Below, piece after piece: positions 1-64,000 of a stretch of DNA of 64,000 nt (positions are counted from its first letter, which is position 1; each line of letters opens with the position of its first letter). The position numbers were made by a program, and so were the translations under genes. The notes below the pieces were generated by a model. That model saw only the letters and a list, made by a program, of their open reading frames with translations, made no database searches and was not told where the DNA came from. Source of the stretch: a virus; the IMG/VR virus record IMGVR_UViG_3300042402_001861, positions 1 through 64,000 of that record; one strand, written 5' to 3'.

Positions 1-348
1 CGTTGCGGGATCGGGAATCGGTATTGTCACATCGGGCAGAACTGACACCCTGTACAACATTGGTGTCACTTCGTTCAATGGTTTGACAGGAAATGTCTCT
101 CTAACTGGATCAGGAGCAATTCTTCATACCGTATCGGGCACTACCACCACTTTGGGTGCGAGACTTGCCACCACCTCGGTCACGGGTGTCGCTTCTTTCA
201 ACAATGTCCACTTCACCGTAGACACAACGGGGCATGTTCAACTTGCCCCCGCCTTTCAAGCCACAGGTGATACAGTCATCACCGTTGCGGGATCGGGAAT
301 CGGTATTGTCACATCGGGCAGAACTGACACCCTGTACAACATTGGTGT
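1..348 (+). repeat. 66-nt exact direct repeat inside the fibre gene (1-66 = 283-348); further near-identical blocks at about 349-483 and 1330-1464
   Basis: Direct sequence comparison. Confidence 0.9.
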
Positions 349-3262
349 GACCTCGTTCAACGGGTTCACGGGTGCCGTACAGGTAACTGGATCGGGAGCA
401 ATTCTCCATACCGTCTCAGGTACAACAACAACGCTAGGTGCAAGACTTGCAACCACGGCTGTCACAGGTGTCGCTTCGTTCAACAATGTCCGTTTTACAG
501 CCACTACTACAGGGCATATTGATCTTGCTGCGGCTTTCCAAGTCACGGGAGATACAGTTGTTGCGGGATCTGCAATCAACATTAGCACTAGCGGAACGAC
601 CAAGACCATCAACAATATTGGTGTGACCTCGTTCAATGGTGCGACAGGTGCAGTCACATTCACGGTTCCGTTGGCAACGACAAGCCTTACTGGAACAGCA
701 TCCTTCAATCCAAGCCGTTTCCAAGTCTCGGCTACTGGAAATGTGGATCTGCTTGCTGCATTCCAAGTCACAGGTCAGACTGTTGTCTCGGGTGGTGCAT
801 CGCAACTTGTTACGACTTCGGGCAACACAGTAACAATCGACAACCGTGTTGCCACCTCAAGCGTCACGGGAGTTGCCTCCTTCAGCAGCACATTCTTTAC
901 TGTGTCGGCTACAGGCAGCGTACAACTTGCTACGGCTTACCAAGCAACTGGATCAGGAATTGCAACAGTTCCTCTTGCAACCACATCCCTGACAGGTACG
1001 GCTTCGTTCAACCCAAACAGGTTCCAAGTTTCTGCCACGGGCAATGTCGATCTGCTTGCTGCATTCCAAGTCACAGGACAGACAGTAGTTTCGGGCGGTG
1101 CATCACAACTCGTATCGACTTCGGGAAATACTGTAACGATTGATAATCGTATTGCCACTTCAAGTGTCACGGGTGTTGCATCGTTCAATGCTACTCGCTT
1201 TACAGTATCGGCAGCGGGTGCGGTAGACCTTGCTGCTGCCTTCCAAGCAACTGGTGACACCATTGTCGCAGGATCCGCTATCAACTTCAGCACTAGCGGA
1301 ACGACCAAGACCATCAACAACATTGGTGTCACCTCGTTCAACGGGTTCACGGGTGCCGTACAGGTAACTGGTTCGGGAGCAATTCTCCATACTGTATCAG
1401 GTACAACAACAACGCTAGGTGCAAGACTTGCAACCACGGCGGTCACGGGTGTTGCCTCGTTCAACACTAATGATTTTGTTGCTTCCACAACGGGGCATGT
1501 CAGTCTTACAGGTACGGTTGCACGGACAAATACAACCAACAACTTCACAGCAATTCAGGCGTTCCCGAATGGACTTTCTGCCCAAGGCGCAACCTTTGCG
1601 GGAATGGTAAGTGTTGCCGATTTCTTGGCGAGAACTGTTGGTGGTGACGAGGGAGGTGAGATCAAACTTGGTCTTGCTCAAACAAACACGACCCTGACAG
1701 GAAACGCCGTCACAATTGATGTATACCAAAACAGACTCCGCATCTTTGAGAGTGGTGGCTCGGCTAGAGGCTACTACATGGATCTGTCCGCTGGTTCGGC
1801 AGGAGCGGGATCCCAACTTGCAACATCTACACCATATTCTCCACCTTTGGCGACTACAAGCGTCACGGGTGTCGCTTCCTTCCGTGCTGCCGACTTTGAT
1901 GTTTCCACAACGGGTTCAGTAAGCCTTACTGGAACTGTTGCGAGAACTAACACATCACAGACCTTTACTGGATTGCAGACTTTTAGTTCCGGCATTTCCG
2001 CCAACGGAATTACGGGAACTCTTCTGACCGCAGCACAGACCAACATCACTTCAGTCGGAACTTTGACTTCCTTGGCTTCCGCAGGACTCACTTCCTCTCA
2101 GAGGATCAATATCACCAACGGTGGTCTATCGGCAGCAGGACCAGTATTCATCCAATCCAATGGCTTGAGTGTCACAGGAGGAATTGCCGGAACTCTTCTG
2201 ACCGCAGCACAGACCAACATCACATCGGTTGGTGTACTCAACGGACTGTCCGTCAACAATGGTCTGAGTGTCACGGGTGGATTGAGTGTAACAGGTGGAG
2301 AAGCAATCTTTGGCGGCAGCAGGATTCAATCTGGTGGGTTGAGTGTGACTGGTGGTGCAAATATCACGGGAGGCTCCTTATTCTTCGGAGACATAGAAGT
2401 CTATGATGGTGCTTTCATCCGTACAGGCGGTCTTTCGGTTACTGGCGGAATCGCAGGAACCATCAGCACAGCAGCACAACCTAATATTACATCGCTAGGA
2501 ACTCTAACTTCCCTTACCACATCAGGTCTTCTTTCCACGCAGGCACTCAGCGTTGTAGCAGGAGCAACATTTGGAATAGGCATCTATGCACCCAACATGG
2601 TCACAGGTGTCAACGGAATCACGGGTGCAGTAAGCATCACATCCGGTTCCAACATCACGATCACACAAAGCGGAAAGACAATAACAATTGCTTCCAGCGG
2701 CGGAGGAGGTGGAAGTCCACCACCACTCGCAACATCAAGCATTACGGGCGTTGCATCCTTCCGAGCAGCAGACTTTGATGTTTCCACAACCGGTTCAGTA
2801 AGCCTGACTGGCACGGTTGCAAGAACCAATGTGGCACAGACATTTACCGCATTACAGAGTTTTTCTTCGGGTCTTTCTGCATCTGGCGGATTGACATTCA
2901 ACTCTGATCTTTCCGTCAACGGAAACATCAACGCCACCACCAAGTCCTTCGTGATCAAGCACCCCATACATGAGGGCATGACCCTGCGCTACGGATCGTT
3001 GGAAGGACCGGAGAATGGCGTGTATGTCCGTGGCAAGTTGGATGGCTCCAATGTCATAGAACTTCCCGACTACTGGAAGAACCTTGTCCATGAAGACAGC
3101 ATCACCGTGAATCTGACACCAATTGGCTCTTCAAACTCACACTTTGTGAAGAAGATCACCGACAACACAGTCATCGTGGGAAGCCGTTCGGGGAAGATCA
3201 ACTGCTTCTATGTGGTCTATGGAGAGCGCAAGGATGTGGATCGCCTGACCGTGGAGTATTGA
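2..3262 (+). CDS. Long Ser/Thr/Gly-rich repetitive tail fibre protein (5'-truncated)
   Basis: Frame open from position 2, so the TTG at 83 is not the true start. Repeated units (ATTSVTGVASF, GAILHTVSGTTTTLGARL, GTLLTAAQTNITSVG). C-terminal TKSFVIKHP...LRYGSLEGPE...IELPDYW domain is typical of phage fibre ends. Confidence 0.85.
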   Translation, partial: VAGSGIGIVTSGRTDTLYNIGVTSFNGLTGNVSLTGSGAILHTVSGTTTTLGARLATTSVTGVASFNNVHFTVDTTGHVQLAPAFQATGDTVITVAGSGIGIVTSGRTDTLYNIGVTSFNGFTGAVQVTGSGAILHTVSGTTTTLGARLATTAVTGVASFNNVRFTATTTGHIDLAAAFQVTGDTVVAGSAINISTSGTTKTINNIGVTSFNGATGAVTFTVPLATTSLTGTASFNPSRFQVSATGNVDLLAAFQVTGQTVVSGGASQLVTTSGNTVTIDNRVATSSVTGVASFSSTFFTVSATGSVQLATAYQATGSGIATVPLATTSLTGTASFNPNRFQVSATGNVDLLAAFQVTGQTVVSGGASQLVSTSGNTVTIDNRIATSSVTGVASFNATRFTVSAAGAVDLAAAFQATGDTIVAGSAINFSTSGTTKTINNIGVTSFNGFTGAVQVTGSGAILHTVSGTTTTLGARLATTAVTGVASFNTNDFVASTTGHVSLTGTVARTNTTNNFTAIQAFPNGLSAQGATFAGMVSVADFLARTVGGDEGGEIKLGLAQTNTTLTGNAVTIDVYQNRLRIFESGGSARGYYMDLSAGSAGAGSQLATSTPYSPPLATTSVTGVASFRAADFDVSTTGSVSLTGTVARTNTSQTFTGLQTFSSGISANGITGTLLTAAQTNITSVGTLTSLASAGLTSSQRINITNGGLSAAGPVFIQSNGLSVTGGIAGTLLTAAQTNITSVGVLNGLSVNNGLSVTGGLSVTGGEAIFGGSRIQSGGLSVTGGANITGGSLFFGDIEVYDGAFIRTGGLSVTGGIAGTISTAAQPNITSLGTLTSLTTSGLLSTQALSVVAGATFGIGIYAPNMVTGVNGITGAVSITSGSNITITQSGKTITIASSGGGGGSPPPLATSSITGVASFRAADFDVSTTGSVSLTGTVARTNVAQTFTALQSFSSGLSASGGLTFNSDLSVNGNINATTKSFVIKHPIHEGMTLRYGSLEGPENGVYVRGKLDGSNVIELPDYWKNLVHEDSITVNLTPIGSSNSHFVKKITDNTVIVGSRSGKINCFYVVYGERKDVDRLTVEY

Positions 3263-3263
3263 C

Positions 3264-4013
3264 ATGGCAGTCGCATACAACAACTCACAAATCGTAACTG
3301 ATGGGCTGTTTCTCTACTACGATGCCAAGAATCCAAGATCGTATCCGGGTGCGGGACTGACTTTCAGCAACATCATGAGTAACCAATATCACGGGGTGAA
3401 GCAAGGAGCGTCTGGACCGACATTCCCAATGTACAATTCCGATGGGTTCTTCACATTCAATGGAGGAACATCTTCAAACAATTGGTCACGCTTCAGCGCC
3501 GTTTCTGTTCCAGGCTTGAGCAGCATTTCTTTTGAAATATGGTGGAGGACCACGGCGCTCAATGCAGACCAAAATCCAATTTCGGCAGGAGGACCAGACA
3601 GCAACCTGTATGGGTGGTTTTCATACTCCACAAGGTTGTTTCCTGCTGAAAATAAATTGTGGTATTCTTTTTGTGATGGGTCAGGAGGAAATCCGGCATA
3701 CGCATTTCTTGACTTCGGTAGCAGCCATCCGGGCATAGCAAACGGAAACTGGCATCACACCGTTGGAACATGGGACTTTGCAACACAGACGGGAAGGGGT
3801 TACTATGATTCCGTACTCAAGGGAACCGTGACCGGACCAACAAGCACACCTCTTGGAATATCCGGTCATTCCTTGAGATTAGGAGTAAGATCAGACATTC
3901 AGGGAGGTCACTTCTTTGGTGACATTGCGTTGGTGAGATTATACAATCGGGCGCTTACGCCCGAGGAAGTCAAGCAAAATTACACCGCAATGCTAGGAAG
4001 GTTCGGCATCTGA
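3264..4013 (+). CDS. LamG/concanavalin A-like jelly-roll virion protein, paralogue 1
   Basis: YDAKNPRSYPG at the N-terminus; WHHTVGTW; IALVRLYNRALTPEEVKQNY...RFGI at the C-terminus. Confidence 0.8.
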   Translation: MAVAYNNSQIVTDGLFLYYDAKNPRSYPGAGLTFSNIMSNQYHGVKQGASGPTFPMYNSDGFFTFNGGTSSNNWSRFSAVSVPGLSSISFEIWWRTTALNADQNPISAGGPDSNLYGWFSYSTRLFPAENKLWYSFCDGSGGNPAYAFLDFGSSHPGIANGNWHHTVGTWDFATQTGRGYYDSVLKGTVTGPTSTPLGISGHSLRLGVRSDIQGGHFFGDIALVRLYNRALTPEEVKQNYTAMLGRFGI

Positions 4014-4726
4014 TGGCCCTTTCGCACTCACCATCAATCGTGACTGACGGCTTGGTGCTGTGCTTGGACGCAGCGAATAGCCGTTCCTATCCCGGCAGCG
4101 GAACTGCCTGCTATGATCTGAGCAACCGTGTTGCGGCGGGAGTATTGCAAAACGGAACAACTTTCAGTTCCTCCAATCTAGGCAGTTTTGTTTTTGACGG
4201 AACAAATGACAGAATACAGATAGATTCTCCGTTTGGTGACATAGATTGGGCAGGCAGAGCATGGTCGCTGTCTCTTTGGTCAAAATGGGATGCCTTTGGC
4301 GACAGAGGAATGATAAATTTGAATTCGGCCAACAATACACATTATTGTCTCAATATGATATGTGGTTATGGTGGATTTTATTGGTACTTCATACAAAATT
4401 CCACAACCAATCAAGCACCTTTCTTCACTTCAAGTTCACCTGTGGCAGTAAACCAAATATTCAATTTCACCATGACATACAATGGAAACGGAGTATTTCC
4501 CGCATTATCAAATGTTTCCAACATAAGATTCTATATCGATGGAAATCTAGTTTCTACAACCGTAGGTGGTGGTGCCACTATTACCAATCAAAGCGGAATA
4601 CAGTTGGGTGGAACAAACTATGCATTTGATGGCAATCTTTATCATGTTTCAATGTACAACCGAGTGCTAGCAGAGCAAGATGTGAGACAGAACTTCAACG
4701 CCATCAGAGGAAGGTTTGGTATCTAA
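4013..4726 (+). CDS. LamG-like protein, paralogue 2
   Basis: LDAANSRSYPGSG...FVFDGTND...MYNRVL...QNFNAIRGRFGI; TGATG overlap with the previous gene. Confidence 0.8.
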   Translation: MALSHSPSIVTDGLVLCLDAANSRSYPGSGTACYDLSNRVAAGVLQNGTTFSSSNLGSFVFDGTNDRIQIDSPFGDIDWAGRAWSLSLWSKWDAFGDRGMINLNSANNTHYCLNMICGYGGFYWYFIQNSTTNQAPFFTSSSPVAVNQIFNFTMTYNGNGVFPALSNVSNIRFYIDGNLVSTTVGGGATITNQSGIQLGGTNYAFDGNLYHVSMYNRVLAEQDVRQNFNAIRGRFGI

Positions 4727-5418
4727 TGGCAGTCTTCTCTGGACCGGAAATGGTTGAAGATGGCTTGGTGCTGTGCTTGGACGCAGCGAATCCTCGTTCA
4801 TACCCCCGAAGCGGGACAACTTGGTTTGACTTGAGCGGCAGGGGAAATCACGGTACATTGAAAAATGGCCCTACATTCAATGCAAATCTTGCTGGAGGCT
4901 CAATCGTATTTGATGGTACAAATGACTTTGTGGATGGTAGTTTGTCTTGCAGTAACACGCAGTATTCATTGGATTGGTGGCAGTATGCCCTGACTGCTTC
5001 TAACTACAACAACTACATCAGATTGGGTCCAAGTGATGGTAGTGGATGGGGAAGTTTCTTGTTTCACTACAACGGACCTGTTCCTGCATTCATTTCTGTA
5101 GGAACGGATACTGCAACAAGAATGCAAGCACCACAATTAAATGGAAGTTATGCAGTTACTTTGAATGCATGGCAGCACTACGCATGGTCGTTTGACAATG
5201 GCACAGCAAGACTTTACCATAATGGTTCTTTATTCCAAACAAAATCTATGAATGTTTCCACCAACAGTACATTTACCGAATATAGCGTAAGTTGGTCAGG
5301 GAGTGGATCACAAATAAATGGTTATGTTTCCAATTTCAAAGTCTATAGTCAGAAAGTGCTTTCTGACATTGAAGTAAGACAAAACTTCAACGCCCTCAGG
5401 GGAAGATTTGACATCTAA
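4726..5418 (+). CDS. LamG-like protein, paralogue 3
   Basis: LDAANPRSYP...IVFDGTND...WQHYAW...QNFNALRGRFDI; TAATG overlap. Confidence 0.8.
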   Translation: MAVFSGPEMVEDGLVLCLDAANPRSYPRSGTTWFDLSGRGNHGTLKNGPTFNANLAGGSIVFDGTNDFVDGSLSCSNTQYSLDWWQYALTASNYNNYIRLGPSDGSGWGSFLFHYNGPVPAFISVGTDTATRMQAPQLNGSYAVTLNAWQHYAWSFDNGTARLYHNGSLFQTKSMNVSTNSTFTEYSVSWSGSGSQINGYVSNFKVYSQKVLSDIEVRQNFNALRGRFDI

Positions 5419-5435
5419 TCCAAACAGAGGATCAA

Positions 5436-5702
5436 ATGGAATACCCAAACAGAAACTATCTCATCTTCAATGTGTCGGAACTGCCTATCATCGACTTCTC
5501 CCAAGTACTTGAGACATCCGCAGACACTCTCCGTAGATCCGTGGATGGAACCAAGACATTTGTGAAATGGGAGACAGAGGAGCCTTCGTTTGTACAGTCC
5601 CTGACCACCAAGGAAGGCCCATATACCCACTCAGAAATCCTTGAAATCCTGTCTGGTTCTGACTGGGTTAATCTGACCCCGATGGGATCGATAAGTGGCT
5701 AA
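5436..5702 (+). CDS. Small hypothetical phage protein
   Basis: AGAGGA SD before ATG; 88 aa; follows the LamG cluster. Confidence 0.65.
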   Translation: MEYPNRNYLIFNVSELPIIDFSQVLETSADTLRRSVDGTKTFVKWETEEPSFVQSLTTKEGPYTHSEILEILSGSDWVNLTPMGSISG

Positions 5703-5705
5703 ATA
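5700..5705 (+). promoter_or_regulatory. T4-type late promoter core (C)TAAATA
   Basis: CTAAATA 7 nt before the ATG at 5713; the motif recurs before many genes in the window. Confidence 0.6.
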
Positions 5706-5712
5706 ATCAGAA

Positions 5713-6504
5713 ATGGCTGACTCTGACAAGAACATCATCATCCGCCCCAATCGCGGTGCAACGGGATCGACCGGGCAGCCGCAGATACGGTTTGTCGGTC
5801 AGAATGCCGATCCGATCACGCTGCGAGTCCTTGACATCACGGGAAGCAGCGCCGGGGCTATCTCGTTCGAGGGTTCTGCCGGACAGTTGTTCTCCATTAC
5901 CAACTCCCTGACATCGGGAAGTATCTTCAGCGTCAACGACATTTCTGGATTACCGAGCATCGATGTCAATGCCAACGGGACCATCCTTTTCGCCGGATTC
6001 ACGGGAAATGTCGGAATCGGTGCAACGGCAGGCATATCGGGTTCGGCACAGAGATTGACCGTGGTTGGCGGAATACATGTGACGGGAGGGGCAAGCAACA
6101 TCGGCGGAACCCTGAACATGAACACGAACCTGATTCGTGACCTTGAGATGCGTGACTATTACGAGACATTGACAACGCCGACATTCTCGGGAGGTGTACT
6201 GACATGTGACCTCAATTCATCTCAGGTCTTCACTCATACCTTGCACTCTTCCATCAACCGCATCGTCCTGAGCAATGTCCCAACCAAGACAAATACGGTC
6301 ATGGGATTCACCCTTGTTGTGAAGCAAGGCACAACGGGCGGAAACACGGCTGCATTCTCGGGCATATCGGGTGCCACGACATTGTTCGCAAACAACGAGG
6401 TTCCCGTCATGTCAACTGGTGCAAACAAGACTGACATAGTTTCATATGTCACCTATGACAACGGTTCAAACTGGTTTGGATTTTTGGGAGGACAGAATTT
6501 CTGA
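5713..6504 (+). CDS. Tail-fibre-associated protein
   Basis: FEGSAGQLFSITN and FTGNVGIG fibre motifs; C-terminal S...TDIVSYVTYDNGSNWFG domain. Confidence 0.65.
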   Translation: MADSDKNIIIRPNRGATGSTGQPQIRFVGQNADPITLRVLDITGSSAGAISFEGSAGQLFSITNSLTSGSIFSVNDISGLPSIDVNANGTILFAGFTGNVGIGATAGISGSAQRLTVVGGIHVTGGASNIGGTLNMNTNLIRDLEMRDYYETLTTPTFSGGVLTCDLNSSQVFTHTLHSSINRIVLSNVPTKTNTVMGFTLVVKQGTTGGNTAAFSGISGATTLFANNEVPVMSTGANKTDIVSYVTYDNGSNWFGFLGGQNF

Positions 6505-6505
6505 T

Positions 6506-8854
6506 ATGTTCGGTGGCATGAATTCCAACATCATTCGCAGAAAACCCGAAACAGGAAACCTTTGGGTATGGGGCAGAGGCTACAACTATGGGTTCCTTGG
6601 ACTTGGAAATCGTGTGAATCTGTCTTCGCCTGTTGCATTGGGTAGAAGAAACGACTGGTATTCTGTTTCTTCTTCGGCAACTCATGCCCTTGCATTGACC
6701 GTAGGAGGAAGATTGTGGGCATGGGGAAACAGCAACAATGGTGAAATAGGAGACAACACCAACCAACCAAGATCATCGCCTGTACAGATAGGCACCTTGA
6801 CCGACTGGACATATGCCCATGCAGGAAGAACCACTTCCTTTGCCATGAGAAGCAATGGAACATTGTGGGCATGGGGACAAAATGGTTCGGGCCAACTTGG
6901 CATCAACAGAACTACAAACACCAACAGTCCGATACAGGTCACATCGGGAGGATTCACGGGTTTTTGGAAAAGCGTAAATGTTGATGAGGCCACGGCAGCG
7001 GTTCGTGGAGATGGGACTTTGTGGACTTGTGGCCTGAACAACTATGGACAACTTGGATTAGGTGTCTTTGGCACCAATATGTCGGTACTCATGCAAGTGA
7101 CGGGAGGAAGCGGAGGCACGGGTGGCTGGAGCAAGGTATCCTCGGGAAGAACACACATATTGGCCCTGAAGGAAGATGGGACATTATGGGCAGCAGGAAA
7201 CAACAGCGCAGGACAACTTGGACTCGGCAACACGGTTTCTAGGTCTGTCTTCTTTCAGATAACTGGAGGGGCAGGAGCAACCAATGACTGGATGCTTCCC
7301 GTGGCAAACAAGGGATTCGGAAGAAAATCATTCGCAATCAAGAGAAACGGCACATTGTGGGGATGGGGATACAATAATTTCTTCTCTCTTGGCTTGGGCG
7401 ATTCGTCAAATCGTTCTGTGCCGGTTCAGATAGGAACATTCACCGACTGGGTTGCCATGATGCCAAGCACGAATGGAGGAACCTTTGGGTTGCGAAGAAA
7501 TGGAACGCTATGGATATGGGGGAACAACAATTATGGCATGGCCGGACAGAGCCTCAGCACATATGGATGGTCGCCCGTGCAGATGGGCACGGGAAACGAC
7601 TGGTCTTCTCTGCTTCAGTCGGGAAGCAACTCTTACAATTTCCTGTTTGCATTGAAGACCAATGGAACCATGTGGGCATGGGGCAGAGGACAGGGAAATT
7701 ACCGTCAGTTGGGATTGGGAAACACGACCAATTTCTCTGCCCCACAGCAGATAACCGGCGGAGGAGGCGCAACCAACGATTGGAAGATGGTCGGTCCAAG
7801 AAGGCAGGGAGGACATGCACTCAGAAACAACGGAACTCTCTGGGGTTGGGGAGAAGCATTTGACTTTCAGAATGGCGACGGAACAAGCACCACAAGATCA
7901 GTACCAACATTGGTGACAGGCGGAGCCGGGGCAACCAATGATTGGGCGACATTTTCTACTGGTCGTTCATTTTGCATGGCCATCAAGACCAATGGAACGC
8001 TTTGGGGGTGGGGAAGAAACAATTACGGTAACCTTGGATTGGGAGACACCACCACCCGATCCTTCGCCACACAGGTTGGCACCGGCAACAATTGGTCCGC
8101 TGTCAAGTGCGGATTTGCCGAAGTACTTGCCACCAAGACCGATGGAACCTTGTGGGGCTGGGGAAGAAATGCAAACGGACAACTTGGATTGCGTGACACG
8201 GTTGCAAGATCATCTCCCGTACAGATCACGGGAGCAGGGGAAACCGGCTGGACAAGGGGACTCACTTCCCTCGGCGTTGGAGGAAGGCATTGCCTTGTGA
8301 TACGAGAAAATGGAACCCTGTGGGGGTTGGGTGGATATGACGGAAGACTTCTTGGAAATGGCGTATTCGGGGGACGGTCAGTCCCCATGCAAATCACGGG
8401 TGCAACTCCCGGTGGCGGCACAAATGACTGGCTTCAGGTAAATTGTACACAAAATCAGACATTTGCATTGAAGACGGACGGCACTCTGTGGTGCTGTGGA
8501 TTTAACGGGTATTCCGTTCTTGGCCTAGGCCGTGCAGGAGAACTTCGTGGGGGTGATGGCTTCGGTCTTGTTGGCAGATTCACTCTTCAGGGAACAACGG
8601 CTGACAAGTGGAAGGATGTTTCTGGAAATGGAGTCAGCATAGCAGGAATACGCCAAGACGGAACCCTTTGGGGATGGGGGGGCAGGAATTACGGCGTTGG
8701 TTGCGTTCCTTACATGGTTCTTATCTCTTCTCCGATGTTGGTATCTTCCTTCAATGGGTGGACAACCAACATTGGAGCAACGGGAGTCAGAAACATTGGA
8801 ACCGGGATCGGTTCGGCAATGGTCATTCGCAGAAGGAAGACAGATCCGAATTGA
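6506..8854 (+). CDS. RCC1/BLIP-II repeat beta-propeller protein with 14 repeats
   Basis: 14 copies of G(T/N/R)LWxWGxNxxGxLG counted by eye; ATG at 6506 directly after the upstream stop is preferred to 6446. Confidence 0.85.
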   Translation: MFGGMNSNIIRRKPETGNLWVWGRGYNYGFLGLGNRVNLSSPVALGRRNDWYSVSSSATHALALTVGGRLWAWGNSNNGEIGDNTNQPRSSPVQIGTLTDWTYAHAGRTTSFAMRSNGTLWAWGQNGSGQLGINRTTNTNSPIQVTSGGFTGFWKSVNVDEATAAVRGDGTLWTCGLNNYGQLGLGVFGTNMSVLMQVTGGSGGTGGWSKVSSGRTHILALKEDGTLWAAGNNSAGQLGLGNTVSRSVFFQITGGAGATNDWMLPVANKGFGRKSFAIKRNGTLWGWGYNNFFSLGLGDSSNRSVPVQIGTFTDWVAMMPSTNGGTFGLRRNGTLWIWGNNNYGMAGQSLSTYGWSPVQMGTGNDWSSLLQSGSNSYNFLFALKTNGTMWAWGRGQGNYRQLGLGNTTNFSAPQQITGGGGATNDWKMVGPRRQGGHALRNNGTLWGWGEAFDFQNGDGTSTTRSVPTLVTGGAGATNDWATFSTGRSFCMAIKTNGTLWGWGRNNYGNLGLGDTTTRSFATQVGTGNNWSAVKCGFAEVLATKTDGTLWGWGRNANGQLGLRDTVARSSPVQITGAGETGWTRGLTSLGVGGRHCLVIRENGTLWGLGGYDGRLLGNGVFGGRSVPMQITGATPGGGTNDWLQVNCTQNQTFALKTDGTLWCCGFNGYSVLGLGRAGELRGGDGFGLVGRFTLQGTTADKWKDVSGNGVSIAGIRQDGTLWGWGGRNYGVGCVPYMVLISSPMLVSSFNGWTTNIGATGVRNIGTGIGSAMVIRRRKTDPN

Positions 8855-8898
8855 GAATATAATTTATTCGATTCGTGGCTAACATTGCGTTCTTATCC

Positions 8899-8904
8899 TA
8901 AATA
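8899..8904 (+). promoter_or_regulatory. Late promoter core TAAATA upstream of the sulfotransferase-GT gene
   Basis: CCTAAATAAGGATGGAG, then ATG at 8922. Confidence 0.6.
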
Positions 8905-8921
8905 AGGATGGAGTCTACATC

Positions 8922-10766
8922 ATGCAGCATACCATTCATTTTCTTTCCGGCCTGCCTCGCAGCGGGTCAACCGTCCTCTCCTCCCTCCTCAATCAGCATC
9001 CACAGGTTCATTCCACTTCAACTAGTGGTCTGATCGACATCATGGGTGCCGTCTGCGTGGCATGGGAGCAATCGCCTTCAACCGTAGCACAGTCTGCCGA
9101 CAAGGAAGAGGCATATCGCCTTCTCCGCTCCGTTGCCGACAGCAAGTATGAAACCGTGTCCAAGCCGGTCATCATCGACAAGAGCCGTGGATGGGCAAAT
9201 CCGCAGATCATGGAAACGCTGACACAGGTTCTCGGAAAGCCGCCAAAGATCATTGCCACGGTCAGGAACCCCGCCGATTGCGCTGCATCGTTTGTCCGTG
9301 TTGCCAAACCAAAGGATGTTCCGAATTTCCTGCGCTCTTCTCAACTCATAGCGCATCTGAAGTCCTCGTATGCAATTCTCAACCAAGGCTACGAGAAGCA
9401 TCCAGAGAATTTCTGCTTCGTTGATTACGATGATCTCATCCAGTCTCCGCAGGCGCAGATGGATCGCATCATCAAGTTCCTTGGTCTTGAGCCACACAAA
9501 TTCGATTTCCACAACATCGACACCAAGGTAGTTGCAGAGAAGGATGATGAGGCATGGGGGATTCCGAATCTTCACACGATAGCCCCTCGCTTGGGCAAGC
9601 AGCATAATCAGGATGCAAGGACGGTTCTTGGCTTCAAATACGATGACTTTGATCCGCCCAAGTTCTGGAAGGGGGAAAATTTTGAAGCACCACGAAAGAA
9701 GAAGAAGATTGACATCTCGGTGGAACTTGCCATGCGTGGGGAATTCGACAAGTCCTACAAGATATTGTGTGAGGCACAGAAAGAGAATCCCGAGTGCAAC
9801 AAAATCGCATTCAACATGGGTTGGTATGCCTTGCGTCAGGATCGCTTGCAGGAAGGCATGGAAAACCTTGCCCGTGGACGGTTTGAGAATTGCTTTGGCA
9901 ATCCCAAGCCACCCGTGCCGACTCCTTTGTGGGATGGAAAAAGCATGGGAACAATTTTGTACAATCTTGAGGCTGGCCTAGGTGACCAGATTCATGCCCT
10001 GAAGTACATTCAAGACATCAATCGTCGTGGTTGTGATGTTATCGTTGCTTGTTCTCCCGAACTCTGCCCGTTGGTGAAAGTTTGCACGGGAGTCAAGATG
10101 ATCATAGACCATGCAGCGGCAGGAATGGTCTATCATGACTTCTGGGTTCCATCCATGTCCGTGCTGTTGCCCCTTGGTTATGAATACAAGGACATCAGCG
10201 GAAAGCCATACATCCCACGGACACGGCATCCTATCAACAAGCGTCCTGTGATAGGTGTGCGTTGGCAGGGAAACCCCAAGTTCGAACATGAACAGAACCG
10301 AAGATTCCCCCTCAAGCCTTTCTTTGATGCTCTTCGCAACATAGATGCGGATTTCATTTGCTTGCAGCGTGACGAAGGGGAGGAAGACTGTCCAGACTTC
10401 ATCAAAAAAGTTGCTCTCAATGATTGGGAACAGACACGGGATGCAATCTCAGGATGTGACTTAGTGATTTCCTCATGTACAAGCGTTGCCCATCTTGCGG
10501 GTGCAATGGGAGTTGAAACCTGGGTCGTGGTTCCTGTTCTCAATTATTACATTTGGAGCGTACCGGGGAACAAGACACCATTCTATGATTCGGTACGGCT
10601 ATTTCGTCAGCAGAAATTTGGCTGTTGGAAGGCTCCGACACAGGAAATTGCCGAGGCATTGGCTGCTAAATATCCGAGCATCAAGCCGCCATCGAAGGCT
10701 GCACCAAGAACAACAAAGGCAACAAGGAGAAATCACAATGCAGAAATATGTCAGAGTAGAGAATGA
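8922..10766 (+). CDS. Sulfotransferase-TPR-glycosyltransferase (GT9-like, GT-B fold) fusion
   Basis: N-terminal SGLPRSGST (PAPS 5'-phosphosulfate loop), DKSRGW and VRNP..CAAS; central helical TPR-like segment; EAGLGDQI and DLVISSCTSVAHLAGAMG motifs of TPR-GT9-like proteins. Confidence 0.8.
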   Translation: MQHTIHFLSGLPRSGSTVLSSLLNQHPQVHSTSTSGLIDIMGAVCVAWEQSPSTVAQSADKEEAYRLLRSVADSKYETVSKPVIIDKSRGWANPQIMETLTQVLGKPPKIIATVRNPADCAASFVRVAKPKDVPNFLRSSQLIAHLKSSYAILNQGYEKHPENFCFVDYDDLIQSPQAQMDRIIKFLGLEPHKFDFHNIDTKVVAEKDDEAWGIPNLHTIAPRLGKQHNQDARTVLGFKYDDFDPPKFWKGENFEAPRKKKKIDISVELAMRGEFDKSYKILCEAQKENPECNKIAFNMGWYALRQDRLQEGMENLARGRFENCFGNPKPPVPTPLWDGKSMGTILYNLEAGLGDQIHALKYIQDINRRGCDVIVACSPELCPLVKVCTGVKMIIDHAAAGMVYHDFWVPSMSVLLPLGYEYKDISGKPYIPRTRHPINKRPVIGVRWQGNPKFEHEQNRRFPLKPFFDALRNIDADFICLQRDEGEEDCPDFIKKVALNDWEQTRDAISGCDLVISSCTSVAHLAGAMGVETWVVVPVLNYYIWSVPGNKTPFYDSVRLFRQQKFGCWKAPTQEIAEALAAKYPSIKPPSKAAPRTTKATRRNHNAEICQSRE

Positions 10767-11163
10767 CCAAGTGGTTGAATGCCTTGACTATCTTCCCGGT
10801 ACACCGGGAGATTGGCGGGAGGCAATCGACATCACACCGACTCTTATACCTTTAAAGCAAATTTGTGGGCCACATCATTTCGATATCAGCAAGAATCCCG
10901 TAGAAATCGTGTGGAGCGTGATTGACTTGAATGAGCAGGAACGGAAGGAAACATTGATGAATATTCTGGTTAGTCCCTTGACCTTCAAAATGCAGCAAGA
11001 AATGCAAAAAGAATTCAACAATTCTTTAGAGGGAATTGGAATGGATGTTGATTTTGTTCGTTCGTTGACTGAACAAGTTCGGGCAATCAAGACAGAGATT
11101 GCTGCCCTGACCACTCACGAAGAAATTGATGCATACATCGCCGCCAAGGGAATCACTCCCTGA
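10738..11163 (+). CDS. Hypothetical protein, possible fibre assembly chaperone
   Basis: AAGGAG SD then ATG at 10738 (MQKYVRVEND); helical C-terminus. Confidence 0.6.
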   Translation: MQKYVRVENDQVVECLDYLPGTPGDWREAIDITPTLIPLKQICGPHHFDISKNPVEIVWSVIDLNEQERKETLMNILVSPLTFKMQQEMQKEFNNSLEGIGMDVDFVRSLTEQVRAIKTEIAALTTHEEIDAYIAAKGITP

Positions 11164-11193
11164 ACTGACTTTCACAATTAGTGGGGACAAGTC

Positions 11194-12006
11194 GTGAGAA
11201 TTGCTTTTACCATCATACATAATGGTCTTCATCACCTGAAGCACAACGATCAAGCGGAGAGAATCCTTTCGATGTGCGACAGGTGGGTGGTGGTGGAAGG
11301 AGCCGCCCGTTCCAAGGGCAGCACGACTTGGTGCAAGGAGTTTCCCGAAAGTCTCCATGAAAATGGAGCCAGCGTGGACGGGACATTGGATTACCTGAAC
11401 GATCTTTCGCAGAAGAACGACAGGCTGATCCTTGTCCCGTCCACCGGCTTCTGGGAATCCAAGGATCATCAGGTCAATCGGGCAATTGTGGAAGTCCGCA
11501 AGATCACGGATCGCTGTTTCCTGTGGGAGTTCGATGCCGACGAGCAATGGGATGCTGAGTCGATGGATGCAGCGGAAAAAGAACTTGTTGAAAAGAACGC
11601 CAAGGCAGGATGTTTTGCAGCAGATTGCTACATCGGCAGGAACCTGATGGCAATCGGAGATTGGGGCGAGGCAAGGACATACGGATACACCCGCCTGTGG
11701 AATTGGGAAGGCGAGAACTTCATCTGCCATGAGCCTCCCGTGCTTGAGGGGCTGATGGGGATCGATCCAACCATGCTGTCGCCTAGATTCAAGCACTACA
11801 ACTATCACTTTGAGAAGGATGTTGCATTCAAGGATGCATGGTATGGTGGTCATGAGGGAATCCTTGAAAGATGGAAGTTGATCAATTCCCTTGACAAGCG
11901 ATTCTTCCCAATGCACATCTCAAACCTCATCACGGGGCCGTGGGGCAAGTCCAACAGCGCAATAATATGGAACAATAGAAATGAAGAACATCCTCGTCAT
12001 TGGTGA
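11194..12006 (+). CDS. Glycosyltransferase, GT-A/GT2-like
   Basis: VVVEG...SVDGT and WEFDADEQW (DxD) motifs; GTG start. Confidence 0.7.
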   Translation: MRIAFTIIHNGLHHLKHNDQAERILSMCDRWVVVEGAARSKGSTTWCKEFPESLHENGASVDGTLDYLNDLSQKNDRLILVPSTGFWESKDHQVNRAIVEVRKITDRCFLWEFDADEQWDAESMDAAEKELVEKNAKAGCFAADCYIGRNLMAIGDWGEARTYGYTRLWNWEGENFICHEPPVLEGLMGIDPTMLSPRFKHYNYHFEKDVAFKDAWYGGHEGILERWKLINSLDKRFFPMHISNLITGPWGKSNSAIIWNNRNEEHPRHW

Positions 12007-12721
12007 CAGTTGCCGAGATATCTTTGTGTACTGCGATGCACATAGGCTATGCCCCGATGTTCCTGTTCCTGTGTTGAATGTCTCCTATCAAACAGAGAAC
12101 AAGGGAATGGCTTTGAATGTTCAGGAGAATATCAAGGCTCTTGGACAGCCTTGCGACATCTTCACAAATTCAAATTGGCACGATGTCACCAAGACTCGCT
12201 ATGTCCACGCAACAAGCAACCATGCTTTCTTCCGTGTTGACTCTGGCATCAAGCCAGAAAGAATGATGAATTGTCCTTCTCTTCTATACGGGATGATCGT
12301 GATCTCCGATTACAACAAGGGATTTCTCAAGGAAGAAGACATTGCAGCCATCTGTTCCATGCACGACAATGTATTCGTTGACACCAAGAAGCGACTTGGC
12401 CCATGGCTCAACCATGCCCGATACATCAAAATCAATGCATCCGAGTACATGGCATCCAAAGAATTCATCACGCCGGAACTGAAGGACAAGATCGTCGTTA
12501 CCCTCGGCAAGGATGGCTGCGAACACAGGGATCATATCTATCCCGTGCAGCAATCCGATGTCCGTGATGTCTCGGGAGCAGGAGACACCTTCCTCGCGGG
12601 ACTTTGCGTGAAGTACTTGCAGACAAGCGACATAGAGGAATCCATAATGTTTGCAAATCGTTGTGCGGCTTCTGTGGTGAAGCATCGTGGAGTCACGGTG
12701 GTTGATCCGAATGAAATCTGA
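11981..12721 (+). CDS. hldA: PfkB-family heptose-7-phosphate kinase (HldE kinase domain / HldA-like)
   Basis: ILVIGD...RLCPDVPVPV (compare RISPEAPVPV), ISDYNKG, DVSGAGDTF PfkB signature. Confidence 0.85.
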   Translation: MKNILVIGDSCRDIFVYCDAHRLCPDVPVPVLNVSYQTENKGMALNVQENIKALGQPCDIFTNSNWHDVTKTRYVHATSNHAFFRVDSGIKPERMMNCPSLLYGMIVISDYNKGFLKEEDIAAICSMHDNVFVDTKKRLGPWLNHARYIKINASEYMASKEFITPELKDKIVVTLGKDGCEHRDHIYPVQQSDVRDVSGAGDTFLAGLCVKYLQTSDIEESIMFANRCAASVVKHRGVTVVDPNEI

Positions 12722-13136
12722 AATCAACAAGATTGTACTCACCAACGGCGTGTTTGATGTCATTCACAGAAAGCACATCGAACTCCTGTCATTCTGTAAG
12801 GAGCAAGGTGACTATCTGATCGTGGCGATAGATTCGGATCGCAGGGTGAGAGAAACCAAGGGAAGCACTCGCCCAATCAACAGCGAGATGGACAGGAAGT
12901 TTGTTCTGAATTCCTTGAAATTTGTTGACGAAGTTCTTGTGTTTGACACGATCCAAGACCTTCGGCAATTGCACAAAGGGATTCGCCCAAACATCTATGT
13001 AAAGGGCGGTGACTGGCAGGAATCGTTTCTGCGTGAAACCGATGGTATACTTCCTGCCACCAAGGTCATCCTCTTTCCATACGAGAATTCCTATTCCTCC
13101 ACGAAGACCATAGAAAGAATGAGGCAATCGCAATGA
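12711..13136 (+). CDS. hldC: Heptose-1-phosphate nucleotidyltransferase (HldE domain II / HldC-like)
   Basis: TNGVFDVIHxxH, LIVAIDSD..VRETKG..RPIN...R, YVKGGDW, YSST..IER; ATG at 12711. Confidence 0.85.
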   Translation: MKSEINKIVLTNGVFDVIHRKHIELLSFCKEQGDYLIVAIDSDRRVRETKGSTRPINSEMDRKFVLNSLKFVDEVLVFDTIQDLRQLHKGIRPNIYVKGGDWQESFLRETDGILPATKVILFPYENSYSSTKTIERMRQSQ

Positions 13137-14044
13137 TCGTTGTTACCGGCGCATCTGGCTTCATAGGAAGCAGGATGGTTGCATATCTGAACACATTGGG
13201 CATCACGGACATAGCCGTAGTTGATGACTTTGAGGTCAATCACAGGCTCGGGTATGCAAGCAAGGCAAACTACGCCAACTTGCAGTCTTGTGAGTTTGGG
13301 ACCGTGCATCCAATCATCATGAGTAGGGATTCGATACTTCCTGTTGGTGACATTCAGGCAGTATTTCACTTTGGTGCCATCAGCAACACTCTCGAAAAGG
13401 ACACCTCAAGGCTCTACAACTACAATACCCGCTACACCTACATCCTTGGCGAGGCTTGCAAGGAGAGGGGCATTCCCCTGCTGTTCAGTTCAACCGCAGC
13501 AGTCTATGGCAACGGAAACGGTCCTCTGAACGACTATGCCAAGTCCAAGAGGATTTCCGAAAAAGATATATCTGCTCATGCCGTATGCTTCAGGCTTTTC
13601 AATGTGTATGGTCCCAACGAATCACACAAGGGCAGGATGGCATCGGTAATCCATCATTGGCACAACCAACTGACCAAGAACGGAATTCTTGAGATGTTTG
13701 AAGGTTCCCATGCGTACAAGCGTGACTTCATTTGGGTCAACGATGTGTGCCGAGTCTTTCATTCGGCATCGATCAACTACCAGCCGGGAATCTATGACTT
13801 GGGAAGCGGCAGGAGCGAAGCCCTTGACAAGGTTGCTAGAGTGGTGATTGCTGCTCATGGTGGCGGTGAAATCAAGGAGATACCGATGCCAAGCGACTTG
13901 GCGCTTCAGTATCAGACAAACACGCAGTCAGATATTGTTGCCATAAGAAACAATGGTTGGTGCGTAGACATGATGGGAATTGAGATGGGAATCCCCCTGT
14001 ACATCGAAAAGTTGAGGAACGCAAAATGGCAAGTCGCAAGTTGA
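13133..14044 (+). CDS. hldD: ADP-L-glycero-D-manno-heptose 6-epimerase
   Basis: MIVVTGASGFIGS, FHFGAISNT, SSTAAVYG, YAKSK, RLFNVYGPNESHKGRMASV, RDFIWVNDV. Confidence 0.9.
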   Translation: MIVVTGASGFIGSRMVAYLNTLGITDIAVVDDFEVNHRLGYASKANYANLQSCEFGTVHPIIMSRDSILPVGDIQAVFHFGAISNTLEKDTSRLYNYNTRYTYILGEACKERGIPLLFSSTAAVYGNGNGPLNDYAKSKRISEKDISAHAVCFRLFNVYGPNESHKGRMASVIHHWHNQLTKNGILEMFEGSHAYKRDFIWVNDVCRVFHSASINYQPGIYDLGSGRSEALDKVARVVIAAHGGGEIKEIPMPSDLALQYQTNTQSDIVAIRNNGWCVDMMGIEMGIPLYIEKLRNAKWQVAS

Positions 14045-14394
14045 AGAGCGAGATGGTGGAAAAAGGTTGGGGCAACGAGATCATCTTTGCCAACAACGGA
14101 AGATACTGCGGAAAGTTGCTGAACCTGAACGCAGGAAAGAAGTTCAGTATGCACTTTCACCTGATGAAGGACGAGACATGGTATGTCGCCAAGGGAAGCC
14201 TGATACTTCGTTGGATCGACACCTCGGATGGCAAGACGCATTGGGAGAAACTTGATGTGGGAGATGTAGTGAGGAACTTCTCGGGGTTTCCCCATCAACT
14301 TGAGGCAATAGAAGACTCAACGATATTTGAAGTTTCCACCCAACACTTCGACCACGACAGTTACCGTGTACTGCCCGGAGACAGCCAGAAGTGA
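14026..14394 (+). CDS. Cupin-fold sugar isomerase-like protein
   Basis: KGWGNE, FSMHFH..KDETWYV, PHQLEA cupin metal-binding motifs. Confidence 0.75.
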   Translation: MASRKLKSEMVEKGWGNEIIFANNGRYCGKLLNLNAGKKFSMHFHLMKDETWYVAKGSLILRWIDTSDGKTHWEKLDVGDVVRNFSGFPHQLEAIEDSTIFEVSTQHFDHDSYRVLPGDSQK

Positions 14395-14711
14395 GATACG
14401 CCTTCGACATCGACAATACATTGGTTTCCACGCAGGGTAGCGATTACCAAAATTCAACCCCGATACAACATCGAATTGATTCGGTGAATCGTCTTTACGA
14501 GGAAGGCCATACCATAATTCTTTTCACGGCAAGGGGTTCTGCATCAGGCAATGACTATACAGAATTCACCAAGCAGCAGATGGAGAAATTCGGAGTCAAG
14601 TATCATGTTCTCATCACGGGCAAGCCGGATGTAGATGTCTTCATAGATGACAAGGCAATGTCGGTTCGCGAGTGGGATCGAAAGCAAGGACGAATTGTTC
14701 TTCGCTTTTGA
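14391..14711 (+). CDS. Small capless HAD-family phosphatase
   Basis: FDIDNT (DxD), FTARG, GKP, FIDDKA. Confidence 0.8.
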   Translation: MRYAFDIDNTLVSTQGSDYQNSTPIQHRIDSVNRLYEEGHTIILFTARGSASGNDYTEFTKQQMEKFGVKYHVLITGKPDVDVFIDDKAMSVREWDRKQGRIVLRF

Positions 14712-14748
14712 AAATAGCAGAAATACTTATCCACAATCGACAAATCCC

Positions 14749-14777
14749 TTGCACGAATGAGTGTTTCTGCGTATCCT
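14749..14777 (+). promoter_or_regulatory. Sigma70-like promoter upstream of RNR (TTGCAC-17-TATCCT); late core TAAATA at 14784-14789
   Basis: Intergenic position and 17-nt spacer. Confidence 0.5.
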
Positions 14778-14823
14778 TTGGTCTAAATACACTCACCAAA
14801 CAAGACACAACAAGGAGAAGAAA

Positions 14824-16746
14824 ATGAGTGAACACGGACTTCCCACGCCTTACCAGCATTTCATCCATCTTTCAAGATATTCAAGATGGCTTGAATCGGA
14901 GAACCGCAGAGAGACATGGGAAGAAACGGTGGCTCGTTACTTCGACTTCTTTGACAAGCACCTTGGCAGCAAGATCACCAAGGAGCATCGCAAGGAACTT
15001 GAGACTGCCGTTCTGAACCTTGAGGTGATGCCTTCCATGCGGGCATTGATGACCGCCGGTCCTGCTCTTGAGCGTTGCAATGTAGCGGGATACAACTGTG
15101 CATTCGTGGCAGTCAATCGTGTCCGTGCTTTCGATGAAATCCTCTATGTGCTGATGTGTGGCACGGGAGTGGGCTTCAGCGTGGAGAATCGCTTCGTCTA
15201 CAAGTTGCCGACCGTTGCCGAGGAATTCTTCCCAAGCGACACCGTGATCGTGGTTGAGGATTCCAAGATCGGATGGGCAAAGGCATTCAAGGAACTCATC
15301 AGCCTGCTGATTGTAGGACAACTTCCCAAGTGGGATGTCTCCAAGGTCCGTTCCAAGGGTGCAAGACTCAAGACATTTGGTGGCCGTGCAAGCGGTCCCG
15401 ATCCGCTTGTCGAATTGTTCAAGTTCACATCCGACACCTTCCGTAAGGCAGCAGGCCGCAAGTTGACAACAATTGAATGCCATGACATCGTTTGCAAGAT
15501 CGCGGAGATCGTGGTGGTTGGTGGCGTTCGTCGCTCTGCATTGATCAGCCTGTCTGACCTCAACGATGAGCGGATGCGTAATGCCAAGGTTGGTCAATGG
15601 TGGGTGATCGATCCACAGAGGGCATTGGCAAACAACTCTGCCGTCTACCAAGAGAAGCCCGAGATCGGCACCTTCATGGACGAGTGGGTTTCTCTGTACA
15701 AGTCAAGGAGCGGTGAGCGTGGAATTTTCAATCGCGATGCAGCCAAGAAGCAAGTTTCGAAGTTGGGTGATCGTCGTGATCCAAACTTTGACTTTGGAAC
15801 AAACCCATGCTCGGAGATCATCCTGCGTGACCGTGAATTCTGCAACTTGTCCGAAGTGGTGATTCGCAGCACCGACAGCGTGAATGACCTGACTCGCAAG
15901 GTTCGTCTTGCTGCCATCCTTGGCACATGGCAGGCATCCCTGACCAACTTCCGCTACATCTCAAGCGAGTGGAAGAAGAACTGCGAGGAGGAGGCTTTGC
16001 TTGGGGTTTCGCTCACGGGAATCCTTGACAATTCCCTGCTGCGAAACTACAACAATCTTGATGGACTTCTTGAAACAATGAAGCAAGTCGCAGTCAAGAC
16101 AAACGCCGAATGGGCAAAGAAGATCGGCATCAACCCTGCCGCAGCCATCACTTGCGTCAAGCCTTCGGGAACTGTGTCTCAGTTGGTTGACGCTGCTTCA
16201 GGAATCCATGCCCGTCACAGCGAATACTACATTCGCACAGTCCGGGCAGACCGCAAGGATCCGCTGTGTCAGTTCATGATCGACCAAGGCTTCCCCGCAG
16301 AGCCTTGCGTGATGCGTCCTGACCATACGATGGTTTTCTCTTTCCCAATGAAGTCGCCAAAGGGTTCACCTACACGAAACGACATCACGGCCATTGAACA
16401 TCTTGAATTGTGGAAGATGTACCAAGACCATTGGTGTGAACATAAGCCTTCCATCACGATCACGGTTCGTGAGCATGAATGGCTTGATGTTGGTGCATGG
16501 GTCTACAATCACATTGACAGCATCTCGGGAATTTCGTTCCTACCTCACTCCGATCACAGTTATCAGCAGGCACCATACCAAGACTGCACCAAGGAGCAGT
16601 ACGAGGCCATGGTTGCCAAGATGCCGAAGAATGTCGATTGGAGCCTGCTGTCAAATTACGAGAAGGAAGACAATACCGCAGGGACGCAGACATTCGCATG
16701 TTCTGCGGGTTCGTGTGAGATTGTTGACTTAACACAAGCGAGTTGA
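14824..16746 (+). CDS. nrdJ: Class II (adenosylcobalamin-dependent) ribonucleotide reductase
   Basis: PSMRALMTAG, YNC, GGVRRSALI, TNPCSEI, FCNLSEV, TCVKPSGTVSQL, C-terminal CSAGSCE; AAGGAG SD before ATG at 14824; no beta-subunit gene adjacent. Confidence 0.92.
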   Translation: MSEHGLPTPYQHFIHLSRYSRWLESENRRETWEETVARYFDFFDKHLGSKITKEHRKELETAVLNLEVMPSMRALMTAGPALERCNVAGYNCAFVAVNRVRAFDEILYVLMCGTGVGFSVENRFVYKLPTVAEEFFPSDTVIVVEDSKIGWAKAFKELISLLIVGQLPKWDVSKVRSKGARLKTFGGRASGPDPLVELFKFTSDTFRKAAGRKLTTIECHDIVCKIAEIVVVGGVRRSALISLSDLNDERMRNAKVGQWWVIDPQRALANNSAVYQEKPEIGTFMDEWVSLYKSRSGERGIFNRDAAKKQVSKLGDRRDPNFDFGTNPCSEIILRDREFCNLSEVVIRSTDSVNDLTRKVRLAAILGTWQASLTNFRYISSEWKKNCEEEALLGVSLTGILDNSLLRNYNNLDGLLETMKQVAVKTNAEWAKKIGINPAAAITCVKPSGTVSQLVDAASGIHARHSEYYIRTVRADRKDPLCQFMIDQGFPAEPCVMRPDHTMVFSFPMKSPKGSPTRNDITAIEHLELWKMYQDHWCEHKPSITITVREHEWLDVGAWVYNHIDSISGISFLPHSDHSYQQAPYQDCTKEQYEAMVAKMPKNVDWSLLSNYEKEDNTAGTQTFACSAGSCEIVDLTQAS

Positions 16747-16761
16747 ATAAATACTCCTGCT

Positions 16762-17337
16762 GTGAAGATAGCAGGAATCGATTACTCACTCTGCTCCCCT
16801 GCCGTCACCGTTCATAGCGGTGACGGCTTTTCTTTGGAGCAATGCAAGTCCCACTTTCTGACGGACACGAAGAAACACGCCACCATGTACATGTCAACAG
16901 GACTGCATTGCCGTGGGTGGGACTATCCGCAATGGTCGATGCCTGAGTTTGGGCGAGGGGAAGATAGGTACGACAAGATATCCGATTGGACAATGAACCT
17001 TATCTCCGACTGCGATCTTGTCTACATTGAAGACTATGCCCTAGGTGCCAAGGGAAAGGTTTTTAACCTTGGCGAGAATTGTGGATTGTTGAAATGGAAA
17101 ATGTGGAAAGCGGGAATAGGCTTTCATCTCGTTGGTCCCACGGTAGTGAAGAAGTTCGCAAGTGGCAAGGGAAATGCCGACAAGGACAAGATGTATGAGG
17201 CATTCCTAAAAGAAACAGGGGCTGACATCCGAAAGGAAATCAGCCCCGAGTCCAAGAAGGTTACGAGTCCCGTGTCTGATATCGTGGACTCTTACTTTAT
17301 CTGCAAGTACGCTTACAGTTCGCTTGCAAGCATCTGA
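16762..17337 (+). CDS. RuvC-like Holliday junction resolvase/nuclease
   Basis: IAGIDYSL, IEDYA, GENCGLLK, VKKFASGKGNADK, DIVDSY acidic tetrad; TAAATA at 16748-16753. Confidence 0.8.
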   Translation: MKIAGIDYSLCSPAVTVHSGDGFSLEQCKSHFLTDTKKHATMYMSTGLHCRGWDYPQWSMPEFGRGEDRYDKISDWTMNLISDCDLVYIEDYALGAKGKVFNLGENCGLLKWKMWKAGIGFHLVGPTVVKKFASGKGNADKDKMYEAFLKETGADIRKEISPESKKVTSPVSDIVDSYFICKYAYSSLASI

Positions 17338-17513
17338 CTGCGTAAGCGCCTGTGCGCCCGTGTGCCCGTACACCCCCACTCGGGCGGGAGCGCACACGCC
17401 CATGCGCCCGTGTGCGTGAGGCGTTCGGTTTGATAGGGAATCTCCTCATGGACATCCCCCATGTCATCATCAAAATCGTCTTCTTGCGGACGGGTTCTTG
17501 GATCAGCGGCCAC
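17313..17513 (-). CDS. Possible small hypothetical protein (GTG start, acidic N-terminus)
   Basis: AAGGAG upstream of GTG at 17513; 3' half runs through a GC-rich structured element. Confidence 0.3.
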   Translation of the reverse strand: MAADPRTRPQEDDFDDDMGDVHEEIPYQTERLTHTGAWACALPPEWGCTGTRAHRRLRSQMLASEL

Positions 17514-17679
17514 GATGGAACTTCTCCTTTGTTTCGAAAAAGAAATCGTCATCTTCATAATCATCCTGCGAGAAAGCATCATTCAGGTTTCTGTGATGCT
17601 TCAAAATCTTCTTGTGGTGAGTGTCGCTGCGGCGACTAGAACTGCGCTCCAATGCGCCATTGTCCTTTTCCTGACTCAT
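17503..17679 (-). CDS. 58-aa charged hypothetical protein, missed by the ORF track
   Basis: ATGA overlap with the upstream stop; MSQEKDNGAL...EKFHRGR*. Confidence 0.6.
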   Translation of the reverse strand: MSQEKDNGALERSSSRRSDTHHKKILKHHRNLNDAFSQDDYEDDDFFFETKEKFHRGR

Positions 17680-18098
17680 GTCTTTACTGCCTTTATGGGA
17701 ATTAGATTTGGGAAAGCGATGTCCACAACCTCCCGTGGAAGGCCAGGAATTTCCCCTTCGATCATCTGCTCAATGGTCTTTGCCTCTGAAGGATGGACCG
17801 ACTCAAGCAGTTGAATCAGAAGTTCGTTCTTGCGCTTCTCGGTGACTGGATTGTCCTTTTGAAAGACATACAGTCTTCGATACTCAATCATGAGATTGGT
17901 AAACGCAAGTCCCTCGGGTGCAGGATCGGGCGTGTATGCGGGTGCCTTTTCGCAGTACCAAGTCACCTTCGGATCATATGTGTACTTCAGTACTTCTTGC
18001 AAGGCAGGCGATCCATGCGCCCGCAGGATGTTGGCCTTGTCTCTGTTTGACCCCTGCGATGCAGCCTTTGTCAGTATCTCCGAAATCAGTAGTTGCAT
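17676..18098 (-). CDS. Conserved hypothetical T4-like phage protein
   Basis: AAGGAG SD; late core TAAATA at 18119-18124 on the minus strand; LISEIL...LQLLESVHPSEA pattern. Confidence 0.75.
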   Translation of the reverse strand: MQLLISEILTKAASQGSNRDKANILRAHGSPALQEVLKYTYDPKVTWYCEKAPAYTPDPAPEGLAFTNLMIEYRRLYVFQKDNPVTEKRKNELLIQLLESVHPSEAKTIEQMIEGEIPGLPREVVDIAFPNLIPIKAVKT

Positions 18099-18121
18099 GG
18101 TAAATGCTCCTTCGTCCTTAT

Positions 18122-19264
18122 TTAGTAGACGGCAAGGATAATTGTGTCGGCATTTACCCTGCCGCTTGCTTCTTTTTCCACGGTATTTGAAAGACCGATG
18201 GCATTCTTAACAGAGCGAATTCCCCCATCCTCACGGACTGCCTTCAGGAGGGGGTCTGGCTTACGCAGCCGCTTGGATTTGGACTTGTCGGCATCAAATC
18301 CGATGACCGTAGTTCCCTTGATGGAAAGCCCCGTCTTGGTGGATGCCTCAAGGATGGTACAAGTCTTGGTCTTCGTGTTGAACAGAATGGCTTTCTCTGC
18401 CCCGACGATCTTTGTTGGATGCACGGACTTGATCTTCCAAGTCTCGTCTTCCTTCTTGTATTTCAGGTTCTTGACCACCTTGACCGGATCCTTCGGTCTG
18501 CGACGGCGAGGCTGTCTCAACTTCTTGGAAATCTCAACCTGATGTTGGCAGGCTTCGATGAGGCAATTGAGCCACTTGTGGTATTCCTTCAACTGCTTCT
18601 TGGTGTACAGCGAATAGGCTTCCTTCAACTGCTCGTCGGCCTTGCCCCCAAGAAGGGTTTCGATTGGATCAAGCCGCCGCCGAAACCACTCTGCGATTCG
18701 GGTTGCCTGAATACCACGAATATTTCTTTTCCGAATGTAATCGGCAATGACATTGCATCCATTCTTTGGATTCGTACTGCCGCCGATAAAGAACTGATCT
18801 TCAAACTGTTCAAGTTCACCAATGAGAATTGAAACTTGCTCACGGATGCGATCTTGAATATTGGGAAGCCCTTCCACCTTCTCCACCTCACGGATGGACT
18901 TGCCCTTCTCCGCAAGGTGCCTAATCGCCTTCAGGAGCCGTTCCTTGCGTACCTCGGGCAAAGGTGCCCCTAGACTCAGGAGCCTCGCCAGAACGCCTAC
19001 AATGCATCCGGGTTCATGTGGGGCCACCTCATCGGGAGTGGTCGTAGTCTGCCCTGTACGGGCGACTGCCTTAATTTCAGAATCCCCGAAGTTATTGGCC
19101 TTCATGAATTCTAAAATCCACTTCCGATGGTCGTTGTCATCGGACATATGGTGATACCAATTTTCAGCCCGTGCCAAGGCACAAGCCCGTTCCACGGGAT
19201 CTTTTGAAATTTCGTCCCATTGGGGTTCGGTTCCCCAATGAACCTGTTCGGCTTTCGTTGCCAT
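18122..19264 (-). CDS. Hypothetical protein of about 380 aa
   Basis: Long ORF; likely start MATKAEQVHWGTEP at 19264, directly after a sigma70 promoter. Confidence 0.75.
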   Translation of the reverse strand: MATKAEQVHWGTEPQWDEISKDPVERACALARAENWYHHMSDDNDHRKWILEFMKANNFGDSEIKAVARTGQTTTTPDEVAPHEPGCIVGVLARLLSLGAPLPEVRKERLLKAIRHLAEKGKSIREVEKVEGLPNIQDRIREQVSILIGELEQFEDQFFIGGSTNPKNGCNVIADYIRKRNIRGIQATRIAEWFRRRLDPIETLLGGKADEQLKEAYSLYTKKQLKEYHKWLNCLIEACQHQVEISKKLRQPRRRRPKDPVKVVKNLKYKKEDETWKIKSVHPTKIVGAEKAILFNTKTKTCTILEASTKTGLSIKGTTVIGFDADKSKSKRLRKPDPLLKAVREDGGIRSVKNAIGLSNTVEKEASGRVNADTIILAVY

Positions 19265-19271
19265 GTGGGAT

Positions 19272-19299
19272 ATCTTATCGTCTGCTATTTTGATGTCAA
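19272..19299 (-). promoter_or_regulatory. Sigma70-type promoter TTGACA-16-TAAGAT
   Basis: Consensus -35; -10 ends 7 nt before the ATG at 19264. Confidence 0.6.
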
Positions 19300-19313
19300 G
19301 CCCTATTTGGGTA

Positions 19314-19341
19314 TTGACATGGATTGGTTTGCTGTTATACT
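19314..19341 (+). promoter_or_regulatory. Strong sigma70-type promoter TTGACA-16-TATACT with extended -10 TG
   Basis: Near-consensus; divergent from the minus-strand promoter. Confidence 0.75.
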
Positions 19342-19406
19342 TATGCAAGCACCGAAGAAATCCCAAAAGGTTTGGGATCGATGCAGTTCATCTACAAAGG
19401 TGAATC

Positions 19407-19637
19407 ATGTCAGAGAAGCACGATACGAAGACGCACTCCCGCAAGCCGCAGAAGGTTTGGGTGCAGTCCCTGAACAAGGTCGGACAAGTCAAGAAGGTTG
19501 AGCGTGATCCCGTGTGGGGTTCGCAGTATCTCGTCAGCGTCTACTCTCCTGAGTGGATCGGTGACACCCATCCCTATGAACACTTTTGGGTCAAGGAGGA
19601 TGATGTGTTGCCCGTGAAGGAGAGGGAGGAAGCCTGA
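19407..19637 (+). CDS. Hypothetical protein, 76 aa
   Basis: AAGGTG SD; first gene after the strong promoter. Confidence 0.65.
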   Translation: MSEKHDTKTHSRKPQKVWVQSLNKVGQVKKVERDPVWGSQYLVSVYSPEWIGDTHPYEHFWVKEDDVLPVKEREEA

Positions 19638-19638
19638 G

Positions 19639-19866
19639 ATGCGAATGAGCAAGTACGATCTCCCCACGGACGAGATTGACATTCTTGCCCTTGATGCCTC
19701 CGATCCCTCCAACTATGAGGAGGAAGACGAGGATGAGTCGTGGGACGAGGAAGACGATCTTCCTGAATGGGATGATGAAGAAGAGGATGAGGACGGTGAA
19801 GGCGAAGCGGATGTTGAGGAAGACGAAGACGAGGATTGGGCGAACACCGAAGACGAAGACTTCTGA
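19639..19866 (+). CDS. Extremely acidic 75-aa protein
   Basis: About 41 of 75 residues D/E by my count; GGAGG upstream. Confidence 0.65.
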   Translation: MRMSKYDLPTDEIDILALDASDPSNYEEEDEDESWDEEDDLPEWDDEEEDEDGEGEADVEEDEDEDWANTEDEDF

Positions 19867-19884
19867 ATAAATCCACCTTGGCTT

Positions 19885-19904
19885 GGGGATGATCGACCAT
19901 CCCC
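19885..19904 (+). promoter_or_regulatory. 7-bp hairpin GGGGATG-ATCGAC-CATCCCC in the tRNA leader
   Basis: Perfect inverted repeat ending 4 nt before the tRNA 5' end. Confidence 0.5.
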
Positions 19905-19908
19905 TTCT

Positions 19909-19982
19909 GGCCCCATCGTCTAGTTGGTCTAGGACACCTCCCTTTCACGGAGATAACAGGGGTTCGAATCCCCTTGGGGTCA
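19909..19982 (+). tRNA. trnE: tRNA-Glu (anticodon TTC); CCA not encoded
   Basis: Acceptor stem GGCCCCA/TGGGGTC, D-arm GTCT/GGAC, loop CTTTCAC, T-arm AGGGG-TTCGAAT-CCCCT. Confidence 0.95.
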
Positions 19983-20002
19983 CTTATGCTACAATCAACG
20001 CA

Positions 20003-20584
20003 ATGAACATCTTTTACCTACACGAATATCCTGACAAGTGCGCCCAAATGCATTGCAACAAGCATGTGGTCAAGATGGTTCTTGAATACACGCAGTTGCT
20101 TTCCACGGCACATCGCTTGTTGGATGGCAAGCAATCAATCGTAAAGATAAATGGCAGGAACATGAAGCGTTGGACGCTTGAAAACAATGTTCTGAACGAA
20201 CGGCTGTTTCTCGCTTCCCATGTCAACCATCCATGTGCTGTTTGGGCACGGGAAACCCAAGACCAATACCTGTGGCTGCACAGACTCCTGACGCACTTGC
20301 TCAAGGAATACTCCTTTCGCTACGGCAAGACTCATTCCGTACAGAACCGCTGTTGGGATGATTTGCGTAAGCATCCATTTGCGCTCAACAGCAAGCGTGG
20401 GTGGCGTGAGCCTCCACAAGCCATGCCCGATGATTTCAAAGTTCATGGGAACTCCGTGCTTGCATATCGCAAGTACTATGTCGGTGCAAAGTCAAAGTTA
20501 GCCAAGTGGTCAGTCCGTCCTGCACCCGATTGGTGGTCGCTAAATATCCTTACACAGAAGGAGAACACTAATGCCGTTCTATGA
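20003..20584 (+). CDS. Pyrimidine-dimer DNA glycosylase-like (DenV-related) protein
   Basis: MNIFYL...CAQMHCNKHVVKMVLE..QLLSTAH, HVNHPCAVW, AYRKYY family pattern; ATG at 20003. Confidence 0.65.
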   Translation: MNIFYLHEYPDKCAQMHCNKHVVKMVLEYTQLLSTAHRLLDGKQSIVKINGRNMKRWTLENNVLNERLFLASHVNHPCAVWARETQDQYLWLHRLLTHLLKEYSFRYGKTHSVQNRCWDDLRKHPFALNSKRGWREPPQAMPDDFKVHGNSVLAYRKYYVGAKSKLAKWSVRPAPDWWSLNILTQKENTNAVL

Positions 20585-20828
20585 CTACAAGTGTAAGGGG
20601 TGCGATCATGCATTTGAAGAGATGCTTCGGATGGCTGACATCGACAAGCCAACCAAGAAGAAGTGTCCCAAGTGCGGAAAGAAGAAAGTGGAAATCGTGG
20701 TGGGAACACCCGCAGTATGCGATCCCGTTCGCATTGGCGTTCGCCGTCCCGACCAAGGGTGGAAGGAAGTGATGGCAAAGGTCAAGGAAGCACACCCAAG
20801 ATACAACATGAAGGGCAGACTAGGATGA
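20571..20828 (+). CDS. FmdB-family zinc-ribbon protein
   Basis: MPFYDYKCKGC...CPKCG; TAAATA at 20541-20546. Confidence 0.85.
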   Translation: MPFYDYKCKGCDHAFEEMLRMADIDKPTKKKCPKCGKKKVEIVVGTPAVCDPVRIGVRRPDQGWKEVMAKVKEAHPRYNMKGRLG

Positions 20829-21520
20829 ACTTTCCGCAAATCAGGTCGGTACAGATTGAAGATTACGGGCGATTCTATGAATCACCGATGACGGGTCATT
20901 GGTATCCCTCTGTCACCACCGTGACGGGGTTTGCCAAGAAGGACTTCTGGACAAAGTGGAGGAGCAATCCTGAGAACAGGAAGACCTCCGATCTTGCCAT
21001 TGCCCGTGGCAACATGATGCACGAACTTGCCGAGGCATACCTGAAGAAGGAGTACGAGAAGATTGACCGTGTTCCTCTTTCCGACAAGGTTCTGTTCGTG
21101 CAGTTGAAGAAGTACCTTGACCGCATCAACTCCGTGTATGCACAGGAGATTCCGATGTGGTCGGACACTCTTCGCATGGCAGGACGATTCGACTGCATCG
21201 GTGAATACGATGGCAAGCCGTCGATCATCGACTTCAAGTCTTCAAAGACCGAGAAGAAGCCTGAGTGGATTCTCAACTATTTCCAGCAGGCAACTGCATA
21301 CGCCCACATGTGGGTCGAACGGACGGGGCAGAAGTTGCCTCAGATCGTGATCCTTGTGTCCTGCGACAATGGAGCAGACCAGGAATTCATCCGCAGTCCG
21401 CTTGACTATCGCGAGAGCCTTCGTGATGCCATCGACAACTATTGGGCAAACAACGATTTCAAGGAACTTCAGGAAAGGGCCAAGGATGCGTTTGCTAAGA
21501 CGGCTGTTTCCGTGGCTTAA
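20825..21520 (+). CDS. PD-(D/E)XK exonuclease (Cas4-like fold)
   Basis: YPSVTTV, RGNMMH, AGRFDCIG, IIDFKSS, QATAYA; ATG at 20825. Confidence 0.85.
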   Translation: MNFPQIRSVQIEDYGRFYESPMTGHWYPSVTTVTGFAKKDFWTKWRSNPENRKTSDLAIARGNMMHELAEAYLKKEYEKIDRVPLSDKVLFVQLKKYLDRINSVYAQEIPMWSDTLRMAGRFDCIGEYDGKPSIIDFKSSKTEKKPEWILNYFQQATAYAHMWVERTGQKLPQIVILVSCDNGADQEFIRSPLDYRESLRDAIDNYWANNDFKELQERAKDAFAKTAVSVA

Positions 21521-21683
21521 GAAGAATATTCCTCTTGAAACCAATGGAGAGGAACGCTATCATTGCGTCCGCATCTTCCGCAAGGAAGGCGACGAGATCG
21601 TCATGCTCCTGACCGAGAAGGAAATGGAGAATGGGATTCGTCGTGCCATCGAAAGAATCGGAGTGGTCCCTTATTCGGAGTAA
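21486..21683 (+). CDS. Hypothetical protein, 65 aa
   Basis: ATG at 21486 after AAGG; fills the gap before gp33. Confidence 0.55.
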   Translation: MRLLRRLFPWLKKNIPLETNGEERYHCVRIFRKEGDEIVMLLTEKEMENGIRRAIERIGVVPYSE

Positions 21684-21685
21684 GC

Positions 21686-21913
21686 ATGGGTTCCATCGTG
21701 AACATGAACAATGACTTCAGCAAGGAAGTCGAAGAATTCGTAAAGAAGCAGAAGGAACCATCGTACATCGATGCGGTCCTGCACCTGTGCGAGAAGCACG
21801 GAGTTGAACCCGACACCATCTCAAAGTTGTTGAGCAAGCCGATCAAGGAACGGCTAAAGGTGGAGGGTCAGCAGTTGAACTTACTCAAGAGGGATTCCAA
21901 GTTGCCGCTATGA
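21686..21913 (+). CDS. gp33: Late-transcription co-activator
   Basis: SYIDAVLHLCEK..VEP..ISKLLSKPIKERL..E..LNLL; synteny with gp59 and gp32. Confidence 0.85.
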   Translation: MGSIVNMNNDFSKEVEEFVKKQKEPSYIDAVLHLCEKHGVEPDTISKLLSKPIKERLKVEGQQLNLLKRDSKLPL

Positions 21914-22563
21914 ACGGCTACGAAGCATATCGAATCTATGTCTCCCTGAAAGCGCATTTTCGTGGCGGGAACTATGACTTCTTTCGCTACGGAAGACTGA
22001 CTCCGAAGGTACAGACATACGAGACTCGCAAGGATCGCCACTTCTTCGACAAGTTGGCAAAGCGCCATCCATTGGAGGAGAACATGGTCAAGTTTCTCCT
22101 GTCTCAGATTCAGGAAGACCCGAACATGTGGGTTGGTTCCATGCTTGGCGAAGAAGCGAATCAGCGTTACCTTGAGTGGCGCAAGCGCAACGAACGGCTG
22201 TCCTACCAATTTGGTGAGGATGTCAAGACTATCATCAAGTATGCCTCAATCCATGAGAAGTTCACTCCAAGTGCATGGGGCAACATGTTCGTGGTTTCCG
22301 AAAAGGGCAACCACCCACGAATCCTCAAATTGCTGATGCAGAAGAAGATCGCTCCTGAATCATTCTGTGTCTTGGACGGGATGCTCAATTTCACCAAGTC
22401 ATGGAATTCAAAACTTCAAGGCGATCCTGTTTGGGAAGAGATGAAGGCACGACTGAACGGCTACAAGTCCTTCGTACTGCATTTCTCAAACATGGACAAT
22501 TTGAAGGAATCGGTGCGAAGAATCCTGTCTGAATCGGCAGAAACCAACTTGACCGCAGACTAG
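21910..22563 (+). CDS. gp59: Helicase loader
   Basis: YRIYVSLKAHF....YDFFRY, RKDRHFFDKL; synteny. Confidence 0.88.
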   Translation: MNGYEAYRIYVSLKAHFRGGNYDFFRYGRLTPKVQTYETRKDRHFFDKLAKRHPLEENMVKFLLSQIQEDPNMWVGSMLGEEANQRYLEWRKRNERLSYQFGEDVKTIIKYASIHEKFTPSAWGNMFVVSEKGNHPRILKLLMQKKIAPESFCVLDGMLNFTKSWNSKLQGDPVWEEMKARLNGYKSFVLHFSNMDNLKESVRRILSESAETNLTAD

Positions 22564-22576
22564 ATACCTGTATACT
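22549..22576 (+). promoter_or_regulatory. Sigma70-type promoter TTGACC-16-TATACT for gp32
   Basis: Near-consensus elements upstream of a G-free leader. Confidence 0.55.
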
Positions 22577-22627
22577 CTTTACATTACCCATACTCACCAT
22601 ACTCACACACGAAAGGACACGAAACAT

Positions 22628-23551
22628 ATGGGATTCTCTGATCTTAAGAAGAAGTCAAAGTCGATGACGGAACAACTCTCCAAGGAAATGGAGAAGTTGA
22701 CCACCAAGGGGGGCTACGAAAAGGATGACCGTTTCTGGTCGCTTGAGCGTGACAAGGCAGGCAATGGCTATGCCGTGATTCGCTTCCTTCCCGCCGTGGA
22801 GAACGAGGAGATTCCGTGGGTTCGGGTCTTCAGCCACGGGTTCAAGGGCAAGGGTGGATGGCTCATCGAAAACTGCCCGACCACCATCGGCAAGAAGTGC
22901 CCGATCTGCGAGGGTAACAACGAACTGTGGAACAGCGGAGTGGAGTCGGACAAGTCCATCGCCCGTGACCGCAAGCGCAAGTTGACCTACATCTCCAACA
23001 TCCTTGTCGTGAAGGATCCTGCCAATCCTTCCAACGAGGGCAAGGTCTTCCTCTTCAAGTACGGTGCGAAGATTTTCGAGAAGATCAACGACAAGATGAC
23101 ACCCAAGTTCGATGACGAGAAGCCGATGAATCCATTCGACTTCTGGCAGGGTGCCAACTTCAAGTTGAAGGCCACGATTGGTGATGGTGGCTATGTCAAC
23201 TATGAGAAGAGCGCCTTCGACTCCGCTGAACCGCTCCTTGAGGGCGAAGATGCAGAACTAGAGGCTGTTTGGAAGAAGGAGCATCCGCTGCTTCCCTTCG
23301 TTGCACCCGATCAGTTCAAGGCTTACGAGGAACTGAAGGATCGTCTGCACACGGTTCTCTTTACGGAGGCTCCCGAGAAGAAGGCCGAGGACGAGCCTGT
23401 GCGTGAGTCCCTTTCGCAGAAGTTCGCCAAGAGCAACAAGGCCGTCGAAGAGGCAGTCAAGCCTGCGGCGAAGAAGCCTGCTCCAAAGAAGGAAGACGAT
23501 GGCGACGATGATGCCCTCGCCTACTTCCGCAAGTTGGCCGAAGAGGACTGA
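22628..23551 (+). CDS. gp32: Single-stranded DNA-binding protein
   Basis: DDRFW...DKAGNGYAVIRFLP, HGFKG.GGWLIENC.TT, CPIC, FKYGAKIF; acidic tail. Confidence 0.95.
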   Translation: MGFSDLKKKSKSMTEQLSKEMEKLTTKGGYEKDDRFWSLERDKAGNGYAVIRFLPAVENEEIPWVRVFSHGFKGKGGWLIENCPTTIGKKCPICEGNNELWNSGVESDKSIARDRKRKLTYISNILVVKDPANPSNEGKVFLFKYGAKIFEKINDKMTPKFDDEKPMNPFDFWQGANFKLKATIGDGGYVNYEKSAFDSAEPLLEGEDAELEAVWKKEHPLLPFVAPDQFKAYEELKDRLHTVLFTEAPEKKAEDEPVRESLSQKFAKSNKAVEEAVKPAAKKPAPKKEDDGDDDALAYFRKLAEED

Positions 23552-23574
23552 TTGTAAAACTCAAACCTTTCGCG

Positions 23575-23607
23575 ACTGCCGCTCGGAAACGGGCGGCAGT
23601 TGTGTTT
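23575..23607 (+). terminator. Intrinsic terminator hairpin between convergent genes
   Basis: ACTGCCGCTC-GGAAAC-GGGCGGCAGT, then TGTGTTT. Confidence 0.8.
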
Positions 23608-26119
23608 ATGTGGCGATCAAAGCCCGTGTCGGATCCATGTGGTGAACAGGATTTGGAGAAAGAGCAACAGGAATTGTGTTGTTGCCTCCTCCACCGCCAG
23701 CAACATTGTTTGTCATTGACGATGTATTGTTGATGATGACCGGTGCGCTGACTGCCTTTGGTTCTGCCATTCCCATTCTTTCGGAATAAGGCATGAAAGG
23801 AGCGGTTGTCGGGGCAGCGGCACCGCTTTCCCTCAGCATTATCGCTTCAGCATTGGCTCGGAACAAAGGACTTTCTAGCCTGCTTCTTGTCCGTGATTCG
23901 GTAATCTTTCTTTCGGTTTCCTGCTCTTCCCGAATCTGCGCCTGTGTTGCCATTTCCTGCCGCTTATCCGGTTCTTCGTCACCAAACCAATCAAACCACC
24001 CGAAGATCGTTTCCTTGACGGCAGCAAAAGCCTCATCAAGGACAGCGGTGAATTCGTCTATCCATGATGTTATGTTGTCGAATGCTTCCTGCGTATTTTC
24101 ATTGAGATATGTAAGCCAGTCAGAGACTGCCGTGAAGGCATCGACAATAGGCCCAAAGATCATGCCAACGAACTTCATGATTCCAACGAAGATCGGCACC
24201 ACAAGGTAGTCAAGCAATGGCTTCAGCACGAAGTCATAGATCATCTTCACCACTTCAAAGACCATCTTGAACACGAACTTCAATATGGCAAGAACGGGAG
24301 TGAGAAGAATCAACACGAACCCTACCAACTTGGCGACAATTTCACCGACCTTCTTGAGAACCGTGAATATCGGCTTCAGCACATTCTCAAACAAAGATCC
24401 GACGATTGGCTTCAGCGTATCGTTCCATAAGTCATATAGTGTTCCTCCGAGCCAAGAGAACACATCCGCAAAGACCTCAAAGAAACCTGAAACTTGGGTG
24501 ATGATTCCATCAAGAGGCTTGGACAATGCATCATACATTGCCTCAAAGTCAAGGATGAAGTCGCTCAATCCGAGGGTCAGGAACGCAGCAATTCCTTTGA
24601 GCAATCCCACGAAGATGGACTTGATTACGCCACCAACTCCTTCGGTTTCCATCTTCTTGAAAGCCGAAACAATGGTTTCAATCACAGACGGAATAACTGA
24701 CAGGAAAGGAATGTACTTTGCTATGCTTGCACCAAAACGGAATGCTGTCTTGAAGACTCCAAGAGCGGCCTCACCGAAGATGAATTCAACGGACTGCATT
24801 ATCGTCTTGAGGATTCCTGCTCCTCCGCCCGAGAACATCGATGTGATTCTTCCAAAGCCATTCGAAACGCTGCTTCCGATGCTTGAGAAAAGTCTTGTGA
24901 ATGTCGGAAAGAGACTTTTGAACGAGTTGCCTATGAATGTAGTCAATTCAAGGAACTTACCACCAACACGGGAGGCTATCCCGAGGAATACCTCACCTGT
25001 CAGCCTGACCACGGTGTTGCCAATGCTGTAAATTCTGTTTGTCAAATATCGAATCCCATCGACAAAGAAGGCAAGACCATCTCCAACGACACCGAATCTT
25101 CGCAAAAACTTGGTTGTCACATCAAGCATCGAAGTGACGAACGGACCAACAGACTTGGAAAACAAGGTGAACATCTTCCCGATTTCAAGGATTGCGGTCT
25201 TGTACATGGGTATCGCCGTGGCGATGAATCCTGTAATTCCACCCAACGCACCCATCAACAGACTCACAGGCATACTGACCTTTTCTGCTCCTGCTGCTCC
25301 CATTCCGAGGAGTCCGCGAGTCCCGCCCAACAGACTGCTCCTTGCCATCAAAGCGGCAGGCAGGGCCAACGCATTATTATAAATGCCTTTCAGCCCAGTT
25401 TGTGTCTTCGCCAATTCGTTGACTGCATTGGCCAACTGTTTGGTTGCGTCTTCCGTGGCCTTGGTGCCAGCCTTGCTTGCGTCCTTGCTTTCGTCTGCTG
25501 CTTCCTTTGCTGCCGCTGCCGCCGCTTTCTGTGCATTGGCGGCATCCTCAGTCTTGTCAACCAATTCTCCTGTGTTGGTGGCCGTGGTCTGTACAGCGTC
25601 CTTGATCGCCTCTGCTGTCTGTGCAGTCATAGCAACAGGAGTCGCAGGACTTGCGCCGGGTACAGCGGGAGCAGTACCAAGAACAGCCTCAACCTCCGTT
25701 CCTGTTTTTGCATTGTTGAGAAGATCACCTATGCTTGGTTGGTTCTCTGCTTTTTCCTTGGCGGCTTCTGCTGCACCCTTTAGGGAATTTTCAAGGTTTA
25801 TACCGAATTCAGATGCCTTCTTGGTCATCTCCTCGAACTTCTGATTCGTATCTTGCAGCCTAGCACCGAGTTTCGTCAGAGGATCGCTGACATCCTTGGT
25901 AGTCTTGGTCAAATCCTCGTAGGACTTCTTGGCAATCTCAAGAGTGTCCTTCATCTTCTTCAGATTCAGACGCACCCCATCCACTTCCCCCGTATTCTTG
26001 TCAAATGCCTTGGTAGAATTAGAAAGACGCTTCTCAAGGTCTTTGAGCGAAGCCACAGCATCGTCTATTCTGCTTGTTAGACCGGCTAGACTGCTTCCAA
26101 GAATGTCTTCTTCTGCCAT
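23606..26119 (-). CDS. Tape-measure / baseplate hub (gp29-like) protein
   Basis: 837 aa; N-terminal coiled coil, long amphipathic hydrophobic helical repeats; follows gp26 and gp51 as in T4-like phages. Confidence 0.7.
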   Translation of the reverse strand: MAEEDILGSSLAGLTSRIDDAVASLKDLEKRLSNSTKAFDKNTGEVDGVRLNLKKMKDTLEIAKKSYEDLTKTTKDVSDPLTKLGARLQDTNQKFEEMTKKASEFGINLENSLKGAAEAAKEKAENQPSIGDLLNNAKTGTEVEAVLGTAPAVPGASPATPVAMTAQTAEAIKDAVQTTATNTGELVDKTEDAANAQKAAAAAAKEAADESKDASKAGTKATEDATKQLANAVNELAKTQTGLKGIYNNALALPAALMARSSLLGGTRGLLGMGAAGAEKVSMPVSLLMGALGGITGFIATAIPMYKTAILEIGKMFTLFSKSVGPFVTSMLDVTTKFLRRFGVVGDGLAFFVDGIRYLTNRIYSIGNTVVRLTGEVFLGIASRVGGKFLELTTFIGNSFKSLFPTFTRLFSSIGSSVSNGFGRITSMFSGGGAGILKTIMQSVEFIFGEAALGVFKTAFRFGASIAKYIPFLSVIPSVIETIVSAFKKMETEGVGGVIKSIFVGLLKGIAAFLTLGLSDFILDFEAMYDALSKPLDGIITQVSGFFEVFADVFSWLGGTLYDLWNDTLKPIVGSLFENVLKPIFTVLKKVGEIVAKLVGFVLILLTPVLAILKFVFKMVFEVVKMIYDFVLKPLLDYLVVPIFVGIMKFVGMIFGPIVDAFTAVSDWLTYLNENTQEAFDNITSWIDEFTAVLDEAFAAVKETIFGWFDWFGDEEPDKRQEMATQAQIREEQETERKITESRTRSRLESPLFRANAEAIMLRESGAAAPTTAPFMPYSERMGMAEPKAVSAPVIINNTSSMTNNVAGGGGGNNTIPVALSPNPVHHMDPTRALIAT

Positions 26120-26131
26120 GTGTCCTTTTCC

Positions 26132-26317
26132 TTATCGGTGCTTGGCTTGCTCTTGTTCCATTCTCTCCTTTTCCTCTTTCACATAGTTGATCAGCAATCC
26201 AATGTAGGTCTGCCTTTCCCAAGGCATCATGTTCTCGATTTCAGTCAGGCTGAACTCATGTTGTTTCATCATTATAAAATTAGTCTGCATCATGTTCGCA
26301 AGTGACTCATGACACAT
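26132..26317 (-). CDS. gp51: Baseplate hub assembly protein
   Basis: NF.MMKQH.FSLTEIENMMPWER..YIGLL; TGATG overlap with gp26. Confidence 0.85.
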   Translation of the reverse strand: MCHESLANMMQTNFIMMKQHEFSLTEIENMMPWERQTYIGLLINYVKEEKERMEQEQAKHR

Positions 26318-27039
26318 CAGGATGTAAAAAAATCTTTGATCCCTCGCAATGTGTACTTGTTGTCCTTGCTGCACTTGTGACACACGAAGGAAACTTCCTT
26401 CTTGATTGTCGGCATGGTGTTGAAGAAGTCCATGATTTTCATGAACATCGGCTGTGACAGATTTTCGATGAACTCCTTGACTTCTTCCTTCGTGAAGTCC
26501 TTGGTCTTGTATGTGTTACCACGATCCTGTATCACTTCGATGCAGGCAGCAATCAAGTCCATTGCCGCTTCCGTATTCTTCTTGGTATCTGCGGTTTCGT
26601 CCATATCGGCAGTCTGCATGTCTTCGATTGTCGGATACCGCATGAGGACGCTCAACGAATCCGTGATCTTGATCGTCGTTGAGTGGTTCTCGGGCTTGAT
26701 GACCTGTATTGAAGGAAGTTCGATTTCGATGCTGTTGGTTGCCTCGCATGAAGAACACTTGATTCCGACCGATGCCGTTTCGCCAACAGAGCGAATGCGA
26801 AGTTGCAGTAGAACATACTCAAGGTCAAACGGAGGAGCCGTATCGACATTTACTTGTCCAAAGGTGCAGTCTTTGATTACTTGCTTGGTAGTGGACTGAA
26901 TCTGCACCGGATCCTTGGTTTCCATTGCCAAGAGAAGAACCTTCTCCTCCTTGACGAGGAATGGTCGGTACTTAACCTTCTTGCCGGTCGAAGGAAGTTT
27001 CAGTTCATATTCTGGTGTCGCAACAATAGGTATAGCCAT
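26317..27039 (-). CDS. gp26: Baseplate hub subunit
   Basis: P.YELKLPSTGKKVKYRPFLVKEEKVLL, FDLEY..LQLR.RSVGE, C..C; late core at 27068-27073 on the minus strand. Confidence 0.9.
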   Translation of the reverse strand: MAIPIVATPEYELKLPSTGKKVKYRPFLVKEEKVLLLAMETKDPVQIQSTTKQVIKDCTFGQVNVDTAPPFDLEYVLLQLRIRSVGETASVGIKCSSCEATNSIEIELPSIQVIKPENHSTTIKITDSLSVLMRYPTIEDMQTADMDETADTKKNTEAAMDLIAACIEVIQDRGNTYKTKDFTKEEVKEFIENLSQPMFMKIMDFFNTMPTIKKEVSFVCHKCSKDNKYTLRGIKDFFTS

Positions 27040-27089
27040 TTTGATCTCCGTTAGTCAGGAATACTAATATTTAGACGGTCATCTGAAGG

Positions 27090-28100
27090 TTAGCCACGCT
27101 GGAAGAACCCGCCATTGTCCATGTCCTTGGTAATGACGGCTCCGTTGGAAGCGACATTCTTGTCCCGCTCTTTGTCTTTTGCGAACAATCTTCTGTTGAA
27201 TTCTCTGAATTCTTCGTCTTTTCTTCGCTGCTCTTCTTCCAATGCCTCTTGATCGGCATAAGGATTGACAAACAAGGGGTCTTCTTCGGACTCTATCTGT
27301 CCAAGGGATACCGATCCATTGAATGCTGCATTTTGCCCTTGCGAACGGCTCAATAGATCATCAAGACCATTGGTCAGATCAGACTGGTTGAGTCTTTCCA
27401 ACTGACGCTGAACTTCTTGGTCGTATGTCCTCAAGTTTACGAATTCTCTTGTTCCGAATGTCACATTCATCAGCAATGGCTGATTCTTTGGTGCCCATTC
27501 GACAGGACCGCCGTTTATTGACATTGCCCTCGGATACGCCTCAAGAAATCTGATCCCGGATATCGTCTTGTTGCTGTATGCACTTATGAGGTCTTCCATC
27601 TTTCCTATACTGTTTGGCACAAATAGCAGGGTTATCTTGGAGTCCTTGGCATAATCGTCATAGTACGAAGCATAGCGAGTGACGGGGTTGAGTATTCCAT
27701 CCATCCATCCTTGAAACAGGTTGAGTTCAAACATGTCTTGGCTGCAATAGAACTGCAAAGACAATTCATCGTAGGTCGTGGTGTATGGAATGAATCGCTT
27801 TGGACCGGCGATGTTTCTTTCATGTGTGGAGAAGTATCTTGTTGGGATATTTGCCGTAAAGCATTGCAGGGAAAGACGAGTATCTAACTTCCTGCGGACA
27901 AACTGAATCTTCTCATCCAACCACGGGTTCTCGAACATCACGATGAACCGATTGGAAATCTGATAACCAAGCCGTGAAGCCTGCCCAACAAATTCCGTGT
28001 AAGCAGAGTTTGGCTGTATGTTCGTTGCTCCAAGATTTGGCTGCAAGAACGAAGACAGGTAACTTGGGGCCAGGGTCAATGCGTTTTGGAATACGGACAT
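27090..28100 (-). CDS. gp54: Baseplate tail-tube initiator
   Basis: gp19-like fold motifs (NRFIV, C..ANIP, PY..TYDELSLQF, F.GWMD); position next to gp2 and gp4. Confidence 0.7.
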   Translation of the reverse strand: MSVFQNALTLAPSYLSSFLQPNLGATNIQPNSAYTEFVGQASRLGYQISNRFIVMFENPWLDEKIQFVRRKLDTRLSLQCFTANIPTRYFSTHERNIAGPKRFIPYTTTYDELSLQFYCSQDMFELNLFQGWMDGILNPVTRYASYYDDYAKDSKITLLFVPNSIGKMEDLISAYSNKTISGIRFLEAYPRAMSINGGPVEWAPKNQPLLMNVTFGTREFVNLRTYDQEVQRQLERLNQSDLTNGLDDLLSRSQGQNAAFNGSVSLGQIESEEDPLFVNPYADQEALEEEQRRKDEEFREFNRRLFAKDKERDKNVASNGAVITKDMDNGGFFQRG

Positions 28101-28717
28101 TAGAGCATTCTCCTTGATTGTTTCCAGACTTCTTCCCTGACGATGTTTGCGAACCGATCTATGGGCAGGAACAGCATGAACTTCCAGTAGATAGGCGGAA
28201 CTTCGGTGACTTTGGTGACGATGTTCGAATAGTAGTATCGCTTGATGCTTGGCTTGTAGAAGCCCAATGCCTTGCCCTTCTTGGATGCTCCAATGGTCTT
28301 TGCAGACTTCATGGCTCCATAGGTCACAGCAATTCTTGCGTCTGGATTCTGGTCAAACTCAGGATCGTTGATGAATCTAGCGAGGTTGTTGAAGAAATTG
28401 GCACGATCAATTGGGTGCAGATAGTGGAAATTCAAACCAAGGAACCCATCGGTTTCCCGTTGCAGAACCAAGGTCAAAGGAAATCGGTCATAGAAAGGAA
28501 GGGTGGCTTCCCCTCTTGGTCGATATCCATAGAAGTAAATCTTTCCCGGCATCAGGCGGGATATGAACTTGCCAGAGTCTTCGATGATTGCCGTTGGCTT
28601 CATGTAACCCACCGAGGCCAAGTTGTCGCGAAACCACAGGGTGGCTTCGGCAGAAGTCATGTCTATGTCTTCGGCAAAGAACTTACGAAGAACCTTGATC
28701 GCTTCTTCTTGGCTCAC
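28100..28717 (-). CDS. gp2: DNA end protector protein
   Basis: PGKIYFYGY.P....LPFYDRFPL, FLGLNFHYL, IKRY. Confidence 0.88.
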   Translation of the reverse strand: MSQEEAIKVLRKFFAEDIDMTSAEATLWFRDNLASVGYMKPTAIIEDSGKFISRLMPGKIYFYGYRPRGEATLPFYDRFPLTLVLQRETDGFLGLNFHYLHPIDRANFFNNLARFINDPEFDQNPDARIAVTYGAMKSAKTIGASKKGKALGFYKPSIKRYYYSNIVTKVTEVPPIYWKFMLFLPIDRFANIVREEVWKQSRRML

Positions 28718-29178
28718 TTCTTGCCTCCGAAGATGTCATCCTCCGTCAGAATTTGAAATTTCCACTTGCGGTCTGAGCAGAATTCCTGAGCCGCCTTCCA
28801 CTTTGCATTATTGACCATCCAATCCCGTATTTCCGTCATCTTGCCCTTGGATACCTTAGCACCCACGCCCACAGGCATCTCTGGCTTGATGGTCTTTTTC
28901 TTGGGCTTGATCTCCACAAGAAGGGTATCCAGCGTCCCCTCCTTGCTCTTGACCTTTATCCAGAAGTCAACGAAGTAACGATGTATCTTCTGATCGAACG
29001 GGGAGCGATAGGGAACGATGATCTCCTCGGATGACCATTCAATCACATTGTCGTTCGTGTCGCAGAAGACCATGAAGCGTCTTTCCCACAGAGAACGATA
29101 GACGCATTGGGTCGGATCGCCTTTGTATTTCTGTGGGTTGGTTGGTCGGTAAAACCCTTTGTAACTTCCCTTTGGAAT
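28714..29178 (-). CDS. gp4: Head completion nuclease (TnsA-like); start probably ATT at 29178, alternative TTG at 29193
   Basis: YKG.YRP.NP.KYKGDP, YRSLWERRFM.FCD.N.NV.EWSSEE, VDFW, VEIKP. Confidence 0.9.
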   Translation of the reverse strand: MPKGSYKGFYRPTNPQKYKGDPTQCVYRSLWERRFMVFCDTNDNVIEWSSEEIIVPYRSPFDQKIHRYFVDFWIKVKSKEGTLDTLLVEIKPKKKTIKPEMPVGVGAKVSKGKMTEIRDWMVNNAKWKAAQEFCSDRKWKFQILTEDDIFGGKK

Positions 29179-29198
29179 AGGTAGTCTCCTCAATTTTG

Positions 29199-29221
29199 TA
29201 TTTAGCAGAACTCACTAAATA
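29199..29221. promoter_or_regulatory. Back-to-back late promoter cores (minus 29199-29204, plus 29216-29221)
   Basis: TATTTAG...CTAAATA between the divergent gp4 and gp48 genes. Confidence 0.75.
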
Positions 29222-29245
29222 ACCTTACACAGGAGACTTCAAACT

Positions 29246-30529
29246 TTGGATACCCCCTCATTCATCAAGCGTCTTTATGGGCAGGGAAGAGCGTTCAAGG
29301 GTTCATCGGATGGGCAGGCGGATCGTGACTTGTCGCGGACATCCCCCTTCCCGTACTCTCCCGCAGAGCGTTCCTTCTATCGATATCCATTTGATCTTGG
29401 GGACTCCCCCGAACATCAGAACTTCATGGTCTTCGACATCTTTGAAAATGACGGCGAGGGTCTTAAGTCCACCCGAGCGGAGGGGCCAAACTTTGTCACA
29501 GACCTTGCCAAGAAGTCTGATCTAATCTCCAAGGGATTTGATGCAGCCGCCAAGGTTGTTCCTGAAACCGGGGTTCTGTCGGCGTTGGCTTCGGATGTAG
29601 CCAAGGGACTAGGTGGGGCGCAATCTGGTTTGGCGGGAAACCTGACCAAGGTGGGCAACATCGCACAAGGGGCAAACTTGGTGACATCGGGAGTCGGATT
29701 TGGCGCATTGTCTGCCATCAACAAGGCGGCAGAAAGTGCTTTCCTTGAGGCAGGAAGGGGAGAAGAGGGCTTCATTCAGGAGTCGCTTGGGTTGGGTGGT
29801 CAGTTGAAGCGAGCAACCAAGACCATTTTCCTTTACATGCCGGGAAGCGTGGCAAGCGAGTACGGTACAAAGTACAGCGAAGACACGGAATTCAAGACCC
29901 TCGGCATGGTTGCTACGGGCATCGGTGGTGCCATGAAGAACACCATGAGCATGGCCACCAATGCCAGCCTTGATCCTTCAACGAAGGCAGCCGGTGATGC
30001 CCTTGCCGTGCAACTTGGAATGGGAACCGTCAAGAAGATCGAAGATAGCCTGAAGAACACCGCCGAATCTCTTGGACAAGAAGGCGACTTGAATCTCAAG
30101 AAATTCCTTGAAGCATCGCAGCGAAGGGTACAGAACCCGTATGCCCTCCAATTGTTTGAAAGCGTAGAACGAAGGACATTCTCATATAGTTTTGAGTTCT
30201 TTCCGAAGAATCCCGATGAGGTTGATGAAGTCTATTCGATCATTCGGACATTCAAGAGATATGCCCTCCCCGCAAAGAGCCTTGGTGGAAGATTCCTTGA
30301 CTACCCTGCCGAATTCCGAGTGACATACATCAACAAGGATCGGGAAAACCTGTACATCAATCGCATTGCAAGATGTGCCTTGACGAAGATTGGCGTGTCC
30401 TACGGAGAAAGTCCGTTTGTTACCTTCCAGCCAGATGAGGGCGGTGCTGCACCTACCAAGACAACGCTGACACTTGACATGACAGAACTTGAAATCCTCA
30501 CGCAAGATCGCATCGATCAAGGATTCTGA
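29246..30529 (+). CDS. gp48: Baseplate tail-tube cap
   Basis: NP....LF....RRTFSY.F.F.PKNP.E...V..II..FK..ALP, P.EF; AGGAG SD and TTG start. Confidence 0.85.
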   Translation: MDTPSFIKRLYGQGRAFKGSSDGQADRDLSRTSPFPYSPAERSFYRYPFDLGDSPEHQNFMVFDIFENDGEGLKSTRAEGPNFVTDLAKKSDLISKGFDAAAKVVPETGVLSALASDVAKGLGGAQSGLAGNLTKVGNIAQGANLVTSGVGFGALSAINKAAESAFLEAGRGEEGFIQESLGLGGQLKRATKTIFLYMPGSVASEYGTKYSEDTEFKTLGMVATGIGGAMKNTMSMATNASLDPSTKAAGDALAVQLGMGTVKKIEDSLKNTAESLGQEGDLNLKKFLEASQRRVQNPYALQLFESVERRTFSYSFEFFPKNPDEVDEVYSIIRTFKRYALPAKSLGGRFLDYPAEFRVTYINKDRENLYINRIARCALTKIGVSYGESPFVTFQPDEGGAAPTKTTLTLDMTELEILTQDRIDQGF

Positions 30530-30531
30530 AC

Positions 30532-31383
30532 ATGGCGTATTTCTCTTACTTTCCGTCATTGTCGTATGCCTTGGACAAGGATGACCTGTCCAAGTTGATC
30601 GTGGCCAAGGACATAACCGTCCGTGCAAAGATCAGCGAATACTTCAAGAATGCGGCAATCACCTCTTTGCCATACGAAATACAAGACGGAGAGCGGCCCG
30701 AAACTCTTTCGCACCGAGTTTATGATCGAAGTGACTTGCATTGGCTCATTCTGCTGTTCAACGAAATACAGGATCCAACCTTTGAATGGCCATTGTCTTC
30801 GGCTGAACTAGAAAGTCACATCGCACAGAGATACACAGGTTATTCAATCTACTATCCCGATACGGCAAGAATCACCGACGAATTCCAAGAGCAAAATACA
30901 ACCATCCTCGCGGGGGCAAAGACAATTCATCAAATCCTATCAGGAGGTTCCACCATCAGCGCAAGCATAGTCAAGTGGAATCCAACATACAACGAAATCG
31001 TCATTACAGGGGATGATGCAGCAAAGTTTGATTCTTCGTATGAATATCCCGAATCCCTTGATGGGTATGCACGATTTCATGTCGATGGCGATGAAACCAA
31101 GACAATTGCCTTTGCCAGAACGGTTCCATATGAATATGCGGTCAACCATTTTGAAGACACGGACGGAAATGTGCTTGATCCTAGATCAGGACCACCTTCA
31201 GACCCCACAAGCACATCTTCCATTCTCAATCGCTACATCACCCAAGTAGGGTATTCCGAGCCGCTTGAGGTCACGAATCGTGTTCAGGAATTCAAAAACA
31301 ACGATGATCGTCGGCTAATAAGAGTCATGAAGCCGGAATTCATCAGCCCGACACTTTCGCAGTTCAGAACCATCTTCAAGTGA
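30532..31383 (+). CDS. gp53: Baseplate wedge subunit with LysM-like motif
   Basis: MAYFSYFP, YEIQDGERPE.LS..VY....LHWLILL.N.I.DP.FEWP. Confidence 0.88.
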   Translation: MAYFSYFPSLSYALDKDDLSKLIVAKDITVRAKISEYFKNAAITSLPYEIQDGERPETLSHRVYDRSDLHWLILLFNEIQDPTFEWPLSSAELESHIAQRYTGYSIYYPDTARITDEFQEQNTTILAGAKTIHQILSGGSTISASIVKWNPTYNEIVITGDDAAKFDSSYEYPESLDGYARFHVDGDETKTIAFARTVPYEYAVNHFEDTDGNVLDPRSGPPSDPTSTSSILNRYITQVGYSEPLEVTNRVQEFKNNDDRRLIRVMKPEFISPTLSQFRTIFK

Positions 31384-31388
31384 CATAA

Positions 31389-32702
31389 ATGCAAGTTCCC
31401 AATGACAAGATTCTGAATCCCGGCGACATTCTGATTGACTCGCTGACCATACAGTCGGCAGCGGGTGCGACCTTGGATGTCAAGGGACAATTTGTGTCCA
31501 TCAACATCTATGAGGACATGTTTGCCAACGGGGTTTCGGGATTCCTTGTCCTCATCGATTCCCTGAACTTGCTCCGTTATTTGCAGATCACGGGAAGGGA
31601 AACTCTCAAGGTCACATTCATAACGCCGGGTGACCAACCAGGAATGGATGAATACATCGACCGCGAATTCAGCATCTACAAGGTGACCACGGACCTGAAG
31701 ATGGCAGGCGGCGGAAAGAAACTCGTCCGTCTTGAATTCGTGTCCAAGCCCCTGTACGAAAATACAAAACAAAGACTGTCTCGTTCCTTCAACAATATGT
31801 CCTATAGCGACATGGTTACCACGATCATGTCTGATACATTTGGCGTTGAAGTGAATGCCTGTCCGACATTGGGAAAGAGGAATATCATCATTCCCAACTG
31901 GAATCCAATGTATGCCATAAGTTGGCTTGCAAAGCGTTCCGCCGCCGAGTATTCGCCCGAGATGTGCGATTATGTGTTCTTTGAGAATCTTGAGGGAACA
32001 TATCAGTTTCTTCCATTGTCGCTGCTGAAGTCAAGAACTCCAAGCGTCAAGTACCACCACACACCCACGGCAAGGAATCCCGAAACAGGCGGGATTTACA
32101 TGAAGAAGGAATTCTTCAACATTCTTTCCTACTCCGTGAACTCCCGTGGCGACAAGATGCGAGAGATTGCTTCAGGCGTGTATAGCAACAACGCCGTGTC
32201 GCTTGACATCATTGGCAAGCGAGCCAACATGGAGATTTATGCCTACTTCTCGCAGCGAAAGAGAATACCGACCATTTCAGAACACCCCTTGGTTCCCACT
32301 CTCTCGGATGATCTTAGCCTGAACATCGGTGCGTATCAAAAGTTCTTCCCCAAGCATTCTTTCAGGTACGACGGCGTGGAAGACAATGATGAACTTGAGG
32401 TTGTTTCTACCAGAAGGCAGTCACAGATGAATGCCTTTAGGACACATAGCCTGACGATTGATGTCAATGGAGATTCCAGAAGAAGAGCGGGAGAAGTTGT
32501 ATCAATTGACATCCCGAGCGTGGAGAATCCAAAGAACAAGGACGATTGGTTTGATCCATTCCTCTCTGGTAAATACATGATAACGAGCATCCTACATGAG
32601 ATAGGCGATGGAAGTTACAACATGAAGATGGAAGTAATGAAGGATGGCTATGACGAGAAACTTGCGGATCAGCAATCCTTTGGTGTAGACGGGACGATTT
32701 GA
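31389..32702 (+). CDS. Baseplate hub / tail protein (gp27-like)
   Basis: SINIYEDMF..GVSG, YVFFENL, I.VNGD..RRAG.VV, SGKYMITSI.H; lies just before gp5. Confidence 0.75.
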   Translation: MQVPNDKILNPGDILIDSLTIQSAAGATLDVKGQFVSINIYEDMFANGVSGFLVLIDSLNLLRYLQITGRETLKVTFITPGDQPGMDEYIDREFSIYKVTTDLKMAGGGKKLVRLEFVSKPLYENTKQRLSRSFNNMSYSDMVTTIMSDTFGVEVNACPTLGKRNIIIPNWNPMYAISWLAKRSAAEYSPEMCDYVFFENLEGTYQFLPLSLLKSRTPSVKYHHTPTARNPETGGIYMKKEFFNILSYSVNSRGDKMREIASGVYSNNAVSLDIIGKRANMEIYAYFSQRKRIPTISEHPLVPTLSDDLSLNIGAYQKFFPKHSFRYDGVEDNDELEVVSTRRQSQMNAFRTHSLTIDVNGDSRRRAGEVVSIDIPSVENPKNKDDWFDPFLSGKYMITSILHEIGDGSYNMKMEVMKDGYDEKLADQQSFGVDGTI

Positions 32703-32704
32703 AC

Positions 32705-34495
32705 ATGATCAACGAAATGCGAGACAATCCCAATGACTACATGGGAAAGATGGACTTCGTGTGGTGGCACGGAGTCGTGGAAGATGTAAACGATCCGCTA
32801 AAACTCGGGCGGGTGCGTGTGCGGGCGTATGGGTTTCATACAAACGACAAGTTGCTGATTCCGACAGAATCCCTTCCATGGGCAGCGGTGATGCAGCCAA
32901 TTACAAGCGCAGCCATGAGCGGAAAAGGACAGTCTCCCACAGGATTGCTTCCCGGTTCATGGGTTGTAGGCTTCTTCCGCGATGGTCCCCATGCACAGGA
33001 TCCCATCATCATGGGAAGCATAGCCGGGTGGCCGTTTCCCGATGTCAATACGGGAAAGTACAAGGATCAAGAGATCGGTTTCAACGATCCAAGCGGCAAG
33101 TACCCGCTTGATGATTATCTTGGGGAGCAGGATACGAATCGTCTTGCAAGAGGCGTAACCGGTGCCGATCTGGACAAGACAATCGTAAAGAGCAAGTTGG
33201 ATTCAAGGATTCCCAAGGTTCCAGCAGGAATCACGGGAGAGTGGTCAGAGCCTGCTACCCCTTACGGTGCAACCTATCCCCACAATCATGTCTACGAAAG
33301 CGAATCCGGTCACCTGTTTGAGGTCGATGACACAGAAGGCAAGGAAAGGCTTCATCGTTATCACAAGAGCGGTTCGTTCGAGGAAATTCATCCTGACGGA
33401 TCAAGGGTAACAAAGATCATCGGAAATGACTACGAAATAACCATCGGATCAAAGTCAGCGATGATCAAGGGAGATGTCCTGTATACCAACGAAGGCAGGG
33501 CAAAGTTCAAGGTTGGCAAAGATTTCTATCTAGAGGTCGATGGTGATGTCAGAACCTTGGTTCATGGCAATGTCATCATGCATACCAAGGGAAGTTTTGT
33601 GCATCGGGTATCGGGCTCATATACGCTTGCAAGCGGCGGAAACATGACCTTTGTTGCCCCGAGAATTGACCTGAATCCAGAAGGACTCAATCCATCTACC
33701 GTAAGCGTTGGTGGCCTCGACAAGATTCAGAAGAGAAGGGTCGAATTCCCTGATCCCGCAAACCCTGCGGCCACAACATCCGTGCCTTCTTTGCCACCCG
33801 CTTCGCTTTCCGGTGTCGTTGCCGGAAACACAAACAAGAACAGCGTATTGCAGCAGCAGTCGGCAGGAACCATTTCACAAGGCGCTATCGCCTCGGATAC
33901 TTCGGCAGTTTCCGACACGGTGGTCACGACTTCTGCTACGGATGTTACGGACACCACGGCAACAGTCACATCCTTGGATGGCAAGGCCGCTCCTGCGGTC
34001 CCATCCGAAGTGGGTGGTGTGCAGTACCTTGGCTCAACTAACATTCAACTTCCGAGAATACCGACAGACATCGGGCAGATTGCCTTGCTTGCAGCGGCAG
34101 CCGGTGCCGCAGCCGCTGCTGCTTTCCAAGATGAATCCGATTCTCAGCAACAGGCAACCAATGAACCCGTTGCTGCGGTTGCATTGCCTCCACTTCCTCC
34201 CCCTTCTCCCGGAGTTCAGGATACACGGGTTGTCATGGGTTCGGCAGGAGGAACAGGAGCAGCGCAGGAAGCAACAGGTCTTCCCGGCCTGCCTACGGTC
34301 AGTCTCTATGCAGTTCCCGGCGAAGCGGCTACGCTACTTCAGGGCTACCCCGGTCAGACTGGAATCGGAAACACCGATCCTTCGTCCGACTTGCCAACAG
34401 TCACTCCGCTGCCGAGCGTACCCGTGCTTGCCTTCCCTGCGGAGTTCGCACAGCCAGTCATCCTTCCCGATGTGCTTGACGGAGGCGCATTCTGA
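32705..34495 (+). CDS. gp5: Baseplate central spike with no lysozyme domain and a long low-complexity C-terminal extension
   Basis: WWHGVVEDVNDPLKLGRVRVR OB-fold; YPHNHV.ESESGH..E.DDT.G.ERL; beta-helix ending PRIDLN. Confidence 0.9.
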   Translation: MINEMRDNPNDYMGKMDFVWWHGVVEDVNDPLKLGRVRVRAYGFHTNDKLLIPTESLPWAAVMQPITSAAMSGKGQSPTGLLPGSWVVGFFRDGPHAQDPIIMGSIAGWPFPDVNTGKYKDQEIGFNDPSGKYPLDDYLGEQDTNRLARGVTGADLDKTIVKSKLDSRIPKVPAGITGEWSEPATPYGATYPHNHVYESESGHLFEVDDTEGKERLHRYHKSGSFEEIHPDGSRVTKIIGNDYEITIGSKSAMIKGDVLYTNEGRAKFKVGKDFYLEVDGDVRTLVHGNVIMHTKGSFVHRVSGSYTLASGGNMTFVAPRIDLNPEGLNPSTVSVGGLDKIQKRRVEFPDPANPAATTSVPSLPPASLSGVVAGNTNKNSVLQQQSAGTISQGAIASDTSAVSDTVVTTSATDVTDTTATVTSLDGKAAPAVPSEVGGVQYLGSTNIQLPRIPTDIGQIALLAAAAGAAAAAAFQDESDSQQQATNEPVAAVALPPLPPPSPGVQDTRVVMGSAGGTGAAQEATGLPGLPTVSLYAVPGEAATLLQGYPGQTGIGNTDPSSDLPTVTPLPSVPVLAFPAEFAQPVILPDVLDGGAF

Positions 34496-35235
34496 TGACA
34501 GGGGAGTATCTGTGGCAGGGGAAGTACAAGGTAATATCGGAAGTCGATCCAAGCACCTACTACCCAAACGGGATAGTGGAGTCCTCTGAAGATGAGTCCG
34601 AAGATATTCCTTGCATTCGCATTTCATTTCCAATAGCAAACAACAACGCATTCTTCAATACAGGAAATGACCTGAATTTCGTACAGATACCGATCTATTT
34701 CGAGCAACAGGACATTACCGACGATGTATTTTGGAAATTTTCGGTTATACAAAATCCTTTGTTTGTGGGAGGGGGTGGATTTGGCTTGGGTGGATGCACG
34801 GGTGTTTCGATATCAGATCCTGGTTTCTTGATAGTGACTGGCGATTTCTCCCCCGACATGGTTCTGAATGTTGACACAGGAAAGTTGACGGGTAGGACGG
34901 GAGAACTTGATTTCTACGCCTCCTCCCTGAACATTCCCCCCGACTACGAGATAGATGAACAGAACTATGGGACAGTCGGCTCGGCATCCTACTTCAGGAA
35001 TGGAGTGGGGTTTGGAATCCCCGTTTCCGTCACCGTCCGTGCTTTCGACAAGACCGATCCATCGATCCACATAGACACAACCTTTACCTACACTCTGAGG
35101 AACAACTGGTCCTCCGATAGAGATAGTTTGATCCTAAATATCAAGAATCAATTCTATGTGGATGGCAAACCCGCCACCAATCTTGAATATTTGGAGGCGC
35201 AGAAGGCCAAGGGATTCTTCCCCGGGCCACCTTAA
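34495..35235 (+). CDS. Hypothetical protein with a possible Ig-like segment
   Basis: TGATG coupling to gp5; PDMVLNVDTGKLTG resembles putative-Ig repeats. Confidence 0.6.
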   Translation: MTGEYLWQGKYKVISEVDPSTYYPNGIVESSEDESEDIPCIRISFPIANNNAFFNTGNDLNFVQIPIYFEQQDITDDVFWKFSVIQNPLFVGGGGFGLGGCTGVSISDPGFLIVTGDFSPDMVLNVDTGKLTGRTGELDFYASSLNIPPDYEIDEQNYGTVGSASYFRNGVGFGIPVSVTVRAFDKTDPSIHIDTTFTYTLRNNWSSDRDSLILNIKNQFYVDGKPATNLEYLEAQKAKGFFPGPP

Positions 35236-35244
35236 GGAACAACA

Positions 35245-35532
35245 ATGCCAGCAGCACACAGACAAGGCGACATCTGCACAGGACACGGATGCTACGGACC
35301 AAGACAGAACATTTCTTGGTCTACGAATGTCTTCGTGAACAACAAGGGCTGGCACCGTCAATTTGACAATTGGGGAACCCATTGCTGTGGTCCGTTTTGC
35401 CACAAGGCACACACCGCAGAGGGCTCTTCGATGGTTTTTGTGAATAGCCGTCAGGCAGCACGGATCGGAGATCCCCTTTCCTGTGGTTCCGCTGTCGCCA
35501 CAGGAAGCAAGAATGTCTTTTGCGGAGGATGA
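35245..35532 (+). CDS. PAAR spike-tip protein (gp5.4-like)
   Basis: MPAAHRQGDICTGH, HCC, H..AEGS..VFVN...AARIGD. Confidence 0.9.
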   Translation: MPAAHRQGDICTGHGCYGPRQNISWSTNVFVNNKGWHRQFDNWGTHCCGPFCHKAHTAEGSSMVFVNSRQAARIGDPLSCGSAVATGSKNVFCGG

Positions 35533-35535
35533 GAG

Positions 35536-36183
35536 ATGTCGTCATCTGATACAGGAAATTTCGACCTTTGGATGAATGTTGGCACCGCGATTTTCGCGAT
35601 GATCGCTGGAATGTTCACCGGGGCCGCATACCTTCGCAAGAAGATGACCTTCTGGAAGAAAGAGGAGGAAAAGGGTGCGGCAATCACCGTTGATGACATA
35701 CGCAAGTATGGTCAGGTGCAGGAACTCATTACCACTCTGCGAAACATGACCGGAGCGGACAGAACGCAGATCCTGCAATTCCACAACGGAGGAAAGTTCC
35801 TTGATGGCTCGTCCATGAAGAGAATGTCTGTTACCCACGAATCCTGCCGTCAGGGAGTTGCCTACGAGTACATGCATATGCAAGCCGTGCTTGCAACCTT
35901 GCTTTGGGAAAAGATTGAACTGGTCAAGAAGGACGATTCTCAGATTCACTTCACCAAGAATCTCACAGATTCGACTCTGAAGACCTACTGCCGAAGCAAG
36001 GGAACAGAGGCTTTCTCCATTCTTCCGATTCGCAAGGACAATATGTTGATAGGCTTCATAAACATCGACTGGCTTGATGCGGAAGAAGTTCCAAACAAAC
36101 CAATAGATTTTGCAAATGTGTTCGAGGAGTATCGCGGATACATCGAACTGCAACTCGCAAAGGACACGGCGGATGGCCACTAA
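35536..36183 (+). CDS. Single-TM plus GAF-like domain protein, holin candidate
   Basis: One hydrophobic N-terminal helix, then ADRTQILQFHNGG...LPI....IGFINIDW. Confidence 0.55.
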   Translation: MSSSDTGNFDLWMNVGTAIFAMIAGMFTGAAYLRKKMTFWKKEEEKGAAITVDDIRKYGQVQELITTLRNMTGADRTQILQFHNGGKFLDGSSMKRMSVTHESCRQGVAYEYMHMQAVLATLLWEKIELVKKDDSQIHFTKNLTDSTLKTYCRSKGTEAFSILPIRKDNMLIGFINIDWLDAEEVPNKPIDFANVFEEYRGYIELQLAKDTADGH

Positions 36184-36580
36184 CTGGCGCAAAGACCCGA
36201 TTCTTTCCTTTTCGGATATCGATATGGATTTGACCAAGGATCCATTGACCGAAGATGTCACTTCAATAACTGGAGAAGAAGTGGTCAAGCAGTCCCTGAA
36301 GAACTTGCTTCAATTCAAAAGATATGAGAAGCCGTTTCATCCAGAGATAGAGTCGGGCATTACCGATTTGCTGTTTGAGCCTGTTTCTCCGATCATAATG
36401 ATACAGATGAAGAGAAAGATCACGGAACTGATTCAGACATACGAACGGCGGGTTCGTGCAGTACAGGTGGACATTTTCGATCTGATGGATGAAAATTCAT
36501 ATAGGATCGATGTTCAATTTCAGGTTCAGAACAAGGTTGATGTGTTTCGTGCCACGGTTATCGTGGAGAGGATCAGATGA
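36173..36580 (+). CDS. gp25: Baseplate wedge subunit
   Basis: FSDID, VKQSLKNL......EKPFHPE, YERRV; ATG at 36173. Confidence 0.9.
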   Translation: MATNWRKDPILSFSDIDMDLTKDPLTEDVTSITGEEVVKQSLKNLLQFKRYEKPFHPEIESGITDLLFEPVSPIIMIQMKRKITELIQTYERRVRAVQVDIFDLMDENSYRIDVQFQVQNKVDVFRATVIVERIR

Positions 36581-38478
36581 CAACTCCCAACTTGCCAGTA
36601 GACAATCTCGACTTTGACTCAATCAAGACAAGCCTGAAGGATTTCCTCAAGGGTCAGGACAAGTTCAAGGACTATGACTTTGAGGGTTCGGGGATGAACA
36701 TTCTCCTTGATCTTCTTGCATACAACACACACTATCAGGCGTTCTATGCAAACATGGTGGCAAACGAGACTTTCATCGACTCAGCAGTCAAGCGTCAGTC
36801 GGTGGTTTCTCTTGCCAAGCAACTTGGCTATACTCCACGGTCATATAGGGCATCTACTGCAAACATCGACATCGTTTGGACGAACCCAAGTGCAAGTTTC
36901 CGTGCTAGCGTAGCCCGAGGCGAGGTTTTCATAAATCGCGGTGACATCTTCACCGCAACCACGGGAGGCTCGGTCTTCACTTTCATTCCCGTACAGAATT
37001 ACAAGGTTGTGAATGAAGGCAACAATTGCGTGGTCAGAAACATGGAGATCAAGGAAGGTCGTTTGCAGACATTCACATATGTCGTGAATGAGGCAGACAC
37101 GGCACAGAAGTTCATAATTCTCGACACACGGGTTGATACCTCCTCCCTGCGTGTGCGTGTGACTCGTTCGCCCAAGGACACTACGGGCATTCTAGACATC
37201 TGGACATTGGTGACCGACATCAATGCAATCGATGGAAGCACGAATGCCTACTACTTGCAGGAAACAGACAAGCAGCGTTATGAAGTGCAGTTTGGTGACG
37301 GCATCGTCGGAAGAAAGCCTGCCGATGGAAATGCCATACTCCTTGAGTATTTGGTCACACGGGGACAAGAGGCCAACGGTATACAGTCTTTCAAGTACAA
37401 CGGCGCAGTAACCACCGCTGGCGTAACACCCACAGTCAGCGTGGTCACAAACGAAGAGGGAATACCGCAATCTTCCTATGGAGGCAGCGAGTTCGAGGAC
37501 ATCGAATCCATTCGCTACTATGCTCCGAGAAACTACCAAGCACAGGAAAGAACTGTCACCGCCGAGGACTACAAAACCATCCTGACGAGAGACTACACAA
37601 GCGCCGACTCCATACAGGTTTGGGGTGGAGAAGAAAGCGATCCCCCGCAGTATGGAAAAGTCTTGATTTCCATCAAACCGCAAGGTGCGACCCGTTTGTC
37701 CACCCTTGAGAAACTGTCGATTCAGAACACGATTTTGCAACGCAAGAATGTTCTTGGCATCACGCCCGAAGTCGTAGACCCCGATTATGTCTACATTGTC
37801 CTTGACCTTGCGGTTCGATACAACAGCAGCCTCACGACCTTGAGTGCAAAGGACATTGAACGCCTTGTCAACGAAAGCATAACTTCGTATGCATCGGAGA
37901 AGTTGGGGAAGTTCGGACTAAACTTCCGATTTTCAAAGTTCCTCGCATTCATTGATGGCATCAATCAGAGTATCACAAGCACAGATGCAAATTTGCGAAT
38001 TCAGAAGAGATTCGAACCGGTCATCGGAAACCCCGGCGTTTACACGATCAAGTTCAACTTTGACAATCAACTGTATCACCCAATTGACGGCTATCCTTCA
38101 ATCTTGAGCAGCACGGGATTTGGATATGTTGATCCACAGACAGGACTTGAGGTAGATGCATACATGGATGATGACGGATATGGCAACATCCGCATCTACA
38201 AGCAAGTCGGAGAGGAAAAAATCTACCTTATTAATGAGGCAGGAACCCTTGATTATTCCAACGGAACGATCAGCCTGACGAACTTCAATCCAACCTACAT
38301 CCTCCCCAAGACAAGCACAGAAATCGCCCTGACTGCGGTTCCTGTTTCCACGGATGTGTTCACACGAAGGAATCAGATCATTCTGTTCGATACAGAAAAT
38401 TCGAACATAACCGTTGTTCCTGACTCATTCCGAACCGAGAGAAACCAGACTGCAAGTTCCTTCCCATCAAATAGATAA
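36577..38478 (+). CDS. gp6: Baseplate wedge subunit
   Basis: LDFD.IK.SLK.FL, DYDFEGS.M..LLDLLAYNTHY, FGDGI.G, Q.RTVT..DY, WGGEE..PPQYGKV. Confidence 0.93.
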   Translation: MTTPNLPVDNLDFDSIKTSLKDFLKGQDKFKDYDFEGSGMNILLDLLAYNTHYQAFYANMVANETFIDSAVKRQSVVSLAKQLGYTPRSYRASTANIDIVWTNPSASFRASVARGEVFINRGDIFTATTGGSVFTFIPVQNYKVVNEGNNCVVRNMEIKEGRLQTFTYVVNEADTAQKFIILDTRVDTSSLRVRVTRSPKDTTGILDIWTLVTDINAIDGSTNAYYLQETDKQRYEVQFGDGIVGRKPADGNAILLEYLVTRGQEANGIQSFKYNGAVTTAGVTPTVSVVTNEEGIPQSSYGGSEFEDIESIRYYAPRNYQAQERTVTAEDYKTILTRDYTSADSIQVWGGEESDPPQYGKVLISIKPQGATRLSTLEKLSIQNTILQRKNVLGITPEVVDPDYVYIVLDLAVRYNSSLTTLSAKDIERLVNESITSYASEKLGKFGLNFRFSKFLAFIDGINQSITSTDANLRIQKRFEPVIGNPGVYTIKFNFDNQLYHPIDGYPSILSSTGFGYVDPQTGLEVDAYMDDDGYGNIRIYKQVGEEKIYLINEAGTLDYSNGTISLTNFNPTYILPKTSTEIALTAVPVSTDVFTRRNQIILFDTENSNITVVPDSFRTERNQTASSFPSNR

Positions 38479-38484
38479 TATGCC

Positions 38485-41400
38485 ATGACCACGGGTAGCG
38501 ACAAGAGCCAGTCAGCAATCATCCAGCATAGATTGCCGGAGTTCGTTCAGACGAATCATCCGACTCTTGTTGCTTTTGTGCAGGCATACTATGAATGGCT
38601 GGAATCGCAGAAGGAATCGGGATACATGCGGACTCCTTCGGCGTTGGAGGGGGTTTCAGACATTGATGCCACTCTGGATGAATTCGTAACCGACTTCAAG
38701 AAGGAATTCCTACTTGGCTTTCCCGAGGAATTTGCGGTCAATGGCGAGAGCGATACAGTCGATGTGCGGAAGTTGATAAAGAACATCAAGGAATTCTACA
38801 GAAACAAGGGAACCGAGAAGACATACGAGTTCCTGTTTCGGGTGCTTTATGACACCGCCGTGGAATTTTACTATCCTGCAAGAGACATTCTTCGTCTGTC
38901 AGATGGAAAGTGGATTCAGAAATACTCAGTTCGCTGCTCAAACGACCTTGGAAACAAGATTTTCGAGGCAAGAGGAAAGACCATCACGCAGCGAAACAAG
39001 TCCACCAACAGCATCGTGGCCAGCGGAAGAGTGATCGATGTTGTCACATATCAAATCGGCAACCGTGAAATATCGGAACTGTTCCTCACCAACATCAACG
39101 GAGCATTCGTTTCCAATACCAAGGCAGGAAATGAGATTTATGGGGGAATAGAATTCACAGACAATGATTCCGTGCAAAGAACGGAACCAAGAATCTATCC
39201 CGTCCTGAAGTCCATACAAGTGACCGCAGCAGGAACCGGCTATCGAAAGGGAGAAAGAATACTCTTTTCTGCATCCGGAGACAGCGGAGTCGGTGCATCT
39301 GCCACAATCACGGAAGTCGATTCGATGGGTGGCATCGTTCGCACAAGAATCGATAACTTTGGAATAGGCTATGAGAATGTCCCGTCATACTCCATAGAAA
39401 CGGCGTTTGGTGAGAATGCATCATTGACTATATCCGTTGGCTCAACTTGCACCTACCCCGGCTACTACTCGGGAAGCGATGGAAAGTTGAGTTCAAGCAA
39501 GGTGATGCAGGACAACCATTACTATCAGAACTTTTCCTATGTCCTCCTCTCGGAAGTGGTAATCGACCGTTACAAGGAAATCCTACGACGAATCATCCAT
39601 CCGGTGGGCATGGGAATGTTCGGAAAGGTGCTGCTCACCCGATGCTCGGCACAGTCACCACAGACAGATGCATTGGGAAGCAAGACTGAGGTTCCCGTCA
39701 TCGGTAATTATGCCCCGTACACGATATACACAAACACGGACCTGAGCGAACTGTTTTACGATGATCGTCCCATGCCGTACTATCCTTCTCTGCATGAATC
39801 CGTAATACTTGCGGCCACAGGAAACCCTGCTGGCATCACCAACCACCATGCCGTGGATTTCAACCCAAAGAACATTCCCGGCCTGAAGGTCTGGCTCAAC
39901 GGCAAGCAACTGACCGCTGCCGGTGCCACGGTTTCTGCATGGGCAGACTTCAGCGGCAACGGATATACCGCAACGGCCTTGGCAACCAACATGTTGCCTT
40001 CGATCTCTCCAATGGGTGGATTGTATCTAACAGGCTCATCCGGCACATTCGGCTCCGTAATTACCACCCCCGCATTGGGAACCATGAACGACCGAACAAT
40101 GTTCGTCGCATTCACCCCATTCCCCGTGTCGGATTCCGTGACCCGCCAAAGAAACTCAATGGTGGCAGGTCTACAAAGATCGGCACATGTGGGCAATACA
40201 GGTTCAGCAACGGGACAATGCTATCAGAATCATACTATTTGCATAGATTATCGGCGCAACAACATAGACGGCATTGGAGACACACAGCCAAGGATCGCCT
40301 CATACTATGGATTTGGTAATTTTGCAAGCAGCAGTTCGCAGTATGGAACCGATGGAGATGAATCTGGTGATTATATCCTGATGGAGAATGATACTGTAGC
40401 AGATCGAAAAATCCTTGCATTGAATTATGGATCGGTGATCTACAAGGAACTTCTTGACCTAGAGTCCGTTACCGCTTCCAATCAAAATACGACAATCGCT
40501 TGTTCAGTACTGGCAGACGGATATCCGACCAAGAGCATTCAGGTTTATAGCAGCAATGATGAAGTCATAAGCACAGAAAAGAAAAGCAACAATGACTTGT
40601 CACCTAGCGCCAGTTACTATCGCTATCATCTGATGGCTGAATATGTTGTTCCTGTAGAAGGTGAAGGATCATATGCATTTTCCATGGAGCAAGCGACCGA
40701 TTATTCATCGGCAGTTGCAGCATGGCGTTCCGTGATGACGAAAAATGATGGTCTTGTCGTTCCGACTTCCGAAACGCTTGATGAGGTAAACAACATCATA
40801 GCGGAATGGACTTGGGCGACAATGACGGATCAATTTCTTGGTTCTGACAACTACACATTGCACAAGACAACAGCAAAAGACCTAAAGCCAGGTGATGTTG
40901 TCAGAATTTGGATGAGTCCTTCCTACAATTCCGGACTTAAGCCACTAAACTCTTCCTTGGATATAACCAAGTCGATGAAGTTTAAGAATTTCACGGTTTC
41001 CCGTGTTTTCGGTCAAGGAGAGAACATTCTCACCGTCGATGGGCAGAAGATCGGTTCTGCTCTTGGCAATCTTGACGGCATTACGGCAGGACAAAGACTT
41101 GTCCTTGGCTTGGGTCAGAACTACTTCAACGGCGTTGTCCATGAAGTGCTTGTCTATGACCGTGCCTTGGCTCCCCGCGAGCGAGAGACAGTAGAAGCAT
41201 ACCTCCACTACAGGTGGAAGGACAAGATAATTACCGCAACGGGACATTCCTGGAATCTCTCGGTATCAGGACTCACCAACGGATACGGAATCTATCCTGC
41301 ATTGGCAACGAACGGCGGAATCACCGCAAACTCAACCACGGGAAGTTCCAACATTGGTTATCCGTTCTTTGAAATCAACATGCACCCCAACATTTCCCTT

Positions 41401-42045
41401 GCCGAGCAAGACACCTATGCGGTGAGAATCCTCTCGTCGCAGGCGAGTGATTTCCTTGGAGGGGGCACAGGATCAACCGGCTACTGGCCGGAATGGGCAG
41501 AGGGTTCGACGGCAAACCGACAGAATTGGGCAATAGGTCTGTCTGCACAGGGCAGTCGCCATGCGATTCTGCAATACAACACATCCTCGGAGTTCAGGAA
41601 GATCAGCGCAGACGCATTCTTTGACATGAAGGCGGGGCGACAGTTCGACTGCAAGGACGAATATGTCATCGAACCGGAGTATCCCAAGGTTCTTCTTGAC
41701 TACAGCGATGAATTTTCAAATTCTTCGTTTGAAGACCCGATCTATTCGAACGGCAACATCATCTTCCACTTCAACACCGAGAATGCCGAAAATCTTGAGT
41801 ATTGGACTACGGACATGCTTGAGATAGTGGTCAATGATGGCCGAGGAGAATACCTCTATCGTCCCGACAATCTTACAACCAAGACGATTTCTGGGTTCGT
41901 ATCTGATGGATTTGATGCCAAGCAGTACACGGTCACGGTCAGGCTTCTTGATTTCTATGGCAAGGCGATTCCGGGTTCGGAAAATTCCGTGTCGTTCTGG
42001 TTCAAGTACCTGAATACGGCTGGTGCCTACGACACCTTGCCATAA
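38485..42045 (+). CDS. gp7: Baseplate wedge initiator with an inserted LamG-like region
   Basis: LPEFV...HP.LV.F..AYYEW, FY..KGTE....FLFR.LY, QD..YYQ.FSYV, HPVG; synteny gp6-gp7-gp8. Confidence 0.8.
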   Translation: MTTGSDKSQSAIIQHRLPEFVQTNHPTLVAFVQAYYEWLESQKESGYMRTPSALEGVSDIDATLDEFVTDFKKEFLLGFPEEFAVNGESDTVDVRKLIKNIKEFYRNKGTEKTYEFLFRVLYDTAVEFYYPARDILRLSDGKWIQKYSVRCSNDLGNKIFEARGKTITQRNKSTNSIVASGRVIDVVTYQIGNREISELFLTNINGAFVSNTKAGNEIYGGIEFTDNDSVQRTEPRIYPVLKSIQVTAAGTGYRKGERILFSASGDSGVGASATITEVDSMGGIVRTRIDNFGIGYENVPSYSIETAFGENASLTISVGSTCTYPGYYSGSDGKLSSSKVMQDNHYYQNFSYVLLSEVVIDRYKEILRRIIHPVGMGMFGKVLLTRCSAQSPQTDALGSKTEVPVIGNYAPYTIYTNTDLSELFYDDRPMPYYPSLHESVILAATGNPAGITNHHAVDFNPKNIPGLKVWLNGKQLTAAGATVSAWADFSGNGYTATALATNMLPSISPMGGLYLTGSSGTFGSVITTPALGTMNDRTMFVAFTPFPVSDSVTRQRNSMVAGLQRSAHVGNTGSATGQCYQNHTICIDYRRNNIDGIGDTQPRIASYYGFGNFASSSSQYGTDGDESGDYILMENDTVADRKILALNYGSVIYKELLDLESVTASNQNTTIACSVLADGYPTKSIQVYSSNDEVISTEKKSNNDLSPSASYYRYHLMAEYVVPVEGEGSYAFSMEQATDYSSAVAAWRSVMTKNDGLVVPTSETLDEVNNIIAEWTWATMTDQFLGSDNYTLHKTTAKDLKPGDVVRIWMSPSYNSGLKPLNSSLDITKSMKFKNFTVSRVFGQGENILTVDGQKIGSALGNLDGITAGQRLVLGLGQNYFNGVVHEVLVYDRALAPRERETVEAYLHYRWKDKIITATGHSWNLSVSGLTNGYGIYPALATNGGITANSTTGSSNIGYPFFEINMHPNISLAEQDTYAVRILSSQASDFLGGGTGSTGYWPEWAEGSTANRQNWAIGLSAQGSRHAILQYNTSSEFRKISADAFFDMKAGRQFDCKDEYVIEPEYPKVLLDYSDEFSNSSFEDPIYSNGNIIFHFNTENAENLEYWTTDMLEIVVNDGRGEYLYRPDNLTTKTISGFVSDGFDAKQYTVTVRLLDFYGKAIPGSENSVSFWFKYLNTAGAYDTLP

Positions 42046-42052
42046 GAACCAA

Positions 42053-42058
42053 TAAATA
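42053..42058 (+). promoter_or_regulatory. Late promoter core TAAATA upstream of gp8
   Basis: AATAAATAAG, GAGG SD, ATG at 42081. Confidence 0.6.
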
Positions 42059-42080
42059 AGGCAGCGAGGAAACACCTAGA

Positions 42081-44432
42081 ATGGCCAATGTCTGCGACAA
42101 GTTTCGCCAGAATTTCAAGCAAACCTTCATAGAACAGGTTGCACATATGTTCAGCAACTTGTCGATGGACAAGTGGTTTCTTTCAATCGGCAAGCCTCTG
42201 CCGTGGGTTTCCGAATCCGGCACGGAAGATGGCTTCCCCCCTGCTGCATCCGATACAGAAGCAACCGAAGTTGATTTCTGGAGCAACATCATAGCACACA
42301 AGAGAATCACGGAAGAGGATGTTTCCATCGTGGTTCCTCGCTATGACTGGACCTTGGGAACCGTCTATGATCCCTTCAGAAACGATGTTGATCTGTTCAA
42401 TGTGGATGATCCTTCGATTTTCTATGTGCTGGTGGACGAGGAACGAGTCTACAAGTGCATCGACAACAACTACGGTGCGCCATCCACGATTGCGCCCACG
42501 CACACAGACACGGACATCAAGAAGTTGTCTGACGGATATCGATGGAAGTATATGTATTCCATCCCTGAAACCAAGAGAAAGTTCTTGACCAAGGGAGGAC
42601 TGCGGCAGGATGGCGTGATTCGACCGGGATACATGCCTGTGGAAAAGTTGGAAATGCTCGGCATGGAAGACGAGAGATACTTGCAGTTTGCCGTGCAGAA
42701 CGCTGCTGTCGATGGGGAAGTCGTGTTCATCTACTTCCTTCCTGAGTATCGCGACTATGTGATTTCGGATGGTTGCGTTTTCTCCTCTACTTCAAATCTA
42801 GTCACATCGGATGTCTTTGTAGGTGGCACGACCGCCCACATCTATTCGGGCGATCTTGTTCCCGTTTCAAACTTCTACAACGACATGGTTATCTCCATCG
42901 ATGGAGGCAACGGGCAGGGACAGAGGAGAGTAATATCTTCTTACACACCAAGCGGTGCTAACTCGGCGTTGATCAGCGTAACAAATCCATTCACGGTGAG
43001 TCTTTCTGGCTCGGTTTCTCAGTTTTCAATAGTCCCAAACATCTATCTTGAGGGAAGCCATGAATCCGGCTCAAGAGACAATACCCTCAATCCCTTGATG
43101 CAGTATGCGGATGTTTCCGTAAGATTCTCCACCACCACAACAGGACAATCAAGATATGTCGATTCGTTTGAAATGGTGGACACCGGACAGAAGTACAACA
43201 CGGCTACTTTCAAGGTAGTCAAGGGTCTTACATTCGCTTCAAACACTCCATCGGCTCTTGTTACTTCTTTCGAGAATATCGCTGAACCAATCATCTCGCC
43301 CCAAGGAGGACACGGTTCTAATCCTGTGGCTGAACTTGGCGGAAGAGCCTTGATGATAAACAAGAAGTACAGCGGCAGCGAAGGCGGAAAACTCACGACG
43401 CAGAACGAATTCCGTCAATTTGGAATCATCAAGAATCCCCTCCTATCGAATCCATACTATCGCATAAGCACCGTGCAGCAGGGAACTCCTGGTGCGTTCG
43501 TGGTCGGCGCAACGGCATATCAGGCCGCAACAGGTGGATACGAAGAGGCATCGGGCAAGGTAGTTTCGTGGTATGTCGGACTCACCGGATACACGGGAAC
43601 ATCCGAACTTGTGGTGACTAATGTTTCGGGAATGTTTGAGGCTGGTGCCTTTATCGGTTCTTCTACTGGTTCGGCTTCGATTTCCGTGTTTGATGTGATG
43701 GAAAGAACGATTGCCGGTACAGAAGGCAGGGATTTACTTGTACTTACCCTTGCACCTTCAACCGACACCCGTTTCTCTTCTATCGTTGATGAGTTCCCAA
43801 GAGGACTCAATGCTGTCGCCGTTGGCAACCAAGACGAGAATGTGATGTTCAGCGGTTCAAAGGGAATGATCTATCGTTGGCAGCCTTCCTCGGGAATGAA
43901 CAATAGCGGAAGGCTATTTCTGGAGCATTCACACGGCGATTTCATGGAAAACGAACTTGTAGGAGTCCGTGATCGTTACATGACCCTGTATTCGGGGCTG
44001 ACCGGCATCGGAAAGATCATCGAAAAGACGACTGTGGCGGAGGACTTTGCCGAAATCTACGACCAGACCCACAAGTTGGTCATGAACGCCGCCGCTGGCG
44101 ACACATTCTCAGATTCCTCCTTCGTGCTTGACAGCACGGTGGAAGGATTTGACGGGGCTACGGCTGTCTCCACCGGTTATGTCGTGAACTGGATACCTTC
44201 GGGAGCAACGGGAGAATTGTCCGTAATTTCCGTGGTCGGTGACTTCGTTGCCGGTGAAACCATCAAGTACACCAATGCGGAAGGAAACACGGCAAATGCC
44301 TTGGTAGATATCTTGGTTTCTGAAGTTGACCTTGTTTACAGGTCTGGCCAAGTCCAATACATACAGAATATGAGGCCCATTGTCCGTTCAGAAGAGCAGG
44401 AGGAAGAGATCAAACTCGTCATAGAGATTTGA
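42081..44432 (+). CDS. gp8: Baseplate wedge subunit, extended
   Basis: VVPRYDWT.GTVYD, VYKCIDNN...PS...PT, DGYRWKYMY, FRQFGIIKNP. Confidence 0.85.
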   Translation: MANVCDKFRQNFKQTFIEQVAHMFSNLSMDKWFLSIGKPLPWVSESGTEDGFPPAASDTEATEVDFWSNIIAHKRITEEDVSIVVPRYDWTLGTVYDPFRNDVDLFNVDDPSIFYVLVDEERVYKCIDNNYGAPSTIAPTHTDTDIKKLSDGYRWKYMYSIPETKRKFLTKGGLRQDGVIRPGYMPVEKLEMLGMEDERYLQFAVQNAAVDGEVVFIYFLPEYRDYVISDGCVFSSTSNLVTSDVFVGGTTAHIYSGDLVPVSNFYNDMVISIDGGNGQGQRRVISSYTPSGANSALISVTNPFTVSLSGSVSQFSIVPNIYLEGSHESGSRDNTLNPLMQYADVSVRFSTTTTGQSRYVDSFEMVDTGQKYNTATFKVVKGLTFASNTPSALVTSFENIAEPIISPQGGHGSNPVAELGGRALMINKKYSGSEGGKLTTQNEFRQFGIIKNPLLSNPYYRISTVQQGTPGAFVVGATAYQAATGGYEEASGKVVSWYVGLTGYTGTSELVVTNVSGMFEAGAFIGSSTGSASISVFDVMERTIAGTEGRDLLVLTLAPSTDTRFSSIVDEFPRGLNAVAVGNQDENVMFSGSKGMIYRWQPSSGMNNSGRLFLEHSHGDFMENELVGVRDRYMTLYSGLTGIGKIIEKTTVAEDFAEIYDQTHKLVMNAAAGDTFSDSSFVLDSTVEGFDGATAVSTGYVVNWIPSGATGELSVISVVGDFVAGETIKYTNAEGNTANALVDILVSEVDLVYRSGQVQYIQNMRPIVRSEEQEEEIKLVIEI

Positions 44433-44444
44433 TCGGAGGAAGCA

Positions 44445-47400
44445 ATGTCATACGATCCCGAACTATTTAACGCAGACCCATACTACGACGATTACAGCGA
44501 GTCGAAGAAGTTTCTTCGTGTCATGTTCAAGCCTGGGTATGCGCTTCAGGCAAGGGAAGTAACCCAACTACAGACAATCCTCCAAAATCAAATTGAACGG
44601 TTCGGCAACCACATTTTCGAGAACGGATCGGTCGTTCTTGACGGTCAAGTCACGGAAAACATCCTTAGATTCGGAAGAATCACGGGTCTAAGCGGCACCT
44701 CCACCGTTACCGACTTGGTTGGTGCCGTGGTGGGCAACACAGGCAGCGCACAGGCACGGATCGTCCATGCGGAATCTGGCTTGTCTTCGTCCACGGTGGA
44801 CGGCTACAATGTTGTATTCTTTGAGTATCTTGGCGGCGGGACCGGTTTTACCGCTGGAATGTTCGTTTCCGGCACGGCAGGAACCACTCCCGTGTCCTTC
44901 TCCCTGAGTGGCAATGCAACTGTCGGTGCAATAGGTGAAGCCACCGTGGTTTCTGTTGATTCGGGCGTTCGCTATGTCGATGGATACTTTGTTCTGCATG
45001 ATGCACAGATGATTGGTGCTTGCAGCACCACGGGTGCATCCGGTTCTCAGTATCGTGTCTACAGCAATCCGACCACACGCATAGGTTTTGTGTCCAACAA
45101 GTCGTTCGTCAATGCCAACGAAGACACTACACTCAACGATCCGGCCTTTGGTTACTACAACTATGCGGCACCGGGTGCCGACCGCTTCAAGATCGATCTT
45201 GAACTTGCACAGTACGCCTTCAATCCAACCGATGTAACCACGACTTCCAACTTTGCACGGGAAGACTTCATTGAATTCATCCGCATCGTGGATGGAGAGA
45301 CTGTCAAGAAGGAACTGTATCCTTCATATGCAGCCATAGAGGATACGCTTGCTCGTCGCACATACGACGAAAGCGGAAACTACACGGTAGACCCGTTTGA
45401 CCTCACCCTGACCTACCGTGGTGTCACGGGCGGAGCAACCGGAAATACCCTCACCGCAGAACTTGGTCCCGGCAAGGCTTACATCTTTGGCTACGAATTT
45501 GAAACTCAAGGCGTGACACCGATCACCCTTGCTCGCCCAAGAACCACGAAGAGTTACACCAATCAGACGATGATTGGCTCAATCGGGCCTTCCATCCTTG
45601 TTTCTCCCGGACTTACCACCGCTTCTTTGACGGGGTTCAATCTCACGAATCAGTCTCTGATGTATCTGTCGGACGGCGCATCGGGTGCGACCTTCAACAA
45701 CATCGGTACTGCCCGCATCCGAAGCCTCAAGTACGAATCGACCAATCTGTACCGAGCATATCTGTATGACATTTCCCTTACTGGTTCATACACGATGGCA
45801 AACGCAACCCGCTTGTTTGTTGCGGAAAACGCAAGACAGGGAGGAGCAACATCGCAGCCTGCTTTCAACATCCAATGGCAAGGAGCAACAGGAACTCTCT
45901 CCAATGTCGTGGATACGGGAATGCTGTTCCTTGTTCCCAAGGGCGACCGAGTTGAGGGAATCGATGGTGTTAACTATGCAACTTCAAACTTTGTTGCATT
46001 GAACCTGAATGGATCGGGGTTTGGCTCTTATACCACCCCTAGCGCAAACATCGACTTGCCCAGCGTTGGCAGTCAAATCGTAAATCCTACGGCTGAGTTC
46101 TTCGTTCTTTCTGTTTCGGGTGCTGCTGTCGGATTTACGGGACAGATCGAGAATGCAAACAAGTTCTCGCTCACGGCATCCTCCGCTGCCAACCAAAAGG
46201 TATATGTCTTCTTCACTACAGACATTGATTCTGCTTCCGTTCGCAGAAACAAGACACGGGTTACCGAGACTTTTGGGTTGACATCGGCTTCATTGCAGAC
46301 AGATCCAAAGACAGGAAAGAGATTCTTCTACTTCGTGGGCACGACCGGCCCATACAACGATGTGGTTTCGGTGATTTCCATCACGGGATCGTTGAGTGGA
46401 TCGTCGCAGCAGATTTCCAATCTTCTTACGCTCGACAATGGGCAGCGTGATGATTACTACGATTGGGCAAGATTGCTTGTTTCTGACAACACGACAGTCA
46501 GCAGCACGGCGGGACCAAACACTATCACCGGACCCTATCAGGTCACGGTCACTCGCTACACGCACAGCGGCGACCTTGGGCCATTCACGGTGGATTCCTA
46601 CAGCGGCGAATACAAGGATATTCCCTCGTACACAAGTCCGACAACCGGTAGAACATATCGCTTGTCGGATGTCCTTGACTTCCGCCCGACAAAGACAACC
46701 GATGGTTCGCTCACGGGACAGTACCTTGTTCCTTCCGAGACAGCCGCAAACGACAGGAAGATCGACTATACGCACTATCTGCCAAGAACTGACAAGATTG
46801 TCCTGAACCGCGACCGTTCCTTCAAGGTTCTCACGGGCATTCCCGCAATAGATCCCGTTGCTCCTGCCGATGATGCGGATGCAATGACGCTTTATTCCAT
46901 CACGATGAATGGCTACACCGTTGACAACACCGATGTGCAGATCAAGCGAGTGGAAAACAAGCGGTACACCATGCAGGACATCGCTGAACTTGAGAACCGC
47001 ATCGACAATGTTGAATATTACACCAACCTCAGCCTGATAGAGCAGCAAGCCAAGAGTTCTCCGTTCCTTGATTCTGATGGCATTGAGATGCCCAAGAAGG
47101 GAATTCTTGCCGATGGATTCCGTGGACACTCCATCGGTGATGTACTTGACCCGATGTATGCTGCATCGGTGGATTTTGAGAACGGTGAGATGCGTCCTGC
47201 CTTCAGAAACCGTGTTTTCCGCATGAACTCATCGTCCAATGCAGTCAATGTCACGGGTTCTGCCGATGGAATCTTCACACTCGACTACACCACGACACCG
47301 CTCATCAATCAGCCTTTGGCAACGACAAGCATCGTAGTCAACCCATCGGGCGTATTCAACTACCTAGGCTTCGTCCGTTCCACGCCTTCAAGCGACTTCT

Positions 47401-49346
47401 GGATGGATGACATTAACTCTCCTGTTGTCCGCATCAACACCGAAGGAGAGAATGATTCGTGGGCATACGGAATTGCATCTGGCACGGGCCCGGGAGAGGC
47501 GAAGGGCTTTGGAAGCCAATGGAACGATTGGGAATCCAACTGGTCGGGAATCGAAAGAAATGATTATGTCGCTCCTGACATAACCGTTGCCAATCGCAGC
47601 ATCTTCGTGACTTCCTCGGGAAGCAGGCTCTCTGCTCCTGCTTCAAGAAGTTCTATCCTTCCCGACTCAATCGTGGATACGGTTGGCAGCCTACAAGTTC
47701 GCAAGGACATTCAGCCATACGCAAGAAGCATTGCCGTCACCTTGAATGCCAAGAATCTCCGTCCCAACACATACATGAACTTGTTCATGGATGGAGTTTC
47801 CCTAAGCACGGGAGCAACTTCGGATGCCTCGGGTTCGCTGTCCCTGACATTCACTATTCCTGCTGCAAGTTACGCAACGGGCAAGCGGCAGATTCGCCTT
47901 ACCGACAGCGCAACAAACACCCTGTCCGAGACAACGACTGCCGCAGACTACATCCTGCCAATCGAAGGGACATGGGGAACATTCAAGGATGGCGTAGTTT
48001 CAACAAGAAGCGTACAGACTCGTCGCGAAACCGTTCGTTCTGAAAGAATCGTCACGAATGTATTCGGCAAGAACCTACAGCGTTCGGAATCAACCAAGTT
48101 GCTTGGCTATACCGATCCCCTGTCGCAGAGTTTCTATGTCGATCCGACCATCTACCCTTCGGGAATCTTCCTGAAGAAGGTAACCCTGTACTTCAAGTCC
48201 AAGGATTCCAACAACAATTCACCGATCACGCTTACCTTGCGTCCGGTCATCAACGGGTATCCTCATCCTTCGAAGTTCGTGCCGCTGTCGGATGTCACGA
48301 TCCTCTCGTCGGCAATCACGACTTCCACGATTGCTGCCACGGGAACGGATTTTGAATTCACAAGCCCGATCTATCTGCCGCCGGGAGAACACGCCTTCTC
48401 GCTGACAACTCCAAGCAACAACTTTGAAATCTATAGTTCGGAGATCGGGCAGTCGGTGATCAAGCAGACCACCACGGAAGCCACAAGACGGGCAACCAAG
48501 CAGCCCTATGCAAGGAGCCTGTTCAAGAACCAGACTTCCACGGGATTGCAGAAGAGCGAGGTTCAGGATGTCAAGTTCCTGCTGCACCTTTGCAGTTTCA
48601 AGAACACGCAGCCGACGAGAACCGTCACCATACAGAATGCTGCCTCCACATATTACGGTGCATCATTCGACATCGATGTGATTCGCTACAACTTCCCCGT
48701 GGTGACTCCCGCAGGGACAAGCATGATTGTTAAGGAAACGGGAATCGTCGCAGATTCGCAGTCAACTATCAATCTCAATCAGAACATCATCTCGGTCAAG
48801 TCCACCCCGCCGAATGTTTCGGGAAGTTCGCAGTTCACGCAGTTGGACATCACCTTGGATTCCGATGATGAATTCGTGTCTCCTGTGTTTGACATCGACC
48901 GTGCAAGCGCATACTTTGTTGAAAACAAGATCAACAATGTTGTTCTCAACACCGCCGGGGAAACAGGTGCCACCAACCTTTCTGTGGCTGCGGCAAACAG
49001 GACGGCTTCTCGCTTCATCACCAAGCGGGTCGTACTTGAACCCGGCATGGAGGCAACCAACCTTCGTGTGGAGATGCTTGGTTCCTATCCCGCAGAGACA
49101 AATTTCAAGGTCTATGCAAGGATGTCTCCCGAGAACGGAACAGGATTGCCTTTCGATCTCCGTGAATATGTGGAAATGACAGCATCCTCTTCCTATGCCA
49201 ACACAGCCGTGGATTCGTTCCAGGAAATGGCTTACACCTTGACGAATCAGACTCCGTTCCGTGTGTTTGCCGTCAAGATCGTCATGACTTCATCGGACGG
49301 CAGAATCGTCCCAAGATTCAAGAATTTGAGAATCACCGCAGCATGA
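44445..49346 (+). CDS. Large virion structural protein (DUF4815/VrlC-like)
   Basis: PYYDDY....KF.RV.FKPG.ALQARE.TQLQ.ILQ, APGADRFKI, RRTYDESGNY, KRYTMQDI..LE.RI. Confidence 0.85.
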   Translation: MSYDPELFNADPYYDDYSESKKFLRVMFKPGYALQAREVTQLQTILQNQIERFGNHIFENGSVVLDGQVTENILRFGRITGLSGTSTVTDLVGAVVGNTGSAQARIVHAESGLSSSTVDGYNVVFFEYLGGGTGFTAGMFVSGTAGTTPVSFSLSGNATVGAIGEATVVSVDSGVRYVDGYFVLHDAQMIGACSTTGASGSQYRVYSNPTTRIGFVSNKSFVNANEDTTLNDPAFGYYNYAAPGADRFKIDLELAQYAFNPTDVTTTSNFAREDFIEFIRIVDGETVKKELYPSYAAIEDTLARRTYDESGNYTVDPFDLTLTYRGVTGGATGNTLTAELGPGKAYIFGYEFETQGVTPITLARPRTTKSYTNQTMIGSIGPSILVSPGLTTASLTGFNLTNQSLMYLSDGASGATFNNIGTARIRSLKYESTNLYRAYLYDISLTGSYTMANATRLFVAENARQGGATSQPAFNIQWQGATGTLSNVVDTGMLFLVPKGDRVEGIDGVNYATSNFVALNLNGSGFGSYTTPSANIDLPSVGSQIVNPTAEFFVLSVSGAAVGFTGQIENANKFSLTASSAANQKVYVFFTTDIDSASVRRNKTRVTETFGLTSASLQTDPKTGKRFFYFVGTTGPYNDVVSVISITGSLSGSSQQISNLLTLDNGQRDDYYDWARLLVSDNTTVSSTAGPNTITGPYQVTVTRYTHSGDLGPFTVDSYSGEYKDIPSYTSPTTGRTYRLSDVLDFRPTKTTDGSLTGQYLVPSETAANDRKIDYTHYLPRTDKIVLNRDRSFKVLTGIPAIDPVAPADDADAMTLYSITMNGYTVDNTDVQIKRVENKRYTMQDIAELENRIDNVEYYTNLSLIEQQAKSSPFLDSDGIEMPKKGILADGFRGHSIGDVLDPMYAASVDFENGEMRPAFRNRVFRMNSSSNAVNVTGSADGIFTLDYTTTPLINQPLATTSIVVNPSGVFNYLGFVRSTPSSDFWMDDINSPVVRINTEGENDSWAYGIASGTGPGEAKGFGSQWNDWESNWSGIERNDYVAPDITVANRSIFVTSSGSRLSAPASRSSILPDSIVDTVGSLQVRKDIQPYARSIAVTLNAKNLRPNTYMNLFMDGVSLSTGATSDASGSLSLTFTIPAASYATGKRQIRLTDSATNTLSETTTAADYILPIEGTWGTFKDGVVSTRSVQTRRETVRSERIVTNVFGKNLQRSESTKLLGYTDPLSQSFYVDPTIYPSGIFLKKVTLYFKSKDSNNNSPITLTLRPVINGYPHPSKFVPLSDVTILSSAITTSTIAATGTDFEFTSPIYLPPGEHAFSLTTPSNNFEIYSSEIGQSVIKQTTTEATRRATKQPYARSLFKNQTSTGLQKSEVQDVKFLLHLCSFKNTQPTRTVTIQNAASTYYGASFDIDVIRYNFPVVTPAGTSMIVKETGIVADSQSTINLNQNIISVKSTPPNVSGSSQFTQLDITLDSDDEFVSPVFDIDRASAYFVENKINNVVLNTAGETGATNLSVAAANRTASRFITKRVVLEPGMEATNLRVEMLGSYPAETNFKVYARMSPENGTGLPFDLREYVEMTASSSYANTAVDSFQEMAYTLTNQTPFRVFAVKIVMTSSDGRIVPRFKNLRITAA

Positions 49347-49543
49347 GGCAACTTCGCGTAAAGGGTGAAACCGGCTTGGTACGGGATGTTCAGTCCCGTG
49401 CCTTGCTGTTTACGGATCCAAAGGCGGTAGATGCCTATCGGAAGAAGAAAGCACAGAACGAAGAAATAAATACGCTGAAGAAAGAGGTCGCGGAATTGAA
49501 GAACCTTGTCCAACGCCTCATTGAACGGCAGGAGAACCCATAA
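49343..49543 (+). CDS. Small coiled-coil protein
   Basis: 66 aa; LVRD..SRALL, heptad C-terminus; coupled on both sides. Confidence 0.7.
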   Translation: MRQLRVKGETGLVRDVQSRALLFTDPKAVDAYRKKKAQNEEINTLKKEVAELKNLVQRLIERQENP

Positions 49544-52521
49544 TGTCGCTTACCGGCAACATCGTAAATGTAGAAAAGATACAACTGACCGACACTTTTC
49601 AGACTTGGTTTGAGAAGACCAACGAACTGATCGATGCGGTCAACCCCATAAACATCTACGATCTTGATGCCGGAAACGGCACAAATGTCACTTATGGCTT
49701 GTCGGGAACCGAATACAACGGCGTAAAGTCCGTAAATGTCGAAGCCGGATTTGGCGTTGCCGTTGGGGCAGGAATCACGCAGGCATGGAGTGGATTGGTA
49801 TCTCTTGATCTTTCAAGTATCAGCGGCAATTCCTTCACCCTGACAGGAAACGAAGCCTTTACCTTGACAGGTGCTGCTCCAAGAGCATCCGAAGTCAATA
49901 TCGATGACTATTACACGATTCTTGATGCTTCGGATACCACACAGAGCGCACAGGGAACGACAAAGCGGGTAAAGGCAAAGCATATGCTTCCCCGCGATGT
50001 CTACATCCCAACGATGAATTTCTGGGGCGACTTGATCGTAAAGGGAAACTTCAATGCCGTAGGTGCTGCAAGCACATCGGTAGGAAACCTTTCGGTTAAC
50101 TCTCAGTATCTTTACCTTGCAACCACAGGTGCCATCACAGGTGGCGCATATGCAAGCGATGTTGCATTGAACCAAGCCGGAATCATAGTGGCAATGACAG
50201 GGGGTGCCCCAATCAAGAGCATTCTTTGGAACCACAATAGCGGAAACCCATACTGGGCCTTTGGCAGCACATACGGGGCAAATGATCCAGACTATTCTTT
50301 GGTAAATTCCAAGTTCATTGCCAGAAACTTTGTAAGTGGCGACACAAACAACAACAACACATTTGTCTTTGAAGCCGCAGGATCGACTTCCACGAGAATC
50401 TGGCTGACCGAACTTTCATCGAATCCATACTTCGGCATCGTCAAGACATCGGCTTCGAGCAATGTGAATTTCAATGTCTACAATGGTGCAGGCGTGACAT
50501 CGATTGCACACTTCATTGCTGGTGCAACATCTGTGTATCCAGGCGTTACCGCAAATGTGTTCGTGCAGAACGCAAATGTGGACATGCTTGATGGCGCACA
50601 TGCAGTCACGGGCGCAAGCGCATGGACGATTCCTGTTGGTGATGCTTTGGGTCAGATGCACCCTGATCGCCACAATGCAGGACAGATTCGCCGTAGATTC
50701 ACGCAAGTCGGTCACGGGCTGACAACGGGCGAGGCAGTCACGATTGTACCGACAGGATATGTGACCGCAGGCTCTCTCACTAGCGCAAATGCAGGAAGTG
50801 CCCTATTTGAGGCTATCGGCATCGTTGATCGGGTAATCAGCGCCAATGAAGTCTCGGTGACCATGAAGGGGTACATCGAACTTTCGGCCAATCGCCTGAA
50901 AGGAATCGGTTCTCCTGCAACGGGCCAATATTACATTCTTGATTGGGTGCAGCCGGGTGGATTGACCACAAACATGGCTGTTCCCACAAGCAAAGTATAT
51001 CAGCCCGTCTTCCTTGCTTTGACTCCCACTACAGGAATCGTCTATGGCAACGAAGGCGATACTGTCTTTGCGACTACTACGGATCAAGTTTACCTTAAGA
51101 GCCTTGTTCCAATCGGATCTGTACAGTCGTATGCAGGAAATGTTGCAGGACTGACGATGGGTCTGTCGGGTGGATCACTCTCGGTCAGCGATGTTTCTTA
51201 CAACGAGAACTGGCTCCCCTGCGATGGTCGGGCTATTTCCGCAACCGGAGCCTCGGGGTTTGTTGACCTGTTCCAACTGCTTGGCTACACCTACTCTGTC
51301 CGTGGAACGATGGTCAGTTCCAACGGAGAAGCAAGATTCAGAATTCGTACCGACCGCGATACTCGCAACCTTTCGACCCTATCGCTTGGTTCGGGAACTA
51401 CAAGGATCATACAGCGTTCGGGTGCAAGCGCCGGAACTCAATTGAACTTTGCATATTCTTCCTTTACGGCGGATTCAAGTACGGTCACCATCGTTGGCAC
51501 GGGTCTTACCACCGAAAGCGCACAGATTGCAAGCGGAACCCTTGTGGACATCGTTACGCCCAAGGTTGACAACATATTCTTCGTTCCCGACCTTCGTGGA
51601 CGAACTCCATTCGGTGAACTGTCTGCTCTTGGTGTTGCAAGAGGAGAGAATTTCAACCTTGGTCTTACGGGTGCCACCGGAGCAAGTGCTTCTGGTCAAG
51701 GTGGCCTGTTCACAAACTACATCATCCGTGCAAGACGGGAATCGGATGCCCTGATCCTCACAGGCCACAACCACGATTCGCGATATCTTCGCAAGGATGT
51801 CAGCGATTCTGTAACCCCCGGCATCAGCACCATTCTTGCAAACACCATCGTCAGCGGTTCTCTGAATGCTGCCTCTGGTCTAGTGGTGACAGGTGGAGCA
51901 AGAATCGCCGGAGGCATCACCTCAAGCAACAACATAAACATCCTTGGTGCCAATGGATTGTTGTTCAACGATTCCGACAACAGCAACTGGCTGCAACTCA
52001 AGGCTCCTTCCGTCGTTGCAGGAAATGTGACTTGGACATTGCCAAGCACCGATGGCACGGCAGGATTTGTGTTGCAGACAAACGCATCAGGAACCTTGTC
52101 TTGGAAGGAAACACTTGCAGGCTCGGACATGCAAGTTCAATACAACCAGAATGGGGTCATTGGCGCAACTGGTAATCTTCTGTTCCACTACAACGGAGCA
52201 GGCGGATACAGCGCAGGAACATTGGGTGTAAGCGGCGGTGCCTATGTCCTTGGCAACATGGGAATCGGGATAACGGGCCAGAACATAGGCGGCAGGATCC
52301 TGCAAGGCTCGGGAGCAAACACCGCAAGAGGCAAACTTGAGGTTGTCGGTGACATTCGAATTCCTTCGGGCGGATTCTTCGTCAACTCAAACATCACGAT
52401 TCCTTCCGGCCTGACTGCCACGATTGCCAATGGCGAAAATGCCTTGATGGCAGGCACATTGACGGTCGAATCGGGTGCAACCCTGCTCGTTCAGACCGGC
52501 GGGACAATCATAGTTCTGTGA
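49543..52521 (+). CDS. Tail fibre protein with a tail-collar domain
   Basis: LTDTFQTW.EKTN, PIGSVQSYAG...WLPCDGR...FVPDLRGR collar motifs. Confidence 0.8.
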   Translation: MSLTGNIVNVEKIQLTDTFQTWFEKTNELIDAVNPINIYDLDAGNGTNVTYGLSGTEYNGVKSVNVEAGFGVAVGAGITQAWSGLVSLDLSSISGNSFTLTGNEAFTLTGAAPRASEVNIDDYYTILDASDTTQSAQGTTKRVKAKHMLPRDVYIPTMNFWGDLIVKGNFNAVGAASTSVGNLSVNSQYLYLATTGAITGGAYASDVALNQAGIIVAMTGGAPIKSILWNHNSGNPYWAFGSTYGANDPDYSLVNSKFIARNFVSGDTNNNNTFVFEAAGSTSTRIWLTELSSNPYFGIVKTSASSNVNFNVYNGAGVTSIAHFIAGATSVYPGVTANVFVQNANVDMLDGAHAVTGASAWTIPVGDALGQMHPDRHNAGQIRRRFTQVGHGLTTGEAVTIVPTGYVTAGSLTSANAGSALFEAIGIVDRVISANEVSVTMKGYIELSANRLKGIGSPATGQYYILDWVQPGGLTTNMAVPTSKVYQPVFLALTPTTGIVYGNEGDTVFATTTDQVYLKSLVPIGSVQSYAGNVAGLTMGLSGGSLSVSDVSYNENWLPCDGRAISATGASGFVDLFQLLGYTYSVRGTMVSSNGEARFRIRTDRDTRNLSTLSLGSGTTRIIQRSGASAGTQLNFAYSSFTADSSTVTIVGTGLTTESAQIASGTLVDIVTPKVDNIFFVPDLRGRTPFGELSALGVARGENFNLGLTGATGASASGQGGLFTNYIIRARRESDALILTGHNHDSRYLRKDVSDSVTPGISTILANTIVSGSLNAASGLVVTGGARIAGGITSSNNINILGANGLLFNDSDNSNWLQLKAPSVVAGNVTWTLPSTDGTAGFVLQTNASGTLSWKETLAGSDMQVQYNQNGVIGATGNLLFHYNGAGGYSAGTLGVSGGAYVLGNMGIGITGQNIGGRILQGSGANTARGKLEVVGDIRIPSGGFFVNSNITIPSGLTATIANGENALMAGTLTVESGATLLVQTGGTIIVL

Positions 52522-52523
52522 AA

Positions 52524-52529
52524 TAAATA
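52524..52529 (+). promoter_or_regulatory. Late promoter core TAAATA
   Basis: AAATAAATAGAGG, then ATG at 52539. Confidence 0.6.
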
Positions 52530-52538
52530 GAGGATGCC

Positions 52539-53138
52539 ATGGGAAACATAAAAGCCGATTCAATTCTGCCGACAAACAATGGAAACAATCTGATCCTGCG
52601 GACAGGGGTTGGTGATGTGGAGCGAGTGCGAATCAGTCCTTCTGGTGACATTACGGTGAATGGAAGTTTCTCGACAAGCGTTACAGGCAACATCAATGTT
52701 GTTGGCAATGTCGAAGTAACTGGAAACATGAATTTCGTTGGGGGAGCAACCTTTAGTGGCAAAATCACTACTGCAAGCACCACCGATTCTGATTCATCTG
52801 TGACATTAACAACCAAAGGGTATCTTAACGGATTTGCGCCAAAAGTATTCTGCACAATAAACGCATCAGGAACAGTTGTTACTCAAAAAACAATAACTGG
52901 GGAAACTATAACTTGTTCTAAAGGTGGAGCAGGAGTTTTTAACATAACAGTTCCTTCTGGAATATTTGCAGATGCAAACTACACAGTTCTTACTACTATT
53001 TCGTCTGATGGCAGAACAGGTTTGTTTTGTCCTGTTGTTACTGCCAGAACAGCAACTACCTTGACTGTAAGATGTATAACATCAAGTGCTGGGGTAGAAG
53101 ACCCTACATTAATAAATGTTGCAATCTTTGACATATAA
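52539..53138 (+). CDS. Mini tail-fibre protein 1
   Basis: ERVRISPSG, FSGKITTASTT.SDSS..LTTKGY stem, then a variable C-terminal domain. Confidence 0.7.
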   Translation: MGNIKADSILPTNNGNNLILRTGVGDVERVRISPSGDITVNGSFSTSVTGNINVVGNVEVTGNMNFVGGATFSGKITTASTTDSDSSVTLTTKGYLNGFAPKVFCTINASGTVVTQKTITGETITCSKGGAGVFNITVPSGIFADANYTVLTTISSDGRTGLFCPVVTARTATTLTVRCITSSAGVEDPTLINVAIFDI

Positions 53139-53184
53139 TAGAGGTAACCTACTTGTGTATACAAATGAGTAAAAGAACTTCCCT

Positions 53185-53700
53185 ATGAGCAAAATAAAGA
53201 CAGACATCATCGAACCGGTCGGATCAACGATATCCATCAGCGGCAATGCCAGCATTTCAAATGGTGTGTCTGTTACCGGAAATGGATCATTCAGCGGCAA
53301 GATCACAACTGCAAGCACTACGGGTTCGGATTCATCCACGACATTGACCACCAAGGGGTATGTTGATTCGATCTTCAATCCTCAAGGCGGGGGTCTTTCT
53401 GCCAGTTACACAAAACTTGGAAATATTTACATCCAATATGGACTTGCTGCGCTGGTGGAATTGACTCTTGATACTACCAACAACCATTATGGTCGTGTTG
53501 CATTTGGTCTTACATTTGCATCAGCACCATATTCGATCCAAGTTACTCCAAGATTTAGTGCATACAATGCTCAAGGGGATATCATGGGTCAAGCGGCTTC
53601 TCCGGGAACAACAGGATTTACATTGGTAATAAATGGTGCATCAACTGGGACACTAACGAACTTAGCGGGTGCATATTGGTTTGCGGTAGGACCAGCATAA
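53185..53700 (+). CDS. Mini tail-fibre protein 2 (fibre C-terminal / H-lectin-like tip)
   Basis: Same FSGKITTASTT stem; YTKLG..YIQYG...F...F..AP...VT...YWFAVG tip. Confidence 0.7.
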   Translation: MSKIKTDIIEPVGSTISISGNASISNGVSVTGNGSFSGKITTASTTGSDSSTTLTTKGYVDSIFNPQGGGLSASYTKLGNIYIQYGLAALVELTLDTTNNHYGRVAFGLTFASAPYSIQVTPRFSAYNAQGDIMGQAASPGTTGFTLVINGASTGTLTNLAGAYWFAVGPA

Positions 53701-53797
53701 ATTTGACAACACTAGTTAAAAAACAACTATGAGTAAAATAAAGACAGACATCATCGAACCGGTCGGATCAACGATATCCATCAGCGGCAATGCCAGC
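53185..53797 (+). repeat. 69-nt direct repeat pair (53185-53253 and 53729-53797)
   Basis: Direct comparison; one mismatch. Confidence 0.9.
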
Positions 53798-53899
53798 CTA
53801 GTATCGGGCACTATTTCTGCAAACGGATATCGCCCGTTGGTACAAATATTCAGATTCGTCGGTGATGGTTATGCTAGTTCCGCCCTGCAAGATATCTAA
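53729..53899 (+). pseudogene. Truncated duplicate of the mini-fibre 2 5' end (56 aa)
   Basis: 53729-53797 matches 53185-53253 at 68 of 69 nt, then diverges and stops at TAA 53897. Confidence 0.65.
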
Positions 53900-53915
53900 A
53901 ACACACATACCCAAC

Positions 53916-54518
53916 TGGCAACAACCGTAAATCTGCACCATAGCGAAAGAAACCAATGAGTACCATCAGAGCAACCAACATCCAACCACAGAGCGACAGC
54001 GATCCTCTTGTCTTTTCCACCAATGCGACGGAGAAGTTGCGTATTCCTTCCACCGGTGCAATTAGTCTCACGGGCGGTGCTACCCTAAGTGGAGGCTTGA
54101 GTGTCACGGGAAATGTGTCCACAAGCGGCAATCTGACTTTGGGAAGTGCAACTCTTTCCACTCCTAGCGGAAATGCACCACTATATGGGGCACGGGCTTG
54201 GGGACAAATTTCTCATACCTCTACTCAATATGGTCAAAATTTTACTGCAACTGTGTCTTCTGGCGTTTATACAGTAACCTTAACAACACCGATGCAAGAC
54301 ACCAATTATGGTGTAATTGCAACCGCTATTGGTACTATACAAACCTGTGCAACAATAGTAAACATAACTAGCGCAAGCCAATTTACAATTAGAGTATTTG
54401 GCGGAACTGATAATTTGAGAACAGATAAAAGTGTTATGTTTGCTGTATTTGCGTAAAATCCATGCTTTAGACAAGCAGTAAATTTATCCATAACACCCAA
54501 TGGCAACAACCGTAAATC
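53916..54518 (+). repeat. 18-nt direct repeat TGGCAACAACCGTAAATC (53916-53933 and 54501-54518), each preceded by ACCCAA
   Basis: Direct comparison; the second copy is the start of the 54500 gene. Confidence 0.85.
53956..54456 (+). CDS. Mini tail-fibre protein 3
   Basis: EKLRIPSTG, GGLSVTGN stem; APLYGARAWG...GVYTV...M.D.NY.V tip related to that of mini-fibre 1. Confidence 0.7.
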   Translation: MSTIRATNIQPQSDSDPLVFSTNATEKLRIPSTGAISLTGGATLSGGLSVTGNVSTSGNLTLGSATLSTPSGNAPLYGARAWGQISHTSTQYGQNFTATVSSGVYTVTLTTPMQDTNYGVIATAIGTIQTCATIVNITSASQFTIRVFGGTDNLRTDKSVMFAVFA

Positions 54519-54838
54519 ACGACATGGATCAAGGAACGAACTTTGCGTTCACGATACTCGCAAAGGATGGAAACAACATTCCCATCGATCTCTCGTCGGG
54601 CTATACGGCACACGCACAGATGCGGAAATACTACAGTTCCTCGTCCTATGTGACCCTTACGGCATCAATCACAGGAACAACAGGCAACATCACGGTTTCC
54701 CTTGGTCCGACAGCAACCGCAGCCATCAAGGACGGAACATGGTTCTACGATGTCGAACTTCATTCCAACAACGGATCAACCGTACAGAGAGTCGTTCAGG
54801 GAATGATCACAGTATATCCTGAAGTAACAAAGTTGTAA
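54500..54838 (+). CDS. Small virion protein (BppU N-terminal-like Ig fold)
   Basis: MDQGT.F.....PIDLS..YTAHAQMRK...YDVEL.....RVVQG.ITV. Confidence 0.7.
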   Translation: MATTVNHDMDQGTNFAFTILAKDGNNIPIDLSSGYTAHAQMRKYYSSSSYVTLTASITGTTGNITVSLGPTATAAIKDGTWFYDVELHSNNGSTVQRVVQGMITVYPEVTKL

Positions 54839-54856
54839 CAAACACAGCCCTTTATC

Positions 54857-56413
54857 ATGGCATCCATAGCGGGACCAAGAATAATAGAAGATGGCCTGAT
54901 ACTTCATCTTGATGCGGCAAATCCAAGAAGTTACCGTGGCCCTACGGCATTCAATGCTATAAACAGCGCCGTGAATTCATTCCCGATGACTGGGAATTCT
55001 TGGGACACATTTCAAGTAAACCAGTACAACAGCAATCAATATTTCTCCATAGGTGGGGTGCAAGATATCACAAACAACATTGTGACGATGACCGGGCCGC
55101 ATCCTCTGCGTACATATGATGCAGTCCGTCCACAGACTAGCGGCGGGGGAGTCACGGCAGGGATCGATTACTTCGTCAAAAAGATAAGCGCAACAGCCTT
55201 CAGTCTTCATACTTACAGCAATGTGCAGAATGGAACATTGGGGTTTTCGGTTCTTGATCCCATATCAAACGACCAACGACAATCACTCACGGCAACAAAC
55301 TTTCCGACGATGTGGTGGGGAGCGCCACACCTTCCCAACTCCGACACAATCAAGACCATACTTCCAAGAGGATTCGATCTTGAAGGAAGAGTGCATGATT
55401 GTGTTCGCATCAACTGGTTCCGTCCCGATGGAGTCGGCTGCTATCTGACAAGAGGAGGAATGGCATATGGCGTAACCCCTGTCCTAGATGCGGGAACCAC
55501 ATATACATGGTCTTTCTATCACAAGGCAGGAAATGAAAGAAGTCTAGGTCAGACAGGGCAATTCCAGATATATTTCAGCAGCAATGCAACATCAAGATTT
55601 GCTAGTTTCGTGCCCGGAGCGCAATGGAATCGTCTTTCGTTTTCTGCCCAAACTCCAGGAATAACATCATCTACCATCCTGATGTATTGGTTCACAAGCA
55701 CGGGAATATCGATAACATCAGGACTTGCCTACGACATAGCGGAAATACAGGTAGAAAAGAGACTAGATTCTACTCCATTTCTTCCAACAACAAGAGGAAG
55801 CACGGCGGGTTCGGGAGGCGGATTCAATGATCTTACGCCAAGCAACAATCAACTTGAGGTAGTGAATGGAAGCGGGTACACGGCACAGACCGGCGGTGGA
55901 ATTGTCCTTGATGGAATTGATGACTACATCATCACCACGGAAGCAAAGGGTCTTCCTTTAGGGAACAGCAGCAGAACTATTTCGATATGGACAAAGTTTT
56001 CTACACTCAAGAACAATTTTGTGCAACTTGGTAGCGCACCAGATCAAAGGTACATATTTGAATGTGCTGACTTTTCTGGCACGGTATATCTGTTTACCGA
56101 TGGGGTAAATGGAGGAAACAATATAGTCATCAGCGGTTCGGAGATTCCTGCATTGAATGTGTGGAACAATCTTGTTTTCTCGAATAGTGGACAAAATTGG
56201 AAATACTACATCAACGGCTCGTTGGTTAAGTCGGGAACATTCCCGATAACTCTGAATACCGGAGGCAACAAGATATTGGTGGGTGAACGGGACGATATCT
56301 CATATGACAACATGAACGGAACGATTTCGATGGTGTCAATATACAACAGGGCGTTGTCTGATGGGGAAGTCAAGCAGAACTTCAATGCATCAAGAAAGAG
56401 GTTTGGAATCTGA
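54857..56413 (+). CDS. LamG-like protein, paralogue 4, with a large N-proximal insertion
   Basis: LDAANPRSY at the start and IYNRALS..EVKQNFNA..KRFGI at the end; about 270 extra aa between. Confidence 0.8.
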   Translation: MASIAGPRIIEDGLILHLDAANPRSYRGPTAFNAINSAVNSFPMTGNSWDTFQVNQYNSNQYFSIGGVQDITNNIVTMTGPHPLRTYDAVRPQTSGGGVTAGIDYFVKKISATAFSLHTYSNVQNGTLGFSVLDPISNDQRQSLTATNFPTMWWGAPHLPNSDTIKTILPRGFDLEGRVHDCVRINWFRPDGVGCYLTRGGMAYGVTPVLDAGTTYTWSFYHKAGNERSLGQTGQFQIYFSSNATSRFASFVPGAQWNRLSFSAQTPGITSSTILMYWFTSTGISITSGLAYDIAEIQVEKRLDSTPFLPTTRGSTAGSGGGFNDLTPSNNQLEVVNGSGYTAQTGGGIVLDGIDDYIITTEAKGLPLGNSSRTISIWTKFSTLKNNFVQLGSAPDQRYIFECADFSGTVYLFTDGVNGGNNIVISGSEIPALNVWNNLVFSNSGQNWKYYINGSLVKSGTFPITLNTGGNKILVGERDDISYDNMNGTISMVSIYNRALSDGEVKQNFNASRKRFGI

Positions 56414-57156
56414 TGGCTCTTTCGCATGGCCCAAGACCAATCACCGATGGACTTGTTGTCTCCCTAGATGCAGCAAATCCAAAGTCATATCCCGGCGCTG
56501 GCTCAACTTGGTATGACATCAGCGGAAACGGAAACAACGCAACCTTGAATTCCGCTGCTTTCAATGTGACCGGAAACTATTTCGAGAACTCTGGGGCGAC
56601 ATCAAATTTTTTCCATCTAATCATATCAAACAGCACGACATTGCAAAATGCATTCGAAAGTCGTTATGGTGGTTGGACAATTGAGGAAACAATCTGGACC
56701 AACAGCGTTACATATCCTGAAGCCGATGCAGGAACCGTCGTGTCCTCAAACGCATATGGAGTGGGAGCAACAGGATTCGATTGGAACCACGGAATAGGGT
56801 TGACGGGATTTAGGTTTGGCATGGGAGTGGGCAATTCCGCAACCTATAGTGTAACCAATGACATAACAATTCCATCTCCATATGATCGGGCAAACATATG
56901 GAGAGTGAGATGCATGGTATGGGATCGATATCTCAACCAGAACAGATTGTACATAGACGGAAATTTGATTGGTTCGGGTTCATCGATTGCCGTTCAAGGC
57001 TTGTCCGTCTATGACGGAGGAGGAATGTCGATAGGAACCTTGTATGGATGGAAGCACTATGGCAGGCGAGCAACATTCAAGGTTTACAACCGCGTACTGA
57101 CATCCACCGAAATAAAGCAGAACTACAGAGCCTTGGGAAGGCGGTTTGTTCAGTAA
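56413..57156 (+). CDS. LamG-like protein, paralogue 5
   Basis: LDAANPKSYPG.GSTWYDISG; KVYNRVLT..EIKQNY. Confidence 0.8.
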   Translation: MALSHGPRPITDGLVVSLDAANPKSYPGAGSTWYDISGNGNNATLNSAAFNVTGNYFENSGATSNFFHLIISNSTTLQNAFESRYGGWTIEETIWTNSVTYPEADAGTVVSSNAYGVGATGFDWNHGIGLTGFRFGMGVGNSATYSVTNDITIPSPYDRANIWRVRCMVWDRYLNQNRLYIDGNLIGSGSSIAVQGLSVYDGGGMSIGTLYGWKHYGRRATFKVYNRVLTSTEIKQNYRALGRRFVQ

Positions 57157-57872
57157 TGGGAATTGCGTACAACACTAGGATAGTGACCAATGGATTAATT
57201 CTGTGCTTGGATGCTGCAAACAGAAAAAGTTATCCCGGCAGCGGGACAACTTGGTTTGACTTGAGTACAAATTCTCTTGCTGGTAATTTTGTCAATGGTG
57301 TTGCATTTGACCCTGCAAATGGAGGCAGTATTGCCTTCGATGGAGCCAATGAGGCAGTTACATTCCCAATGTCAACATTACGGCCTACTAGTCAAATAAC
57401 GCAGGAATGTTGGTTTTCGATATCTCAAAATCAATTTCAGGTATTCATTGGCGCTCAGAGAGGAAGTAGTTTTGACAATTCTTATGTACTTTGGTTAAAT
57501 GGTGCAAATGTATTGGCGGCAGGGATCAATCCTGGAGGTCCAGAAGGGAGCATAAATTTAAACTATCAAACCATAAATTTTACGCTTTCGACAAATAGAT
57601 ACTATCATTTTGTACACACTTACAATGGTTCTACTCAGCAAATCTATATGAATGGAGAAAGTGTTTTTTCTTGGGCGACTACTGGTTCTTTGGTTTATGA
57701 CAACTTGAACACTTTGCTTGCAATAGGAAATGACTGGGGTAGCGGATACGATCAGGGTCTTAACTCTGGTTGTAGGGGGAATCTACCTATAGTTAGGATA
57801 TACAACAGGGCATTGACTCTTTCGGAAATCCGACAAAACTTCAACGGCGTTAGACGAAGGTTTGGCATCTAG
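57156..57872 (+). CDS. LamG-like protein, paralogue 6
   Basis: TAATG overlap; LDAANRKSYPGSGTTWFDLS...IYNRALT..EIRQNFN...RFGI. Confidence 0.8.
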   Translation: MGIAYNTRIVTNGLILCLDAANRKSYPGSGTTWFDLSTNSLAGNFVNGVAFDPANGGSIAFDGANEAVTFPMSTLRPTSQITQECWFSISQNQFQVFIGAQRGSSFDNSYVLWLNGANVLAAGINPGGPEGSINLNYQTINFTLSTNRYYHFVHTYNGSTQQIYMNGESVFSWATTGSLVYDNLNTLLAIGNDWGSGYDQGLNSGCRGNLPIVRIYNRALTLSEIRQNFNGVRRRFGI

Positions 57873-57924
57873 TGGACTTGAAAAGAAATTCAGCAACATT
57901 TATAGCATGAGTCAACATCATTGC

Positions 57925-57930
57925 TAAATA
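57925..57930 (+). promoter_or_regulatory. Late promoter core TAAATA upstream of the GT2-TPR gene
   Basis: GCTAAATAC, GGAG SD, ATG at 57960. Confidence 0.6.
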
Positions 57931-57959
57931 CACCTGACCGTTAAACATGGAGATTCAAA

Positions 57960-59153
57960 ATGACGATCACGATTGAGCAGACCACACCTTCCGCCGTAGT
58001 TTCCGCCACGGCTCCCGCAACCACCAACAAGAAGACGAAGACTGTCACGCTGTGCATGATCGTGAAGAACGAAGCACGGGTGATTGAGCGTTGCCTTGCT
58101 TCGGTGCTTCCCATCATCGACCATTGGGTCATCGTGGACACGGGTTCCACGGACGGAACGCAGGAGAAGATCCTGAAGTTCTTTGAGAATGTCGGCATCC
58201 CCGGCGAACTGTACGAGCGTCCGTGGAAGAACTTCGGGCATAACCGCAGCGAGGCACTTCAACTGGCCAAGGACAAGGCCGATTATTCCTACATGATTGA
58301 TGCCGACGAGGTTCTTGTCTTTGAACCCGGCTTTGATCCCGACAAGTTCAAGGAAACACTCAACGCCGACCTGTACAACATCTTTGCACTCTACGGCGGG
58401 ACTCGCTATCACCGTCCGCAGATGACGAGCAACAAGAAGAACTTCTACTACCGTGGCGTACTTCATGAGTATGTCGATTGCCATGATCCAATCGAAACCC
58501 GAGACTTTGCCCGTGGCTTCATGAACACCCCTATTCAGGACGGCAATCGCTCAAGCATGGAGAAGAAGTACGAGCGAGATGCAGAGGTTTTCGAGGAAGC
58601 ACTCAAGGGTGAGGTCGATCCCAAGGACTTCAACCGCTATCACTTCTATCTTGCACAGTCCTATCGCGACTCGCAGCAATGGGAGAAGGCTCTTGCTGCC
58701 TACATGAAGCGGGCGGAACTTGGCGGATGGAACGAGGAAGTATTCTACTCGCTCTATCAGGCAGGACGCATCATGGAAGTTCTGAACAAGAACATCGATG
58801 ACATCATCAAGGTGTACTTCAATGCCTATCAGGCGGCTCCCTATCGTGCAGAGAGCCTTTGGGCCGCTGCCCGTCTTTGCCGCATGAACATCCGTTTCGA
58901 TCAGGCATATACCTTCGCAAAGCAGGGACTCAAGTGCCGTTGCCCCGAAGGTGCCCTGTTCATCGGTGCCCCGATCTACGAGTGGATGTTGCTTGACGAG
59001 TTCGCCATCGCCGCTTACTGGACAGGTCATTTCAAGGAGTCTCGAATGGCTTCGATTCAGTTGCTCAACAGCAACAAGTTCCCTCCCGATCAGAAGGAGA
59101 GAATCGAGATGAACCTCAAGTTTGCAACCGAAGAACTGATGAACGGAGGCTGA
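57960..59153 (+). CDS. GT2-family glycosyltransferase with C-terminal TPRs
   Basis: LCMIVKNE...CL.S, VDTGSTDGT, IDADE, VLHE; FYLAQSY and ALAAY TPR helices. Confidence 0.85.
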   Translation: MTITIEQTTPSAVVSATAPATTNKKTKTVTLCMIVKNEARVIERCLASVLPIIDHWVIVDTGSTDGTQEKILKFFENVGIPGELYERPWKNFGHNRSEALQLAKDKADYSYMIDADEVLVFEPGFDPDKFKETLNADLYNIFALYGGTRYHRPQMTSNKKNFYYRGVLHEYVDCHDPIETRDFARGFMNTPIQDGNRSSMEKKYERDAEVFEEALKGEVDPKDFNRYHFYLAQSYRDSQQWEKALAAYMKRAELGGWNEEVFYSLYQAGRIMEVLNKNIDDIIKVYFNAYQAAPYRAESLWAAARLCRMNIRFDQAYTFAKQGLKCRCPEGALFIGAPIYEWMLLDEFAIAAYWTGHFKESRMASIQLLNSNKFPPDQKERIEMNLKFATEELMNGG

Positions 59154-59154
59154 T

Positions 59155-59943
59155 TTGCCTTCCTTTCCCGGTCATTTGATCGGCTCCTCCACCAAGGAAA
59201 CCAACTCCATTCGGTCAACGGTTTCCTTGGGCAAGCCCGCACCTTTCGCTTCCGGCATAGTGGTCTGTGTCGGAAGCGATGGTGTTTTGCGGCCATATGG
59301 CAGGAGAAAGAGCAGCGACCCCATTCTCGGAGTGGTAGAAAGGATTCATCCGCCCATGAACACGGAAGTTGATGTTGTGCATCATGGAATCGTGCATCTT
59401 GCTTTTATTGAAAATGGCAAGACTTATTATCTTCAGGATGATGGTTCCTTGGCAACCAAAGGACATCTTCCTCTTATTCGCGGCATCGGTGAGGGCAAAG
59501 GAATGTTCTCCATTCCACATGAGGGCGTGGGTGCGGGAGTTCCCACGGGAACCATGATGCAAATATGGTCTGATGTCGTTCCCTTGGGATGGCTTGAGTG
59601 CAATGGTTCCTTGGTGTCTGCCAAGCACTATCCTGCATTGTTTGACAGCACAAGAAGTCTCCGTGGAAGCATTCGTCTTTCCGTGATTACTGGTTCACAT
59701 TCCATGCTTTCGCTTTCCTATAACGGGTCCATCCCCGAAGGAACAATTCTGACCATCCCCTTGCATGGAACCGTGCAAGTCCTGTCCTGCAAGGATGGAA
59801 TGATTGTAGTCACATCGGAGAAGGAATTCTCTTGGCTGTCCTGTGCGCCAAACGCCAAGCATGAATTGGTATGCAACGATCCTAACCTGTTCTTCCTGCC
59901 AATACGGTCGGAACCACCGTACAAGTGGATTGTTAAAACCTGA
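59155..59943 (+). CDS. Tail-collar domain protein
   Basis: VPTGTMM......PLGWLECNG..VS...YPALF; TTG start uncertain. Confidence 0.6.
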   Translation: MPSFPGHLIGSSTKETNSIRSTVSLGKPAPFASGIVVCVGSDGVLRPYGRRKSSDPILGVVERIHPPMNTEVDVVHHGIVHLAFIENGKTYYLQDDGSLATKGHLPLIRGIGEGKGMFSIPHEGVGAGVPTGTMMQIWSDVVPLGWLECNGSLVSAKHYPALFDSTRSLRGSIRLSVITGSHSMLSLSYNGSIPEGTILTIPLHGTVQVLSCKDGMIVVTSEKEFSWLSCAPNAKHELVCNDPNLFFLPIRSEPPYKWIVKT

Positions 59944-59961
59944 CCCATCGATTTCAAAGTC

Positions 59962-59967
59962 TAAATA
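59962..59967 (+). promoter_or_regulatory. Late promoter core TAAATA upstream of gp13
   Basis: CTAAATAG, GGAGG SD, ATG at 59984. Confidence 0.65.
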
Positions 59968-59983
59968 GCATCGGAGGATTCCG

Positions 59984-60802
59984 ATGGCTGTAGTAAACAC
60001 TAGGCAGAAACTTGTGGATTATTGCCTGCGCCAACTTGGTTCGCCGGTCGTTCAGATCAATGTTGATGACGAGCAGATCGATGACCGTGTGGACGATGCC
60101 ATGCGCTTCATGTCGGAATACCATTTTGATAAAGTTGAAAGAGTCTACCTGAAGTACAAGTTGACTCAGGCAGACATCGACCGCAAGTACCTGTTGCTCG
60201 AAAGCGACAACACCGAGAGCCTTTCCGCCGATGATCGTTTGCAGACAATCACCGAGGAAGGGCAGTCCGGCACCGTTCCCATCGACAACCTGATTACGAG
60301 CGTCACCCGAATTTTCCATATCTCGCAGCAGACCATCGACATGTTCGATGTTCGCTATCAGTATGCCCTGAACGATCTTTATACATTCGGAACCATCGAT
60401 CTTGTGCAGTATGACATAACGCAGCAATACCTGTCCTTGCTGCGAATGTTCCTGTCTCCCGACAAGCAAGTGGAGTTCAGCCGTGTTACCAATCGTCTTG
60501 AAATTCACATGGATTGGAAGATCGTCAAGCCGGGTGGATATCTGATCATAGAATGCTATCGAATCCTTGACCCCCGTGTATACCCCGAGATATACGAAGA
60601 TCGTATGCTCAAGAAATACCTGACATCTCTAATCAAGAGACAATGGGGCATCAACATGAGCAAGTACAGCGGAATCAAGTTGCCCGGTGATGTCACCCTT
60701 CGTGGCGTTGACATCGTGAACGAGGCACAGAAGGAAGTGGACGAAATCGAAAAGGAAATCATAGCGAAGTACGAACTTCCTGTTGATTTCATGATGGGAT
60801 GA
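59984..60802 (+). CDS. gp13: Neck protein
   Basis: L.DYCLR.LG.PV..INVD.EQI.DR.DDA, LKKY.T.LIKRQWG.N.SKY. Confidence 0.93.
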   Translation: MAVVNTRQKLVDYCLRQLGSPVVQINVDDEQIDDRVDDAMRFMSEYHFDKVERVYLKYKLTQADIDRKYLLLESDNTESLSADDRLQTITEEGQSGTVPIDNLITSVTRIFHISQQTIDMFDVRYQYALNDLYTFGTIDLVQYDITQQYLSLLRMFLSPDKQVEFSRVTNRLEIHMDWKIVKPGGYLIIECYRILDPRVYPEIYEDRMLKKYLTSLIKRQWGINMSKYSGIKLPGDVTLRGVDIVNEAQKEVDEIEKEIIAKYELPVDFMMG

Positions 60803-60803
60803 C

Positions 60804-61676
60804 ATGGCACTAAATCCATACTTCAACAAGTTCAACAATCTTCCTGAGCAAAACCTCATCGAAGACTTGACTATTGAGGCCATCAAGATACATGGCATCG
60901 AGATGTACTACATCCCGAGAACCATGTTGCACAAGGACGATTTGTTTGGCGAAGCGCCGTATTCACGCTTCGCATCATTCAAGATGATAGAGATGTACAT
61001 GGATACGACAACCGCCTTTGAAGGCGGAGACACCTTTACGAAATTTGGCTTTGAAGTGAGAGACAGCGTGAAGTTCACGGTTTCCCGCAAGAGGTTCAAG
61101 CGGGAGACAGGGATGGCTAGACCCATGGAGGGTGATTTGCTTTTTCTGCCCTTGAACAGAGGTCTGTTTGAGATCAAGTTTGTAGAGCATGAGAACCCAT
61201 TCTATCAACTAGGCAAACTTCTTTCGTACCAGATGACTTGTGAATTGTTCCAATACAGCGAGGAGAAGATGAACACCGGAATCCCGGCAATCGATGCAGT
61301 CGAAGAAGTCGCCTTCAAACTTCAACTCACACTAGGAGCAACAGGTGGAACAGGAACTTTTACAAAAGGCGATCTCGTTTACCAGCCTGCGAGTGGGACG
61401 ACTTCGGGAGTCTTTTCGACGGCGGCTGCAAAAGCAACCGTATATGCTTGGAGTGCGTCAGAACCGACAAACCTTGTTCTTGTGGATCCGGTTGGCGGCT
61501 GGAGTCTCACAGGAACAAATCGATTTGTAACCAAGTCGGACAACACAGCATACTACAGAATGGTTGTTGGGGACGAGAAGTTCGGAGAACTCATCGACCA
61601 TACCAACGAGGCCATTCAGGACGAGGCCGACACCTTCGTCAATTTCAGCGAGAAGCATCCTTTCGGAGAGCCATAA
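60804..61676 (+). CDS. gp14: Neck protein
   Basis: EQNLIEDL..EAIKI.G...YYIPR, RP.EGDL..LP....LFEIKFVEHE.PFYQLGK. Confidence 0.93.
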   Translation: MALNPYFNKFNNLPEQNLIEDLTIEAIKIHGIEMYYIPRTMLHKDDLFGEAPYSRFASFKMIEMYMDTTTAFEGGDTFTKFGFEVRDSVKFTVSRKRFKRETGMARPMEGDLLFLPLNRGLFEIKFVEHENPFYQLGKLLSYQMTCELFQYSEEKMNTGIPAIDAVEEVAFKLQLTLGATGGTGTFTKGDLVYQPASGTTSGVFSTAAAKATVYAWSASEPTNLVLVDPVGGWSLTGTNRFVTKSDNTAYYRMVVGDEKFGELIDHTNEAIQDEADTFVNFSEKHPFGEP

Positions 61677-61679
61677 GCA

Positions 61680-62459
61680 ATGTTCAGGTATTTCTACCAT
61701 GGAACCATCCGAAAGGCAGTAGTTACCTTCGCGAATCTGTTCAACAATATGTACATCGCAAGGTACGACGAAAACAATGTCGAAGTGGAACGAATCAAGG
61801 TTCCCATTGCCTACGGCCCAAGACAGAAGTTCATTCGTCGCCTTGAGCGCATCGGCACGGACTTCGACCAAGCCAAGGTGAAGTTGGAAAACTACCTGCC
61901 TCGTCTTGCATTTGAGATGCAGAACATCACTTTCGATCCATCCCGAAAGTTGTCTGCCATGAACCAAACAGTAATCTACAATTCGGCAACGAATGCCTTG
62001 CGTAGATACGAAAGAGTTCCATACAACCTAGAACTGTCTTTGAGCATCCTTGCCAAGAACACCGAGGATGCATTGCAGATTTTTGAGCAGATCATCCCGT
62101 ATTTCCAACCCGAATACACGGTGACGGTTGACATGAATCAAACCGACAAGGCGGTATCTGTTCCTGTCGTATTCAAGAACGCCGTGCTTTCGGAAGGAGA
62201 TGACGGAAGTTACGGAGACTATGGTACGAGAAAGGTCACCATCATGACCCTATCGTTCACCATGAAACTGTATCTCTATGGCCCAATCAGCACACAGGGA
62301 ATCATCACATCCTCGCAAGTCAACATGTCAAGTACGGGACTTACCTCGGGGTTCGGTCCATCGGGTTCAGGTACATCTGTGGTTTCCAATGCTGTCACGG
62401 GAGGGGCTACGGGCTGTGGTGCAACAGGCACCGTCAGCAGCAGCACGAATACATACTAA
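61680..62459 (+). CDS. gp15: Tail sheath stabiliser / tail terminator
   Basis: YFYH.TIRK.V..F..LFNN, VPIAYGP.QKF, LPR.AFEM, VPYN, EQI.PYFQP. Confidence 0.93.
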   Translation: MFRYFYHGTIRKAVVTFANLFNNMYIARYDENNVEVERIKVPIAYGPRQKFIRRLERIGTDFDQAKVKLENYLPRLAFEMQNITFDPSRKLSAMNQTVIYNSATNALRRYERVPYNLELSLSILAKNTEDALQIFEQIIPYFQPEYTVTVDMNQTDKAVSVPVVFKNAVLSEGDDGSYGDYGTRKVTIMTLSFTMKLYLYGPISTQGIITSSQVNMSSTGLTSGFGPSGSGTSVVSNAVTGGATGCGATGTVSSSTNTY

Positions 62460-62478
62460 TCAAGGGATTTTATGAATC

Positions 62479-62940
62479 ATGAGTGATGTTGATGATAATC
62501 TATCCAATGCATTGAACTTGCCCGAACCAATCAAGGAAACACAAATTGTTCCTCCCGTGGTTGGACCCAAGGAAATAGAGGCACGGGTGGTAAAGCCCGA
62601 TGCCGAGCGTGACTATGCCGAAGTCAGGCAGAATCTCAAGCGCATCATCGAGAAATCCGAAGAGGCCGTAGAGAACATCCTTGAGGTTGCCGTTGAAAGT
62701 CAGAATCCAAGGGCATATGAGGTGGTGGCACAATTGCTTGCGGCATCACTTGAAGCCAACAACAAGTTGATGCATCTGCATCGGCAAATCAAAGACATCA
62801 ACAAGGAAGAACCGGGCAAGACCACGAATGTGACCAACAACAGCATTTTCGTCGGAAACACGGCAGACTTGCAGAAGATGATTCGCAACCTGAATTCCCC
62901 AAAGCAGTTGGAAGAGAAGAAGCCCGACGATGCCTCGTAA
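62479..62940 (+). CDS. gp16: Terminase small subunit
   Basis: DY..VR.NL, A.ES..PRAYEV.AQL, NN.IFVG.TADLQKM. Confidence 0.9.
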   Translation: MSDVDDNLSNALNLPEPIKETQIVPPVVGPKEIEARVVKPDAERDYAEVRQNLKRIIEKSEEAVENILEVAVESQNPRAYEVVAQLLAASLEANNKLMHLHRQIKDINKEEPGKTTNVTNNSIFVGNTADLQKMIRNLNSPKQLEEKKPDDAS

Positions 62941-64000
62941 GCAAGGAAACACTTACCTTGGCAACCCCCTTCTCAAGGGGCCGAATGTACAGGTACAGTA
63001 CACCAAGCAGCAACTTGAGGAGTTTGTCCGCTGCTCCAAGGATCCGGTCTATTTCCTTGAACACTACATGAAGATCGTGACCATCGACTCTGGTCCGATG
63101 CTTTTCAAGATGTATGAGTTTCAGCGGCAGATCATCAGGGAAATCCATTCCAATCGTTTTGTGATTTCCAAGATTCCCCGACAGAGCGGAAAGTCCACCG
63201 TGATGTTGGGATACATTCTGTACAGCATTCTGTTCACTCCCAACTACAAGGTGGCAATCCTTGCCAACAAGTTGAAGACCGCTGGTGAATTGCTGAACCG
63301 TCTGAAGTTTGCGTATGAGAATCTTCCCAAGTGGTTGCAGCAGGGTGTAATTGAATGGAACAAATTGAGCATCACCTTGGAGAACGGGTCGAAGGTCGTG
63401 TCTTCTGCAACGAGCGCATCTGCCGTCCGTGGAGACAGTTTCAACTTCCTGCTGCTTGACGAGTTTGCCTTCGTTCCTCCGAACATTGCCGAAGAGTTCT
63501 TTTCGTCGGTGTATCCAACCATCTCGTCGGGAAAGACATCCAAGGTGGTCATTGTTTCCACGCCATGCGGCATGAATATGTTCTACAAGTTGTGGAAGGA
63601 TGCCATTGCCAAGCGAAACGAATACATTGCCGTTGAGGCGCATTGGTATCAGGTTCCCGGTCGTGACGAGAAGTGGAAGGAAAGCACAAAGAAGAGCCTT
63701 TCCTCTGAAAGACAATGGCTTCAGGAATATGAATGCGAATTCCTTGGCTCTGAAGACACCCTCATCAAGCCTGCGAAGATATCGTCATTGGCATACGAGA
63801 AGCCAATCTTTCAAAATGAGGAAGGGCTTGTTGTTTATGAAGCACCCATCAAGGATCACATCTATGCAATGTGCGTTGATACTGCCCGTGGGCAGGGTCA
63901 GGACTACCATGCCCTCACCGTGGTTGATGCGACAAATATTCCCTACAAGGTAGTTGCCAAGTTCAGGAACAACACCATGCCCGTCATGGTATTTCCCAAT
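62930..64000 (+). CDS. gp17: Terminase large subunit (3'-truncated; absent from the ORF track)
   Basis: ATG at 62930, MPRKQGNTYLGNPLLK; Walker A region IPRQSGKST; LLLDEFAF Walker B; STPCGMN..Y..W; QEYEC.FLGS; open to the window end. Confidence 0.95.
   Translation, partial: MPRKQGNTYLGNPLLKGPNVQVQYTKQQLEEFVRCSKDPVYFLEHYMKIVTIDSGPMLFKMYEFQRQIIREIHSNRFVISKIPRQSGKSTVMLGYILYSILFTPNYKVAILANKLKTAGELLNRLKFAYENLPKWLQQGVIEWNKLSITLENGSKVVSSATSASAVRGDSFNFLLLDEFAFVPPNIAEEFFSSVYPTISSGKTSKVVIVSTPCGMNMFYKLWKDAIAKRNEYIAVEAHWYQVPGRDEKWKESTKKSLSSERQWLQEYECEFLGSEDTLIKPAKISSLAYEKPIFQNEEGLVVYEAPIKDHIYAMCVDTARGQGQDYHALTVVDATNIPYKVVAKFRNNTMPVMVFPN

Follow-up and report, generated by a model that had tools for sequence, protein, structure and literature searches.

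The glycosyltransferases TibC and AAH heptosylate adhesins that are encoded beside them, and characterised GT9 enzymes are mostly heptosyltransferases of the LPS core, a point that would also suit remodelling of the host envelope. Among phages, mycobacteriophages glycosylate their virions with enzymes of their own (Freeman 2023, as cited in PMC12801897), and tail-collar proteins are the predicted targets of operons containing sulfotransferases (PMC2938197). Heptose genes are already annotated in cyanophages.

Gene content and layout of the operon

The window (the whole 64-kb stretch of DNA analysed here) belongs to a T4-like cyanophage genome that is 98% complete. At 8922-14711 its plus strand carries an operon of eight mostly overlapping genes (successive junctions of -29, +30, -26, -35, -4, -19 and -4 nt). 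Seven of the products are sugar-related, and the eighth, of 141 aa, belongs to no known family (Table 1). An earlier note, made from the letters alone, had described this content and layout, which are borne out with four corrections; its domain assignments are upheld by profile searches (Pfam, TIGR), Foldseek and VIA-align, and the operon lies among fibre and baseplate genes. The upstream neighbours that it listed, three LamG proteins and an RCC1 propeller, are recovered by domain search, but it omitted a tail-fibre-like protein between them. The C-terminal domain of this protein stands N-terminal to RCC1 within one ORF at five other loci (L019, L020, L024, L030 and L072). The RCC1 gene is the only one in the genome; an RCC1-domain protein of phage GAP32 is reportedly a structural protein, identified by mass spectrometry (PMC5259590).

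Table 1. Features of the operon and the genes preceding it, with positions in the window.
Feature	Position	Strand	Evidence
Tail-fibre-like protein, 263 aa	5713..6504	+	phrog_9017 'tail fiber protein' E 7e-14 and three further tail-fibre PHROGs
RCC1 double beta-propeller protein, 802 aa	6446..8854	+	PF25390 E 4.9e-96; 10 RCC1 repeats
CTAAATA late-promoter-like motif	8898..8904	+	17 nt before start codon
PAPS sulfotransferase domain, aa 1-253 of 614-aa fusion (8922..10766)	8922..9680	+	PF13469 73.7 bits
TPR linker, aa 259-325 of fusion	9696..9896	+	VIA-align to TPR arrays
GT9-like GT-B domain, aa 342-585 of fusion	9945..10676	+	VIA-align WaaC/WaaF/TibC
141-aa conserved accessory protein, no known family	10738..11163	+	Conserved neighbourhood
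GT-A (GT2-like) glycosyltransferase, 270 aa	11194..12006	+	Foldseek; no Pfam match
Compact HldA-like heptose-7-phosphate kinase, 246 aa	11981..12721	+	TIGR02198 (rfaE domain I) E 6e-34
HldC-like heptose-1-phosphate nucleotidyltransferase	12687..13136	+	TIGR02199 (rfaE domain II) E 2.4e-38
HldD ADP-glycero-manno-heptose 6-epimerase	13133..14044	+	TIGR02197 E 4e-65
Metal-binding cupin, candidate sedoheptulose-7-P isomerase	14026..14394	+	Cupin_2, Cupin_1 matches
Minimal capless HAD phosphatase, 106 aa, candidate GmhB analogue	14391..14711	+	PDB 9iqw, TIGR01689

The operon had also been said to follow a TAAATA late-promoter core. The 64-kb window lacks the canonical T4 late promoter TATAAATA, but a late-type CTAAATA motif is present and five-fold enriched (12 copies against 2.4 expected, a count reached in 0 of 100 shuffles). 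Several copies stand no more than about 40 nt before an ORF start, one of these ORFs being that of the tail tube cap at 29246, and copies also precede baseplate and tail-tube genes. The motif occupies this position upstream of the enzyme in only 8 of 78 relatives and is therefore not conserved there. We infer that the operon is expressed late.

The fold of the first gene product confirms its earlier description as a sulfotransferase-TPR-GT9-like fusion. By sequence, Sulfotransfer_3 matches aa 7-190 (E 3.4e-20) and the remainder is without a Pfam match, while an AlphaFold model (pLDDT 88.3) aligned to PDB representatives by VIA-align falls into three parts. The first has a sulfotransferase fold (TPST1 Z 18.3, rmsd 3.5, 235 aligned; TPST2 Z 17.9) and a GLPRSGST motif. 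Its nearest solved structure by sequence is the CurM sulfotransferase (E 3.4e-6), and because it is as near to this polyketide sulfotransferase as to TPST, a protein acceptor is not implied. The second part, aa 259-324, matches TPR arrays (Z about 9, rmsd 1.7-3.1), and in a bacterial homologue (L201) many Pfam TPR matches precede the same C-terminal domain. The third is closest to WaaC (Z 16.4), WaaF (15.8), 3tov (15.7) and TibC (14.8), so that its top structural neighbours are all heptosyltransferases, with the next non-GT9 GT-B enzyme at about Z 10. Of 31 family members, 17 match PF01075 below threshold; the fusion in the window reaches 10.9 bits, and homologue L188 20.5, against a cut-off of 22 bits. 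The GT9 signature Asp (WaaC D261) pairs with an invariant Cys, in a weak alignment (hhalign prob 7%); ADP-heptose may not be the donor. The full-length fusion occurs in no cultured-phage record among the matches listed, and our literature search found no other sulfotransferase of this kind fused to a glycosyltransferase.

The 141-aa protein is encoded at 59 of 80 loci (36 of the 42 with enough flank). An AAGGAG ribosome-binding site precedes its start, making a longer start at 10486 unnecessary. Pfam, PHROG and PDB gave no match, and its neighbours in the ESM Atlas are weak and tail-fibre-chaperone-like (scores 0.86-0.88). The 270-aa protein that follows is modelled at pLDDT 94.3 with a GT-A fold (Foldseek prob 1.0, TM about 0.46, to CgT, SunS and GtrB); D114-x-D116-E117 is invariant, and relatives of the protein are often fusions with an FkbM methyltransferase.

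Among the heptose genes, whose scores all lie under the NCBIfam equivalog cut-offs, the kinase matches its TIGR family far ahead of ribokinase, the next family (E 2.8e-9), and phrog_8133 at E 1.4e-85; the HldD protein shares 37% identity with E. coli HldD along its full length (E 1e-62). The true start of the HldC-like gene is probably the Met at 12711. GmhA is absent from this genome and from five other records. The cupin, which also has weak mannose-6-P isomerase matches and accompanies the cassette at 43 of 80 kinase loci, is a candidate to replace it, and the small HAD protein is a candidate for the GmhB step; it is matched by a 'capsule biosynthesis protein' (PDB 9iqw, E 4.5e-14), in alignment with which the DxDxT, T, K and DD motifs appear, and by TIGR01689 (E 6.6e-7). 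The operon probably makes activated heptose, by a route in which the cupin and the HAD protein would take these places.

Two modules and a candidate target

Neighbourhoods were compared at 80 IMG/VR loci of the fusion enzyme (32-62% GC), at 79 RCC1 loci as a reverse test and at 80 kinase loci; co-occurrence with the heptose cassette was counted in the 42 enzyme loci whose downstream flank spans 7 kb or more. Two modules emerge. Module A, at 5713-11163 with the tail-fibre-like gene, runs from the RCC1 propeller through the (sulfotransferase)-TPR-GT9-like enzyme to the 141-aa protein, and module B is the heptose cassette, at 11981-14711. RCC1 is found near the enzyme at 77 of 80 loci and the enzyme near RCC1 at 63 of 79, a linkage that persists through rearrangements of gene order. 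Enzyme forms that lack the sulfotransferase also adjoin RCC1, including one in a Planctomycetota MAG; phage S-SRM01 encodes a sulfotransferase on its own (33% identity, E 3e-38) and, in another gene, a TPR-GT9-like protein, each located after an RCC1 gene, and at one locus (L039) the enzyme has RCC1 genes on both sides. In both S-SRM01 and BUCT-ZZ01 the module is flanked by genes for tail fibres or the baseplate. Shared ancestry within a hypervariable host-recognition region could partly account for this conservation.

The cassette is a looser companion. It lies downstream of module A at 14 of the 42 loci and is absent from 28; where the modules adjoin, they do so in at least three gene orders and with kinase identities of 33-64%, and at 78 of the 80 kinase loci module A is not nearby. 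At five loci (L004, L005, L010, L011 and L012) module A, alone or with the GT-A gene, runs directly into a ribonucleotide-reductase-like (RNR-like) gene. Since two thirds of these 42 module A loci lack the cassette, which is mostly found without module A, the enzyme cannot generally depend on it. The cassette is an optional neighbour, and the window has two mobile modules side by side, not the single integrated seven-gene system envisaged previously.

The earlier note had proposed that the phage glycosylates its own fibres, naming a Ser/Thr-rich fibre upstream and suggesting a test of whether such clusters and fibres co-occur across phages. That fibre is richer in Ser and Thr (28%) than other structural proteins (15-21%), but it is built from ordinary fibre repeats and so offers no unusual substrate-like sequence; a homologue lies near the enzyme at only 3 of 80 loci, and the link is not conserved. 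The proposal is partly supported, with the RCC1 fibre protein as the likelier target: an enzyme that stands beside the RCC1 propeller fibre across hundreds of aquatic phages probably decorates it rather than host LPS. Modification of a protein is also the better reading than that of the LPS core because the core of cyanobacterial LPS contains neither heptose nor Kdo (reviewed in PMC4390846), because the enzyme has a TPR, and because initiating transferases that act on a lipid carrier (PF02397, PF00953) are absent from the genome.

A tentative model and its alternatives

We propose, at somewhat less than an even chance, that module A decorates the RCC1 fibre with sugar and sulfate while module B supplies the heptose donor. 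From folds and families, operon layout and conserved neighbourhoods we suggest an acceptor, a donor, an order of steps and a timing. The cupin would convert sedoheptulose-7-P to heptose-7-P, the kinase would form heptose-1,7-bisphosphate, the HAD phosphatase heptose-1-P and HldC ADP-D,D-heptose, which HldD would turn into ADP-L,D-heptose. The phage would need to bring a pathway of its own, since heptose is reportedly not a component of the LPS of cyanobacterial hosts. Late in infection, the fusion would work in the cytoplasm, its TPR recruiting the co-encoded RCC1 beta-propeller protein; its GT9-like domain would glycosylate that protein, possibly from the heptose donor, and its sulfotransferase would place sulfate on the sugar or on the protein itself. 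The GT-A enzyme might add or extend a further sugar, and the 141-aa protein could be an accessory factor or chaperone.

Cyanophage sugar genes are usually read as remodelling the host envelope (PMC7378029, PMC7029224, PMC12801897). Here the heptose pathway, GT-A and GT9-like enzymes would place heptose-containing, possibly sulfated sugars on LPS, O-antigen or exopolysaccharide, blocking superinfection or altering grazing, and the closeness of fibre genes would come from nothing more than a plastic host-recognition region. The resemblance of the HAD protein to a capsule biosynthesis protein fits this, as does S-SM2, where the same cassette lies far from any RCC1, within a polysaccharide-type cluster of 17 kb that also encodes a transketolase-like protein, an aldolase, a capsular-polysaccharide protein and several glycosyltransferases. 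We nevertheless judge it unlikely, since a WaaC/WaaF-type acceptor would be missing from a core without Kdo or heptose (PMC4390846), the genome has no initiating phosphoglycosyl transferase and only a sub-threshold Wzy_C-like match, and neither the TPR domain nor a near-obligate, two-way RCC1 linkage that spans 32-62% GC and rearrangements is explained.

It is also conceivable, if doubtful, that two unrelated functions are adjacent by chance: module A would use a host-supplied, non-heptose donor on the RCC1 fibre protein, and the cassette, joined or not by the GT-A enzyme, would have a separate purpose, for instance a soluble NDP-heptose metabolite or a glycan of the host. The largely separate distributions of the modules, including the five loci where module A leads directly into an RNR-like gene, favour this, as do the Asp-to-Cys change and the fact that the physiological role of reported viral heptose enzymes has been called unsolved (PMC11573728). 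That the cassette recurs directly after module A at low identity and with the genes in several orders argues instead for selection on the linkage, and the transferase domain has only heptosyltransferases as nearest structural neighbours. T4 glucosylates hydroxymethylcytosine, and an RNR-like gene abuts the cluster, but transfer of activated heptose to phage DNA bases is very improbable here. Phage glycosyltransferases do often act on DNA (reviewed in PMC7029224, PMC12801897); the 98%-complete genome, however, has no gene of the thymidylate-synthase or dCMP-hydroxymethylase families, its transferases resemble GT9 and GT-A enzymes and not the solved phage DNA glycosyltransferases, and the TPR and RCC1 linkage would be left without explanation.

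Comparison with described systems

Measured against the ADP-L-glycero-beta-D-manno-heptose pathway (GmhA, HldA/HldE, GmhB, HldC, HldD), the phage has clear homologues of the kinase, shorter by about 70 residues, the nucleotidyltransferase and the epimerase, but in place of SIS-fold GmhA and a GmhB-type HAD-IIIA it has a cupin and a capless HAD protein of 106 aa. The same cassette families make up the 'LPS/heptose' genes of cyanomyoviruses (S-SM2 T4-GC 304-308, SynMITS9220M01, P-SSM2, S-CAM1, P-TIM68), where they sit in other sugar clusters, in S-SM2 at least with no RCC1 or fusion nearby. The sulfotransferase domain shares fold and PAPS-binding loop with tyrosylprotein and CurM-type enzymes (PF13469), although its acceptor class cannot be read from sequence. 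We know of no sugar-nucleotide pathway or sulfotransferase in mycobacteriophage virion glycosylation; as that system is summarised in the paper citing it, glycosyltransferases lie beside structural genes and target virion proteins, an arrangement which this phage resembles on the evidence of its genes, while enzyme families and hosts differ.

A further parallel is with the GT9-related heptosyltransferases of bacterial autotransporters, TibC/TibA and AAH/AIDA-I. The phage enzyme departs from these in matching the LPS heptosyltransferases WaaC and WaaF slightly better than TibC, in its additional TPR and N-terminal sulfotransferase, and in a candidate acceptor that is an RCC1 propeller and not a beta-helix; from the GT9 family at large it departs in falling below the Pfam threshold and in aligning a Cys with the signature Asp. 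What it has in common with TibC and AAH is a GT-B, GT9-type fold, the availability of ADP-heptose as a possible donor, and the pairing of a cytoplasmic enzyme with a repetitive, beta-rich surface protein encoded beside it.

Gene content and genomic setting

The window covers the first 64 kb of an IMG/VR virus record, 177,364 bp in length, that is estimated to be 98% complete. Within the window are encoded T4-type baseplate, tail-tube and gp5/gp6-like proteins, and the sole match of its DNA to a cultured phage is a stretch of 448 nt in the kinase gene of Synechococcus phage S-SM2, at 66% identity; together, these structural proteins and the kinase match identify the virus as a T4-like cyanomyovirus. 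The block of interest sits within its fibre/baseplate region and comprises eight plus-strand genes at 8922-14711 with junctions of -29, +30, -26, -35, -4, -19 and -4 nt. HMM searches assign the sulfotransferase N-terminus of the first gene, an HldA-like kinase, HldC, HldD, a cupin and a small HAD protein, while Pfam returned nothing for two genes and for the last 360 residues of the first; these blank regions were examined by structure prediction. By both HMM searches and predicted folds, the content and layout of the block are essentially as an earlier note had read them from the sequence.

Coordinates and assignments of the features discussed (window positions unless stated)
Feature	Position	Length	Remarks
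Ser/Thr-rich fibre	2-3262		28% Ser+Thr; common fibre repeats
Tail-fibre-like gene	5713-6504		overlaps the RCC1 gene by 59 nt, in a different frame
RCC1 propeller gene	6446-8854	802 aa
Sulfotransferase-TPR-GT9-like fusion	8922-10766	614 aa	three parts by structure comparison
Sulfotransferase domain of fusion	aa 1-253		closest to TPST1/2, Z 18.3 and 17.9
5'-phosphosulfate-binding-loop motif	aa 10-17		GLPRSGST
Short TPR of fusion	aa 259-325		from structure comparison
Compact GT-B domain of fusion	aa 342-585		best structural neighbours all GT9
Small accessory gene	10738-11163	141 aa	preferred call; AAGGAG ribosome-binding site
GT-A gene	11194-12006	270 aa
Heptose cassette	11981-14711		kinase, HldC, HldD, cupin, HAD
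Gene with weak class II ribonucleotide reductase matches	14761-16746	661 aa	E 1.8e-8
Second glycosyltransferase	57960-59153		phrog_13126 'beta-1,4-glycosyltransferase', E 1.6e-26
Wzy_C / O-antigen-ligase-like match (L206)	G000:C1:158334-158531	330-aa ORF	own genome, outside the window; 14.4 bits, E 0.002, below cut-off
2OG-Fe(II) oxygenase gene of phage S-SRM01	L287 7971-8429		directly 3' of the TPR-GT9-like gene

The late promoter that the earlier note had placed ahead of the block survives in part. The heptamer CTAAATA occurs 12 times in the window against 2.4 expected, a five-fold enrichment; one copy stands 17 nt ahead of the first gene of the block, and others are a short distance upstream of baseplate and tail-tube genes. 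The window has no copy of the canonical T4 late consensus, TATAAATA. Among 78 relatives, just 8 have the TAAATA core ahead of the enzyme, against a background of 3.3%. A further CTAAATA, at 14783, falls inside the called 5' end of the 661-aa gene, the real start of which may be further downstream, and the second glycosyltransferase, which adjoins another group of putative fibre-like genes, has its own copy 36 nt upstream.

The RCC1-enzyme module

We searched 80 IMG/VR loci carrying relatives of the fusion (45-78% identity, 32-62% GC) with every protein of the window. An RCC1 protein was present in 77 and the 141-aa protein in 59; among the loci listed, both genes always share the strand of the enzyme and mostly adjoin it. 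The association also holds in reverse, since 63 of 79 loci recovered from the RCC1 protein contain the enzyme, as do 19 of the 28 among these that have 3 kb on both sides. The link is kept despite altered gene order, and it is kept where the sulfotransferase domain is missing, for instance in a Planctomycetota MAG in which a tail-fibre-like gene, RCC1 and TPR-GT9 are consecutive. In the cultured phage S-SRM01 the enzyme is split in two: the sulfotransferase (33% identity, E 3e-38) stands alone, the TPR-GT9-like part is a gene of its own, and each follows an RCC1 gene; these genes come directly after those for the baseplate wedge and long tail fibre. Phage BUCT-ZZ01 has the order tail fibre, small ORF, RCC1 (annotated as 'BNR repeat domain protein') and TPR-GT9-like gene, and in the phage locus L039 two further RCC1 genes lie downstream of the enzyme. 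The module is common among phages, with fusion relatives at no fewer than 587 IMG/VR loci (1124 proteins at E up to 0.001). Close homologues also occur on MAG contigs labelled Saccharibacteria, Woesearchaeota, Phycisphaerales and others (L162-L187), which are most likely phage contigs wrongly binned.

In five relatives a phrog_9017 tail-fibre domain is N-terminal to the RCC1 propeller in a single ORF, corresponding to the separate tail-fibre-like gene of the window; the overlap of the two genes here may stem from a natural division, from a frameshift or from a wrong call of the RCC1 start. An RCC1-domain protein of the jumbo phage GAP32 has been identified as structural by mass spectrometry (PMC5259590). 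The adjacency of enzyme and RCC1 gene would be compatible with an arrangement like that of TibC and AAH, whose genes lie beside those of their own protein substrates, and makes the RCC1 protein a candidate acceptor. The Ser/Thr-rich fibre that the earlier note had proposed as the target is rejected as the conserved partner, since just 3 of the 80 loci have a homologue of it close to the enzyme. The placement of the oxygenase gene in S-SRM01 recalls the scheme of hydroxylation followed by sulfation that was predicted for tail-collar proteins (PMC2938197).

The structural model of the fusion has a pLDDT of 88.3. Its N-terminus is a PAPS sulfotransferase of the PF13469 type (73.7 bits against a cut-off of 27), nearest to TPST by structure and to CurM by sequence. 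No APS kinase was found in the phage, and PAPS therefore has to be supplied by the host. E. coli makes both ADP-heptose and PAPS. The C-terminal domain is predicted to have a GT-B fold, for which the nearest solved structures are GT9 enzymes: WaaC (Z 16.4, rmsd 3.3, 230 residues aligned), WaaF (15.8), 3tov (15.7) and TibC (14.8), against a Z of about 10 for the best non-GT9 GT-B enzyme. Sequence comparison gives a fainter signal. PF01075 scores 10.9 bits (E 0.28) on the window domain, under its gathering score of 22, and is sub-threshold in 17 of 31 relatives (best E 0.0066), no other family recurring in more than three members; a bacterial homologue from Kordiimonas (L188) reaches 20.5 of the 22 bits required. 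Scanning the phage's own genome with the profile gave no match, and a profile of the domain recovered no glycosyltransferase from the PDB. We regard the PF01075 similarity as weak yet specific. In a weak hhalign alignment with E. coli WaaC (probability 7%), covering the signature segment only, the Asp of the GT9 D-T-G-x-x-H-L signature (D261 of WaaC) is not kept in the phage family and pairs with an invariant Cys (SSCTSVAHL against SVDTGLSHL), the Thr and His being retained. By eye, GLGDQIH after the first strand of the domain can be paired with MGDVLH of WaaC, which holds the catalytic D13; the corresponding D355 is at least 90% conserved. Given the GT9-like fold, the weak sequence support and the replacement of Asp by Cys, membership of GT9 is not established and the donor could differ; that it may be ADP-heptose is suggested by gene context. 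Around a bacterial chromosomal homologue (L201) lie housekeeping genes, from which no acceptor suggests itself.

The 141-aa protein had no match when profiles were searched in Pfam, PHROG and the PDB. Its ESM Atlas neighbours resemble tail-fibre chaperones at scores of just 0.86-0.88, which is a lead only, and a complex prediction with the fusion (score 0.00, mark 0.32) was uninformative in either direction. The 270-aa protein is modelled (pLDDT 94.3) as a GT-A fold with an acidic DxD-type motif, supported by Foldseek matches to GT-A enzymes at probability 1.0 and by the invariant D114, D116 and E117 (D-x-D-E); PF00535 has no match on the window copy and is precomputed for just three homologues. 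Many of its homologues are proteins of about 460 aa with an FkbM-family methyltransferase (PF05050), so that a methylated sugar may occur in those phages, and one carries Glyco_transf_25 instead; the window copy has no extra domain. In L039 the accessory protein and HldC are separated by a gene of 261 aa, which proved unrelated to the GT-A family.

The heptose cassette

The heptose genes of the cassette are already known in cyanophages. The kinase, HldC, HAD, cupin and epimerase families correspond to the T4-GC 304-308 clusters annotated in S-SM2, and HldC homologues are found in S-CAM1, S-CAM3, P-TIM68, S-T4, S-SSM7, P-SSM2 and other phages; in one genome announcement, genes of this sort are given as LPS genes acquired from the host (PMC7378029). 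The HldA, HldC and HldD profiles are by far the best families for their respective proteins, at 117.6, 131.2 and 220 bits, all below the equivalog cut-offs of 345, 181.5 and 274.6. HldD shares 37% identity with its E. coli counterpart, so the product is probably an ADP-linked L,D-heptose. Nucleotide preference is not callable from the motif (F/L)xxGRSTT, reported for broad-specificity enzymes (PMC11573728), which the C-terminal NSYSSTKT of HldC does not match.

Two steps of the pathway have no standard enzyme. GmhA (SIS-fold, TIGR00441) was found neither in the 98%-complete genome nor in five other cassette-bearing records, of which one is 100% complete. A candidate substitute is the cupin, which travels with the cassette, carries metal-binding residues and weakly resembles mannose-6-phosphate isomerase; for this protein a role as aldose-ketose isomerase would be chemically natural. 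GmhB (HAD-IIIA, TIGR01662) reaches 24.8 bits against a cut-off of 44.6. The nearest family to the HAD protein is the minimal HAD of capsule biosynthesis (TIGR01689), and its match to PDB 9iqw, a capsule biosynthesis protein of 134 aa, has an E of 4.5e-14; all four HAD motifs are seen in the alignment.

Competing readings and relation to known systems

The block is made up of two modules. Heptose genes are present in only 17-19 of the 80 fusion loci, and the fusion in only two of the best 80 kinase loci, among which kinase, HldC, HAD and cupin travel together. Where at least 7 kb of downstream flank was available (42 fusion loci), 14 loci had the cassette, 9 the GT-A gene and 36 the 141-aa protein. 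That the modules have two unrelated functions and are neighbours only we consider rather unlikely. The cassettes directly downstream of module A, the segment from the tail-fibre-like gene to the 141-aa gene, show at least three gene orders and a kinase identity of just 33-64%, and it is because such varied cassettes recur in this position that context makes a case for heptose. Decoration of the fibre with heptose from the cassette is the reading we favour, if tentatively. A fuller proposal would have a widespread module of aquatic myoviruses place both heptose and sulfate on an RCC1-propeller receptor-binding fibre protein, the donor being made with a PMI-like cupin in place of GmhA and the 106-aa HAD in place of GmhB; taken whole this is doubtful, and fold and gene context are what speak for its interpretation of the module.

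Remodelling of the host envelope (for the LPS, the earlier note's alternative) is rather unlikely. Such a role is conceivable for the cassette itself, which in S-SM2 lies in a polysaccharide-type cluster. As applied to the LPS core, the reading is weakened because the cyanobacterial core reportedly has neither Kdo nor heptose (PMC4390846), because no initiating transferases were found in the phage genome, and because the TPR and the RCC1 linkage are left unaccounted for. Modification of DNA is unlikely, no gene of the thymidylate-synthase or hydroxymethylase families having been found in the genome.

If heptose and sulfate are indeed placed on the fibre, this would be, as far as the searchable literature goes, the first case of protein heptosylation in a virus and the first of protein or glycan sulfation in a phage. 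Were the enzyme to decorate the RCC1 fibre, some of the sugar genes counted as 'LPS auxiliary metabolic genes' would serve virion maturation, and the host range and adsorption of abundant marine and freshwater myoviruses would hinge on a post-translational fibre code. The cassette is in addition a candidate non-orthologous replacement of two steps in a well-studied pathway, and the proposal bears on the purpose of NDP-heptose in viruses: a commentary reports that NDP-heptose synthesis by viral heptose enzymes has been demonstrated and calls their viral role unsolved (PMC11573728). Our literature searches found no account of the fusion, of its coupling to an RCC1 fibre or of the small accessory protein. 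The nearest concepts are the heptosylation of autotransporters, the virion glycosylation of mycobacteriophages, and the modification of tail-collar proteins that had earlier been predicted for sulfotransferase operons (PMC2938197).
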